A DNA stretch of 64,000 nt from Haplodiscus bocki (lineage: Eukaryota). A program made the position numbers and the translations under genes. Positions 1-64,000 of the stretch are shown here, one piece after another. A model generated the notes under the pieces. It was not told the origin of the DNA, searched no databases, and was given only the letters and a program-made list of their open reading frames with translations. Every line of letters begins with the position of its first letter. Within the stretch, counting starts at the first letter, position 1. The DNA is taken from assembly GCA_965655095.1 (NCBI GenBank), contig OZ296648.1, positions 103,168,001-103,232,000 on the forward strand. Direction: 5' to 3'.

Positions 1-1240
1 TCTTGGCTGGTTCTCACATGATCACTGACGCTGGCAGGGCTACCACCTGCGGGCAAAAATTCAAAGCCCCATGATTACAAACAAATTTACAAAAAATGAA
101 GGACCTTTCGAAAACGAGGGTGTCAAGCGGAAAACGGTTTGAAGGTTTAGGACGATGAAAAGAACAGAAACATTATTCTCGATCTTTCAATATATCCCAG
201 TGGAACACAAGCACCCTACACGCATCAGTTGAACATGGCCTTCGTAAACAGTAAGAATTAAAGTAAACAAAACTTGAAGAAAAAATGAAATCAGATCAAA
301 ACCGTTGGAACTTTGCAAAACGAGAAGTAAGAAGTCAAGTCTTGACATGCTTAACTTTTACGTAGTCTCAGCCGGTATTGATATAGTGAATGACACTGAT
401 AGGTCTGCCATGTGTCGGAGCAAATTCAGAGCTCTGCCATTACAAAGAAAAGTACAAAAAAGAAGGTCCTTCCGAAAACATGGGTTTCACCTAATAACCG
501 TTTGAATATTTCAGACCAAAAACTCAAAACGTTCACGTTTGGCATTAGAGAACAAAACAAACGAACCACAAAACCTCAAAAGCAACAATTGAAGATGGAC
601 TTTGTAACCAGGAAGAAATCATCTGAAATTATTTTGAGAGAGGCCTTCAGGTTAAAACTGTCAAAACTTCTGCAAGACTCCAAATAGTCAAGTCGTAAAA
701 TGATCAACTTTTCTGTAAACTTGTTTGGCCGTGGCAACTTCAATGACACTACCAATGCCGCCACGTTCAGACCCCGACTCCAGTCCCCTGCAGTTCTCCC
801 ACACTTTCGAAGCAATATGCGCTAAAGACCTCCTAATCTTTTGTCAAAAAAATGATTGACCATTACTTTCTCATTCTTCATGGAGCTAGAAATTCAGATT
901 TTTGTGGAAACATGTTTTTTCTTGTATAACAGCGTTCAACAGGAACGCTAAAGACGTTAACGGCGTTCCTTGTTGGTATAAAGGCTGTAACGCCGTTTTC
1001 CTAGTAGGTTAACGGCGTTAGCGGCGTTTACGCCAATATACCGGAAAAATAGCTGCGTTTTCCCAACAAAGTTCGACCCGGGTGGTGGAGCATTTCCATG
1101 ACTCGAACTAGAAATTCAAGCTTTTACATGTTCAAATTTTTTTGCTTAAAACATGGTCACTGACACTCCTGGGCTATTGCACAAATCAACGTGGTGTCAC
1201 TGTTCACTGGATTACCTTTGATTCTCAATTCCTCCTCGAA

Positions 1241-1289
<49 letters not shown>
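1241..1289. repeat. (AG)n microsatellite
   Basis: Continuous GA dinucleotide run with one interruption; produces spurious ERER/LSLS ORFs. Confidence 0.97.
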
Positions 1290-1294
<5 letters not shown>

Positions 1295-1318
1295 ACGAGC
1301 AATAAGAGCATCCACGTG

Positions 1319-4300
1319 CACTGTAAACCTGACGCGTTCAAAATTACCTGGAAATGCAGGTAACTTTACCTGCGGACTGAATGTAAAAAGGCCCCACACG
1401 CAATTTACATGCGTTACCTGCAGTTTACCTGTAAAAACAGGTAAATTTACCCGCATCTACCGGCAAGCACCTCGAGCAGAAAACACGCGAACTGCTAGCA
1501 GCCGCGTATAAATTTACTTGATTATAACGGACATTTTACAGGTGATTTTACATGCAGAACTCATGTAAACTTACCCGCCACTAGCATGCAAAATTGTCTG
1601 CTTTGCGAGCGAAAAGACATGCAGTTTGCAGGCAAAAACACTAGAATCGCCGATGAAAATACCCGCTAAACGCAAGCAAAACTATCTGCAAACGCCCGCA
1701 AAAATATCTGCTCAATCGGAGGCAACAATTCCCGCGATTGCACACAAAAAAACCTGCAATTGCAGGCAATCTGCTATGATACCGCGGGCTAACTCACCTG
1801 CAAAATGCAGGTAAGTTAGCCTGCATCCTGCGGGTGAAGTTACCCACGACATGCGTGCTTTATAACGTGCTATCGCCTGTAGTCTGCGTGAGGTGCTTGC
1901 CGCGTAGAAGCAGGGAAGCTTACCTGTTTTTACAGGTTAGCAGCATGTAACGCAGGTAAACAGCGTGTAGTGCCTTTTTACAAGCGTTTCTCCGCAGTTA
2001 AAAATTCCCGCTTTTGCAGGTAATTCAACCGTATGACATATCTATTACTACTTGGAGGAAAACTAGACCGCAAGACTCTGTAACATAGGAAGTAAAGTAC
2101 TTCATCGATCAATCGATAATAGAAAATCCTAGGGCTATAAACTAAAGGTACATTTAAAGAACAGACCAGAATACCCCTCAAACTAACTTTCGAAGACTTG
2201 ATATTGTCGGAAGAGAAACACAATTGAGCGATCCTTGCAAATTTTAGTCCATGCAGATATGACGACAATCAAACGAGGTAGATTTCAACAAAAAAATCAA
2301 AAAATAATCCATTCGTTGACAAAACAGTTTTGGAACGCATTTGCAAACGTTTAAATAAAAGTGCAACTCGAGAAAACTTAAAACTCAAACCTGACCCAGA
2401 AATGAAAACAAACTCAGTCCAATGAAGATTGCAACTATCTTCACCAACACAATGAATTAAAGAGCAGTGTATCCAATTTCCTTCGATCATGCCTGAACAA
2501 TATTTGAGCATCAAGTCCAAGACATCTATTCCTCTCAAAAAGTTGAAGTTTTTTCTAGTCTTTGCAAGGCGGACAACATTTCCGGCAACAGCAGTGCCAC
2601 TAACGAGCAGGTGCATTTTTGGGCTCCATTAAAATCATTCAACACACAACTACTACGTTAAACAGAGTAGAACATTGAATGACAGTTAACATTAAAATAG
2701 CTTGAATACGAAATAATTGGTTGTCAGAAAATATAAAAGAAGTTTTTCATCACTACTTGCAAGAAAAACAGGCTGGAAGACGCAATAAGTTTGGAAAAAA
2801 CATTATATTGTAATGATAACGCTCATCAACCGTATTAGAAAATTCTACGGCTAAAAAGTACGGGCACATTTGAAGAGCAGACCAGAATACCCTTCGAACC
2901 CAATGTTCAAAAGACTTGATGTCATCAAAAAAGAAACGAAAATGAGCTACCCTACAGATTTCAGTCCATACGCAAATGGAAATGAAGGAACGAAGCATAA
3001 TGCGACCAGAAAACTGGAAACTCAACCCACTCGTCCTCATATGTTTTTCTTCAAGTGAGCTGTTTTTGATGATTTTGCACTCCTGCCCTGCAATAGATGC
3101 AGTTTGTATGTTTTGTTTACTATGGCCAAAGCAAGGGATTTTGCAGTATATCCGGAAATATAGAAAGAAAGCCCTTGTAATTTACTTTCCAGCAAAGCAT
3201 TTAGTCAAAATCATTTCAGAAGAAACATTTGCTTGAAATTCTCCACTTTTTAGAACGGTCAAACCTCCTTACTAGGAGTTGCCAATTATTGTACGCCATG
3301 TGTAGCTGCTAGCGATTGTTCTAACGTTTCTTTTTTCATAAATTTTCCAGCCAGTTTTGGAGACTGAACAAATTAAACGGACGAAGCTAGTTGATAACGC
3401 CACCTTTCCTGAAACTATGCAATATCCAAGGATATCGATTATTTAAATCACCTGAGGAACACATTTTTCTCTTTTACGCGGAAACTACACGTTTTTGCAT
3501 TTCAATTAAACTTATTGGCAACAGAATCGATTAGAAACACTTCAGAAATAACATATGTAACCAATATAAAGAAAACTGTAAGTCACCTGGCAGATAAACT
3601 TGACTCTTTGTTTCTGCCAGCGCAAGCATTTACCGCTTTCAGTGCGATTTTTTCGAAATTTTCAGTCTGCCCGAAGGAAACTTTGGTCCTACGCAACCAG
3701 TTTAGATATATACAAAAAGACGAGTTTCGAACACATGTCGAAAAGGCATAATTTTTTTGTAGTGATTGATACTGTTGGTGATTTGAAACACAGCAAAATT
3801 TGCCCAAAGGCAATAAAAAATTTTTCGATCTTCAAGGATGCATATCTGCTTTTTAGCCATATTATCATAAGTGAAATAATACTCAAGCGATTCTGCAAAA
3901 AGGAGATTGTGAAAGTTTAACACTATTTCAAATTGTGTCTTTTAGGAGCATGAGTTAGACTCTACACTCTTCGTTGTGCTTTTCCATCATCAAACTTTGA
4001 TTCAATATGTTTTGTGTTCTACTTTAATGTAGTCCGATAAAACCCTTTTTCGCATCATTTCTCTTCAGATTTTCTTTCCACAAATCTATGCTCCACTTTC
4101 AAATATCAAAACAGAACGACACCCATTTTTGTAGCTTCAGTTCGAAAAGACGTGACAAACTTTCCGCCGATGGTGCCAGCTTTCAGTATTTTTTAATCAC
4201 AATTTGTCTGGAAAAATGAATTGACCACATTTTAAAAATTTTCTCCCTGGCAACGAGCAACCTGCTTTTTCTGTACTCCAATGATTTTTTTTCAGTTTCA

Positions 4301-4824
4301 GTAGTGTTCCATATCATCTAAAAATCACAGTGCATTCAAGCGGTATTCACGCCCAAATCTTAGTTTTCCTCGACATTTTTCTTTCACTCGATAAATGTGA
4401 AAAAATTGAAATAGTGACAATAACCAGTTTCTGATCACGTCGGCCACACTGAAGGGTCTTTATGCGAGCCGTATTTTTTCTCTTCTTTTTCGGAACATGA
4501 TCAATTTTGAAGGGTTTACCGTTGACTTCAAAGTCAGCAAGTGATTACTTTGGTCAATTTGTGTGTTACTAGATAAAACGAAACGTCCTTAGTTTTGAAA
4601 AATACATTCTGACACTAACATTAAAGGGTCCAGGTGAATTACTTGCCGGTGCAAGTAAATTTCTGCCAGTTAGCTGAAGAAACCGCAGGCAATCGTTACC
4701 TGCAGAAACCACAGGCAATTGTTACCTGCGGAGGTTTTTGCCTACATCCGCGGGCAATTTTACCTGCAGAACGGTTTACCTGCGGACAACGCAGGTAACT
4801 TTGCACGCGCTAGTATTACAAAGT
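1319..4824. mobile_element. Putative non-autonomous CACTG-ended (EnSpm/CACTA-like) DNA transposon with motif-rich subterminal regions
   Basis: Left end CACTGTAAACCTGACGCGTTCAAAATTACCTG. The reverse complement of the right end (about 4790-4824) reads ACTTTGTAATACTAGCGCGTGCAAAGTTACCTG. Both 1319-2025 and 4630-4824 are packed with TTACCTGC/GCAGGTAA motifs in both orientations. No recognisable transposase inside, and the two ends may belong to separate copies. Confidence 0.5.
1342..2025. repeat. Imperfect long inverted repeat (arms about 1342-1480 and 1883-2025)
   Basis: TGTAAAAAGGCCCCACACGC...CCTGTAAAAACAGGTAA...GGCAAGCACCTC pairs with GAGGTGCTTGCC...TTACCTGTTTTTACAGG...GCGTGTAGTGCCTTTTTACA. 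Confidence 0.85.
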
Positions 4825-5169
4825 AGGCAAAGACACACATCAGCGAACATTTAAATACCTGAGTACCATTTAGGACATGCCCTTCCTGCATAGGGATGGA
4901 TTTTGCCTATTCTGGGTGGTATTCGTGTACCTTGTGTGGTACGGGAGTTTTTAAGATATGGTCCCAGTACACCCTTGTAAGTCTCCATTTCACCAGGTAT
5001 GGTTCTTGGCTAAAGTGGACCTGCTTTTGGAGAGGAGTGTCAATGAAAATTTACAGCAAAATACTATCAAAAAAATTAAATCTTTGACTGGGGGATACGT
5101 CAGAAGCTGGATACGTAAACGAGTGGACAAAAGATAACCAGAGTACGGCGGAAAGCTCGGGGCTTTCTT

Positions 5170-5820
5170 GTGGTGCCATATGACCCGGCAATGGGGTTCC
5201 TGTCTTCTGTATACTAAAACTTTCACGGTCGGATATTTACTTGAAGGTCCTCCACTCTCTCGAAATACTATCAGAAAAAGTGTTCTGTGGTGGCCGAAGA
5301 ATAACGAACCCGTAGCATCCTTTGGAAGCTGCTTTCTAGTTGCCAAAATAGGGAGGATTTTTTCAAGCTGTCGAACCCATTGGATCCCAACACACACTGA
5401 TCTATGGTTCTGCAAAAGTGCACAAGAGGAATAACCCTGTTAGACGAAATGTGTCATTGCCATGTTCAACCTACTTACTACCCACTAGCAAAGCAGATGA
5501 CAAAAAGGAGCTCAAAGCTACCTGAGTCTAAAATTTTTTGTATTGCATTCCAAGTGATGCGCGATGTATCTGAAATCCAACTTCAGGATTATGACCAACT
5601 GGTACATCTTGATGTTGAGGTGACCTTCACTAATGCACCGGTAAATCGAGTAAATCTCAAGTAATCGAGGCTGTTACAAACAAACTGATGGTGTTGCAAT
5701 GGGCAGTCCTGTCGTGCCACTATTCGAAAACTTATATATATTCAACTTCGGTCACGAATTAGGTCTTTCTAACCCTTTTTTCAAAGAAATTCCGACGAAA
5801 TTCTCCGAACGATGACACTT
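5170..5820 (+). mobile_element. Decayed Penelope-like element, RT fragment
   Basis: Frameshifted motifs typical of PLE reverse transcriptases: PIGSQ..IYGSAKVHKRNNPVR (about 5365-5445), LVHLDVEVTFTNAPV (about 5600-5645) and YKQTDGVAMGSPVVPLFENLY (about 5675-5740). Confidence 0.8.
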
Positions 5821-6469
5821 GTCTTCTCAATTTTGCATATAGTTTAGCGCAGCCTATCAAACACAACTCCAGCTACACAAAAAGTGGACGAAATCAACCT
5901 AAGCACTGTTCAACACAACAAAAAAATTTTTTGAACACATCCCCCGTCGACACCGAAAACGTATTTTGAAGCCACGTGCCGTTACTCAATTGTGCTTTGT
6001 TCCCACGGAACCAAACAAATCTAATCAAGTTATCTTAGAGAGTGTCCCACGAAACAGCTCTCATCGATATGTTGCTCTAAAATGCACGATTACAAAATAG
6101 AACATACCTTTTTACAACTCCATACATTCCGTACATTCCTTAAAAAGATATATATTTTCGCTGAAGATGAACGCAATCGTATGTGAAGAACTGAAAACAG
6201 TCTGTGATCAGTGAATGGATTTGGTTCTGGGCTGCTTCCTTCTTTCCCGTCTTCATGTATTACAAGAGAGATACCATTTCTTCATGATGTAGATTTTTTC
6301 TCCAGTGATTTGCCGATTCTGGCTTTGTCGGCTCAATGAAAAGGTATTTCACTCGAAATGTTCTTTCGGTCCGGTACAATCCAGTCTCGACTAGCGAGCA
6401 GCAAAAATTTCGGTCATTTTTTTTTCTGCCTGTTTGTCAAATCTGTGTTACTTGTCTCGCTCGAGTACA

Positions 6470-9008
6470 CAATGAATGACTTCCAGGAAATTCTACGCGA
6501 GCTGCCAAAGAGGAACATAGTACTTGTATGTGGGGATTTAAACTTCCCGAACACAAACTGGGCCTCTTGGACAACTTTTGATGAGGAGGAAGCCGAGTTA
6601 ATTGAACTGTTCAAAAGCAGACTGCTAAAGCAATCCATCAACTTTCCAACTTGCAACTCCAACACATTGGACGTGTTTTTCTACCAAAATTGCACAGTCT
6701 TTTCTGAAAACGATCAAAAATTCGATAAAACTTTCAATTGCTCTGACCACTTAGCAATTAAAACGTCTGTGGACTTCCGTTTCACAGAGTACAATCCGGT
6801 TCGAGAAAAATACAAAAGCTACGGGTCAGGTGACTATAAATCAATGATTGAAGAAATGGAAGGCACTCCGTTTACACCTGTATGCTTCACTAACATTGAC
6901 AACATGTATGCTGAGTACATTGACTACCTTGACTGGTTGTCCGACTTACACGTTCCCACAAGAACAAGTCACCGACAAACTCTGCCTCCCTGGATTCAAC
7001 CGAGCACCTCGCACGAATTGAAAAAACTTGAAACACAGAAACGACTATTATCTACACGCCCGACAAGCTAAAGAAAATCTTATGTTTGCCAACTCGAAAA
7101 CATGGTCACTGAACTCTGCGAACAAGATCGAATTGACTACCAAAACAAATTATTGGGATCCAGGTCAACTCACAGGATCTTCAAGCACCTAAAACACCTC
7201 AACAAATCGGCAATCATCCCACTGGTGGTCGAATTAAACGGGCGTTCTGCAGAAACTGATCAACAGAAAGCAGAACTTTTCAACGAGTTCTTCAATTCAG
7301 TTTTCGCGCCAAAAACGCACTTCAGCAAATCAGAACTCAATTATCAGACTTCTTCTCTATCAAACTTCTCTATATCAGTAAAAACTATCAGTAATTTCAT
7401 ATCAGACCTCGATATATCAAAATCGAGAGGGCCAAATGGGAAACCTCCTGTAATCTATAAATATACAAATCGTGAAATGAGCAAAACCCTGAATGTACTG
7501 TTCAAGAACATCAAACGTTTACGTAAAATGCCATCGAGCTGGAAAACAGCTGCCGTTTCACCCATTTACAAAAAAGACGACAGAAAACTCGTTGAGAATT
7601 ACAGAGGTATCTCACTTCTCGATATTGATGAAAAAATTTTTGAGAAATGCATGTACGAGCCGCTATACAAACACTTTGCATCCTACCTATCAAGGCATCA
7701 ACATGGTTTCGTACGTGGACGATCAGTTTACAGCAACATGTTAAGGTTCCTGAAAGACATTCATGAAGCTTTGGACAGGAACACCGATGACTACATCGTA
7801 GCTTTCTATGCTGATTTCTCCAAGGCCTTTGACCGAGTACCACATCAGCACTTGTTAAACAAACTCTGCTCCATCGAAGTCGGAGGCTGTTTATTGGATC
7901 TGCTTTACGACTATTTAGACAATCGGAAACAATATGTCAGAATTGGAAACCACTGTTCTAATCTACTTGACGTAACAAGCGGGGTCCCTCAAGGATCACT
8001 TCTTGGTCCCCTTCTCTACTGCATCTTCATCAATGATCTTCCCAATGCTCTACGTTTCAGCCAACCTTACATCTTTGCAGACGATCTGAAACTCCTCTAC
8101 ACTGGCCAAAACCAGTTAGACGCACAATCGGACCTCTCCTCAATTGAAAAATGGGTTGAATTAAATCAGATGAAACTTGCCCTTGAAAAATGCGGAATGC
8201 TCACACTAAAAGGCAGTGACGGAAATCTATCGCTTTACAAACAAAAACTAGAGAAGGTTAACGTCATCAAAGACCTCGGAGTTTTCATCAAGAACGATCT
8301 CAGCTGGACATGCCACATAAACGAGAGACTGAAAAAATCCAACAAAGTTCTCTACTTGCTCAGGAGAAACATAGCATACTCAGTCAACACCTTCGTGAAA
8401 CTTGGTCTCTACAAGTCTATTGTTCTACCAATTTTGCTGTACGGTTTTCATTGCGTCAAAGTATCTCGGACTGACCTACTCACTCTCGAACAGTTCCAAA
8501 GAAAAGTTGTCAAATGGATCTGCGGCGACTCAACCAGAAGCTACGTTGAAAAACTGCGTCTACTAAATCTCTTACCACTTCCGATTTTCTTGCAATTGAA
8601 CGATCTTCTCTTCCTCACGAAAATCTGCCCAGACGAAGACAACGAATTGAAATCAATACTACCGCACAATCTTAGTAAAGCCGAGAATAGCATGAGAAGA
8701 AAAGAAATTTTTTCTCTAAAGAAGACACGAACGGAGAAAAGACGAAGTGAATTTATCTTTCAAACATGCAGACTAGCCAACAAAATTGACGATAAAATAA
8801 AGTTCCACGAAGCGAAAAACTTAAAAGCTAGATTAATTAAACTCATGTGGGAATTTGTGGAGAAGAAGTTCTCATCTTCAAACGTCTGCACCTGGCAATT
8901 GTGTTGCGACTGTCAAAAGTGTAGAAATCTGTGGACGATATTTTAAAAACTCTACCGGGAGAAATCCCTCCTTTACGGAATTTCACATTAACAACAACAA
9001 CAACAACA
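6470..9008 (+). mobile_element. 5'-truncated CR1-clade LINE
   Basis: Partial APE endonuclease followed by RT, a short 3' UTR and an (AAC)6 tail at 8990-9007. The 5' boundary is approximate and no convincing TSD was found. Confidence 0.9.
6472..8946 (+). pseudogene. LINE ORF2 (APE endonuclease + reverse transcriptase) with one in-frame TAA at 7069-7071
   Basis: EN motifs GDLNFP, TLDVFF and SDH. RT motifs NYRGISLL, QHGF, DFSKAFD, GVPQGSLLGPLLY, FADDLK and KDLGV. ORFs 6358-7071 and 7102-8946 share one frame. Confidence 0.92.
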
Positions 9009-10243
9009 GTAGAATGTCGCTTCAGTTTGTCGAAGTCCCGTCCCACCTGATTTCTGTCGTAATGTGGCTCTTCGCAACAAACAGGATTTACACAACAACG
9101 TTCCAAGTTCGAACGCCTGCACTGTCGGACTCTTAAAAAAGTCTTCCTTCCTTCAAAAGGAGATTTTTGTTTCCATCTACGAAGAAATGTTCAGGTTTTA
9201 CAGCAGAATGTTTTTCGTTGGGTTTTCCATGGAATATCTTCGGATAAATTTCTCGCACTTGATTTTTGAAGAAGGTTGGGTAATCTGAAAACACGCCCAC
9301 AATCCTCTACTTTTCTTTTTTTCAGAATTTCATAAACAATCTTCTTGTTTCTTAAAAGCCAAAAAAGCATTGTTTTCTGGACAAATTAGACAGTTTTATT
9401 AAAAATCGAAAAACTTCCGAAAACTCCTTTTTCTCCTACTTAACTAATTCACTTCGTTGTTTATTGAAAACGTTTTTGAAACTTTTCCTGGTTTTCTCGA
9501 GAGCTTGTTTTCACAAGAAAATTTTTGAAGAGCTGAAAAAGTTATTAAAATTTTCTTCTAAAAGTTTACACCAATTTAATTATCAGAGCTTTTCTTTTGC
9601 ATTCAGTTTCAGTGTTTCTTAGTTTTCTGGTTAGATGGACAATAAAAACAGAGCACAATCAAATTTTTTTTCGCTGAAACCCTTATTTATATTATAACCC
9701 AGAAACAGGAAGGCATTGATTTCGCTGGATGTTGGAGATAACTTTCCTCCAAAACCACATGTTCATTTTTTTCCATCATGTCATCATGGGCTGGGTTGAC
9801 AGCCTCCTACATGAGAGGGCTCTTCAAAAGAAAATTCATCAAATTCATCCTTCTTGCCCGGGTCTTGAAAAACTGAAATAACCAAAAACGCTATTAGACA
9901 ATATAGATAATGGTTCTCAAACTAATAATTCTCTAAATGTGCCAGCTTGAAAAGGCCTCAATTGACAGCCTTTTACCTGTGGAGGGAAATCAGTAATTTT
10001 CCTCTTTCCGCCAGAATCTTGCTTTTTGGATATAGGCAATGACTGCTGAGATTACTGACAATATTTGACAGTCAGTTTCATAGTTGTTCATCAACACTAC
10101 CTAGAACGGTCAAAAGAAACAACCTCTCACGTAAAGAGGACTTTTCAAAAAAGAGTCACTAATTCTTTTCCTTGCTTCCGAAATCTTGCAGGCCACCAAG
10201 CGTTTGAATTCGTAGGAAATCTTTCATTTCTTGCCAGTAATGC

Positions 10244-10958
10244 TGGATTCTTAAATTTCCTGGTAGAATTCCTGGATTTTTGAATTTCCTGGTAAGACTC
10301 CTAGATTCTTTAATTTCCTGGTAGGAAGCCCAGATTACTGAGTTTCCTGGTGGGACATTTAGATTCCTGAGTTTCTTGGAAGTACACCTAAAATCTTGAT
10401 TTCACTGGTAGGAATCCTGTTTTCCTGAGTTTCCTATTAGGATTGAAATTTAACTTTTGAATGCACTAAAATCGTAGAAAATAGGTTTGAAAAAGTACTA
10501 ACTTTCTTTTCGGCAATGTTTCTTTCAGAAAAATCTCAGTAATATATATCACTGAAGAGAAATCAGTTCTTTTTGGCGAATGATTTGAAGCTGAAAATTT
10601 CGTTCCAGATTCAAGTTTTCTCCTAATCTTACAAATTGTGATGTTGCCTCGTGACATTTTGATCCGGCTTAATCGGAGATGATTCACATTTACACTACCG
10701 AAACAATAAGGTCTAGAACTAGATCTGATTTGATTGGTGTTTTTCGAGTTCTTTCTCCGCTCGATTTTTTTCACAAAGCAAAATTTTCAGATCCTTCCCG
10801 CTAGGACAATCCTAGACTCTAGAAGTTCCTGGTAGGAATCTTAGATTCCATAGTTTCCTGATTGGACATAGATTCTTGATTTTTCTGTTAGGACACCTAG
10901 GTTCCTAAATTTCCTGGTAGGAATCCTGTGTTCCTGAGTTTCTTGTTGAGATCTAGGG
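10244..10958. repeat. Degenerate 29-bp minisatellite in two blocks (about 10244-10444 and 10795-10958)
   Basis: Consensus approximately TTTCCTGGTAGGAATCCTAGATTCTTGAA. About 7 plus 5-6 units, separated by about 350 bp of unrelated sequence. Confidence 0.8.
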
Positions 10959-12890
10959 TCAGCATCTGAAATCACGAAGTTCGATAAACACATGAGCTAT
11001 GTGTAATTAAAACCGTACGTTTTTTCTAATTCATCATAATATGCTCCACTTTGACAATAGCAATTACAACATAATTAAATGTCATCGTGGCGACATGCAA
11101 TTGCTACTGTGCAACAAAGTTTAATCTCTTTAGAACCCGCTAAGTACATTGGAAGGTATTAGGCGACAGCACCAGGGACTATTTTATGCTTTTCGCCGCC
11201 CTAGATTTCCTGTATAATTTTCCATGATCTTGCATGATCTTGGTGTATTGCATGATCTTGAGGAATCGTGGAAGGATTCTGCCAGGAAATAAAGGATGTC
11301 AAATGCTAAGCGAAAAGACCTACAATGCTATTATTAGAAATGAGAAGGAATAATCAAAAAAGTCGATCTTGTTTTTTCCGTCGGACTCTCGTTAGTGCGA
11401 ATTTTGCGCAGGCTGCTACTAATTCAAACCTTCCTCTGTTCTCGAATTCATTTGTTTCCTAATATATTGGCTTGAATTCATCCATCAAGGCTTCAATTGA
11501 CAGTTTTTTTTAAAAAAAAGGACTTGGCGATAAAAAAACAACAATCTTATAACTTGCGGTGAATCCTGACAGGGCGAAAATGCCAAAAATTGTAATTATC
11601 GAGAACAAATTAAGATGTTCATTGTCACAATTTTTTCAAGACAAACTACCCCACTCCCCTTGCAAAGGTCGCAATCAAAAGTGTTTTTTACATTCAAAAA
11701 AGAAGGCGTTTAAAAAAACTTCATTTTTTTCTGCAGCGTCCGAATCCTGAAATCCAAAAAATGATTTCGAAAATTTATTACAAAATCCTTTACTCAGTCT
11801 TAAAACTCGTAATTCTCCAAAACTGCCAGCTTGAGTTTTCGAATCGACGGTTCAATCAACAGCTCTTCACTTGAGGAGGACTATCTTTTTGACCCTTGCT
11901 TACTGAAATTTCAAAACGACCTCGGCTTTATTTAGGCTTGGTGGCAAAAAATGATTTTGCTGTTAATCCGGTAAAAAGAGCTGAATGTGTTCTTATTTGG
12001 AAATCTATACTTCAATGTATCGAAAAAAGTTATTGGCGAGCGCTTTTTCTCATTGGAGCTATTTTCTGTAAGTTCTTGGAGTGTCTTTCTCAACTAAAAT
12101 GCCTTGGCACTGTCGCATAAAGCACAAAAAAAGAATGAAGCAAACATTTTTCTGCATCTGAAGTGGGATCAACGTTCAATTGTCAATTCATCCGCCAAAG
12201 CTTGAAGTTTGATCTGAGTAAAATATATGTTTGGCGGGACGTTGCAATTATATGCTTTGACTTCTTTCGAATAAACCGTTCCAAGTAAAATTGTCTGAAT
12301 GGGCCTATAGTGCTTCATACAAAAACCGGTTTGTTAACTGCTCGGATCTTAAAAAAATCTTTTCCCCCAATTCTAAGACATCATCCACTTTATCAAAAAA
12401 ATTATTGCTGAATAAAAGTCAACTCGGGAGGAGTTTGTGGATGTCAGGTTATGCCTTGACAGAAAGTTTTGTTTTTCAAGGTTGTTTCCAGGCCAACGAG
12501 ACAGAATACAGAAACTTCAGTCGATTAACAACTTTTCTGAACGCCGTTTTTGCAGCTGTTTTCAGAACTGGGTTAAATAGGAAAATCGTCATTTGGAGAT
12601 TTTGGTACAACGGAGTTTACAACCTAAAATTTTTCTGAGATAACTTTTCCAACTCAAAAAAGGAAGAACGAGAAAAAGAAGAACGACTAATAAGAAATAG
12701 TCCTGCTTAGTTGTTGTCTTGTTGAATTTTCATTTTTTGCGCCATCACAGAGTCTAGTCGTCATGTCTGAACGGTCAAAAAAGACCAGATTTTGGTAAAA
12801 ACTCGTTCGATTTGGGGTTCTTCGGTGCAAACTACACAAACAATGGGCTTCGAAAAAGCATAACTTGAAAAAATATTGATTATGTATAAA

Positions 12891-13319
12891 TTATGTATAG
12901 ATAATCGTTATATCAGTGTAAGGACCAACTTCTTGGCCAGAGTTTTGTGTAGTCTGGCTGCGGAAGATGCCTGCTTCAGGATGAGGGTCACTCATGGAGT
13001 CGTCCTCATTCGTTCCCTGGTTATCCACGTTTGTGTTTCGGAATGTTTCCGGAACGATTCCGGAGTGCATCCGTATCTGTTGGTTCAGAAGAAACTCGTC
13101 TAATTTAGACAGAGTACCCAAAATGCGGCACTCTGTCCTGCTGTACTCCTGGGACAGTTTTTTAGTGACTCTGCCTTCTATCTCCTCAGAAAGTTGTGTG
13201 ATATATTCCTCGTTAATTCTAGGAACGGATGTGTTTCGTGACTGGCCGTTTCTAGGATGTTCCTCTTGTGTTTCTCTTGTAACGGCTGCCAACGTTCGTT
13301 TGTTTCTCAACGTTGCCAT
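12891..13319 (-). CDS. Gag N-terminal ORF encoded inside the 3' LTR (MATLRNKR...), open into the flanking DNA
   Basis: 142-aa ORF. All but the last few codons lie within the LTR and match 18544-18945. Expression unknown. Confidence 0.55.
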   Translation of the reverse strand: MATLRNKRTLAAVTRETQEEHPRNGQSRNTSVPRINEEYITQLSEEIEGRVTKKLSQEYSRTECRILGTLSKLDEFLLNQQIRMHSGIVPETFRNTNVDNQGTNEDDSMSDPHPEAGIFRSQTTQNSGQEVGPYTDITIIYT

Positions 13320-14451
13320 CTTTTTGAAGGGAAAATGCTACCCAGTTATGAAGACTGAATTACTTTGTATTTGTTAATCAACTTGAGATTATAACAAAAA
13401 TGTTATTCTTTAAAATAAACAACTAGTCGCAATCGGTACAGTCAACTATAATCAAAGTGATAATAAAAATCTATTCCTCTAGTACTTTCGTTTCTCCTCT
13501 TTATACCTTTTCCTTGGCGGGAAACATAATTGTTTACACGCCAACTAAAGGTACAAAGTGGGAAAAAGTACTTTAATCATAATAATTACAAAGGAAATAT
13601 GCCGACTCTGGCGGGAAGTAAACAATTTTCCATCCATTTCTTCCTTTACAGACCGCATCTTTTCCATCTTTCGACGGAAAAGTTATGGGTCTCATCAGTC
13701 GGAAATGGATATCAAAGTGATTACTCCCGCGCCGATTAAATAAATAATAGCATAAACAAATGATCAGAAAGATTTTCCAACAGAGGAAAGTAATGAAAAA
13801 TGCACCAAAATTAAGTAGATGACACTAAAATAATCATAGAAAATCATAATTACATGCTTGGTAAAACTATTGAATCGATTTAATTCAGTTTCGGAAGGAA
13901 ACTAGGCTTTTTCCTAGTCCGTTTCTCGTTAATACTAGCTCACGCCTCACTTTGGCCGGAGCGTTCCGTGGCGACTACTTAGCCGCTTGTAGCACTGCCT
14001 TCACCAGTACTACTGAGGAGAATGATTTTGGTGGCTACGTAGACGTCCCGTGTCCGGCCAAAGTGAAACAGCGTAAAAACACAGCGGATTGGTTGAAAGT
14101 TTTGTGACGTCACCAGATCGGTAGCGACGTAACGCGCACGTAACAAAATATTCATTCCTAGCTGCTAGGCAGGTACGTGTTCGTTACCTAAAAGTTGCGT
14201 CCCAATCCGGTTCAGTACACGGGAATGCTATGTATAAAATACGTAGAATTTGTATGAAAATAAACTGCGGAGTGACACGTTTTTGATACGTATCAACTAC
14301 ATGTAAAAGCAAAGATATATTACTGCAATATTAATATAAGAATGGAAATAGAAAAGTCTAAGGTATTGATACAGTTTCTTCTAATTTTCAGGCAATCTGG
14401 GGATGTCCTTTTTTTCTGTATGCTCGTAGGCTTCGCGGATATACTGCGACA
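12917..14451 (-). repeat. 3' LTR (about 1535 bp)
   Basis: On the minus strand it starts TGTCGCAG directly after the PPT and ends GGTCCTTACA. Homology to the other copy stops exactly at that ACA. Confidence 0.85.
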
Positions 14452-14464
14452 CTCCCCCTCTTTG
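14452..14464 (-). promoter_or_regulatory. Polypurine tract
   Basis: Minus strand reads CAAAGAGGGGGAG|TGTCGC. Confidence 0.8.
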
Positions 14465-17349
14465 TGAAAGGACATTCCCATGGTCAATCTTCTTTTCTGT
14501 TTTCGATGCCCTCTGCTCATCGATGATTGTTCCAGATAGAAATCACAATTGTCCAGAGTTCACAAGATAACCAATCGCCGGTACGAATTTGAATCATAAA
14601 TGAAGAATTATTCTCGCCGATGGGAGTTGACGAATTCACCAAGAGTATTTTGTCAAGTGACGGAGTACATACGTAGATTCTCCGTAGTTTTCTTTTCGGC
14701 TGGGAAATTCTTTGTAGTTTCCATATTGAAAGGTAAAATTGATGAAGTTAAGTAAAAGTGAGTAGAATTTGAGGGTGCCACTGTGTACACAAGTCAAGGA
14801 AAGCAAAGTTTTGGAATGAGGAAACGTTTAGTTTCGTTCGTCAACGGTTCATTGAAATATCATGCTGATGTCATTGCTGGCAGACAATTTCATCAAATTT
14901 ATAATGAGTAAGTATTTAATGATTTAGGCATGTAAATCCATCAATTGATAGTCAAGTGTTGCTATTCCATAGAATGTCTGAGAAAAATGTGATCCTTCAT
15001 GAGGAGATCACTTCATCCAAGCAGATACTGTGTCAGTTGTAGGTTCTGCCAGAACTCATTTTGCCATTTCTATTAACCTCCATGTGCCCCTGAAGAAAAA
15101 TTTTGGTGGATATGGGCAAGGAGAGTCCGGGAATCCGGGTGAAGTTCTGGAATAGCTGGTTGTTGGAGATCATGGCGAAACTGATGAAGATGCGGGGAGG
15201 GAGACACACATCGAGGGTTAGGATGTCGATGTTGTTTGTGGTGCTCCCGCGTTGGCGATCTCCGGGTTTGAGTTGCAGTGTTTCATTTTCTCAGAGGTTT
15301 TCCGGGAAAAAGACTGGAGGTACTGACTTTGTCTGAGTGTGTTTTTGACACCGCTCGACTTCCGCAATGTGAGTTTTCAAACCTTCATACCTCATTAGTT
15401 TTTGGTTTGCTGGAATAATATGGTGCACTCATATTTTCCAAAAGCTAGTATTCAGTGCGCACCTCTTCATGAAGAGGACTTCGTGAGGCTATTGTGTTTT
15501 AGTGTATATTTGATCTGGGGAACCATTTGTTCGTCCGAATATCTCCGGGACCTCTCGGATTGACTCGGTTGTGATCCAAGTTTGAAGTTGTTGCTCCCAC
15601 TTCGGAGGATGTCCGGAAAGGGGCTTCTAGAAAAAAATCTCTCACGGCTGCTCTTGAGAGTTAGATTCTCTCTAATCTACATTGTGGATTTGTTTTTGGG
15701 GCAGTGGTTTATTATCCTCGTTTTTGCAGGTCATGCCGAACTTGCTCCTAGAGTCCGGAAGAGATGATGTATCAACTGGGGTGGAGACTGATGGTCAGAC
15801 GCCTGGTATCGCTAGTTGCGGGCCTCAATCTGACGTCTCTGAGGTTGTCCACAGTCGTAGTCGATGTTGGGAGCTATTGGAGCAGGCTTTTGATGATGGC
15901 AATAATCATGTTTGAATGAAGAATTTACTAGTATTGTTCCTCATTGGTTCTAGATTTCACCTCGTTTTTGCCTTTTAGATTAATTCGTCACCGAATCCTG
16001 CTGCCACTGTTGTGCATGCCATTGGGCATTAGATTGTTTGTTTTTGTCGCTCCGTCAGTGTGGTAGGAAAGGCTCAGTTGCTGAATCCTGTAATCAATAT
16101 TGGGTATTTTCGTTGAATTTGTATTTGCGCAATCAGTAGTGTGTTTGCAAAGTATATTTTATGTTGGCAGAGTTGAATGAAGTACTGGATCAGCTGCGAC
16201 ACTTTTGTGGTACGTTCCGTAGAGTTTCGGAAATCTTCCGTATCACTCCTTGTTTTTGCTCTGGTGGAAGCACTAATGTCGTTGACGTCGCCCATACTGG
16301 GATAATCTGGGGCTGTTTCTAGCTTTTTCTCATTCAGTCTAATCATTGCCTGTATTGTTGTAGTTGCACACAATATCGTTCAATTGCAATCTCAGAGAGA
16401 ACGAGTGGAAAATGAGTCAGTAGACAAGGATTATCCTCAGAAAATGATATTAGAAATTCACTGTTGCAATCACCAATATTCATTGAGAAATGGTAGTCAG
16501 AACATCGTTTTTGTTCCAGGAGAACTGTCAGGAGCTCCCAGGAATAGGTACGTATTCGCTACGTATCAGTTCCTTAACACGTTCCTAGGTTTTCCGGAAA
16601 GTGTACGTAGACGTTCCGTGGAACATATTAGGTCAGATTCAGAATTCAATGTCTGTAAGTTTCCTTGCAATTCGGATTCAGGTGATGGCGTAGATCATAT
16701 TCTGTGCTGCGGGGGTTGGTAGAGTTAGGGTTTTGATGCTTCCAATTGGTGACCCGTTTGTAGCTACAATCATGGTCCGTATCCATTATGTCATAAATCT
16801 TTTCTTTTATGGAGACTTTGGGGGCAAACTTCTCGTATTGTGCCCAGGATACTCCTAGTCAAATGGGTTGTGTAATTAGATAATTTACGAAATCTAGAGG
16901 CAGATACACTTTTCAGGAACTATGATGGAGGACACTGATATATACAGCTCGTTCATGTCTCATCTCTCACAAGCGTTTCCCAAACAGCGGTGAAGTTGTT
17001 TTTGTGAGAAGGCAAACATTGTCACCTCCATTACATCTGAGCTGTGAGGCCGTTAGTCGTTTCTTGGGTTTCGTTTTGACAGTTCTGGGAGTTATTGAGG
17101 CACAGTACTTGTTTGCTAGTAGTTCAATTTTCTCGGAACTGTTCCGTAGCGGTTCCGGATTTTGAAGCGAAGTTTCCTTTAAAGACGTCGTTTGTGACTC
17201 TACATCGTTTCTCTGTTTTAGTTGGGGCGTATGTGTGTTTTCATTAGTTTCTGCAGTAGATTCATTTTGAAAATTAGCTAATTTGAACTATCCAGAAATA
17301 TCTCCAGAGGTTGCTGCCAGACAACACATGGGATTGGTGGAATATTCTT

Positions 17350-18945
17350 CTGTTTGTCTCCCGTCTGTGAGTCACTGTTCCGGAGTGAAAATGTGGCATT
17401 TCTAGTTAAAATGTTGGGCTGTAGCCTGGACACAACCAGTTATGCTGTCGTGTGCGTCCTGTTTTTGAGGTTTGTTCTTCCAGGGAAGTGGCCTGTTTGC
17501 TGCATTGGCTCCAACGTAACATCTCTATGGAGTGGTTCGTTTTGCCACATGTCTCCCAGGGAGGGTAGAGAGTTCTAGATTTTCTGTCAGTTTTGTGATT
17601 GTTGGGGCTACAGTCGTTTGTGTCACTGCTGATATTTCCAGCATTATCTGGGTTGCCTGCAATTTGTTGTTTGTGCGTCACAGTGTTCATCTGAGTTTCA
17701 TCCAGATATTCCAAACTGTTAGGCTCTATTTCCCTTTCCAGATGTGTCACAATCTGTTCATACGTGTTGTTCTCCCAATGGGCCTGGTTTATTGATTTCT
17801 TCAGGTGTGGAGGCATCTTGGCATTTATGAATTGCGCAATGATTGCTTGGGCATCAACTCCGAGCGCATTTTTTGCCAATTTCTGGAGTTCGTCCAAAAA
17901 TCAATTAACTTCTGGTTCGCTGGATTGAACACTAGTTGTTGGAATTTGTGTTTTGCCGTAGCCATTGACTGGGGTTTCACGTATTTTCTACGGAACACAG
18001 TCAGGCTTTCTCCCAAATTCTCTCTGTTGGGGCTGGTGATGTTTTTGAACGTCTGCAGCGCATCACCACGCATGAGAGAGTGGAAATAGTATATTTTGTT
18101 TTCTTCTGTTAGCTGATTGTGGATTTTCAAACTCGTTTGGAATAGATCTTCAAACATTTCAATTTTCTCTGATTTCCCATCGAATGTGGGCATTGTTGCC
18201 GTGAGGGACTTAGGCAGTTTCGAGATTTTTGTGATATTGTTGTTGAAATTGGCTGAATTACTGTTCGTCGCCAATTGCTGATTGGTCAACAAAATCTGTT
18301 CTGCTTAAATTGTCGCAAGGGTGTTCTCACTGAGAAATTGTGGCTGACTTGTGGAGCGCGCCTTCTTTTGTTTTCCTGAGGAAACTCCAGAGGAGCAGTA
18401 GGGAATCTCTTCTTGAACTGCTGTCACCATGTCAGGGCCATTGCGAGTTTCTTCTGTAGCTCCTGTCAATATGTCGTGGCGTTCTGTAGCTCCTGTCACC
18501 ATGTAAGGACCGTCGTGAGTCTCTTCTATAACTCCTGTCACCATGTAAGGACCAACTTCTTCGCCAGAGTTATTTGTAGTCTGGCTGCGGAAGATGCCTG
18601 CTTCAGGATGAGGGTCACTCATGGAGTCGTCCTCATTCGTTCCCTGGTTATCCACGTTTGTGTTTCGGAATGTTTCCGGAACGATTCCGGAGTGCATCCG
18701 TATCTGTTGGTTCAGAAGAAACTCGTCTAATTTGGACAGAGTACCCAAAATGCGGCACTCTGTCCTGCTGTACTCCTGGGATAGTATTTAGTGACTCTGC
18801 CTTCTATCTCCTCAGAAAGTTGTGTAATATGTTCCTCGTTAATTCTAGGAACGGACGTGTTTCGTGACTGGCCATTCCTAGGATGTTCCTCTTGTGTTTC
18901 TCTTGTAACGGCTGCCAACTTTCGTTTGTTTCTCAACGTTGCCAT
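17350..18945 (-). pseudogene. Frameshifted gag
   Basis: Overlapping ORF pieces 18727-18945, 18305-18748, 17825-18292 and 17406-17897 join into one gag-like protein. Confidence 0.8.
18418..18543 (-). promoter_or_regulatory. Primer-binding site (18532-18543, TGGTGACAGGAG) plus three downstream tandem copies
   Basis: Abuts the LTR-terminal ACA. One mismatch from the tRNA-Leu-type PBS TGGTGTCAGGAG. Repeated at 18490-18501, 18460-18471 (degenerate) and 18418-18429. Confidence 0.75.
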
Positions 18946-20020
18946 CTTTTTGAAGGGAAAATGCTACGCAGATATGAAGACCGAATTATTTTGTATTTGT
19001 TATTAAACTTGAGATTATAACAAAAATGTTATTCTTTAAAATAAACAACTAGTCGCAATCAGTACAGTCAACTGATAATCAATGTGATATTAAGAATCTC
19101 CCCTCTAGTACTTTCGGTTCTCTTATTTATACCTTTTGCTTGGCGGGAAACATAATTGTTTACACGCCAAGTAAAGGTACAAAGTAGGGAAAAGTACTTT
19201 AATCATAATAATTACAAAGAAAATGTGCCGACTCTGGCGGGAAAAAAACAACTATCCCTCCAATTCTTCTTTTACAGACCGCGTCTTTTCCATATTTCGA
19301 CGGAAAATTTACGGGTCTGATCAGTCGGAAATGGATATCAAAGTGATTATTCCCGCGCCGACACAATAAATAATAACACAAACAAATGATCAAAAAAACT
19401 TCCCATAAGAGAAAGTATTGAAAAATGCACCAAAATTAAATAAAAAACACTAAAATAATCATAGAATATCATAAATACATCCTTGGTAATACTATTGCAT
19501 TGATTATATTCACTTTTGGAACGAAACTAGGCTTTTTTTAGCCCGTTCCACGTTTTTACTAGCTCACGCCTCACTTTGGCCGGAGCGTTCCGTGGCGACC
19601 ACGTAGCCGCTTGTAGCACTGCCTTCTGCAGTACTACTGAGGAGAATGATTCTGGTGGCTATGTAGACGTCCCGTGTCCATCCAAAGTGAAACAGCGTAA
19701 AAGCACAGCCGATTGGTTAAATGTTTTGTGACGTCACCCGATCTGTAGCGACGTAACGCGCACGTAACAAAATGTTCATTCCTAGCTTAGAATAGCTGCT
19801 AGGTAGGTACGTGTTCGCTACGTAAAAGTTGCGTCCCAATCTGGCTCAGTACACGGGAATGCTACGTATAAAATACGTAGAGTTTGTTTGAAAATAAACT
19901 GCGGAGTGATACGTATTTGATACGTATCGACTACATGTGAAAGCAATGATATTTTACAGCAATATTATTATATGAATGGAAATAGAAATGCCTAAAGTAT
20001 TGATAGAGTTTCTTCCAATT
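18544..20020 (-). repeat. 5' LTR (first part hidden in the N gap)
   Basis: Colinear with 12917 to about 14387. Confidence 0.85.
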
Positions 20021-20220
20021 NNNNNNNNNNNNNNNNNNNNNNNNNNNNNNNNNNNNNNNNNNNNNNNNNNNNNNNNNNNNNNNNNNNNNNNNNNNNNNNN
20101 NNNNNNNNNNNNNNNNNNNNNNNNNNNNNNNNNNNNNNNNNNNNNNNNNNNNNNNNNNNNNNNNNNNNNNNNNNNNNNNNNNNNNNNNNNNNNNNNNNNN
20201 NNNNNNNNNNNNNNNNNNNN
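20021..20220. other. Assembly gap (200 N)
   Basis: Run of N; contiguity across it is not guaranteed. Confidence 1.
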
Positions 20221-20369
20221 CAAAGCAAATCGAGGCAAATTTTTATGTGGAATATAAACAGAGTGGTTCTCAAACTAACCACGTTGTAAAACTTACAGCT
20301 TTTGGTAGATATCAGTCAAGATGTGAATGTGAAATCGTGTAGACAATAAATTCGAAATTTCATGGTACG

Positions 20370-21270
20370 TGTCATGAGCGTGCGCTCTTCTGTCATGATT
20401 GAGTTTTGTTGCCAGCAAGTTGCCGTTCTCGGAAAAATCAAAATCACGAGTCTCATCTATTATTTCTTGATAAATATTTAAGTCTAATCGGCTTGAAGCC
20501 GACCTGAGCGGGGTTCTGGACTGCACTATTAGGTGTGTTCCTGTTGAACTTGTAATCGATCTTAGAGCCACCTCAACTCGTGGAGTAACCACATCCTTTA
20601 TAGCCGTCGAAATCCCGTCATGCATGCGATTTTCGACAACGATAACAGCAATGTTGACTGCATCTCTGATTCTGTCGTCAGTGTTCTTTCCTGTGACCTG
20701 ATTTTGATGTGCAGTGTCATTGATCCTCTCAAAATCTTCACGGCGGTCACTAGCCTGTTGTTCTAAGTTCTCATTTTCTGACACACCCAAATTTGCATTT
20801 TTTCCAATGACACAATCATTCAAATTCTCATTCAATTGACTAAATTGCTTTTCCTGTTAAATCTTCCTCTCACGCGTGGAACCCATTTCCACAAAATAAT
20901 AATCTAACCAAAGTCACAAATGTCAACGCGCAACAAACAAATATCGAAAAATTATGAAAGATTCATAACTGAATGCAACAGTTTCACAATAAAATCCGTG
21001 TTTACACAAATAGAAGTTTCGAAGGTTGTCTCGAATGAGTTTTGTGCAATTTGCTATTAACTACAGGAGACGAAAATGACTGATTGGTAAAGAACTCTTT
21101 TAGTAGTAATCGATTGGTCGTTGTGACAGTTTTGATTGTGGTGTCCTTTTTTTCCTTTCTCTGTTCCAACCGAGTCGAGGAAAAATTGGTTGTCATGATT
21201 CTTGTCGTCAGCCAATTGTAATTGTCCTCTTCATCTCCCGGATTGTAGGGTTACGACTAAAACTGTAACA
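20370..21270 (-). mobile_element. Putative solo LTR of a related family, containing an internal ORF
   Basis: Minus strand TGTTACAG...GCTCATGACA. It contains MGSTRERKI*QEKQFSQLNENLNDCVIG...DRRAHAHD, which runs up to the terminal ACA. No TSD (GTACG versus TCAAT). Confidence 0.5.
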
Positions 21271-22542
21271 TCAATGAGGAAATTATCGGTTATTCAAGAC
21301 ATCATCTTTACTTAGATCTAAAGATAGTGCTAATATTCTGAAGACAAATCATCAAAGGATATGACACCACTTTTGCATGACAGTCAAAAAAAATATTAAC
21401 AACTGCAGTGGTGAATATATGTACGGGTGAGTTGGTTTCATGTATGTTTGCATGCGTAGATAGATTGGGCAAATGAATTGTGTCATGTTTTGTTACATGT
21501 GACATTCTTTTGACATAGCATTAAATATATCTGATTAAGGGTAGTAAATATTTTTGTCAGAAATGAACAGTTTATCCTGCATTTGATGTTACTCGTTAAA
21601 TGCTGTCTCCTAAATAATAATGACGAAGAAAGTATGTTTGAAAACTATTATTTTGGTTTATCATTTGTAATATATGTAATTTCGTTAGACTTTATTAGTA
21701 GTGATAATATATAACGACCTTCAACTAATTTAATTGTGCTCGCGTTGTCCTTAATGCTACCCCTTTTTGACATCAATTTCTCGGCGTTTGACGTACTTTT
21801 GACGTCGGTTTTGAGTAGTGGTGAGGCTGAGGGAATGAAGGCTTGTTTGTCGTCAGGTACGTCAAAATCACGTCCTTAGCTTTTTTAATGACGTGAAGAA
21901 TTAAAGGCGCAAGCTTTGTTATTAGTGGCTAGTCGAAATGGCGTTAACCAATAGGAGTTTGACAGAACTATAGACAAAGTAATAATAAAATACACACTGA
22001 ATTCGTTTGTTGAGCTTATCATCAAAAATGGTTGATGAGCCATATAAAAAAAGCAAAATTAGGAATTTCGGTGATTCTAATGACGATGATAGGTGAATGC
22101 GATTTATCCAATTACATTTCTGAGATTTTTTTGTTGAAAATGAAAATTAAATGGAGCCTGGATTGTAATGTGACGTAAGAATGTCCTAGATAAAAACGAT
22201 CGATCAGGATATTGTAGGTCAACTGTGGCAAAAGTTGACGTTTTTCAATGTAAATATGTATGTAGTTGAAAATTTTAGGGCAAGAATTACTAATACGACG
22301 TAGTTTCGACGTAACTTCAATTGTGCAGCTACGACATCCACATATTGTAAAATGTAATTACTAAAAACATCTCATTTGATGAGTTTTCATTTGCTTTTTG
22401 TTTATTACTGTGTGGGAGGAAAAATTTTATTTTTGTTTAACATAGCAGGAAAATCGTCAAGACAAAAATGCTAAATCGGAAGACTTTTAAACCCGATTTA
22501 CTGCCAACTGATAATGTCTCCTGTTCAAAGTCAGAGACCGTC

Positions 22543-23423
22543 TCTCATGAAGTCTAATTTTGCTTCGTATATTGTATGCCGCAAAACTGAGAAAACTTCA
22601 AAAAAATTTTAGCAACTGATGTTGACGTTACTAATCTCGAATAGTGATCAACAGAAACAAGAAATGTCAAAGATAAAACAAATCGAAGTTCAAAATTACA
22701 TAATGTTTTCAGTGAAATTATCACGAACTCTCGAAAGTTCCATTACAAAATCTGAACAAGATTATGACACTTCCCTCCTTTTTGAAACTTCCCCACTGTA
22801 CTGAAAAGACTGCTGTGCTCCGAAACATTCCAGTAACGACACCAAGGTTGATGATCGCGAAGCTGATGAGCTGTTTCGGAATCCGTCGTGTTTGATCGTA
22901 CGGCCACCTCCGTAGATGCCAGTCAGGTTGCTCTTCTCACGTTGCCTCACCCTGGACATCTCTCCGAAAACCAATCATTGATTGTACCCAACCTCCGTAA
23001 TCCAATTCCTTTTTGCCACTTGTTTATGAATTGTAACATCGCATTTTCGTTCCAAGTTGAGGTTTGCTTCAAGTTGAAGTTTGTATCTTCGGAATGGTGA
23101 TGGTTCGGCGCGAAGGCACCACTCCAGGACACCATCTCATGAAGTCTAATTTTGCTTCATATATTGTTGATTTCTTGATGTGCCGCAAAACTGAGAAGAC
23201 TTCAATAATATATTAGCAACTGATGTTGACGTTACTAATCTCGAAAAGTGATCAATAGAAACAAGAAATGTCAAAGATAAAACAAATCGAAGTTCAAAAT
23301 TACAATGTTGTCAGTCAAATTATCACGAACTCTCGAAAGTTCCGTTACATAATCTGAACAAGATTATGACACTTCCCTCCTTTTTGAAACTTCCCCACTG
23401 TACTGAAAAGACTGCTGTGCTCC
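22543..23423 (-). mobile_element. TRIM-like mini LTR unit in tandem configuration
   Basis: Direct repeats at 22543-22821 and 23135-23423. On the minus strand: PPT AAAAAGGAGGGAAG|TGTCAT (23372-23385 and 22770-22783), LTRs of about 230 bp, and a PBS-like TGGTGTCCTGGAGTGG at 23119-23134. Confidence 0.65.
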
Positions 23424-23439
23424 AATTTTATTAATTCAT

Positions 23440-23612
23440 AACATATTTGCCGTAAAAATCATTGAGTTAGAAAGTTTTCTCAAAGGGTGCAAAAAGTTGG
23501 GTTTTTAGAGAAAAATAGTGTTTTTTTGGAAAACCTTAAGTTTCTTCGAAATCGCTAAAAGTGGCCAGTTTGCAGTGGAATGTCTACTGATTGATATTAT
23601 TTCAACAAACAG
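23440..23612 (+). repeat. Fragment of the interspersed repeat family also seen at 35981-36465
   Basis: Shared ATTTGCCGTA..., GGGTTTTT...AAAATAG and AAATCGCTAAA motifs. Confidence 0.55.
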
Positions 23613-25973
23613 TCATTTTTCCGGCTGAATGGAATCTTTCATTACAGATACGAGGAAAACTTCTTTCTTGGAAAAATTACATTCCGCTGGTTGCTGGTCG
23701 TCTTTCGGATTTCCTATCGGAGTTTCGTTCCTAAATCTCCACGCCACCTGGTCGTTTCTAAGAACTTCCTCCACAAAGTTTCCCATTTGGGAAGTTTTCA
23801 ATGTTTTATGCAAGAGGGACCAAAAATTCAACTTTGATTTCGTGTCTGTTGCTGAACCACCTGTTGCTTACCTGAAGCGTGACCAGATGTTAGAATCCAG
23901 GCGGTTTAAAATTTTCGAGTTTTCCTGCACTAAACGGATATGGTAACTTTTTACCGTTTCCAGTTAATTTAGAACTGCAAAGAAATCTCCAGAATAACTC
24001 AGAAGTTGTTTTCTGGCCACGCCGCACAAAGACATTCGCCAAACCCAAAAAAAATGTTTTGAAAGTGTGGCTATCTTAAGCCAGTCAGAACAATTTTGAT
24101 TGGCGAGAAGATCTATTGACTCAGAATCTCTGTTAATAAGAGTTGTATTCAATGTGCACTGCTCATTTCTTCCACCATTTAAACTAGACCACTTCTCGTT
24201 GAAAATTTCCGCAATCCCGCAGAAAAACAGGTCCCGAAGAAAAAGTCTTCAGAGCACTAATGAAAGTCTCTTTTGAATGAAAAACCAGCTTTAGGTGAAC
24301 AACTCTGTTTTGACGAAGCACTCATTGGGACCAAAATATCTCTACGAGGATCAGTCCCAGATGTTTTCCCGTAAACTGAGCCGCAAAGTTATCTCCACAT
24401 TGAGCGAAATGCCTGGATGGCGTGACTCGCTCATCAACTATCTCAGACATAAGCCGCAAAGATGGTTCACTGACAATTGGCACCACCCGACTCAACAAAT
24501 CCTGGAACAAAATTTGCAAACAACATTTCAATGTATCATTGAAACTAGCCTGAACTTTAATCAGTTTAGAGCGGGTAGTTCTTGCATCCATTAAAAGATG
24601 AATTTTGAAGATGATCTGAAATTCTTAAATGTCAATTTCAGTGTCCTAAATAGGACAATATTGCGATGTTTGGAGGTCCGTACAAATTCTTGCTCATTCT
24701 TCTTTACTTGGAACTATCCCGGAATTAAGACTTCTTGCTCAAGGGAAACCACTTGCCATATTTTAAAAGAGAGCACACTGGGTTTCAGAGGTAAGTTTAC
24801 TTAGCTACGAAATCTTCTCAGATAGCTATTGACCCAAAAAAACTAATTATCCAACGAGTTTTGAAGGTTTAGAAAAAGTCCATTTCAACAAAATGCGTCG
24901 GAATGATGACCGTAAGCCCTTTTTCCATTCTAGCTCCTCTGCAGTTTTTTGGATTGTTGAGCTTTACTGAAGATAATTCTCGCTATTATCTGGCAACTGA
25001 ATTGAACCTCTTCATCACAAGCCATTTCAGGTAAAAACAGAAACACTACTGCCTCTGGAAGTGATATGTACTAAATGTTTTAGCGATCTCAATATGATTC
25101 CCAGTACTTCCGAGGCAAAATGAGTTGAATAACTGCTACAAAAAAGGCCGCGAATGTTTTCAAAGTTCGTGTAAGCATACAGGGATAAAAAAACTGATGG
25201 TTTTGCCAATCCAAGAAAAAACATTTCTTTCAGGAGTTTTTTAATTGTGTTGAGGAACCTTGCTGCAAATTAAGCAAAACTCAGTTCCCGGCAAGGCATT
25301 GAAGTTGTTTTTGCCAGTGCTACCCAGGTCCTCACTGTTGAAATTTTCTCGTGAACGTTACAGTCCAGATCCGCATCGCTTATCTAAAAATCTGGTGTAT
25401 AGAATTTTTTTGGAGATGTCACAGAAAACACGGAGCTATTTGGTGTGCTGTAATTTTTATTACAACAGTTTTGGTTATCTCAAAGCACTTAAGTGCGGCT
25501 AATCTTATCGCAATTGAATTCAATGGTTTTCTGCACGACTGGTAAGTTCAAATAGTCCAGACAAGACTTTCAACACTAGATATAGACAACCGAGTGCAAA
25601 AATCACTGGTGTGCTGCAACCGATGGGATCTCAGCCGTCGAACGACCAGATAACAGAGTTTGTTTTCTTGGTTGATCTACTTCAGGCATCTCGAAACAGG
25701 AGGCAGAATTGTCACTGTTGTGGTTCCGGGAATAAAGCACAGTCAATCAAACTTTACGGCTTCTATACTTTCGCTATATCGGTCGAATCGAAAACGTCAC
25801 TGACAAAAACTGGAAAAATTTCCCAACGGAGAATAAGTCATCGCGAACCACTGGCATATTCAGTGAATGATAACTTGTTTGACGAATCTGCAAAGCTTTC
25901 AAAAAAACTTGATATGGTCGTAATAGAGTCTTGTTTGAAGACGCATTGGTATTGGATGTAGTACATTTCAACC
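23613..25973 (-). mobile_element. Decayed BEL/Pao pol (RT to integrase), 3' part
   Basis: RT-like CVFKQDSITT..SSNKLS, PVVRDDLFS and TDIAKV (about 25770-25960). Integrase-like ERVTPSRHFAQCGDNFAAQF, RVVHLKLV..ETFISALKTF and EIFNEKWSSLNGGRNE (about 24165-24435), matching the Pao consensus PF..G.DFAGP / RAVHLELV / IFSDNG.NF.GA. RT precedes IN. Confidence 0.75.
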
Positions 25974-26050
25974 TAGAACTTGATTTTTTTTAGTTTCCAT
26001 TGAGACCTCTTGTGCACCTAGAGACATGATTTCGTGCATGAGGTCTGCAT
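25974..26050 (+). repeat. Left copy of 77-bp target-site duplication
   Basis: Identical to 30399-30475. Confidence 0.95.
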
Positions 26051-26256
26051 CGAATCTGACCTCCGAAAAGTCCATCCAAAAGTTACAACGGAATTGAAGG
26101 TATTGCAAGCCGTTACAGACCATATTAAAGAAGTGCTATCATCCAACATCACAGTTGCCCAACAGGTGAAGAAGAAAAGAACAACCGGCCAAATCAGCGA
26201 CAGCGACAACGCTTCCAGAAAAGAAACGCAGGTAGTCCTCTAATTCGAGCTCTCTG

Positions 26257-26377
26257 ATCTCCTCAGTGCCTCGAGAGAAGGATCTCTGTTGGCGCGAGCT
26301 TGCTCAGTGCCTCGGGTCTGATCTCTGTTGGCGCGAGCTTGCTCATGCCTCGGGTTCCTGATCTCTGTTGGCGCGAG
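26257..26377 (+). repeat. About 39-bp tandem repeat (about 3 units) upstream of ORF1
   Basis: GATCTCTGTTGGCGCGAGCTTGCTCAGTGCCTCGGG repeated. Confidence 0.85.
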
Positions 26378-26412
26378 AAGAATCTCCTAGCAATTCTGAC
26401 CTCCGCCATAAT

Positions 26413-27449
26413 ATGCCGAACATCATGAGTCATAACCACAATACGAGATTGACTTCGACCAAGTACCCTTGTGGTGCATGCGCAGGTGAATGTAAAGACG
26501 GCTCGGTAGCATGTATTCTGTGCAATTCATGGTACCACGCAGGTAACTGCTCAGGATTACAATCAGGCATCTTCATGGTCATGTCAAAAACCTCTGGACT
26601 GGTGTGGCTGTGCAAATCTTGCGAAACGAAGGGTAAGGAACGGTTGTTGAAAGACGAGAAGCAAATTGACGCTAAGGTGCAGGAAACGATTGTTGCAAAG
26701 GTCATGGAAGACAAACTCGATGAGATTAGAGACACCAACATGAAGCTGATTGAAGATAAACTGTCACTTTTCCAACAAAACTTTGAAGCTAAACTTGAAA
26801 ACTTACTTTCAGAAGACCGAAAAAGCGCACAGAGCTGGTCCGAAGTTACCCAACGGAATGCTCCCTTGGTGAAATGTTTGGGAACCATCATGAAAGAGAC
26901 GATTGAGAACGAAAGACTGGAACAAGCAGATCAAGAAAAACGGGAAAAAACGTCATCCTTCATCGAGTACCTGAGAGTGACAAATCGGAGGCCAGTGCGA
27001 GAGCTGGAGATGACATCAAGTTTTTCAAACAGCTCACCGAAGTTGTACTAGGTATTGGTGACCTCAAACCAACAAAAGCAATCAGACTTGGAGCAAAGAA
27101 AACATCAAAGGACAGCGACGGTACTACTGCAGAACGAGTGAGTTCAACACCACTGAAGATTGTATTGCCTTCCAAGGAGGATCGGGACTTACTTTTCAGA
27201 AATTTGAGAAAGTTGAGAGCAGCAGACAAATCATTCGCTTCAATCAGCGTTTCATACGACCTCTCGCAAGATCTGAGGAAGCAAATCAAGTTGAAAATTG
27301 AAGAGGCCAAAAACAAAGATGGAGAGAATGCAAAAAACTACATGTACAGAATGAGAGGACCTCCGAACAGACTAGAGGTACAGAAACTGAAGCGGAAAGT
27401 GAAACTGTCAGCGGAGAGCCTAGACGATGCCTTCGTCGTCAATCCCTGA
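26413..27449 (+). pseudogene. LINE ORF1 (PHD finger + coiled coil + RRM-like region), with a 1-bp deletion in the A-run at about 26945-26950
   Basis: CGAC..C....C..C..WYHAGNC...WLCKSC. Adding one A restores REKNVILHRVPES...IRLG...PLKIVL...SISVSYDLS...RMRGPP. Confidence 0.88.
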
Positions 27450-30307
27450 CGTTTCTTTTTTCCAATACTGATGCGATGACAAACAAAAAGGAGGAAATCA
27501 GTGCAAGGCTAGTAAGTGAGAAGCCGGATGTTTTCGGCCTGATGGAAATAAAACCAAAAAAGCATGGCTTTGTGTTGGAGGAAGCAGATATCGCTTTTGA
27601 AGGATATGACGCATTCTACAGCAAACAAATTAGCAACAAGGAACATCGAGGTACAATAGTATACGTTAGGCAGGATATTGGGCTTCAGTCTAGTCGAGTT
27701 GAGATCAACGGATGCCCAGAAGACACTATTCTTGTTCAACTTTGTAACGGAAAAAAAGAAAAAATCTTGTTCGGGTGCGTCTATCGTCACTGGAATTCAG
27801 ATACCCAAGAGCAACAGGCCTTAATGAACACTCTTAGAGCTGTATCACACATGAATTTCACGCACGAAGTTATCGTAGGAGATTTCAACTTCCCGAAAAT
27901 TGATTGGTCCTTGAACTGGACACCGCTTAGTGAGAACAGTAACGAGCACTCATTCACTGAATTGGTAAGGGACTGCTTCTGGCACCAACACGTCCAATTT
28001 GCAACAAGAGGCAGAGGATCTGATGACCCTAGCATTCTTGATCTTGTCTTCACGGATGCAGATACAGAGATCGACGACATGCAGTGCCAAGTTCCTTTTG
28101 GAAAGAGTGACCATTCGGTGATTTCTTTCGAACTCTCCCAGGTGGAAAGAACACGCTGCAAAAAAGGAACAAGATGGAAGTATGCTAAGGGAGACTACGA
28201 AAGCATGCGCGAGGTACTGTCAAACAACCACTGGGTTGATGTACTCTCTACTGCCCCAAGTGTCAACGAAGCATGGAATCTTGTAAAAGAAAGAATCAGC
28301 GCAGCAGTAGAAAAGTTTGTGCCAAAAGCCATTTCCGGATCCACAGAACAGTTTTCGGTTCCCTTGGATAAAGACCTCTTACAACAAATCCGAAAGAAGA
28401 ACAGCCTCTGGAGAAAATACCTCAGAGTGAAAACAAAAACAGCTTACAACGAGTTCTGCAGAGCGAGAAATTTTATGCGGAGTCGAACAAGGTCCAAAGC
28501 TAGAGAAATTGAAGATGAAATTGCCCGGGAAGCAAAACGAAACCCGAAGAGATTTTGGACCTTTGTGAACTCAAAAGTTAAAGCCAGAACTGGCATAAGT
28601 GACCTCGTCTTGGAAGACGGAGAGGTAGTATCCTCAGACACCAGAAAGGCTGAAGTCTTGAATACCTACTTCAGCAGTGTTTTTGTAGAAGAGAAAACCC
28701 CTCCCCCGGAAATTGACGAATTTGTTGTCGACTCATACATTGAGGAGCCCCTCATAACTGAATCAGCCATCAGAAAGAAGTTGGCAGAATTAAACAGGAC
28801 AAAGTCACCGGGCTTTGACGAAATCCATCCTCATGTGCTTGCCGAACTGTCAGAAGTTTTGACTGAAACACTGCAGATCATTTTTTCAAGCACCATTGCT
28901 GAAAGCGAGCTACCCGAGGACTGGAAGGAGGCGAGGGTGACAGCACTCTTCAAGAAAGGTGACAAAAAGAAAGTGGAGAACTATCGACCGGTCAGCCTAA
29001 CATGCATCGCATGTAAAGTACTAGAAAGCATTATCAGAGATGATATCATTTCCCACATGACGTCGAACAACTTGATTTCAGATAGACAATATGGCTTCGT
29101 GAAAGGAAGATCGACGAGTCTACAATTGCTGAAAGTCTTAGAAGAGTGGACACAGATTCTTGATAGAGGAGGAGGCATTGACTGCGTTTATTGTGACTTC
29201 CAAAAAGCCTTTGATAAGGTTCCATATAGGAGACTGATGGCAACGATCTGGTCATACGGAATTCGAGGAAAGTTATACCGATGGATAGAAACTTTCCTAA
29301 CAAACAGGAAGCAACATGTGGCTGTCAACGGTCAAAAATCGTCCAAAAATCTAGTCTTGAGTGGAGTCCCGCAAGGAAGCGTTCTAGGGCCACTTCTTTT
29401 TGTGATCTTCATAAACGACCTACCTGCAGCTGTTGAGAATGAAGTATGGATGTTCGCAGATGATACAAAGATCTACCAAGAGGTGAATTGTAAGGAAGAT
29501 GGTGAATCGCTTCAAAATGACCTCTACAGGCTTGAAGATTGGAGCAAAAAATGGCTACTGCCGTTTCATCCAAAAAAGGCAAAGCTCCTAAAGTTTGGAA
29601 GAGCCAAGAAGCTTGAACGAGAGTACTACGCCGAGCGAGGGAAACTACTACCGATCTCAAGCGATAATACTGAGACGGACTTATGAGTGACATTTGACTC
29701 AGACCTGAAATTCGAAAAACACATTGTGAATAAAGTCAATAAAGCCAATCGATTGGTTGGCCTCATCAAACGGACCTTTCAATTGGATATTTTGAAGTTC
29801 AGGTTCCTCTTCCGAGGCATTGTTAGACCGCACCTAGAGTACGCCACTTCTGTATGGAACCCCACATCAGTCAAACTCCAAAACCTCATCGAGAATGTGC
29901 AAAGAAGGGCTTCAAAACGTGTACATGAGTTAAAAGACCTATCTTACGAAGAGAGACTGAAAAAACTTGACATGCCAACCTTAGCATATAGACGCTTGAG
30001 AGGAGATATGATTGAAGTCTTCAAAATGCTTACCAACAACTCTGGGTACGATCAATCTGTGACGACAAATCTGCTGACCCGTGAGGGGCACAATAGGACC
30101 AGAGGCCACGCATTGAAGCTGAAAATGAATAAAAGTCGATCTAGCCTTAGGAAGCATTTCTTCACACAGAGGGTGGTGAAAGAGTGGAACAACCTCCCTA
30201 GAGAGGTTATCGAATCCGTTAACACCACTACATTCAAATCAAGGCTGGACAAATGCTGGGAGAAAAGAAAATTCATGTTGAGACCAACTCAGATGACGTT
30301 GCAGTGA
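27446..30307 (+). pseudogene. LINE ORF2 (APE endonuclease + RT) with a single nonsense codon at 29684-29686
   Basis: Motifs GDFNFP, LDLVFT, SDH, NYRPVSLT, QYGF, DFQKAFD, GVPQGSVLGPLLF, FADDTK and RPHLEYA. DL*VTFD corresponds to the conserved DLGV (GGA>TGA), and both ORF pieces are in the same frame. Confidence 0.95.
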
Positions 30308-30398
30308 GGGCCAGTAACACTTGCAGTGAAAGAAGTCACTAGCATTGGGAGCTGTGAATAGAGGACTACCTGCTCACAGTACTGAACAGATGAACAGA

Positions 30399-30475
30399 TA
30401 GAACTTGATTTTTTTTAGTTTCCATTGAGACCTCTTGTGCACCTAGAGACATGATTTCGTGCATGAGGTCTGCAT
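30399..30475 (+). repeat. Right copy of 77-bp target-site duplication
   Basis: Identical to 25974-26050. Confidence 0.95.
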
Positions 30476-32900
30476 TTTGCCTCTTCAATTGAGTTTTCAG
30501 ATCTAGACAACGCTCAATTGCTTCGAAACTTCGCTTTTGCTAAATTCAAATTCTCAGTGAGTTATCTATTTCTTCTCAATGGCACTATCACAACAAAGCC
30601 GTTATCTATATTTTCGTGGTTTCATCAAAAGTGCTGTCCTGTTCGTTTTTAGAACGGCAAGCTTTCCGATTTCCAAAACTTGCGCAGTGTTTTACTGGTG
30701 ATTTTTTGCCGCACAAACGAGCCAAGCGTGTCCATCAAATCTTCGAAAACGTGTCCCAATGTCAAATCAACATGTTTGGAAGAGATATAGTGCGGATCAG
30801 CCGAACGAAAAATTCTCGTGTTGAGATTTGGAGTTGAAGGTTGCTGAATATTGTTACATCTTGTTGGAATTTTCCTAATTATAAGCAGACACAGTGACGG
30901 TTTTTGATTCAAGCTGGACAACAACTTTCGACACACCAGGCTTCACATCCCTCTCCATGAAATCCAATCGCGGGGTAACTTGAGCCCGGTCTGATTTCAA
31001 TTGGTTTGCAGAACTCCAAGTAGGAAAATTAGAAGTGCAGGCTACTGCAGCAGTTCGAATAAAAACCAACGACAAAAACAACGGCATTAGGAGGTATTGT
31101 ATAGCCTTTCAAAAGTTCACTTTGTTGCTCAACAAGGTAGAGTCGTGGTCTTTCGCTTCCAGCTATCTTCGGCGCATTGACATTTATAGTAGTGTCTGAT
31201 GCTTCACCTTGCAATTTTGGCAAGAGTCTCTCCGGCATCCGTTACTAGTACTGTACCCTGTTTTCAAGCGAGGGAAGCAGAACTTTAGTTAATCGTTTTC
31301 TCGGGTACCGTTCATGGACAAATAGCAAAGATGTTTCAGAACAAATGTAATGGCAATGGGCCTACTTTTGGCGGGGTGGAAAGACTGAGTCTGGTTGATA
31401 CCTCTAACAATATCTTTCTTTTTTTCTAGTTTTTTCCTTCGGGACTTCGCTGCCTCCAATGGCTGTTGCATGGCAACTTCAAAAATTTTGTAATGGATTA
31501 GTTGACTGTATCAACAGTACTCGATTGCCGCTCAAGTTCCTCAAATTTTTGTTCGGACAATTTTCAAACCAAAATTCACAACCTTTTGGGTTGATACCTA
31601 AGGCTTTGACAATCCTCTGCTTCTCGTCAAAGACGCAAATAAGACTACGCTGTCCTTCGGACAATCTTTTTTCGGAGCAAAAACTTCAAAATTGTGGTCT
31701 ATCTGTACGTTTCTTATGAAAAGTTTGCTGTCGTAGTTATCCTGAATCTGTTTCAAGGCTGCATCTTAATCCGCTACCGTTGACAATCAATTGCAAAGAA
31801 ACCCTTTTCGTTTCATCCTTCAAAGCTTTTTTGAACCTCAGGAAGTGTGGGCTAGTCACCGGAAAAGTCTTCAATTTTTTCGAAAAAACCGTGCAGTCAA
31901 ATCTTCTACTTTAGCGTATTTACATTGTTTTTCGATGATTTGAACTGACTGATGAATCTAACTGATGCAGACCTCCATTGCCATTTGTGCTTCGAATCAA
32001 CAAAACGTTCCAGTTTAATTTCCTTCCTGAAAGATATTCCTTCCTGAAAGCTTTGAAGTTTTTGACGAGAGCAAAAGATGACCTTGAAGCCGCTAGTAGT
32101 CTTTCGTTGTTGTTTTTGTCTTCTTCCGCCATTCGCTTGGATTCGAGGAGTAGTCCTTGATTTGACGGATGAGTTTCATGGTACCGTTTTTGTTTAGTTT
32201 TCAAACCTTTTAGAATGTGAGATGTTTCGCGGGAAATCCAAAGAGATAAGGACATCGATGTTTTTTTTTCTTTTAGGCACGCATTGTTGTAGAGATTCCG
32301 TTATCCGTAGAAACCAGTTATCAACAACCACTTCTACCTTCCGCCAGCAGAATGATTCGAAGCGCGTTTGTTCTAGCAAATTTTCATTTTTTTGCTCAAA
32401 ATGTGCTAAATTTCGTATCTGGGGTTTTTCCGGAGACAGATCTCGTCCCTGTCGGTAGTAAACGTGAAAACGATTGGTGTGTGAAGGGTCGGGGTAAAAT
32501 TTTTTTGGTAATTAAAGAGCGGTTCTAAAACTACATCATAAATCTTTCTAGAGGTCAGTGGGAACACTAGACTGCTAGTAGCAAAAACTTTAAAGTCAGA
32601 TTTCTGTTGTGGATTCACGTCTTCTATGATTTTTATGAATCTCTTCTGCCTTTCAGTACCTGATTCGAGAGTGCTTCATTTGATTCCAAACATGTCGCCG
32701 CCAACGACTGGTTCATTATGAACTTTCTGTCGTTTCTTCAAAAACTTGTGGAGTCGTTCAAAGTCGTCCATGGAAAAAGTGTTTTCACTGACGAATTTTA
32801 TGAGTAAACACAAACGATACATATAAAAGATTTCTTATGCAATGTTGGATAGCCAAAATGGATCCAATATCATCAGAGTCAATTTGTAGTTCATCTGAGA
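30476..32900 (-). mobile_element. Probable 5' part (gag/protease region) of the decayed BEL/Pao element interrupted by the CR1
   Basis: Continuous with 23613-25973 once the CR1 is removed. Stop-poor minus-strand fragments, but motifs are weak. Confidence 0.5.
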
Positions 32901-32919
32901 AGATTGAACTTTTTGTTAC

Positions 32920-33990
32920 AATCAAAGCTTTTCCGTGCGAGTTTGGGCCTTCCTTCGCTGATCAATTTGACAGGTATAAACTGTAGCAATATAGCGAAGG
33001 TGCCGCAATAGGAACTTTGTTTTTGACCAAGTTTTGCAAAAACATGAAACGTCGAAGTTATAGAACAGCAAAATGTTGGTGAAACTGCGTCGTTCGGTTC
33101 TAAATGGACTGGTAACTTTATAACAAAGCATCTTAGTTCACCTGTGGAGATCGCTAGTCATGTGTCGATTTTCACTCTACCAACTCTTTTATAAAAAACA
33201 TCTCTGACTTTCAAGTCGTTCGATGTCGTTCAGCCCGAATGCATCAAATTTCGCCGCTTCCTCAGAAGTTTTCTGTGAAGTTTTTGCTCCTTAAAGTTTA
33301 AACACCCCGACGAAAAAAATCGAAAAGGCTTTTCCATTGAACATTGGCCAGTAGTTTTTCAACGCGGCAGCACCTGCCAAAAATTTCCTCGCAAAATGTT
33401 TTTGATTGACTTTCACCTATAGAACCCGCGGGCGTGGTTTCTCCGGTTCGTAAGCACCCAGGCATTTGAAGGACGAATATTCTTTGGTTTCAACACCCAA
33501 AATTCCGATGGCTGCGCCCAGTTGTTGTTCTTCATGCTCTTAAATGTCCTTTCGGTTTTGAGTTTTATTAATATTTGCTATTTCATTTTTGTGCTCTGTT
33601 ATTTCCAATTTCGATTTTAAAACATCAGAGTACAACTTAGCCTTGGGTTTGCTTTCGTCAATGCTTTCAGGGTTGGCGCTGCCCACTTCCCAAGTAATCT
33701 TTCCTTCTGCAGAGTCTCGTTCATCACTGCTACGCCGTATCTGGGACCTCAACAGATGGATTTCCCAAGCATTTACTGCGCAAGAAAACAACACGGGGCA
33801 TTTTTTTCCAAGAATTTATTCGTCAATGGTATGTCCCATTCATGCGCTTCGGACCGAGTTTCGGCATTATTCACATGTTTACCAGTTGATGCCACCGTCT
33901 TGACCACAGAGTGGGTAGGCTTGGCCGGATGGAGCTTTGGGGGCTCTCCTTGCTCTCGTCTCCACAACCATTTCAAATATGAAACTATTT
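32920..33990 (-). mobile_element. Decayed 5' part of a CR1-like LINE (ORF1 relic + endonuclease start)
   Basis: ORF1-like LGAYEPEKPRPRVL and a Cys-rich N-terminus. EN start NFDVSCFCKTW corresponds to the D(V/I)..L.ETW motif. Confidence 0.6.
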
Positions 33991-35859
33991 AATTTAGCAT
34001 TTCGTGACAGCTGGTTGAACTTGTGCGAAGTTGCACTACTGAATTCTATTTCACGGTCTTCTCGTTGATTTACTTATGAATTTGACGAAAAGTTATATTC
34101 TCGAAATGAAATTTAAGGAATATGTCTTACAGACATTGCCCACCAAAAGGGAAAAAGATAGTCATGCTTTGTTGTTAAGTTCTGCATTAAGTTTTCTGAA
34201 ATCAGTTTGCAAATATGCGCGGCCTCTCGTTGCAACAGCGTCGACCAAAACTTCAATAGTTCGTTTTGGGAGGCGTTAAAAAAAGAAAAATTGACCTTTC
34301 AGCGTTCTGCTAAAAAGAAAAAAACCACGTTTTGAAGTAATGCTTTCCATTGTGTTCAACAACAAAATACTTTTTGGTATTTGTTCGGCGGTTAGAGTTC
34401 CCAATGATATGGATGAGCTCCGTGGAATGGAATTGAAGTTAAAACTTTTCTGGTTTCGATAAGATCTAAGTTTGATGAGATCAGGTTTTTAGAGATGCTG
34501 TTCTAGATAAATACTTGTCATTGAGTTTCACATTGCCATCAAGAATGTTCTCCGGGGCGGGGAATCCAAAAGATCTAAGCTTGTGTGTTTTGCGAAGATT
34601 ACGTCGAGTTGTCACCAGTTTATGTTGAGCTTCGAATTTTTCAATTTCCGTGGCGTTGATAGCTGCTCGAAAAATTGCTATTGCTCGGATAGTGCAAAAT
34701 TTCCCAATGTACAATGAGTCAATTCTTAATGAGAAAATCAAATCAATGAATGGCAAAACAGACAACACGTCAAAAGACTGCAATGTTTGGTAGAATTCAA
34801 TCAAGAAGTCAAATCATGAAAACATGTAATCTTCGAAATCTTACCTCAAGCTCCGACTTATTTATATGGTAACAACGAATGTCTCAGTTGTGAACCCTTC
34901 CCAGAGCTTTTTAGATTCATCATCAGTTTAACTCCGGATCTGCAGCGAAATCCGGTTACATTTGAGTTAAAACTTGAACAAAAAGTTCCATGGCTTCTTT
35001 ACACTTAATATTTCTGAATATCTCAAACATTTGACCGACTATGACTATCTGCAGTTTATGACTGAGCCGAATACAATCGTTCTATCATACTGTTTCCGGC
35101 ATTTAATTCTCATATTTCCTATCAAAGTCTTAAGTTTCCGGATGCAGCGTTTTAATTCATCAGGTAGCTCAAAAAAAAAGGTTTTTATGAGCTTCAGTCA
35201 CCGAAAATTTGTCTCGCGCGTTGAGCTGCGTGGACGTCTATTGGATGCGCACTACTATGGCAATTATGTGTCAGTGATTTCGCTTCGCTTCAAGTTTTTT
35301 CTTGGTTTTCAGAGCACAGTTTGGTGTCAAACATTCACTAATTTTGGTGTGAAAACTAAATTAATTTATAAACACATCCGCATGCTATCACAGATGAATC
35401 AACTATTTTAAACAATGACTGGACAATGGTGCCATCAAATTGAATTACAGCTTAAATGAGTTGGACGCAACTGCTTCTAATTAATAAGCCAGTCACCCAG
35501 TGTTTGATTAAGTTTAACTTAGTCATTGAGCGAATGGCACTGCAGCGGAGGCTCAGATGATGATTTTATTTGTCTGGTTTATGTAGTTTCTGTTTTCTCA
35601 TTATGCCTACGAGTGAACAGCTGCGGAGTATCGCGCCCCATTCCAATGACAGTTTTGTTTTCCAAGTTTTCGTGGATGGAGTTTCTTACCCACAACAGGT
35701 AAGTTGGCAAAAATTCCGTGTACTATTCATAGCAGTAATTTACCTCGGAATGTTTGAAAATTGACCAAAAATCGATGTATAACCTGCAGAAGAGGTTGTT
35801 TCCTGAGAATTTGCTAGTGTGGAATGCAATCGCTCTGAAATGCAATCGCCCCTACTCTG

Positions 35860-38560
35860 AAATGCAATCGCTTGTTTTCATCGTAGGAGATATGAATATT
35901 GACTTGCTTAAAGAAAACTCTTTAACTAGCATTTGTTATTGTGCGTGATTTTCTTAAGAATATGAAAGCAAAATCTTCCTCTCACATAGGTCCATTTTTT
36001 ACCCGATGTTTGCCAATTGAGCTCGCGTGAACGAGCCAACATATATTGTTCACGTGTCTGAAATTTTTTTCATCAAATTGTAGCAAATTTGCCGTAGAAC
36101 GCGACTGATAGTAAGATTTCTCAAAACGTTCAAAATTTGGGTTTTTTAAAAAAAAATAGATGGGTTTTTCGAAAGAAAATTTTGAATTTTTCAAAAATCG
36201 CTAAAGGTAGCAAATTTGCTGCAGAATGCGACGTAAATAGTAAGATTTCTCAAAACATTCAAAATTTTGGGTTTTTTGTTCAATCGCTAAAGGCAGCAAA
36301 TTTGCTTTGGAATGCGTATCGAATGTCCTTATTTAAAAATTTCTTTTCCGCCCTAATTATGAGGTTTTTCGACAAAAAAAATCAGGACATTTGAACGTTG
36401 GAAAAAACGTTCGAGGAAAAAACGTTCTTATCTTTTAAAATTGCATCTTCACCAAATTGGGAAGGCACAAAACTGAACCGACTGGAGCAACCAAAGATAG
36501 TGAAACCCTCCTGGACCATGTACTTCACAACAATGTCTATGCTAATCTGCAAGTTAATGTGAACGAAACTGATTTGACGGACCATTTTGCGACTGAAATA
36601 ATATTACCATTTAAAACACTTCGTACCGTTCGTGCAACGTTGATTGCAAAAAATATACATTTTCAAAAGACCAAATGGTTAACCAGTTTCGAAAACTCTT
36701 TCAACTAGTTGGAATGATCTTGATTTCTCGCAGGACTTGAATAGAATATTTTGCACCCTCATGGAAACTTTTCCTAACACAGTCGAGTTCTTTTCAGCAA
36801 CCAAAGAAGTTAAAAAACGTACTGGGGCAAATTCTTGGATAAACAATAGTATGACAATGCTGTTGTGAAGAAATTCAAAAAATACAATGCGTATCCAAAA
36901 GTTCCAACATTAAAAAATGAAGAATTTCATGAAAAATCAAGGAGGGAAGTGGAAAAGCTGATTCGAAACAGTAAAAAACAGCATTACAGTCAAAAATTGG
37001 GAAAGGTTGTGAAAAATCCGCGTCCATGTTATAGAGAATTGCATAAATTAACGGGAAGGGCGAAAAAATAAACAACGACCTTTTGAAAATTGGAGGTAAA
37101 GATGTGACAGAACCCACAGATGTTGCAAATTTATTCAACCATGCTTTTGTATCGATAGGTAAAAATATTGTGGAAAAAATCCCTTCTTCGATGAGAGATT
37201 TTTCTTAAAGTTGAATGGAATGATATGTTTATCCCCCCCCCCAATTACACGGGAGTTTTGAAAGCTTTGTTTAATCTGAAGTTGGGAAAGTCGGATGGGT
37301 ATGATGGAAATTCAACGGCAATTTTACGCTGTTGTTACGATGTTGTATATCGCTGAGTTGATAGAAGATATTCGCTTCGATAATAACTCAATGTGTACAT
37401 CTATCTTATTTGACCTGAGGAAAGCATTTGATACAATTGATCATTCAATTTCACATGGAAAGGTAGAAATGTATTGTGTGCGGGGAGTTGGTCTGGACTG
37501 GTTCATCTCGTATTTGAATAACAGAAAGCAGTTCGTAAAGGTACAAGGTGCTGAAAGTAATTCGTTAACAATATTTTGTGGCGTTCTTCAGGGTTCTATA
37601 ATTGGGCCGCTTCTCTTTATTATACACATTAACGATATACCAAGCTCTTGTGAAGGCAATATACCCGAATTGTTCGCAGATGCTACAAACGCCTTATATA
37701 GATTACCAAGAAAGCAAAACAAGAGCAATCTAGACTCGCTTTTCTTCGAGCTCGTTGAGCGGATGTCGCAAGGCAAACTTTTCTTGAATATGATGAAAAC
37801 ACATTTGCTGCATTTCTCTGGATGCACCGCTAGCGATTTATTAATATGCAACCAAACTATTAAAAGTTGACATCATGTCAGTTGTTTAGGTATCATCGTT
37901 GATAAGCGACTCAATTTTCAGGACCATGTGAGTTTATAATAAAGGAAAACTGTGCAAACATATTTTTGTTTTGAAGAGGCTAAAACCAATTGTTTGAAAA
38001 AACGTTCTCATATTAATACACTTATGTTATTCCATCTTTTTCTTACGGGTTTAATGGATGTACGTCAAAAGGAAAGCTTGAACTAAGTTTTAAAATGCAG
38101 GAAATTCTGCAAATTAACTATGGCAAAAAGCCTGATTATCCTTCGCATGAACTTTTCGAGGAAATTCAATTTATGAACTCTATTGTTTTGATCTGATCAA
38201 ATTCAAATTGGAAGCAATGAGGCAAGAAACTCCTTCTTCCTACTTAAACAAGTTGTATCGTACGATGGAAGCAGCTCTCCACTCTAGGAGCTCACAAAGG
38301 GGCCTTCAAGTTACGCTAAACTGTGAAAAAAAATACCAGAAGACGTCTCTTAGGCTAAAAGGCACCAAGCTAAGGAATGTCTCACTGAAACGGGATTTGA
38401 TCACTCCAAATGTTCCTCAGCTCGATCAGAGTTGCTTCACCACAAAACTTATTGGGAAACTTAAGTTCGTTGTTTTAAATAAAGGGTTATGAGGTCTGAT
38501 TTTTCAAAGCTACAGGGCTTTTGCCTATAGGAGCATCCCTCTGATGCTGTATTTCTTATT
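35860..38560 (+). mobile_element. Decayed CR1/L2-group LINE ORF2, interrupted by an insertion
   Basis: Motifs IVGDMNIDLL, TLLDHV, LTDHFA, DLRKAFDTIDH, GVLQGSIIGPLLFIIHINDI and LFADAT, with many stops and frameshifts. Confidence 0.85.
35981..36465 (+). repeat. Non-coding interspersed repeat with internal tandem units, inserted in the LINE endonuclease
   Basis: Three units starting GTAGCAAATTTGC.GTAGAATGCG, located between the EN motifs GDMN and PT..T..LLD. Confidence 0.7.
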
Positions 38561-39617
38561 TGTTACAACTGTAACTGTTTATTTGTACGCGTCAGAAAAC
38601 ACTTTCTTTCTTTTTAGTGGTTTTCATTTCGTCCTACCTGCAGTTTCATCAAGTAGTTCTTCAATTTTGAGATAAATGTCTTACTGCTCATGCTGTGACG
38701 AGACCGCTCTTGCAATTGTGAATTAGAAGAAAAACTGGAACTTCATACTAGCAAACGAAATTTCTTTAAATGCGAGCACAAAAAAAGTATGAATTTCAGA
38801 GCAATCATATACGCTGCAGTCCGTTCAAAACGGTCAACAAGGGACCTCTAGAAGCTATCCTTATAAACAAGTATTTTATAGATGTTTCCTGTCACCACAA
38901 ATGAGAACTTGAAAAAACTCATTTTTATTTTGGACAATCTTCAGCATTTACTACACCGTTTTCGCGGAATTATTGTCTTCTCTCTAAGGAAAATAGATGC
39001 CTCCGTATGTGTCTCCGCCGGCATTGTTTTCACCTCATCATCGATTTCACTAGCTTTCACTCTTCTGTTGAGTGATAGAAACCTACCACGAGCTCCGCTA
39101 ATATAACATTGGACAACAGGTGATCCGATCCCGGACCACGGAAAACCCTCACCTTCCCGGACCGTCTGCATTTTTGGTGTCGAACATTCTGCGTTAGGCT
39201 CCAGAAAGGAGTGGGAATTGACCTCATGGATTATTGACATATAACTCTTCGGCGTAGTGTAATACTCTTGAATATTATTATAGATTCAATTAATTGGTGC
39301 TAATTATGAGATAAAACTAATTAATCGAAAACTCGACACCCTAAGTTGGAGCTACTAATATTATTTGATTTACAAAAGAGACCCAACCCTGCACGTGAAT
39401 TGTACTATACAGAACGAAAAAAAACCATATAAATTGGAAGCAACACCCAAAAATATCCACAGGAGCTGTTTTTTGATCTGAAAAGTATAGTGGATTTGTA
39501 TAATTTATTGAGACAATACTGACCGCATGACAAAAAAATTTCGACATAATGGATTGAAGATGAGATGGATTGAAACACAGAACATTTTCGACTAATAAAA
39601 TTGACTCTACAATTCAA

Positions 39618-42600
39618 TGTAACATGGAAAATTCTCCTCCTCCGGCCCCGATCTAAAACAAGTGGTATCTCACATTAATAAGCAAGACGGAAACCCTAAG
39701 ATTTTACATGATGACAGGAAGGAAGTGAGGACAACCATCAAACCAGTGGCAGCTCTAAACCCTCAAACATCCGTTACTATCAACCCGTTCAGCGGAAAAT
39801 CTGATAAAAACTGGCCAGATTTTTAAAGCCTACTAGAAGTCTCATCAATGTTGGAAATATTGCAGCACCAGACCAACCAAAATTCCTACAACTGGGTTTA
39901 CTTGATCAAGTACTGCAATATTTCAGAACTTTACCACAAGTAACTAGATATAACTTCCAATTATCCTTTACAGCTCTCAGAAACCATTACTCTAACCCAA
40001 ATCTAAGAAAAATTGCACAAACTACAACTTGAAAACCTGAAATCAGATCTTAAAACTGGTAATCCGGAAGTGTTTTTGGTACAAGTGCCGATGAAGGCAA
40101 CACAAGCTTACCCTGGCGCAGTGTTTGCTCCAATTCCACAAGTGAATCCACCAAACGATCTCGCTGAAAAAGATAGAGTTGCAGCAGGTCAGGCAGCTAA
40201 CCAAGTGATTCTTGATGTTGCTGACAATCAAAAACAGGAGGGTCAAAATTTTCACAAACGCAATGCCAAACTTTATCAAAAGCAAACTAGGAGACCAAAA
40301 TGAAGCAGCCACAGCACAAGACCTATGTACATTGGCTAGACGATGAATGACCTTCTTCGAACTGTTTAGTGACGACTGGTCGAGAGACGCATTGAATGAG
40401 GTAAGTTCGTCCTTATCAGAAAATTTGATCCGAGCACTTACGAATTTTACACAACAGCAAGACGAATCGAAAGAACAACAGACGAACCGTTCGGACAGAT
40501 TCAACACACTGATCGTCAATCAGCCATCCCACCAGATTTATGAGACAAATTACCAACCACAGTATTTTGGAGGATGTAATAGATTAAACAACCCACGAGG
40601 ATTTTGAGGACGCGGAAACTTGAACTATAGAGGACGAGGTAGATTCAACAATCACAGAGGCTTTTATGGCAAACTTCTACAAATTTAACTACCCACAAAA
40701 GCATTCTTCGAATGAGCTATTTATTGCACCAAACGATAACTCCAAACAGATTTTTACATCTTTGTATACGCAAATCACTACGCCAGAGACTTCAACCAGA
40801 GAAAAGCAGCTAACAGAAATCAACAAATCCTTAGCGAACAGCATCGTTTAGCGACTGGAGCCACGCCAGTATAAAGGTATGAAGACGCAAGACAAAGCAG
40901 CGAAGCCTCATCAAATCGCCATGACTGCATGTATTTCACTTGAAGGAGATCTACGTCCAGTTAAATTTTTTCCCCTGCTGAACAGAGAGAAGCGCTAATA
41001 GACAGTGATCCTTCTGCAAAAATAGTTAGTGACAAGGAGTACCGAAAATTTCAATTATTTAGAACTCAAATTCGTCTATCATCAGTAAAGTGGAACTAGC
41101 TTCAAGGAAACTTGTAATCTATGCGTCGTCAAAACGATTTATCTCTTTCGATAGCAAAACAATTCTTCAAAAAAACTTTGTTGCTCTAGCAAGCACAAAC
41201 AGCATTTTACTTCAAATACCTTTTTCAAAAATAATTTTTTTGAATAGTACTCGAAGAAAACCTCATGAAACTACCTGATTTAACACTCCGGCTCAATGGA
41301 GTACAACCGAACCCGACAGAAATACAGGCGAATTCGCAGTATGCTGTTGGAACAATGGAAAAATTGACCATCGCACCAAATCAACAATTAACTCTAAATT
41401 GTATTTTACTCTCAAAAAGTACTAAAGTATTTACTGATGTGTGTGGAATAGTAAAGAGTGGGTTCTGAAGGCAAAATAGGTTTGTTTATGGCATCGTCTT
41501 TATGAAGAAGAGACTCCAATAAAAAATTGCTCCTTTCTGCATTGAACTAAGTTACATCAGGTATCTCACGTAGTGCACGTTTCAAATTCCTGTCTCGACA
41601 ACAAGCTGAAACTTTAACTGCGATAGACGCACACTTACTATTTTTGGCGAAAATCAGACACCCAGATGACTTCGTCCAAGTAATAATCCAACTTATGGTA
41701 GATGACGATTTCGATTCATATTCGCAACCTGGACTTAAACCAGACTTCAAAAACTTTTGGATTCATACAGATTTGTCCAAACTCCTTGACCTGGACTAGA
41801 TAGACCCACAAACTGACGAAACCTATCCTGATAATTCCTGAAAACATTGAAATGGAAAGATTCAGATTTTGAAAAAGGTGAAAAAAAGGTCTAACTATTC
41901 GTTGAATTTTCTGACATCTTTGCGAAACAAGATTGGATGTTGGTTAAAATTCTGATATTACAGCGAAACTGACACCAGACCATGACCAACCGGTCTATAA
42001 GCAAAGCCCTCCAACAATACTTCACCTACGCGAGGAATTACCAGTTGAACATGCTCTGTTGCAGTACTTCGGTATAATTACAATCCCTAACCATTCAAAA
42101 TATAGTAGTCCAAGTTTTGCCCACCGGATTGGAACCAACTGAGAACTTCGAATTTCAATTGACTTGAGAAGAATAAACCATCTACTTCTACACGACTATC
42201 ATTATAACAACTTCCCAATTTCAATGATGACAGATACAGAATCTCATTTTGCTGGGAAATCACTTTTCCCTAAACTTAATCGTTATCAAGCATATCATTT
42301 TGTTCGAATGGCAGATCCACTTTCAGTCGGGTTTCTTTCGTTCAGTTTTGCTTCCAGAACGACGGCCTATCAAAGACTTGCTGGAGGAGTAAACAGAGCG
42401 GTAACAGGATCCAGTGCATTTGTATGGATCTTGTCTCTATTCCGAATGAAACACTTGAACTCAAACTTAAAGACCGCATCCCTTTTCGACAGATCGGAAT
42501 AGATTTAGTGCAAACTTATCTGACAAGACAATGACTGAACTCTTTGCAGATGACTCACCAGATGAACTACTACAAGTAGTGGTTGCCATCAACACTCTAA

Positions 42601-44928
42601 TCATACTGAAACAAGCTGTAAGCTTCGAACAAACTTCGCAGAGATTGAAAACAAATACCCGAAACTGCACCGGCATGCAACTTCTCAAATACACCACTCA
42701 GAAAGATGCAACTACCAAACCCAACGGGTGCTCACCCAAAACTTGACACAAAAATCACGAAATTGCGGGTTGAACTGCCAAATATTACTACAGTAAGAAA
42801 GGTAGAAAAGTGGATGGCTGATGGCAACGAGCAAAACAACATTATATTTTCCCCAGAAGATGAACAGGAGTACTTCAAACAAATACCACGATTGCTACTC
42901 CACAATGGGATAGCGAAACGAAAATAGTACAACCTTGACGTTACCATTCTTCACCAACTCTGTGTTCCTAGGCACATGCTGAAAGAAGTTTTGTATCAAA
43001 TTAAAACTCACCAACAGGTGGACACTTGGGAATAACCCGAACATTTCCGGATTACGCTTCTACTGCCCTAACTAAATGGAACAGATTGCAGACTATCAGC
43101 AACTTCTATCCATGTCTTCAATTGAAACAACTAAAACCATGACTGAAATCGTCACTACAGAAGTTCTCAACAACTGCTTCTGAGGAGATTCTGTACAACT
43201 TGATAATATGGAACCATACCCTACAACACCCCACAAATCAGTCTTGACAGCGATGGATGCTTCTCTGGAACACCCAGAAAGAATAGTAGTTAAAAGCTCG
43301 CCTACAGTCTTAGCTGGTTCCCGAAATTAAACAGCAACCAACCATTCACAACTTGGCATTAACATGTACCCCTGGCTACCTTTTCACAACAAGTATCGTA
43401 CATCCATTAAATGCTCACAAGGAGTCCTATGTCTTGGCAGGGAACTGACGAAAACCCTCGACTTGGGATTTTATAGTACTTGCACGCAAAAAGCGGAATT
43501 CAATTGTTTTTTTTCGGATTACTTAGAAGTGAAACGTTAAAAAGTTTTCAAATCCAGAAGAGTCTTGAAGAATCATTCCCCAGATACCGGAGATAATATG
43601 ACCAAAGAGCAAGGGAAAACCCGTTCAAAGCACATCATACTGCGTACCATTGATTCCAAAACTCACCTAACAATCTGCGTTCAGTCCAAAGCTGATCCAG
43701 AAATGGTTACACTGTGTCGAATTTAGACAGGAGTTACCCACTCGAACTGCTCGGTTCACAAAGTGGGTACAAACTTACCCAAATAGCTCATTGAAATGGA
43801 ATCAGAATGCGACCGATAGTTCCACAATACACAGTCCAGGCATTCTGACAATAACCATGAGAATTTCCAGACGGATCCACTGTTAGGAGTAACAGAGGAG
43901 AACATAACAGCTTTGAAGGTCTCGCTGCATTACTCGAAAATGAAAGACTAGTATCAACAACTCCCACTACAAACATCGACAGCCCAGATAGAGTTTCCAT
44001 CTGCTTTGAACAACCGTTCAAGGAACAGCCGCCCCTGTGGTAGCATCGCCACCACTTCCAACTCCAGCAGTGGTAGTACCACGCAGTGCACCAGACGCAG
44101 GACCAACAGCAACTCACAGGCGACAAATAACTCCCCCAGAACAAATAACAGCACCGATCCCAGAATTTTCTGAAGAATCGGACGAGTGTGTAGGACCAAT
44201 TCAACCCTGAGGCGCTCCGATGGAGTGAAGGAACCAAACCGAAAAAGAGCCCAAGAGTGCAGACTGTTAGAAGTAACAGCAAGACATTTTCGGAAAATAC
44301 AACACCCCCCCCCCCCAGGTGCACACCTCACGGAAAAACGAAAGATGCACGCCACTTTGTTGACCTCAAAAACTAATCGCAGAGAACGCCAACAGCTGCA
44401 TTATTTATAATGAGCAGGAGCAAAAAGTGGCTTGGCCACGAGGAAACCTACGTCGCCCTCTGATATCAAAGATCCAATTAGATACCACAAACGTCACAAT
44501 CGTCAAACAAAACGTCTTGTGCAAATCCTCCTGTATGGGACACTGCGTTTCATCAGACTTCCATATGAGAGCAGGAATAGCAGCGAAATCTGACCTGCTT
44601 TACCCACAAAAAAGCAGCAAAGAAGCTCATTCTCTGATCTGTTTTTGTACAGACAAGTTTTCAAGAGGTTGGATCTACAATATAGTGACGAAATATGTAT
44701 TTTTCGACAAACAAACGACGAAATTTACATTCTTCCACAAACCGTTCTACGCATAAGTAAGAAATAGCCTGAAATTTGCGCGAAACAATGCAAAAAAGAA
44801 TGGTGTCAAACGTTTTCATCTCCCAAATTTTAGATGTGTACAATCTCAAATGGCAGTCAGTACATCATCTTTTATCCGAAGTTTTCCACAAATCGACAGT
44901 CGCCGTGAATGTGTGCTTGCGATCCTGA
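39618..44928 (+). mobile_element. Decayed Gypsy (Metaviridae) LTR retrotransposon: gag, RT, integrase relics and extra 3' ORF
   Basis: PBS-like TGGTATC at 39663. Gag PFSGK..NWPDF and LRNHYSNP. RT FSDIFAK, KYSSP, IDLRRINHLL and QAYH. Integrase zinc-binding SPTGGHLGITRT (about 43007-43045). No 3' LTR identified. Confidence 0.85.
44475..44928 (+). pseudogene. TARG1/OARD1 (Poa1p-like) macrodomain, decayed
   Basis: GHCVSSDFHMRAGIAAK, WIYNIVTK, HKPFY, SLKFARNNAKKNGVKRFHLP and LKWQSVHHLLSEVFHKSTVAVNV. These follow the order of OARD1 AHCISEDCRMGAGIA, YIYYLITK, HKPTY, SL..M..H..KNGV..LSMP and LQW..V...IEEVF....I.ITVY. One stop and one frameshift. Confidence 0.85.
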
Positions 44929-45602
44929 AATTTCGTCTACAACCAGGAAAAGGAACAATTTAAAAAACCCCGAACAGCTGAATAATTTAAATTCAGGTCA
45001 CTTACTGGCCTCACAGTACGCTCATTGTTGTCAAATTTTCAAGTAAAATTTGGCTCCCCTGGACAAAGAGAAACCCCGGAAAACACATCGAATAAAAAAA
45101 CTGCCTAGAATCTTGAAAGGCAGGTTTTTAGTTGAGTACCTTATTAGAGCGAAGACAATTGAGAGCCTAAGGCAAAAAAATGACCCCTCTTGACATCCGG
45201 TTGGCCTCAATTGCAGACTTCGGCCAGCATTTTACAAGACATACGAGGGGCTTTTTGTACCTTTCCGGATACGACACTCGATGCCTTTTACAATAGGGTC
45301 CATGATTTGATCGATGAATTGTAAAAATGCGTTAATTGGACATGATATCTTCGGTATGATTTTTTTTAGTGCTGACTGAAAGTGGAATTGCGGACTTAGG
45401 CTGTCAGAATTCAAATATAACTCGACATTGTACCTCCTCAGACACTATACAAACCACCCAGTCCAATAGGATATATGCCTACACCAATTGTCGACCAATA
45501 TTTCCCTCCATTCCGAAAAAAAATTTCAACAGAAAGGAAGAAACTTACCTATTTTGTAGATGAGCTTTGTTTTCGGGCAGCGAATCATTTTTCTTTGGTG
45601 AC

Positions 45603-46363
45603 TCATCCTCTCTCCTCTCTATGGCCTTCGCTCACACAGTCCTTCCGAGTTGTCGTCACATTCCATAATCTTATTTCTGAGAAAACTGCCGCTGGTGAAT
45701 TCCGAATATTATGATGCATCAATGCATTCCAGCCATCATGACCATCAACAGATATTACCATTAGAGCATTACGAGCAGGGAACGAAACAGAATCACCCCG
45801 ATTTTGGATGAAATGAAGTGAATCCGTGGAGCTTTTGTTGATAAGACCTTCAACAAATTGGCAGCATCCTTCACACCAACTAAGTAAGGAGCCACTTGTG
45901 ATCCCTTTCATGCTAACACCCTTAACTTGCCGCCATGGAGTAGGGATGTACATTGTAGGGGGTGGTGGAGTAGGGACTGGTGGATCATCATCCTTGTGCC
46001 TCCCAGTTAAACAGTTTCCAGTAGCCACCAGATGAACAGGTTCATGTGCCTGATTGGCAGGTACTGAAGCGCTGTTAAACCAAGAAACATAGTCGACGTT
46101 GGGAATATCGGGCATAAGAGCAGTCAGCACAGTTGTATGAGAAAAGAAGGTACTTTGTTTCTCTCCGCCCCAGTTTTTGAATGTTTGCTAAGTCACATTT
46201 TCATCAGTAAAATTTTCAGCAATTTCTTGCTACTGTATTCATTTGAAGGAACACCTAACTCAGCATAGGGTGTGAGGAACTGTCTAGCTTCAGTGACAGA
46301 TATTTGTTTTAAGAATTTACCAGTCTTTCGGCAAAGTCCCAGAAGCAACTCAGATTTTTCCAT
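45603..46363 (-). pseudogene. Decayed JmjC/cupin-like 2OG-Fe(II) oxygenase ORF
   Basis: LTGRHKD (T..HxD), then SLLHGGKLRVL (G.K.W strand, in a shifted frame), then FIQNRGDSVSFP...MVISV (Q.PGD.V..P...H.V). The distal His is not retained. Confidence 0.6.
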
Positions 46364-49300
46364 AGCAATTTCTGAAAATTAAACAATTTCTACAGTTAGG
46401 CGCTAGAGTTATATGCCACTGAGTACATGAAAGTCCAGAAAGATGAGACTTTTCAAACTAACTTCTAATATCCTGTTCAACAGTAGACCCAACTACTTCA
46501 GTAAACAACGCATTTAGACTAATAACTACACGCCGAAGTTTGCGACATCACTCTGCGTTAATTCGGCACTTTCTCCGCACAATTGGGATGGCTGCGGCAA
46601 TACTTGACAAAACTATGGGAAAAACCTTAATGTCGAAGTTCTCGTCTGGCAATTCGGGAGAAGCCGGAACAGTCTGGCACTGATCAGCGCGACCTGGCAA
46701 AGAAACTGATTGCATTTGATCTTTCGTATACCGTTGTACCAGCAGGGCAACATTCTATCTGGAAGTCATTGTTCATGAGGACAGGACTACAAGTCATGAT
46801 CTAAAAACCGCGTGACAACCTTGAACTATGCTCCTTAGTAACATTTTCGGTACTATCAATAATGAATTACTTTTTAGGAGACGGAAACGTAACCGGTAAA
46901 TGGAAATAAAAGGACATCATTATTAGTTCCGGTAATAAACTGTTATTTTAAAAAGGATATTGAAAAGTTCCGCTCAATTAAGATCCCACGACGCTAGATT
47001 ATTATTTTCCGCCCTATTTATGAAGTTCCAATGGAAAGTCTTCCTCTGAAATGGAACCTTTTGCGTTTCGACTTGCAAGTAGTGCCATCAATCTTCAGGG
47101 TAAAACATCCAAAATAGTCCGGTCTCGGCGTTAAAATCAAATTATCCGTCTGGTGATAGGTTTCACGAAATTGCTTAATTTCAGTGTTTATCCAATCTCC
47201 GACAACTGCCATAGCAACCGTATTAGGTTCTCCAGAAAGCACTGCTGGTAAGCCCGGGTCTTGTTTTCCATCGCATGAACCATCCGCGAGTACCGATTCA
47301 ATATTCGTGTACAAAGTCAGTCGCAAATGCCTCGGCTATTTCGGAAAAGTCCGCTGATAGGAACATCGTTAGCACGTTTTTCTTGAAATCATATTATGTA
47401 CAGTGCTTAATCGACGTCCTCAAAACTCGATTTTGTTTGCTTTTTGAAGTTGGATTGAATAGCCAATCAATCAGCGGGATCTTTCCTCAGGAATTGGTGT
47501 CAGTTATGTCTCTTTGTTGCTGGAAGGTAAGGTTTTCATAGGTAAATAAGCCTTGTCTGGTTCTTTTGTCCAAAGCGTTTAGTATTCCTCATCGCTAGTG
47601 TCTGGGTTGAGCGCTGTCTTTGTTATTTTGGCTGAGTTCTGGATTGAAACAATTGTTCGAATCCTTGTTATGGTTTTTTGCCTCCGGGGCGTTTCTGTTG
47701 CATTCGACTTCACTTTGAGGCTGTTGGGTATTCGCTTCATTTCCTCGACAATCGCCGATGCTGGGGTCGGACCAGTCAACGACACTGTGATGCTGTTGCA
47801 GATCGATATTTCAATTAGATGCAGCAGAATCTTCGAGGGTTTGACGTCGAAGTGCCAACACTCGAATCAGCTCAGTTCTTCTTCGGTTTCCTATGCGAGT
47901 GCATTTCCCTTCCTCACGACCCCTGTTACAAATATCAACGGTGTGAACTTCGACCGGCATCATTTGGGATTTTTCAACTATAGTGTCCCAAGTTTTTCTC
48001 ACAGCTTTCGGGCCCAAGTCAAGCGTCTTTCCGGAGATGTGTTTCTACTTTTTTCATGGCACTTATTTCTTGCCCTCTACATTCGGAAAGAGAATATCTG
48101 GTTTAAAATTTTGCTTCTTTTTCAAATCGGTTTTTTGATTGGCCAATTTGATTTTTCATTTTTTTGGAAGTATACAAAGTTGATGAATTGGTAACCAGTT
48201 TGTGTTCCGGCAGTATGCTCATTCTGACCTTTCCGGAAAAATTCAAAATTGCGCGAGAATAATTGAGAAAATAGCTAACGGCGAACTTTTTGACGACAGT
48301 TGATCAAAGAATGATGTGCGAAATGTAATTCCATTGGGTCACCCCGTTAAAAATACAACTGTTCGGGGTGAGGCTGGAGCTGAGGTACGATTTGTAGAAT
48401 CAGTACCAAAAGCCTCAAAATTTTATACGTCTGACACTTAAATTAGGTTTTTGTTTCAGACGGGCTATTATTAAATGGCGGAATGAATTCCTAGAAACAA
48501 GCATCGTAGTGTTTTGGTTTTAGAGAAAGAATGTTTGTTTAGTTTGTTCTTGGGTTTTTACACATGTTGAAATGAAGTTTCGGTTTGTGTATACAGATTG
48601 GTTCCGAAAAATTTTATCGTTCAAAAATTGCTGTTTTGTGTCGTTATCAGATAGATCATAGTCGAAACGTAAGCGGTCGAAAAGGACCATTGTTGGGCAC
48701 TTGACAGGTACTTATCTACGAGTTTTATTTTGAAATTCGTGTACATTAGGCTGTAAAAATGCCTGACCTTAAAAGCATAATTGACATATCAGATTTTTCA
48801 GTATGAGTTCGTGTGGCATGTACTTGTATAACTTTTGAATATGAAGGAAACTTTTTCTTGAATTTGTTGAGCATATTTCACTTTTTTATCGTGTGTAGAG
48901 CATATTTTTTGAGTCAAATAAGGCAATATGAGTCAAATAAGTTGGGGGTGGATACTTAAGTTGGTCAAAATTGGGTGGTGTTAACTTTAGTTGGTCAAAA
49001 CTGGGGGGTTTAAAGTTAACAAGGCCTATGTGGGGGGTTTAATCTTAACAAGATCCTTGTCTTGTAATTCTATCGATAGCGTCTCCGATTGTTGTGGTAT
49101 CAAATGACTTTCTGGTTTTTTCCCGATTTTTCCTTCTTTGAAATATCCGCTTACAAGACCTCATCCAGAACTTTGTGTGGATTTTTTAGGAATTAGTGAA
49201 TGTACTCCAATCGCTACCTGTACTTTTTCTTTCAAACTTCGTTGCTTTTGTTAATGGTGAAAATTGACTTTATAAACTAAACAATGTTCAGTGTTTTGAG

Positions 49301-50596
49301 GATTAGTTGTCCCGCTTCCTGTGCTCCAACACTCATGACCTCTTATATTATTATTATTTTCCGTCTCCATATTTTTTATAAAAGGGAAAATTATTCAATG
49401 ACTAGCGTCGTTTTTCTTTCACACATATTTTGTCAATTTAAAGTTCAATTTTTTAAATGAGCGTTTGTTCACATCTATTGGGAATTTGTTTACTTCTTAA
49501 TCTTAACTATCACCTACAATAACCTGTTATCAGCTGATTATTAATTGGTACTCGCAAAATCAATTGAAAATAGAGCAGTCTTTGTTTTAAAAAAGTTTTT
49601 TTTGCCAGAAATTTGGCTTTTTAGAAGAAAAATCGTAATTTTCGAATTTTGCGGCACTTTTTTGATTTTTATTGAAACAATTTGTTCCAAATTTGTTTTA
49701 GGATGCCATTTACTCACGATTTTTTGCAGAAAGTTGTTTTTATCACAAGAGTTTCAGGTTTTGTCTACAAAAATCGGAGAAGCATCATTTTTTTTAGTTT
49801 TAAGGTAAACTTTGAATAATTTTTTGACATTTTTGGGTTTGAATTACATTTTTTTTCAACGTTTGTTCCCTAATTTGTGCAGCGGAAATTATCCCAAGTT
49901 TGCCGCGCGTCTTGATAGACATTCTGATTGACACGAAGAATGTGTAGTGAAACCGTCTCACGTCCAGATCTATCTTGTTCGAAACTTGCATTTTTTGATG
50001 TCATCAGAGTTCAGTCAAGTGTAAATGTTCAAAACCGGTTTGTTTTGATATAGTTTGCTGGTAGTTGTTTATTTGGGTTTTTTGGAAACTGATATAATTT
50101 TTGAAAATTTGGCCTGAAAAAATGAACAACAGCGTCCTTAAAAGGTCATGATTGACTTATCAATGTTTCAAATGAGACACTCTTTGCCGTAAATTGTTCA
50201 TGTTCGCGTTTTACTCTCAAGGTTTTAAACATGGGCCGCAAAAATTATAAAAACATGATTGGTAGATCAATTTTTTGGGTATGGGACACTATAATTGTTA
50301 CTTGTCTCACTTTGAATTTTTCGAACAAACTTTTGTTGGCAGATAGTGTAGGAATTCTAGAACTCTATCGCATCTCAGATTATGATTCCAAATGTCTCTC
50401 AGTATCTTTGATATGTAGTCTCAACTGACAAGTCAAAATGTATTGCAAATTTCTGCTTCTGTGTTTATAATTTTGCACTCCATTTATCGAGTAGTCATCA
50501 TCATTTTTTGAACATTCATTTTCTTTAACTAAAGAACCAGTTTTGGCAAATGTACTCAAATTTTGCTTTTATATGGCATGAATTACCGTCAATACG

Positions 50597-50660
50597 GCCT
50601 TGTCGGTTGAACAAAGGCGCTCCAATTCGAGAGGTTTTTGGTTCAAATGCCAGCACTATC
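50597..50660 (+). mobile_element. Possible tRNA-derived SINE head
   Basis: A-box-like GGCCTTGTCGGTT and B-box-like GGTTCAAATGCC at tRNA-like spacing; no cloverleaf. Confidence 0.3.
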
Positions 50661-51815
50661 TATATTTTGAAAACTTTTTTGACCTTAAACATTCTTCCAT
50701 GACATTTTCAGAATAATTTGGTATCGGTTGGTTCCAATTTTCTTTCGTGATGCCCCCTTTGTATCGACCAAAAAAACCAGAACCACATATTTCCAAACAC
50801 CCCGTATAAATACACCCAAAATGTTTGGACGGGAAGTGGAGGCCGGCGGGCTACATCAAATTTAACCCTTCGTGTCTTGTTTGTATTAGCTGTTTCATAT
50901 ATAAGCACATCATTGTCAGTGGCTGTGTATTTTTCGTTCACTTGAGTGAGTGTCCCGTATGTGTTTAGGTCATTGTTCGAAATGGAATGAGGATTCTGGA
51001 TGTGGTCGCTCATCTGGCACTACAACATAAGATGACGTCATTTGTAGTGTCGGATTCCAGTGAGAGGGCCTTGAGTTTGAACATGAGAGCATCCGATGTT
51101 GGTGGGGAGCGCATACTCTTACTCAAATCGAGAATTTGTGATACCAGCAGAGTAAACAGTGCTGGTGACTGTACCGATGGATCTGGGCCGCCAGTCAATG
51201 AAACTCAACAGCAATCAGATACACCTGCTTTAACTCATGAGAATAGTTATTTTTTTCATTTCACATTGATTTTTCTAAATAACAAATTTTTGTATGAAAA
51301 TTGTGCATCGTTGTACCCAACATGGAGATTGGGTGTGTACGTATTGAATATACTGAAATTTTATTGGATGCCCATACATTTTTGAACATATACAATCTTA
51401 AATTTGACAATCTTTATTCAATAAGACCATGATGTGGATTTTAATTTCGAACACTTTTAAACAGAATTTGACCAAAAAGTAGAAAACAATACTTGAAGGT
51501 GATTGATTTGTCCGTTTGTAGCGGCTCTAACTATAGATCCTTTTGTTAAAGGATACCCGAGCCAGGTTGTCCGGAATTTCATTCATAACGCATTTATTTG
51601 ATAATTTTATTATCTTAATAAAAATGATTGATGATCCGAGTAACTAACTGAAAAACTTGGTAGCGCGAAGTTTTTCAGTTTCTTGACGACCTCTTTTCAT
51701 GAGGTTGTATCGAGGATAAGAATTAGATGCCCTTCCCAAGAAAAAATGCTTGAAGGGCATCTAGAAAAAAATTCCTATACTACTTTTTAATGGTTGATAA
51801 ATTTATTGTTTGCAG

Positions 51816-51936
51816 CGGCAGCGGTAGAACTTCCTGTACCTTCTTATCTCAGGACAGCCGAGCAGCAACTGGTGAAAGAGGAACTGTTCCTAAAAAACTT
51901 GGAAACGCTTCTGGATCATTACTGCCCTTTACTAGA
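51816..51936 (+). CDS. RhoGEF DH-domain gene, exon A (internal; upstream exons not located)
   Basis: TTTGCAG acceptor and GTGAGT donor. YLRTAEQQLVKEELFLKNLETLLDHYCPLL resembles DH helix 1. Ends in phase 2. Confidence 0.7.
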
Positions 51937-52724
51937 GTGAGTTACTGCTCTTAGATTCTGATTCTTAATCTAATCTTGTTGGAATGGTTACTGCCGACAT
52001 TGATAGCTCTCAACTTTGCATTATTAAAAATGCGTGAAAATCAGCTAATAGTGTCCGACTATACAGAATTGGTGACCATTTGTCATTCAGTTTTATCAAA
52101 ATTTTTATTTACTGTAGGGTTGAAGTCTAAAACTCCTGTAGTAGTCACTCATCAAAAGAACGGAAGATGCTCACTCAATTTTTGGTCAGCGGTAAAACCC
52201 AACAAACAAGTCAAGAATTTCCCATATAAGGAAAAGCTGAAAGAAAAGAAAAGAGCTCCCCATGTTTTCCTATAGAGTCAATTTATACCAAGATTACACC
52301 GCCAAACTCTGACTTTACAGTAAGTCACAATCAGAAAATATTACATTAACATTGAAGTGTAAAGTGGAAGTTAAGATGTGAGTTTTGAGTGAGTCGCATG
52401 TGCGTGACCACAAGTTGGTAGTGTCCGTAAGGCTCAATATTAATGAGGGTGGTGCGAAAAAATCTAGCAATGCAGGTGACACAACACTTTGATGTTCTTG
52501 ACAAAGTTCTTTCATGTTTGGTTTGGCCTCTCTCCTTTCTGCGTTTACATAATGCTAGTTGCATTTTCATCTAATCAACGGTCAAAAAGTACCCTCTGCA
52601 TCGGCATAAATAACTTTGAAAATACATATCAACTTGAAATATCGACTTTGAAAAATACCGTCCAAAAGCAAGCTCTATTTAAAAGTAGATGTTACCACAC
52701 TTGATGTTACCACTGGTCTTCCAT

Positions 52725-52880
52725 TGACGAGCAGTGGTTCATTGCAGAGTATCATTGAGGAACCGAAGGTTGCAAGTTTGAATCTCTACCAGCGCTATGG
52801 CTTTGTTACTTGTCATTAGCTAGGTTTGCCACTGGCTGGTCGTAGTAAAAGCTCCTGAGGTCACTCAAAGCGACAAAGTT
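52725..52880 (+). mobile_element. Possible tRNA-derived SINE
   Basis: A-box-like GCAGTGGTT and B-box-like AGTTTGAATC followed by a GC-richer body. Confidence 0.3.
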
Positions 52881-54068
52881 GTGCCGCCTAAAAACTTTGT
52901 AATGGACCGTATATTGTCATACGATAGAAGTGTTCGATTGTTTATGTTCTGTTTGATATTCTTAAAGCTGTAAGAGCTCTTGAAAATTTATTTATCACTA
53001 TTCACAAATTTTGGTGACCATTCAGTTGGTTTTGTACATGGAGGGCAAAAACAATAAATACTTTTTGTCAAATTAGATTACATCTTCCAAAGACTCTTTG
53101 CCTATAATTACTTTACTATCATATAAATGTACGTATAATACGAAGAGACATACTCTTTTGCGTCCAACTACTAAATTCTTAATTGTCACAAATATTAGAC
53201 TACTTTCGTTCTTTGGTTTTTGATTGGCGTCCTGATGACTAATAGAAACTATAAATGGAATGCAAGTTGATCCGGTCATCAAACGAGTTTGTGAAGAATA
53301 ATATCAAAAATACAATGGTCCAAAACAATTTCAAGGTTCCAACAAGTAGCTATAAATTACTACTTTTGGTCATACTATCTTTGGCAGAGGTTGTATATAA
53401 AATCACGTGGTTGGCATGACATGGTATCACTACAGCTGACCAGATTTTGTGTCTTAAAAGCGTGGCAGACGGATAACGACTTTTAACTGGCATATAGTTT
53501 CGTTTTTATGTTCACATGGCGTGTATGATGGTTGTAATCTGAATAGTGGCCCACATTGTGTTGTAGGTTGTTTCCTCGGAAATGAGTCGTACTAGTTCAC
53601 AACACGCCTGCAACAACTGCATAGTGGTATTTCAAGGTCTTTAAAGTTGAGACTGAAAACGAAATTCACCTTGGGAGGTTCACATGATCCTATTGGGGAC
53701 TGTTTTCTTTGTGGTTTCTGAACTTTTTTCCCACTGAATCTTGATAAATAGACTTTGAAACATGACTGTGTGTGTTTGAAGAATGCTGTGAAAATTGAGG
53801 CTATTTTATTTTTGATATGCTTCAGCGAACGCTATTTTATAATCGGAATTATGCCAGTACATAGTAAGCCAGGCTTGCTTGCATATTCTACATTTCTATT
53901 CGGGGCAAAATCTAAAATTTGCAGAGAAATGATGGAAGGCAGTATTCAGAAAGTATGAATCATGTGTTCAGCGCCCTGTTAAAGAGAAGAGCTTTGTACA
54001 TGTACAAGGAAACAATGGAGTAGTGATCAATTTTCAATATGATTAAAACTTGTTTTGTGTCGTTTAAG

Positions 54069-54159
54069 GAAGTACGTCGTGTTCTCAATGGACGAATTTG
54101 AGACATTGCGATGCTGGCTCTCAAACACTCATCATTTCGTCAAGCTAATGCATGACAAG
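54069..54159 (+). CDS. RhoGEF DH-domain gene, exon B
   Basis: TTTAAG acceptor and AAG|GTTAAC donor. 91 bp, phase 2 to 0, fitting exons A and C exactly. KYVVFSMDEFETLRCWLSNTHHFVKLMHDK. Confidence 0.7.
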
Positions 54160-54232
54160 GTTAACTCCTAAATCTTCCAATCTTACGACGTCAACAGACC
54201 AATCTACATGAATATGCCTGTGCTTCACTTAC

Positions 54233-54868
54233 TTCTGAACGATATAAAAAATATTTTGCTTTTGTTGTATAAACCAAGTAAAGTAGTAGGCAGAATATGG
54301 TTTCATAATAATAATAATCATACTTTCGGTGGAATTACTTCCGACGTTTTTGTGGTTTCGATTTCACTGCAATGAAATATTTGTACCGCATTTTTTTTAG
54401 TTGAATCGAATATGTAGAATTTTAATTGAAAGTGAATCCGGGAGACGAAAGGTGCGCTATATTTCAATGTGCACACCTAAATAACCAAGTTTTTCTCATG
54501 TACAGTTGTTTTTGTACGGCACCGTTTTCGTTACAAGATACCGGGTAATTAAAATTGATCGACTAAATTTATCTTGTAACGAAAAGGGTGCCATACAAAG
54601 AACAATTGTACATGAAAAAGAAACTTAAAAGAGTTATGTTGGTGTGTCCATCAAAAAATATCGCACCTTTCGTCTCCTGGGTTCAATGTTAATCAACATT
54701 CTACATATTCGATTCAACTAAAAAAATGCGATATGAATATATCATTGCCGTGAAATCGAAACCACAAAAGCGTAAAGGTAATTCTACTAGAAATATGACC
54801 ATTATTAAATGTTCTGCCTATTACTTAGCTTAAACAGGAAAAGCAAAATATTTTTTCATCGTTCAGAA
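54233..54868. repeat. Foldback element: about 300-bp inverted arms with a 29-bp loop (intronic)
   Basis: TTCTGAACGAT...TTCGTTACAAGATA (54233-54540) pairs with TATCTTGTAACGAA...ATCGTTCAGAA (54570-54868). Confidence 0.9.
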
Positions 54869-55461
54869 CCCGAGAGATCGTTCTGAAAGGGAGCGCAAGC
54901 GTTTGTAATGACAAAACTTACACTCTGAGCCCGATTCGGGCTTTCCACTCATCGACAAGCCGGAAACGTCCCGAACCCGCCATCCGTTAGGCTCGAACAC
55001 TCGCGTGGAGCTTAAATTCTATATACCCAAAACGAAGTATGTTGAGCTTTATGTCGCGCATGGCCTTATTAAGTTCTTAGGAAACTCTTCAAGGTTCCAA
55101 AAAATCCGTTTTTCACAAAAGGCACGATATACTAAAAAACAGAGTGTAGCAATTTTTAAATGCAAAAAATATATTCCAGTGCTAAGCAAATTATGGGGGT
55201 TACAGTAGGTTATACACTACCTGGGTAACTGTCTGCCCTAGTTTATGTCTGCTTTTTTCTGTGATTTTGTGATCAAAAAATTTTGGGTTATGTCTGGTAT
55301 TTTGGACTAAATGAACATTTGCTGAATTAATGAAGCAATTTTAGTTTTTTTGACTTACAGTAGTTGTAATTGGAACAGTTGAAGCAGTTTACCCGTAAAA
55401 ATTTAATTTAGTCCTATCATTGGAAACGTTTGATCAGTAGTCAGTAGCGCTTTTGTTTCAG

Positions 55462-56058
55462 CTATCAGAGTTCATAAAATACTACAGTGATCTCAGCGCC
55501 CATCAACGTGCTAATACAAATGTATCACCTAGTACGACCACAGGCGTTGACTTCTGGTCTACTGCTTCCACAAACTCTTCCTCTGCTGGCTCCAAAATGA
55601 ACACGGATGCAGGTGGGTCCTCAAACTCCTCTTCGCCTCTGATGGCTGCAGTCAACGCGACCACAACTAATCTCAACACTGCTCATTCTAATACCTGTAA
55701 TACGTCGAAACTATCCTCTGCCAATAACATATCTCCACCTTCTCTTGGTCACCGGATACAGAACTACTCCGCTGACGCCGACCACCGAAGAACACCTTGT
55801 ATTAATGATAATAATATTAATTATAGTAATAGTAATGATTACAATTATTTGCAAAGTAGCGACGTGGACCGGCACCCACAGATAAGCGAATGTTTGAATC
55901 GCAACCTTTGGCAAACTCTCTATTCGTACATATCCAACTTCAACGCTTCTCAAAAAGGGATAAACAGAGCTTTAGAGTGCAATAAAGAATTCTACAATGC
56001 TTGCCAGTCAGTTCGTGGAACTTCTAAACAAAGTCTCTTGTCTTTACTACACAGACCT
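55462..56058 (+). CDS. RhoGEF DH-domain gene, exon C
   Basis: TTTGTTTCAG acceptor and GTGAGT donor. 597 bp, phase 0/0. TLYSYISNFN...KEFYNAC...SLLSLLHRP. Confidence 0.85.
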
Positions 56059-56561
56059 GTGAGTTGCATTTAAATATTTGAGTTCATTTACGTGTGACAA
56101 TTTGGCATGTGTTAATATGGTTCGCGGATGCTTACATTTGGGCGCAGAATAATAAGCATGTTTTTTCACTGAAGCATCAGTTGATTGATTTCCTTGCAAT
56201 TCTTGCTTTCGTTTTGAAGTTTTGTTCAAACGTTATCACACTTGCACGATGCATGAGCGTTGGGCAAGTTGAAAATCGTGATTCTTTGAAAATCAAAAAG
56301 ATGACTGTACCATACCTTTCGATTCTTTGAGACTTAGAGGGGGCGCCTCACTCAATGAAAAAACTGCCATTTCAGGAATGTCATTAAAAAACCATTGGGA
56401 TTTTAATCTGGTCACTCATGGTGTCAAAGGCGACCAAAATACAGCATGTTAATTTTTTGGAATGTGTTAAAATAATAGTTGTAACATTTGTTGTGCTCAA
56501 CTTGAAAGTTTGCTCAATTTCACTGTATTGGTGAACCATAAAATGAAGAGCAGTGCTTGAC

Positions 56562-56564
<3 letters not shown>

Positions 56565-56620
<56 letters not shown>
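56565..56620. repeat. (GA)n microsatellite (intronic)
   Basis: Pure GA run. Confidence 0.97.
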
Positions 56621-56625
<5 letters not shown>

Positions 56626-56685
56626 AATGAGCGCACAGTGACGTTTGAGACATCAAAGGTAGCGTAATGTAAAATTCACCAACAG

Positions 56686-56844
56686 GTGCAGAAGCTGTCT
56701 GAATACAATAAATGGTTGGAGGAGTTGTGTTACGCCACGCCTGTAGCATCGGCCGAATACAACAGTCTCACATCTCACGCTGCCTTCTTGGCTCGTCTTC
56801 TGGCCCAGCAGAACAAATCAGCCATGCCCACCATCCAAAGTGCA
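56686..56844 (+). CDS. RhoGEF DH-domain gene, exon D
   Basis: AACAG acceptor and GTAAGT donor. Splicing yields SLLHRP|VQKLSEYNKWLEELCYATPVASAEYNSL, matching DH CR3 L..P(V/I)QR..Y..LL.EL...TP....DY..L. Confidence 0.85.
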
Positions 56845-58002
56845 GTAAGTATCATCAACATACCATATCTGGCACTGGACCCACTAATTAAAAGTAGCCT
56901 ACACTTCGAAAAAATCATTGGTTCCAAGTTGCAACCCTTGTTGTTATGTTGGAATGTAACCCTTTTTGAGGCTGCAAAGCAAATAAAAGCTTTCTAAAGC
57001 CTGTGTACAGGTTCTTGAAATTTTGAGGTTCATGAGTTTGTGAGCCGTGGGCTGTTTAGTGAGTTTTCGTTTTCAAGTAACGAACACTGACTGTTATTTG
57101 GCGATGTTGAACGGATTTCGCTGTTGCTTCATTTCGTTGCTCTTTCAGTTGTTACATTTAACTGATTATACCGGTAGCAATGCCGCGCTTTTGTCGCTCG
57201 CCTTTATCGAGTCATTTATTTGGTATAGTCTTTTCTACTCTTGAATGTGATGTCATGCCATTAGTCTTTTTTTGCCTAAGACGTAGTAGTTTGAGCCTTA
57301 CGGGCGGCGCCGACTTGGCTCTTCTCGGCTTGTTTTATGTTGCAAATACGAACCGTCAAATTTGTGTGGTACATTTAGAGATTGTGTTATAAACGTATGT
57401 TGTTATCTTATAAGCCTGATTTCGTATATATTTTCGTACGCGTGGGGCATGTACAATACGCTGGTGTTTACTTTCGGAAAAAATTGAAAAGCTGAATTAT
57501 GATCATCTTTCGAGTGAAGGTTGCATGAAATTTTTGTATCATTTTAAATGATTCAAAATTTTTCCTGCCTAAAACTTGTCTGTTGCGTTCTTGTGTCCCA
57601 AGTTTCTTTGATGAATTTTGCAAAATTGGCTGGTGTTTTATAAGTTACTTGCAAAATGTGAATGACGGCAAATCACTAAAATTTTCCAAGTTTTAAAATT
57701 CAGTTGAAGATATTTTATATGTGGCAGATATTCTTTCAATACTACCGCAATTTTCGGCTGAAGTAAATGAAGTTGAGTTGATGTTATGCCACTCAACAAA
57801 TATTAGATAAGGACAACGCGTCAATGAGGTAATAAGTGCTACTAGCGAGTGGTGTTAGATAGCAGTGCCTGAATCATTGGGCACGTTAATCATTTTATGT
57901 GCACCCAGTTCCCACTATAAATCGTAGCAGGACAAAATACCCAAACCCAAAATACCCAAAGTCCCAATTTTTACAGATTACACTAGTTCACTTTCATATA
58001 TA

Positions 58003-58670
58003 CAGTAGTGTCTTAATAGAATGGAGCTCCAGTGCATAAATTGACCAACTTTAGACCAACTATTCGAAATGGTTACTTTTGGTAGAAAGAAAAGTTTTTA
58101 GGATTTTCATCTAGTCTACAATCTTTTTTGTTTCAAAATTTTGTAACCAATGCAGCAAAAGTTAAAAATTGTCTTTTTTGGACAATTTTAAATAAGTTTC
58201 ATCTATCTTTGATATTTAAAGGCCTCAATGAAAAGTTTTTCGGACACAATTCGCAAGTAAATCTTCCCCTAAATATCTTGAAACCATTAATATACTTAGT
58301 TTTCAAAAATAATTCAAATTGCTCAGAAAATTGCTGTTTTTGTAAAATGAACTTTGAAGTTACATGTTTCAAGATAGGTTTTAGGAATCGTATTTCGAAA
58401 ATTTGCGATATCTATTCAAATCGAAAGTTTTTTTTCAATCAAAATATATCGCAGGATTCAAGAAATTGTGGAGAATTTTTGATTTTTGTGGTGCATAACT
58501 TCTTGAAAATGTTTTTCCTAACTTGGTCGAACTTCCAAAAAACGACAGAAATTATCAAAACTGGCAAATATTAACCAATGAGATTGCGAATTGAGAGCAA
58601 ATAACGAGATCCTATAGGCTAAATAGCGTGAGTGAACGCTCTTAAGCTCCATTCTTTTGAAACGCCACTG
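58003..58670. mobile_element. Tc1/mariner-type MITE
   Basis: 26-bp imperfect TIRs CAGTAGTGTCTTAATAGAATGGAGCT and AGCTCCATTCTTTTGAAACGCCACTG. TA on the left flank (CA on the right). AT-rich non-coding interior. Confidence 0.7.
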
Positions 58671-61259
58671 CAGTTTTGGAACAGTTGCGCAAGGGAGCGC
58701 CCAAAAAAAATTGAGAATTTAGCAACTGATAAGCTATTCTGAGGCTAAAATATCTTTTAATTTTAAGCAGCAAGCCCCTCGTTTAAACTCAGATTGCTTA
58801 TAATTGGGACTGGGTAAATGCTGAATGTGTGAATTTTTGTGTTTTTTCTATAACTTATTTGCCTGTACGCATTAATGCAGCGTACAAAAATTTCATGCAA
58901 GGTTAACTTGGTGTTGAAGGGGAGCACGTGTCAAAACTTTGCGCCTGGATTATGTAGAAAGCAATATTGTCCAAAATTCCACCAGCTGTTCAAAATCAGT
59001 TAATTTTGTTAGTGATATTGCAAAATCACGAAACGAGGCGAGACGCGATAGAAGCTCTAAAGAGAGTGAGTGTGGTCAGTTTATTTGTGTTGCATGTACT
59101 CTGTCATGTTCAATCAAACGCCGGCCTCACAAGCAATCGGCCTTGTCGTAGTCATTTGAAACTACCGGGGTGGCCTTGTTATTGCAACACAGCTCCTCTT
59201 CATTCGAGCATGCTTGTTCACAGCTCCCCAAATTTTAACACTGCTATTTAATTGTACTCTCTTCTATTCGCTAATATTTCATTGATTGAACCTACTGCCC
59301 AACAAACCCTCTTGTACTTTGGGCTAATCCCTGCGCAATTCGAAATACCTCCACGCACGGCGCCCGTTTTTGTTTGAAGGAATTGTTTCAGTCTCCCTAA
59401 GCTTCTGCCCACATTTTATTTCAGTCCTAGCAGTCTGTCGTCTTCGTTTGAAAAAATAAAACAACACATTTAGTTCATCTAATCGGAAAGAAAGATAAGG
59501 ATTGAAGTTGAATCGCATTTGGATTAGATTTCATTTCGAATTGATTCAAATAGACACGACTGACCAAGATTCGATTTTAGCTCGTTATCTCGGTGAACTT
59601 CACTAATTCTTTTCTCCTTTTCACCTTCGTTAGAAAATTTGTTCGTCATTGATTCAATCGTTACTCAACTTATTATAAACTGACTATGCCCTAATTTTGG
59701 GGGTGAAATCAAATGTGTATAGACGACACTATGTAGGGTGATGACAAAGTCTTGCTATGCTGCTACTTAAAACACTATTTTGAGAATAATAACCTCACAA
59801 AGCTACCAATTCTTTTCTTTAGAAAAGATTTTACCACTGATCTTGCTTACACCATTCGCCAGCTGCTGATCGTGACAACATTGAAACAATCATATCTCAA
59901 AGCTTTGAGTTGTTTCCTAGCATTTTTCAACAGTTTATGTGGTATGACTTGTGTGCTGTGGTTTAGATTCCTAAAGAAAACCCGCTGAACAATGGAAGAC
60001 ATAGCAGCCAAGGTGGTGCATCCAGCAATAAAAAACTTACTCACCCCACTATAATACAGGTTAGATATTGTTTCGAATTGGCACCAGCTTATTGCTATAC
60101 GGTATACAAAAAAAAATATACGAATATACGATTGTATTTCTGGGTTTTACTATTATATGTTATACAAAAGAAGTATTATACTTCAATACACTGCTTGAAA
60201 CTAAGTTTTCGGCTTAAGATGAAATCTCCGAATAATTGAATTATTTCATGTTTGTCTCCCTCGAAAAGAGGGAACTTTGGACACAGATTATAAAATCTTT
60301 TGTCAAACTTTTGAAGGGTGTGAAGGGTCCCATATGGTGAAAAGCTTCAGTAGCCGCTTCATGACATGGCTGATTTCAAACCGCGGTTGCGTCTGGGTGA
60401 CCTGGTGCTACTGAAAATTGGTTTGAGATTTTTTGTTTGATTTTGGAGAAGCGTTCCAGTGAGCTTCTGCTCTGTATCACGGAATCCAGTTTTTGTATAA
60501 TAGTGTATACATTGATGAGGTGAAAACAAAAGATGCCCGCGGGAAACAAACTCTTGAAAAATGTGCCTAGAAAAACTACTGAATGCAAATCTTAATTAAT
60601 CAGCAGGTGACGGAAGTGGTGCGTAAACTTCTCACTTTTCTTTGGTCAGTCTGTCTTTGGTTTTTGCTGGCTGAAAAACGGACTGGAAAAAAACAAAGAG
60701 TGTCTGATGGATAAGTGAAAAGCGCCGCTGCTGCTGGCATTGAGCAAGTGAATATTTTTCATCTTGTAGTCAGAATCCATCTTGGTCAACGCCGAAGTTT
60801 TACGATTTCTACTCACCTCTGCACTGAATCTTACATATAGTAAGATATGAAACGGTGTCTCCGCTTTTCAAAAAACTAATTTTTCTGTAATTGCCGAACG
60901 AAGGAAGCAACTAAGTGAAAATTCAGAGCCAAAAAAGGAATTAAACTCAAGTGATTGTGTTCCCGCTATGGTGTCATACTGAATGAAGAAAGTGAGTGAG
61001 ATTATCAAATTGTCCGCTGCATTGAGTTATCTGCTTTAGCCATTCAGGCGTGATAACCGAAAGAACTTGAAGAGATCTTTAAAATGTTTTGGACAGATTG
61101 AAGTTTAATCTGCTGAGTCAAGTAGAGAGCCTTCCGGTTGCGATTCCGGCTGTGGGCAAGCACAGCCTACCTAACAATCTCTGCTCCACCAACATAGGGA
61201 AAGACCTAACGTAAAAACCTACAATTCCCGCGGCAACAGAGGGCACCTCAGGCTCAGGC

Positions 61260-63990
61260 ATCGTGGGCGTGACCAACTCGAAGTCAATGCTCAAAATGAC
61301 GTCTCTCAATACTGGAGGCTTTCAATCAACCAAAGAAACGCTGATCGAACAAATCGCATGGGAAAACGGAATCAAAATTGTCCTGATCCAAGAAACTCAT
61401 CGTGGCCAAAACATGAAGCTACCCAAAATCCCGGGGCTTGAACTCATCCTTGAATCTCCCCACCCCAAACATGTTCGCGCATTTTTTATCGAAGGATTAA
61501 ACTATGAACGAACAATAAGCTTAAAACGAGGCGATTACTTCGAAGCAATCAGTGTGCGCTTAAAATACGTGGCAGTCACGAGTGTATATAAACCCCTAAC
61601 ACCCCCTTCCCCGATACTTTCAAATTTACATCCGGAAAACCCACCCATGCAATACTGGGCGACTTCATTTTCCCTAGCTCGCTATGAGGATACCGAGAAG
61701 AAAACATAGCTGGCGGCAACCTCTTTGAAGCAACTGAAAAAATGTGTATGGAGCTGATTCGTGTCCGCTCCAAAACCGGAAGCTTCCTTCAATAGCTGTA
61801 GATGGCGGCGAAGTTATGACACGGGCGTAGTATTTGCTAGTACAAAGCTGAGTGGACTGGTGAAGAAGGACATACTCAGCCCAGTCCGTGAGGCGCAGCA
61901 CCAACCAATCTGCATGTAAGTTGGAAGCATAACTGATGTCACAACCGCAAAATTCCAGGGACGCCTCAATTTCAATAATAGCAGTGAAAATGGGAGGCAT
62001 TGTCAGAACTCATATCGAGGCATCCATCTTTTGAGTCGTCACTGAAGAACTGCGAGAAGTTCTCTTTTACTAAGAAAGCAGCTGGGAAGAACCTACCGGG
62101 AGGATGACGAGTGAAAATGATACCAGGCCCCGATGAACACCTAAGAACTTACTCTGTGAGTATGAGTGTGATTTCAGCGGGGACCTTTTCAGCGAGAGGA
62201 CGATTGCCTTAGGACAATTGCTGGCCAACGCCATCGATTGAAGCCGACAAAAAAACATGGGCCAAGTTTTCAGAGCAATGGCATGAAACGAAATTGCCAG
62301 AAGGTTTGGTGCAAGCTAGAGAAACGGTCAGCTGACGGAATAAGTGAGAGCACACCATCCATTGTCACCGCGAACCAACTTGCTTCATAGTTTTTGCTTA
62401 AAAACGAGCCGAGTGAAACCAGAGATGAATAAATCGAGCAACGCATCAACTTTCGCCGGACCCTACAGAAGTCGGTAGGTGTCCCAAGCTTTCAAGGAAT
62501 TGAAAATTGGTAAATCATTTGAAATCGATAACATTTGCGCCGATATGATTTCACAACTCCTCGAAAAAAATTCAGTGGTAAGCAGATATCTTCAGTGGTT
62601 GCACATAGACAGAATCTGGGTATCTTCTGAATTATCTGCCCTGCAATCCAGAGGAAATCAGAAATCCTTGCCTCGCCCAAACTCGGAAATTTCACGCCTA
62701 TTTTTCTTCGCGCAATTTACCAGCTCTGCGAACAAATTCTTAGCAACTGCCTAACGCCGATCATTGAACCACTGCTGATCCAGGAGCAGGATTTAGAGCC
62801 GACAAATCAACAACAGTCCGATACTGAAGCTGACCCAGTTCATTGAAGACGGCTTCGAGAAGAGCGATTTCACAACTGCTGTCTTCATAGACCTCAGGAC
62901 AGCATTTGACACCGTCGATCACCAGAAACTTGAAAACAAACTTCATCCTGACAACTACAAGTTGACGAGATTTATCATGAATCTCTCTGCGAATCGACGT
63001 CTTTACTTTGAACAGAAGAGCAGGTGGCAGGAACAAGAACGGACTACTCGAAGGAAGTGTCCTAGACCCCGTGTTGTTCAACATATTCACGGACGATCAA
63101 CCCCCGCTTTCGGAAACACGTAAATTTATTTATGTAAATGACCGTGCTATGGCTTGCCAGAAAATTACCGTAATCGAAGTTGAACATACACTGGAACAAC
63201 GCTCGAAGGTCCTAAAAAATAACGTAAGGTCTAGAGAAATAACGATCTCTGACCAAATACATCGAAAACTGAGACTTGTATCTTCGACTTGAGAAATAGA
63301 GTGGGTCATACGCAAACGCAACTAACCTTGAATTGAACCGCACTAAAGCATTCATCAAATCCAAAGTACTTGGGCATAATCTTGGAGGGGACGCTGACAT
63401 GTGTAGATCAGTGTAGCAACACCCGAATGAAAGCGTATGCTCGGATTCACCTGTGGAAGCTGACATCAGCTTCGTAGGATCAAACCCAACCGTCCTCTAG
63501 ACCAGGGCATTCGTTCATTTTTTCCACAGTAGAATACGATTGCCCTGTCTGGTCCCGATCGAGTGACTGCCAGAAAGCGGATGAAGCTGATAACTTCATC
63601 CGATGAGTGAGAACTGTCGAAAATTGACTGGATGCAATAATTAGACGAAATCGGGCAAGTACATACTGGTGGGAATCAGCTCCCCACAATTTTCAAGTCA
63701 AGCTTGCACCCGGAAGGAAAAATGGAATTAAAAAGACGCCTTTGCCGTCAAAGCACCTCGACCAATAGACTGAAATCCCGGCAAAGTTTCTTGAAAACCA
63801 CTAGAACATTCCAGAAGTAGATGGTTTCAATGTCAAGAAATAGAGACGGTGAATGCTCTAAGAGGGTAACATGCATCCCAAGATGAGGACTGACACCTAC
63901 CTGGCGGGAACCTTCCGTGGAATAGCTTATACAGACTTCGAGCTGAAGCAGGAAAGTGTCACATTACCTTTTTTTTTAGGTGGGGTGGAA
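61260..63990 (+). mobile_element. Decayed Ingi/Vingi-like non-LTR retrotransposon (EN+RT)
   Basis: Motifs LIQETHRG..PKIPG...PHPKH, VTSVYKP, ASFNSCRWRRSY, LTQFIEDGFE, FIDLRTAFDTVDH, KNGL.EGSVL.PVLFNIFTDDQP, KFIYVND and LYRLR..AGKC near the window end. Many stops. Confidence 0.8.
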
Positions 63991-64000
63991 AAGACGCCCC

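Follow-up and report, generated by a model that had tools for sequence, protein, structure and literature searches.

The retroviral and LTR-element dUTPase is an accessory nucleic-acid cleaning enzyme that is encoded within Pol at variable positions and is dispensable in some lineages. Captured accessory domains of other kinds are also already known in LTR elements, including the macro domain of fish endogenous retroviruses (ERVs) and the chromodomain on Gypsy integrases. Among the former, epsilon-like viruses carry macro-domain open reading frames (ORFs) (Basta et al. 2009, as cited in the relevant passage of PMC4977317). The cellular enzyme TARG1 (also OARD1 or C6orf130) strips ADP-ribose from acidic residues and from nucleic-acid end phosphates, according to passages of PMC7050489, which also place readers within the ALC1-like macro class. 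TARG1 is further described, in part of PMC8501950, as reversing thymidine-linked ADP-ribose on DNA in a Lys84-dependent manner; the same source states that DarT-like activity in human cells is still to be found and that the enzyme which in nature writes the thymidine-ADP-ribose erased by TARG1 has yet to be identified.

The portion of PMC4245714 on the distribution of TARG1 names viruses and not transposons, and reports that few viral TARG1-like homologues retain all essential residues. Macro domains are not mentioned in the available portions of PMC13524379 and PMC12440569, that of PMC4695847 gives SIRT6/L1 background only, and our searches of open-access papers and bioRxiv turned up no Gypsy Pol described as carrying a TARG1-type domain. 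Here we analyze a 64,000-nucleotide stretch of Haplodiscus bocki DNA (the window), in which an earlier note had claimed a Gypsy element with a TARG1/OARD1-type macrodomain, and its relatives among database proteins (P numbers). Gypsy sequences here presumably resemble those of acoel worms. The rest of the window consists mostly of LINE and BEL/Pao-like remnants.

A decayed TARG1-type macrodomain

Positions 44487-44928 of the window are a decayed macrodomain of the TARG1/OARD1 type, as the earlier note had proposed, although the domain begins about 90 nt further on than the start given there (44400). Its features are as follows.

44487..44928, + strand: decayed macrodomain of the TARG1/OARD1 type, terminated by the stop codon at 44926-44928; strands and helices colinear on translation
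44673..44693, + strand: strand closing with the (I/V)TK motif, Lys84 equivalent kept, from alignment with TARG1 and relatives
44684..44743, + strand: 30-bp tandem duplication (44684-44713/44714-44743), 22/30 identical, with a 10-residue insertion
44754..44756, + strand: in-frame stop within the macrodomain, from translation
44820..44853, + strand: broken GCGLD loop, Asp125 equivalent lost, frame change near 44838

The identification is borne out by colinearity, through the relative P0001, by a profile search and by the macrodomain tree described below. An HMM search against Pfam Macro, suggested earlier as a check, left the window copy below threshold, as did NCBIfam (both direct profile scans), and succeeded with P0001 (7.7e-6), the nearest database relative of the window macrodomain (50% identical, E 1.7e-17) and one of two database proteins that bridge it to known macrodomains. 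A PDB search with the window copy returned TARG1 chains below threshold (E 0.55-0.71), and P0001 matched human TARG1 at E 3e-25. The fold comparison rests on the AlphaFold model of P0001, the nearest intact relative, rather than on the window copy; this model (pLDDT 93) had TARG1 4j5q as its best structural match (E 4.6e-14, TM 0.83, rmsd 1.5), and its top 8 Foldseek matches were all TARG1/C6orf130. A macrodomain profile built from 146 natural hit segments picked out this single locus from the six-frame window (iE 8.7e-23, 69.3 bits), along with a second-frame piece of the same locus (iE 1.2e-5), compared with a best domain of -3.4 bits in the reversed-window control. Pfam, run on six frames of 36001-48502, matched only an upstream LINE reverse transcriptase (RT). 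A match of the macrodomain ORF to Pertus-S4-tox was spurious, being sub-threshold (E 0.11-0.16, 13 bits vs 25).

Lys84 and Asp125 equivalents were placed through alignment with the TARG1 chain, which carries Asp at the latter position, where the available portion of PMC7050489 writes 'Glu125'. The earlier note had reported all motifs as present. This holds for the lysine of the (I/V)TK motif (44673-44693), but no frame gives a readable GCGLD segment, and the catalytic Asp is lost; the frameshift reported at that segment was located at about 44838. The reported 30-bp duplication of the VTK segment was also recovered, and the 10-residue insertion that it creates is private to the window copy, none of the other 38 sequences in the 39-row alignment having it, although a repeat identity of 22/30 by itself occurs at 222 of 63,941 positions along the window. 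With the in-frame stop at 44754-44756, which had gone unmentioned, the window macrodomain is, judged by its sequence, a pseudogene: a decayed homologue that cannot act itself.

The Gypsy element in the window

The element around the macrodomain is a dead, internally deleted and non-functional Ty3/Gypsy copy. The Pol order of protease (PR), RT, RNase H (RH) and integrase (IN) was found in its relatives by Pfam, and the window is colinear with it except for its deletions, which take away RH and portions of both RT and IN.

39175..39184, + strand: candidate primer-binding site, weak, from sequence and not matched to a tRNA
39624..40900 (approximate), + strand: probable gag remnant with many stops and an RG-rich stretch at 40629-40646, labelled from its position 5' of the protease and its sequence
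40968..41453, + strand: aspartic protease remnant with a degenerate catalytic motif at 40992-41009, from tblastn of relatives
41467..41769, + strand: domain in the PR-RT interval, possibly dUTPase-like, 49.5% to P0158 aa 4-108
41835..42424, + strand: N-terminal part of RT, 73% identical to P0158 over 164 aa
42424..42442, + strand: internal deletion junction, about 296 codons gone (P0163 match breaks off at aa 528 and resumes 18 nt on at aa 825)
42442..43258, + strand: stretch of changing frame with the RH-IN spacer, the integrase zinc-binding region and the beginning of the core (tblastn with P0163 aa 825-1108 and P0159 aa 858-1140)
43258..43324, + strand: second deletion junction, with about 65 integrase-core codons gone (P0163 match breaks off at aa 1108 and resumes 66 nt on at aa 1195)
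43306..44007, + strand: integrase C-terminal region (tblastn with P0007 aa 7-249 and P0004 aa 7-161)
44031..44486, + strand: Pro-rich linker, colinear with P0004 aa 173-320 and with P0003
44463..44474, + strand: degenerate counterpart of a putative protease cleavage motif, spaced as in 23/28 relatives, Asn lost
44945..44955, + strand: candidate polypurine tract, weak, 17 nt past the macrodomain stop, no LTR confirmed behind it

The protease remnant was located by tblastn with P0163 aa 8-176, P0173 aa 42-197 and P0166 aa 58-220, and Pfam gag-asp_proteas falls in the same region of P0166 and P0173. The possible dUTPase-like nature of the domain that follows is suggested by a Pfam hit (E 3e-4) in P0180, which lies outside the clade defined below. 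The window RT is 49-65% identical to the other 18 related Pols. The larger deletion removes the C-terminal part of RT, with its YxDD-type motif, and RNase H. Integrase labels at 42442-43258 are supported by the Pfam placement of H2C2/rve in P0163 and P0159, and Integrase_p58_C matches P0004 and P0007 weakly. A Ser/Thr/Pro-rich linker had been placed past the end of pol; the stretch is indeed Pro-rich (23 P, 9 T and 8 S among 150 codons), but in intact relatives it lies within the Pol ORF.

No LTR pair was found at the element flanks by blastn and local alignment. The best blastn match was 26 bp and out of place, and the local alignment score was 33, against a mean of 31.8 and a maximum of 38.5 for shuffled sequence; the LTRs may be lost, truncated or too old. 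Between 38901 and 39620 there are two TGG[T/C]G starts, of which the candidate primer-binding site is one, and the candidate polypurine tract is likewise one of two purine runs of at least 10 nt in the 770 nt downstream of the macrodomain.

The macrodomain is fused to Pol in relatives

At the protein level, relatives carry the domain and carry it fused in frame to Pol, and the window RT and macrodomain both group with these families, which upholds the Gypsy affiliation claimed earlier and, for protein relatives, answers whether the domain is carried elsewhere and whether it forms a separate ORF. The env-like position proposed for it does not stand, the macrodomain being an in-frame C-terminal domain of Pol in relatives. 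In P0004 and P0007, integrase tail, linker and macrodomain lie within one ORF, and the window is colinear with both. A search for longer relatives of P0007 yielded 31 long Pols, 14 of which end in the macrodomain, preceded by integrase and a Pro-rich linker, a share that is inflated relative to a neutral frequency because the query held the macrodomain; in 9 of these 14, RT, RH, IN and macrodomain share one ORF. The large clusters of P0163 (121 members), P0159 (61) and P0160 (60) show that macrodomain-bearing families are successful and multi-copy.

The terminal domain is the macrodomain rather than a chromodomain, for which we obtained no match in 30 Pols at E<=0.001. On the + strand of the window, no ORF longer than 97 codons lies in the 1.2 kb past the macrodomain, and the window copy shows no separate third ORF of the errantivirus-like (env-bearing) kind. 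Flanks of the clade macrodomains P0040, P0044, P0143, P0024, P0025, P0027 and P0106 gave no Pol match by blastp. At the protein level, relatives show the Pol architecture of the clade to be PR-(spacer domain)-RT-RH-IN-linker-TARG1-type macrodomain.

Origin of the domain

The RT tree (22 rows, quick search, SH-aLRT supports, without bootstrap) pairs the window with P0158 (support 98) inside an 11-row clade (SH-aLRT 100). The 10 proteins of this clade comprise 8 macrodomain carriers and 2 cut-short near-copies of the macrodomain-bearing P0159. None of the 9 related RT rows outside the clade has a terminal macrodomain, although two of these rows are short sequences and a remote macrodomain may exist in P0180; the clade macrodomain profile found 0/17 among the remaining out-of-clade proteins. 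At about aa 1525-1650 of P0180, the clade profile gave no support (0.6 bits, with shuffles reaching up to 4.0), but the nearest Atlas clusters were Macro at 0.91. We treat this as a lead only; were the P0180 macrodomain real, acquisition would predate the 11-row clade.

The macrodomain tree (161 rows, 145 columns; quick search without bootstrap, with many forks open) leaves out 10 short segments and one hit that is possibly mammalian. It places the window in a 17-row family clade (97), nested in a 36-row clade (99) that holds all 10 Pol-terminal macrodomains included, and ligase-fused and host-like OARD1 rows fall outside. Host-like rows were assigned by sequence only. The comparison with host-like OARD1 called for earlier therefore groups the window macrodomain with element macrodomains, apart from the host-like rows. 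Trees and alignments show, for the sequences sampled, a macrodomain present at the base of the Gypsy clade.

TARG1-type macrodomains also occur in other LTR Pols. A scan of 58 long hits located them after IN (P0036, P0088), after RH (P0051), after PR (P0056, P0136) and before PR (P0048), and in P0116 behind an integrase zinc-finger piece; given these varied positions, use of the domain would not be bound to integrase linkage. Trees scatter the Pol-linked macrodomains, suggesting 4 label changes. In an AU test of 17 element-associated macrodomains, a single origin was not rejected (p 0.178), and we accordingly do not claim repeated independent capture by different LTR lineages. Macrodomain-Pol fusions are not rare in databases. 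Phage records matching P0001 numbered 444 at E<=1e-3, all below 60% identity, and a prokaryotic genome scan with P0001, by a method that finds close relatives only, gave 53 pattern matches and 0 confirmed.

Catalytic residues, constraint and a putative protease site

Among clade macrodomains the Lys is kept in 31/37, the Asp in 30/37 and both in 28/37. The pair is lost, with the frame still open, in P0166 (41 members), P0167 (20), P0168 (25) and P0169 (9), and P0173 is also among the families without it. That multi-copy families keep an open frame without the catalytic pair indicates that hydrolysis is dispensable in successful lineages. Identity among four Pols of the catalytic type is 42% for the macrodomain, 26% for the adjoining linker, 70% for integrase and 81% for RT, marking the macrodomain as constrained yet fast-evolving; pairs with a diverged family share 19% in the macrodomain, a linker-like value. 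Trees and alignments thus show amino-acid constraint on the predicted proteins, with the Lys/Asp pair retained in most lineages.

A hydrophobic-Asn-x-hydrophobic motif lies just before the macrodomain, 24-33 aa ahead of the HC-x-S-x-D strand (the first conserved macrodomain strand), in 23/28 relatives, a count that leaves out P0173, vs 2/163 upstream linker windows; the Fisher p (1e-22) overstates independence because the motif was defined post hoc and the rows are related. At least 4 of 8 aligned Pols share the motif at 7 columns. Five of these lie at or near domain boundaries (protease end, pre-RT, post-RNase H, pre-integrase and pre-macrodomain) and the other two inside RT and RH. The motif precedes the macrodomain also in non-catalytic families. 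Its recurrence suggests that the element protease may release the macrodomain as a separate particle protein.

Proposed function and alternatives

For the intact family, the reading we favour, at about even odds, is that the macrodomain is a packaged, protease-released eraser, an accessory enzyme that would clear host ADP-ribose from element RNA, cDNA or proteins. As part of Pol, and by analogy with the packaging of Pol proteins, it would enter the virus-like particle, where the element protease would probably cut it free at the motif common to other Pol boundaries. From the biochemistry of TARG1 and DarG, the freed macrodomain would be expected to remove host-added ADP-ribose from element RNA, from cDNA (at thymidine or end phosphates) and from acidic residues, and reverse transcription and integration would thereby be unblocked. 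It would act as a cleaning or counter-defence enzyme, a dUTPase-like accessory that is useful but not essential. Counter-defence by the element macrodomain is plausible, although we know of no host transferase that marks retrotransposon DNA, which counts against it. More tentatively, and with considerable doubt, an unidentified animal DarT-like or PARP-type transferase might mark retrotransposon cDNA or RNA, with Gypsy lineages answering through a protease-released TARG1-type eraser that was acquired in various places within Pol and then lost or inactivated in lineages no longer under such pressure.

TARG1-type macrodomains are also fused to cellular DNA-end enzymes, namely DNA ligase/LIG3-BRCT (P0029, P0111 and others) and PNKP (P0091). 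As every one of these partners repairs DNA ends, end phosphates are among the substrates of TARG1 (in part of PMC7050489) and the macrodomain adjoins integrase, it could instead be an active hydrolase that helps integration repair, clearing routine PARP1/2 ADP-ribose at integration gaps and nicks without any dedicated host defence. We judge this unlikely: host cells usually own erasers, the macrodomain sits at other Pol positions elsewhere, and its fast divergence (42% vs 70-81% in core enzymes) fits conflict or relaxed constraint better.

It is improbable, too, that the macrodomain is an integrase-tethered reader, which would bind ADP-ribosylated chromatin in the manner of a chromodomain and steer insertion. 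Such a reader would sit where Gypsy integrases have their C-terminal chromodomain (described in part of 10.1101/2021.11.30.470311), readers do occur in the ALC1-like class (as given in PMC7050489, seen in part), and non-catalytic macrodomains persist in multi-copy families. However, the cleavage-like motif stands directly 5' of the macrodomain, non-catalytic families included, the catalytic pair is kept in 28/37, other lineages have the macrodomain away from integrase, and diverged macrodomains are about as dissimilar as linkers (19%).

Carriage without use, of a host OARD1 piece captured once, seems very unlikely. Several lineages have lost the catalytic residues, and most out-of-clade Pols are without a macrodomain (by profile, 0/17 remaining proteins), but the domain is better conserved than the adjoining linker (42% vs 26%), and lineages with as much as 25% divergence in RT all retain catalytic-pair, open-frame versions. 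Finally, an independent OARD1 retrocopy or chance neighbour behind the element, which the position near the end of the recognizable element and the lack of an enclosing LTR pair might have suggested, is refuted, and with it a processed OARD1 pseudogene: integrase tail, linker and macrodomain are colinear with single-ORF relatives, the window macrodomain is nested among element macrodomains rather than host-like ones, and no poly(A) of at least 10 lies within 1 kb 3' of it. On this sequence evidence the macrodomain is part of the element and not an OARD1 retrocopy.

Significance and comparison with known systems

The window locus itself being dead, interest lies in the family. It offers a way to test whether animals restrict transposons through ADP-ribosylation of nucleic acids. 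With catalytic-type and disabled sister families side by side, presumably active and inactive natural versions of the enzyme could be compared in a simple assay, and insertion pattern and copy number could be compared between the families as well. If host defence by ADP-ribosylation were true, the elements would indicate the natural substrate that has long been sought for TARG1-class enzymes. They would also reveal a new level of defence against transposons, equivalent in eukaryotes to the DarT/DarG conflict between phages and bacteria.

The closest structural likeness is to human TARG1/OARD1/C6orf130 (ALC1-like; PDB 4j5q, 4j5r, 4j5s), to which the P0001 model fits with TM 0.83 and rmsd 1.3-1.5 at about 37-38% sequence identity, with Lys84 and Asp125 equivalents in most relatives. 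TARG1, however, is a stand-alone cellular enzyme, whereas the element macrodomain forms the end of Pol behind a long linker and is catalytically decayed in some lineages. The bacterial DarG macrodomain (PDB 5m3e, 5m31, 5m3i) is the next-best fold match to the P0001 model (E 1.7e-9) and has the catalytic lysine in common. The NCBIfam DarG profile matches P0001 at E 3e-16 and 59.5 bits, vs a cut-off of 250, over profile positions 26-149 of 338; identity as a DarG antitoxin was rejected, the match lying under the curated cut-off and there being no DarT partner and no toxin-antitoxin operon.

Viral and phage macrodomains, some of them TARG1-like, are likewise ADP-ribose erasers encoded by mobile genomes. 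Those of RNA viruses are mostly of the MacroD type, unlike the TARG1 type here, and viral TARG1-like macrodomains rarely have all essential residues (from the portion of PMC4245714 cited above), whereas the majority of the Gypsy clade keeps the catalytic pair. Fish ERVs share with the present family an LTR retroelement with a captured macro domain (per the passage in PMC4977317); they are Retroviridae with additional ORFs whose macro class that passage leaves unstated, whereas the domain here belongs to Ty3/Gypsy, is fused in frame to Pol and is of the TARG1 class. A captured chromatin domain likewise forms an extra domain at the integrase C-terminus in chromoviruses and other such Gypsy elements, but chromodomains are non-catalytic readers, and the element macrodomain keeps an enzyme's catalytic pair with a cleavage-like motif before it. 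The dUTPase, which the packaged eraser would resemble as an accessory, acts on uracil nucleotides, whereas the putative substrate of the element macrodomain would be ADP-ribose adducts.

LINE elements and other repeats

LINE-related sequence was found in three places, and the Gypsy gag-like region begins approximately 1.7 kb downstream of the RT-only remnant.

LINE-related features
6340-8943 (+), LINE remnant with endonuclease and reverse transcriptase (RT)
25974-30475, LINE-type element
26281-26377, 39-bp tandem within the LINE-type element region
27302-29683 (+), endonuclease-RT stretch of the LINE-type element, 794 codons
37280-37867 (+), LINE remnant with RT only

On either side of the LINE-type element lies a copy of a 77-bp direct repeat (25974-26050 and 30399-30475). 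The two copies match perfectly, and their length is unusual for a target-site duplication. A second, larger direct repeat, whose copies are spaced 5.63 kb apart and are 83-98% identical in pieces, could represent either the LTRs of a BEL/Pao element or a local duplication. An assembly gap of 200 N (20021-20220) begins immediately 3' of its second copy.

Other repeats and associated features
1382-1982 and 54246-54856, nested inverted repeats, MITE-like, arms 82-93% complementary
10217-10951, 29-bp unit repeated in two arrays
12917-14386 and 18544-20020, direct repeat of approximately 1.47 kb
17828-18304 (-), match to DUF1759 (BEL/Pao gag-type), accompanying this direct repeat

Sequence immediately 3' of the Gypsy copy

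The Gypsy copy is adjoined on its downstream side by an open stretch:

45606-46187 (-), 194 codons

This stretch had no matches in Pfam or in the Atlas protein clusters. As far as approximately 47000 (-), the sequence looks like a broken coding remnant rich in Cys/His, possibly belonging to another mobile element.

TARG1-type macrodomains and Pol proteins among database relatives

Several retrieved proteins join a TARG1-type macrodomain to other domains. DNA ligase, LIG3-type BRCT or PNKP is fused with such macrodomains in P0029, P0111, P0038, P0050, P0053, P0078, P0082, P0100 and P0091. P0064 (1015 aa) and P0105 carry a NADAR domain, P0064 additionally having a superfamily-1 helicase-like region. 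The NADAR proteins unite two types of ADP-ribose eraser within a single, possibly mobile, protein.

P0180, a Pol protein which lies outside the macrodomain-bearing clade, has a weak dUTPase match between protease and RT and a possible remote macrodomain in its tail (approximately aa 1525-1650; Atlas 0.91, score against the profile of clade macrodomains not significant). For P0188 (2530 aa), a Gypsy-type Pol, the precomputed Pfam list holds several helicase/AAA accessions.

In insect errantiviruses, RNase H is followed by a "pseudo RNase H" with altered strand order (PMC13524379). The TARG1-type macrodomain of the database relative P0051 occupies this same position, after RNase H; speculatively, some of the "pseudo" domains may be decayed macrodomains.
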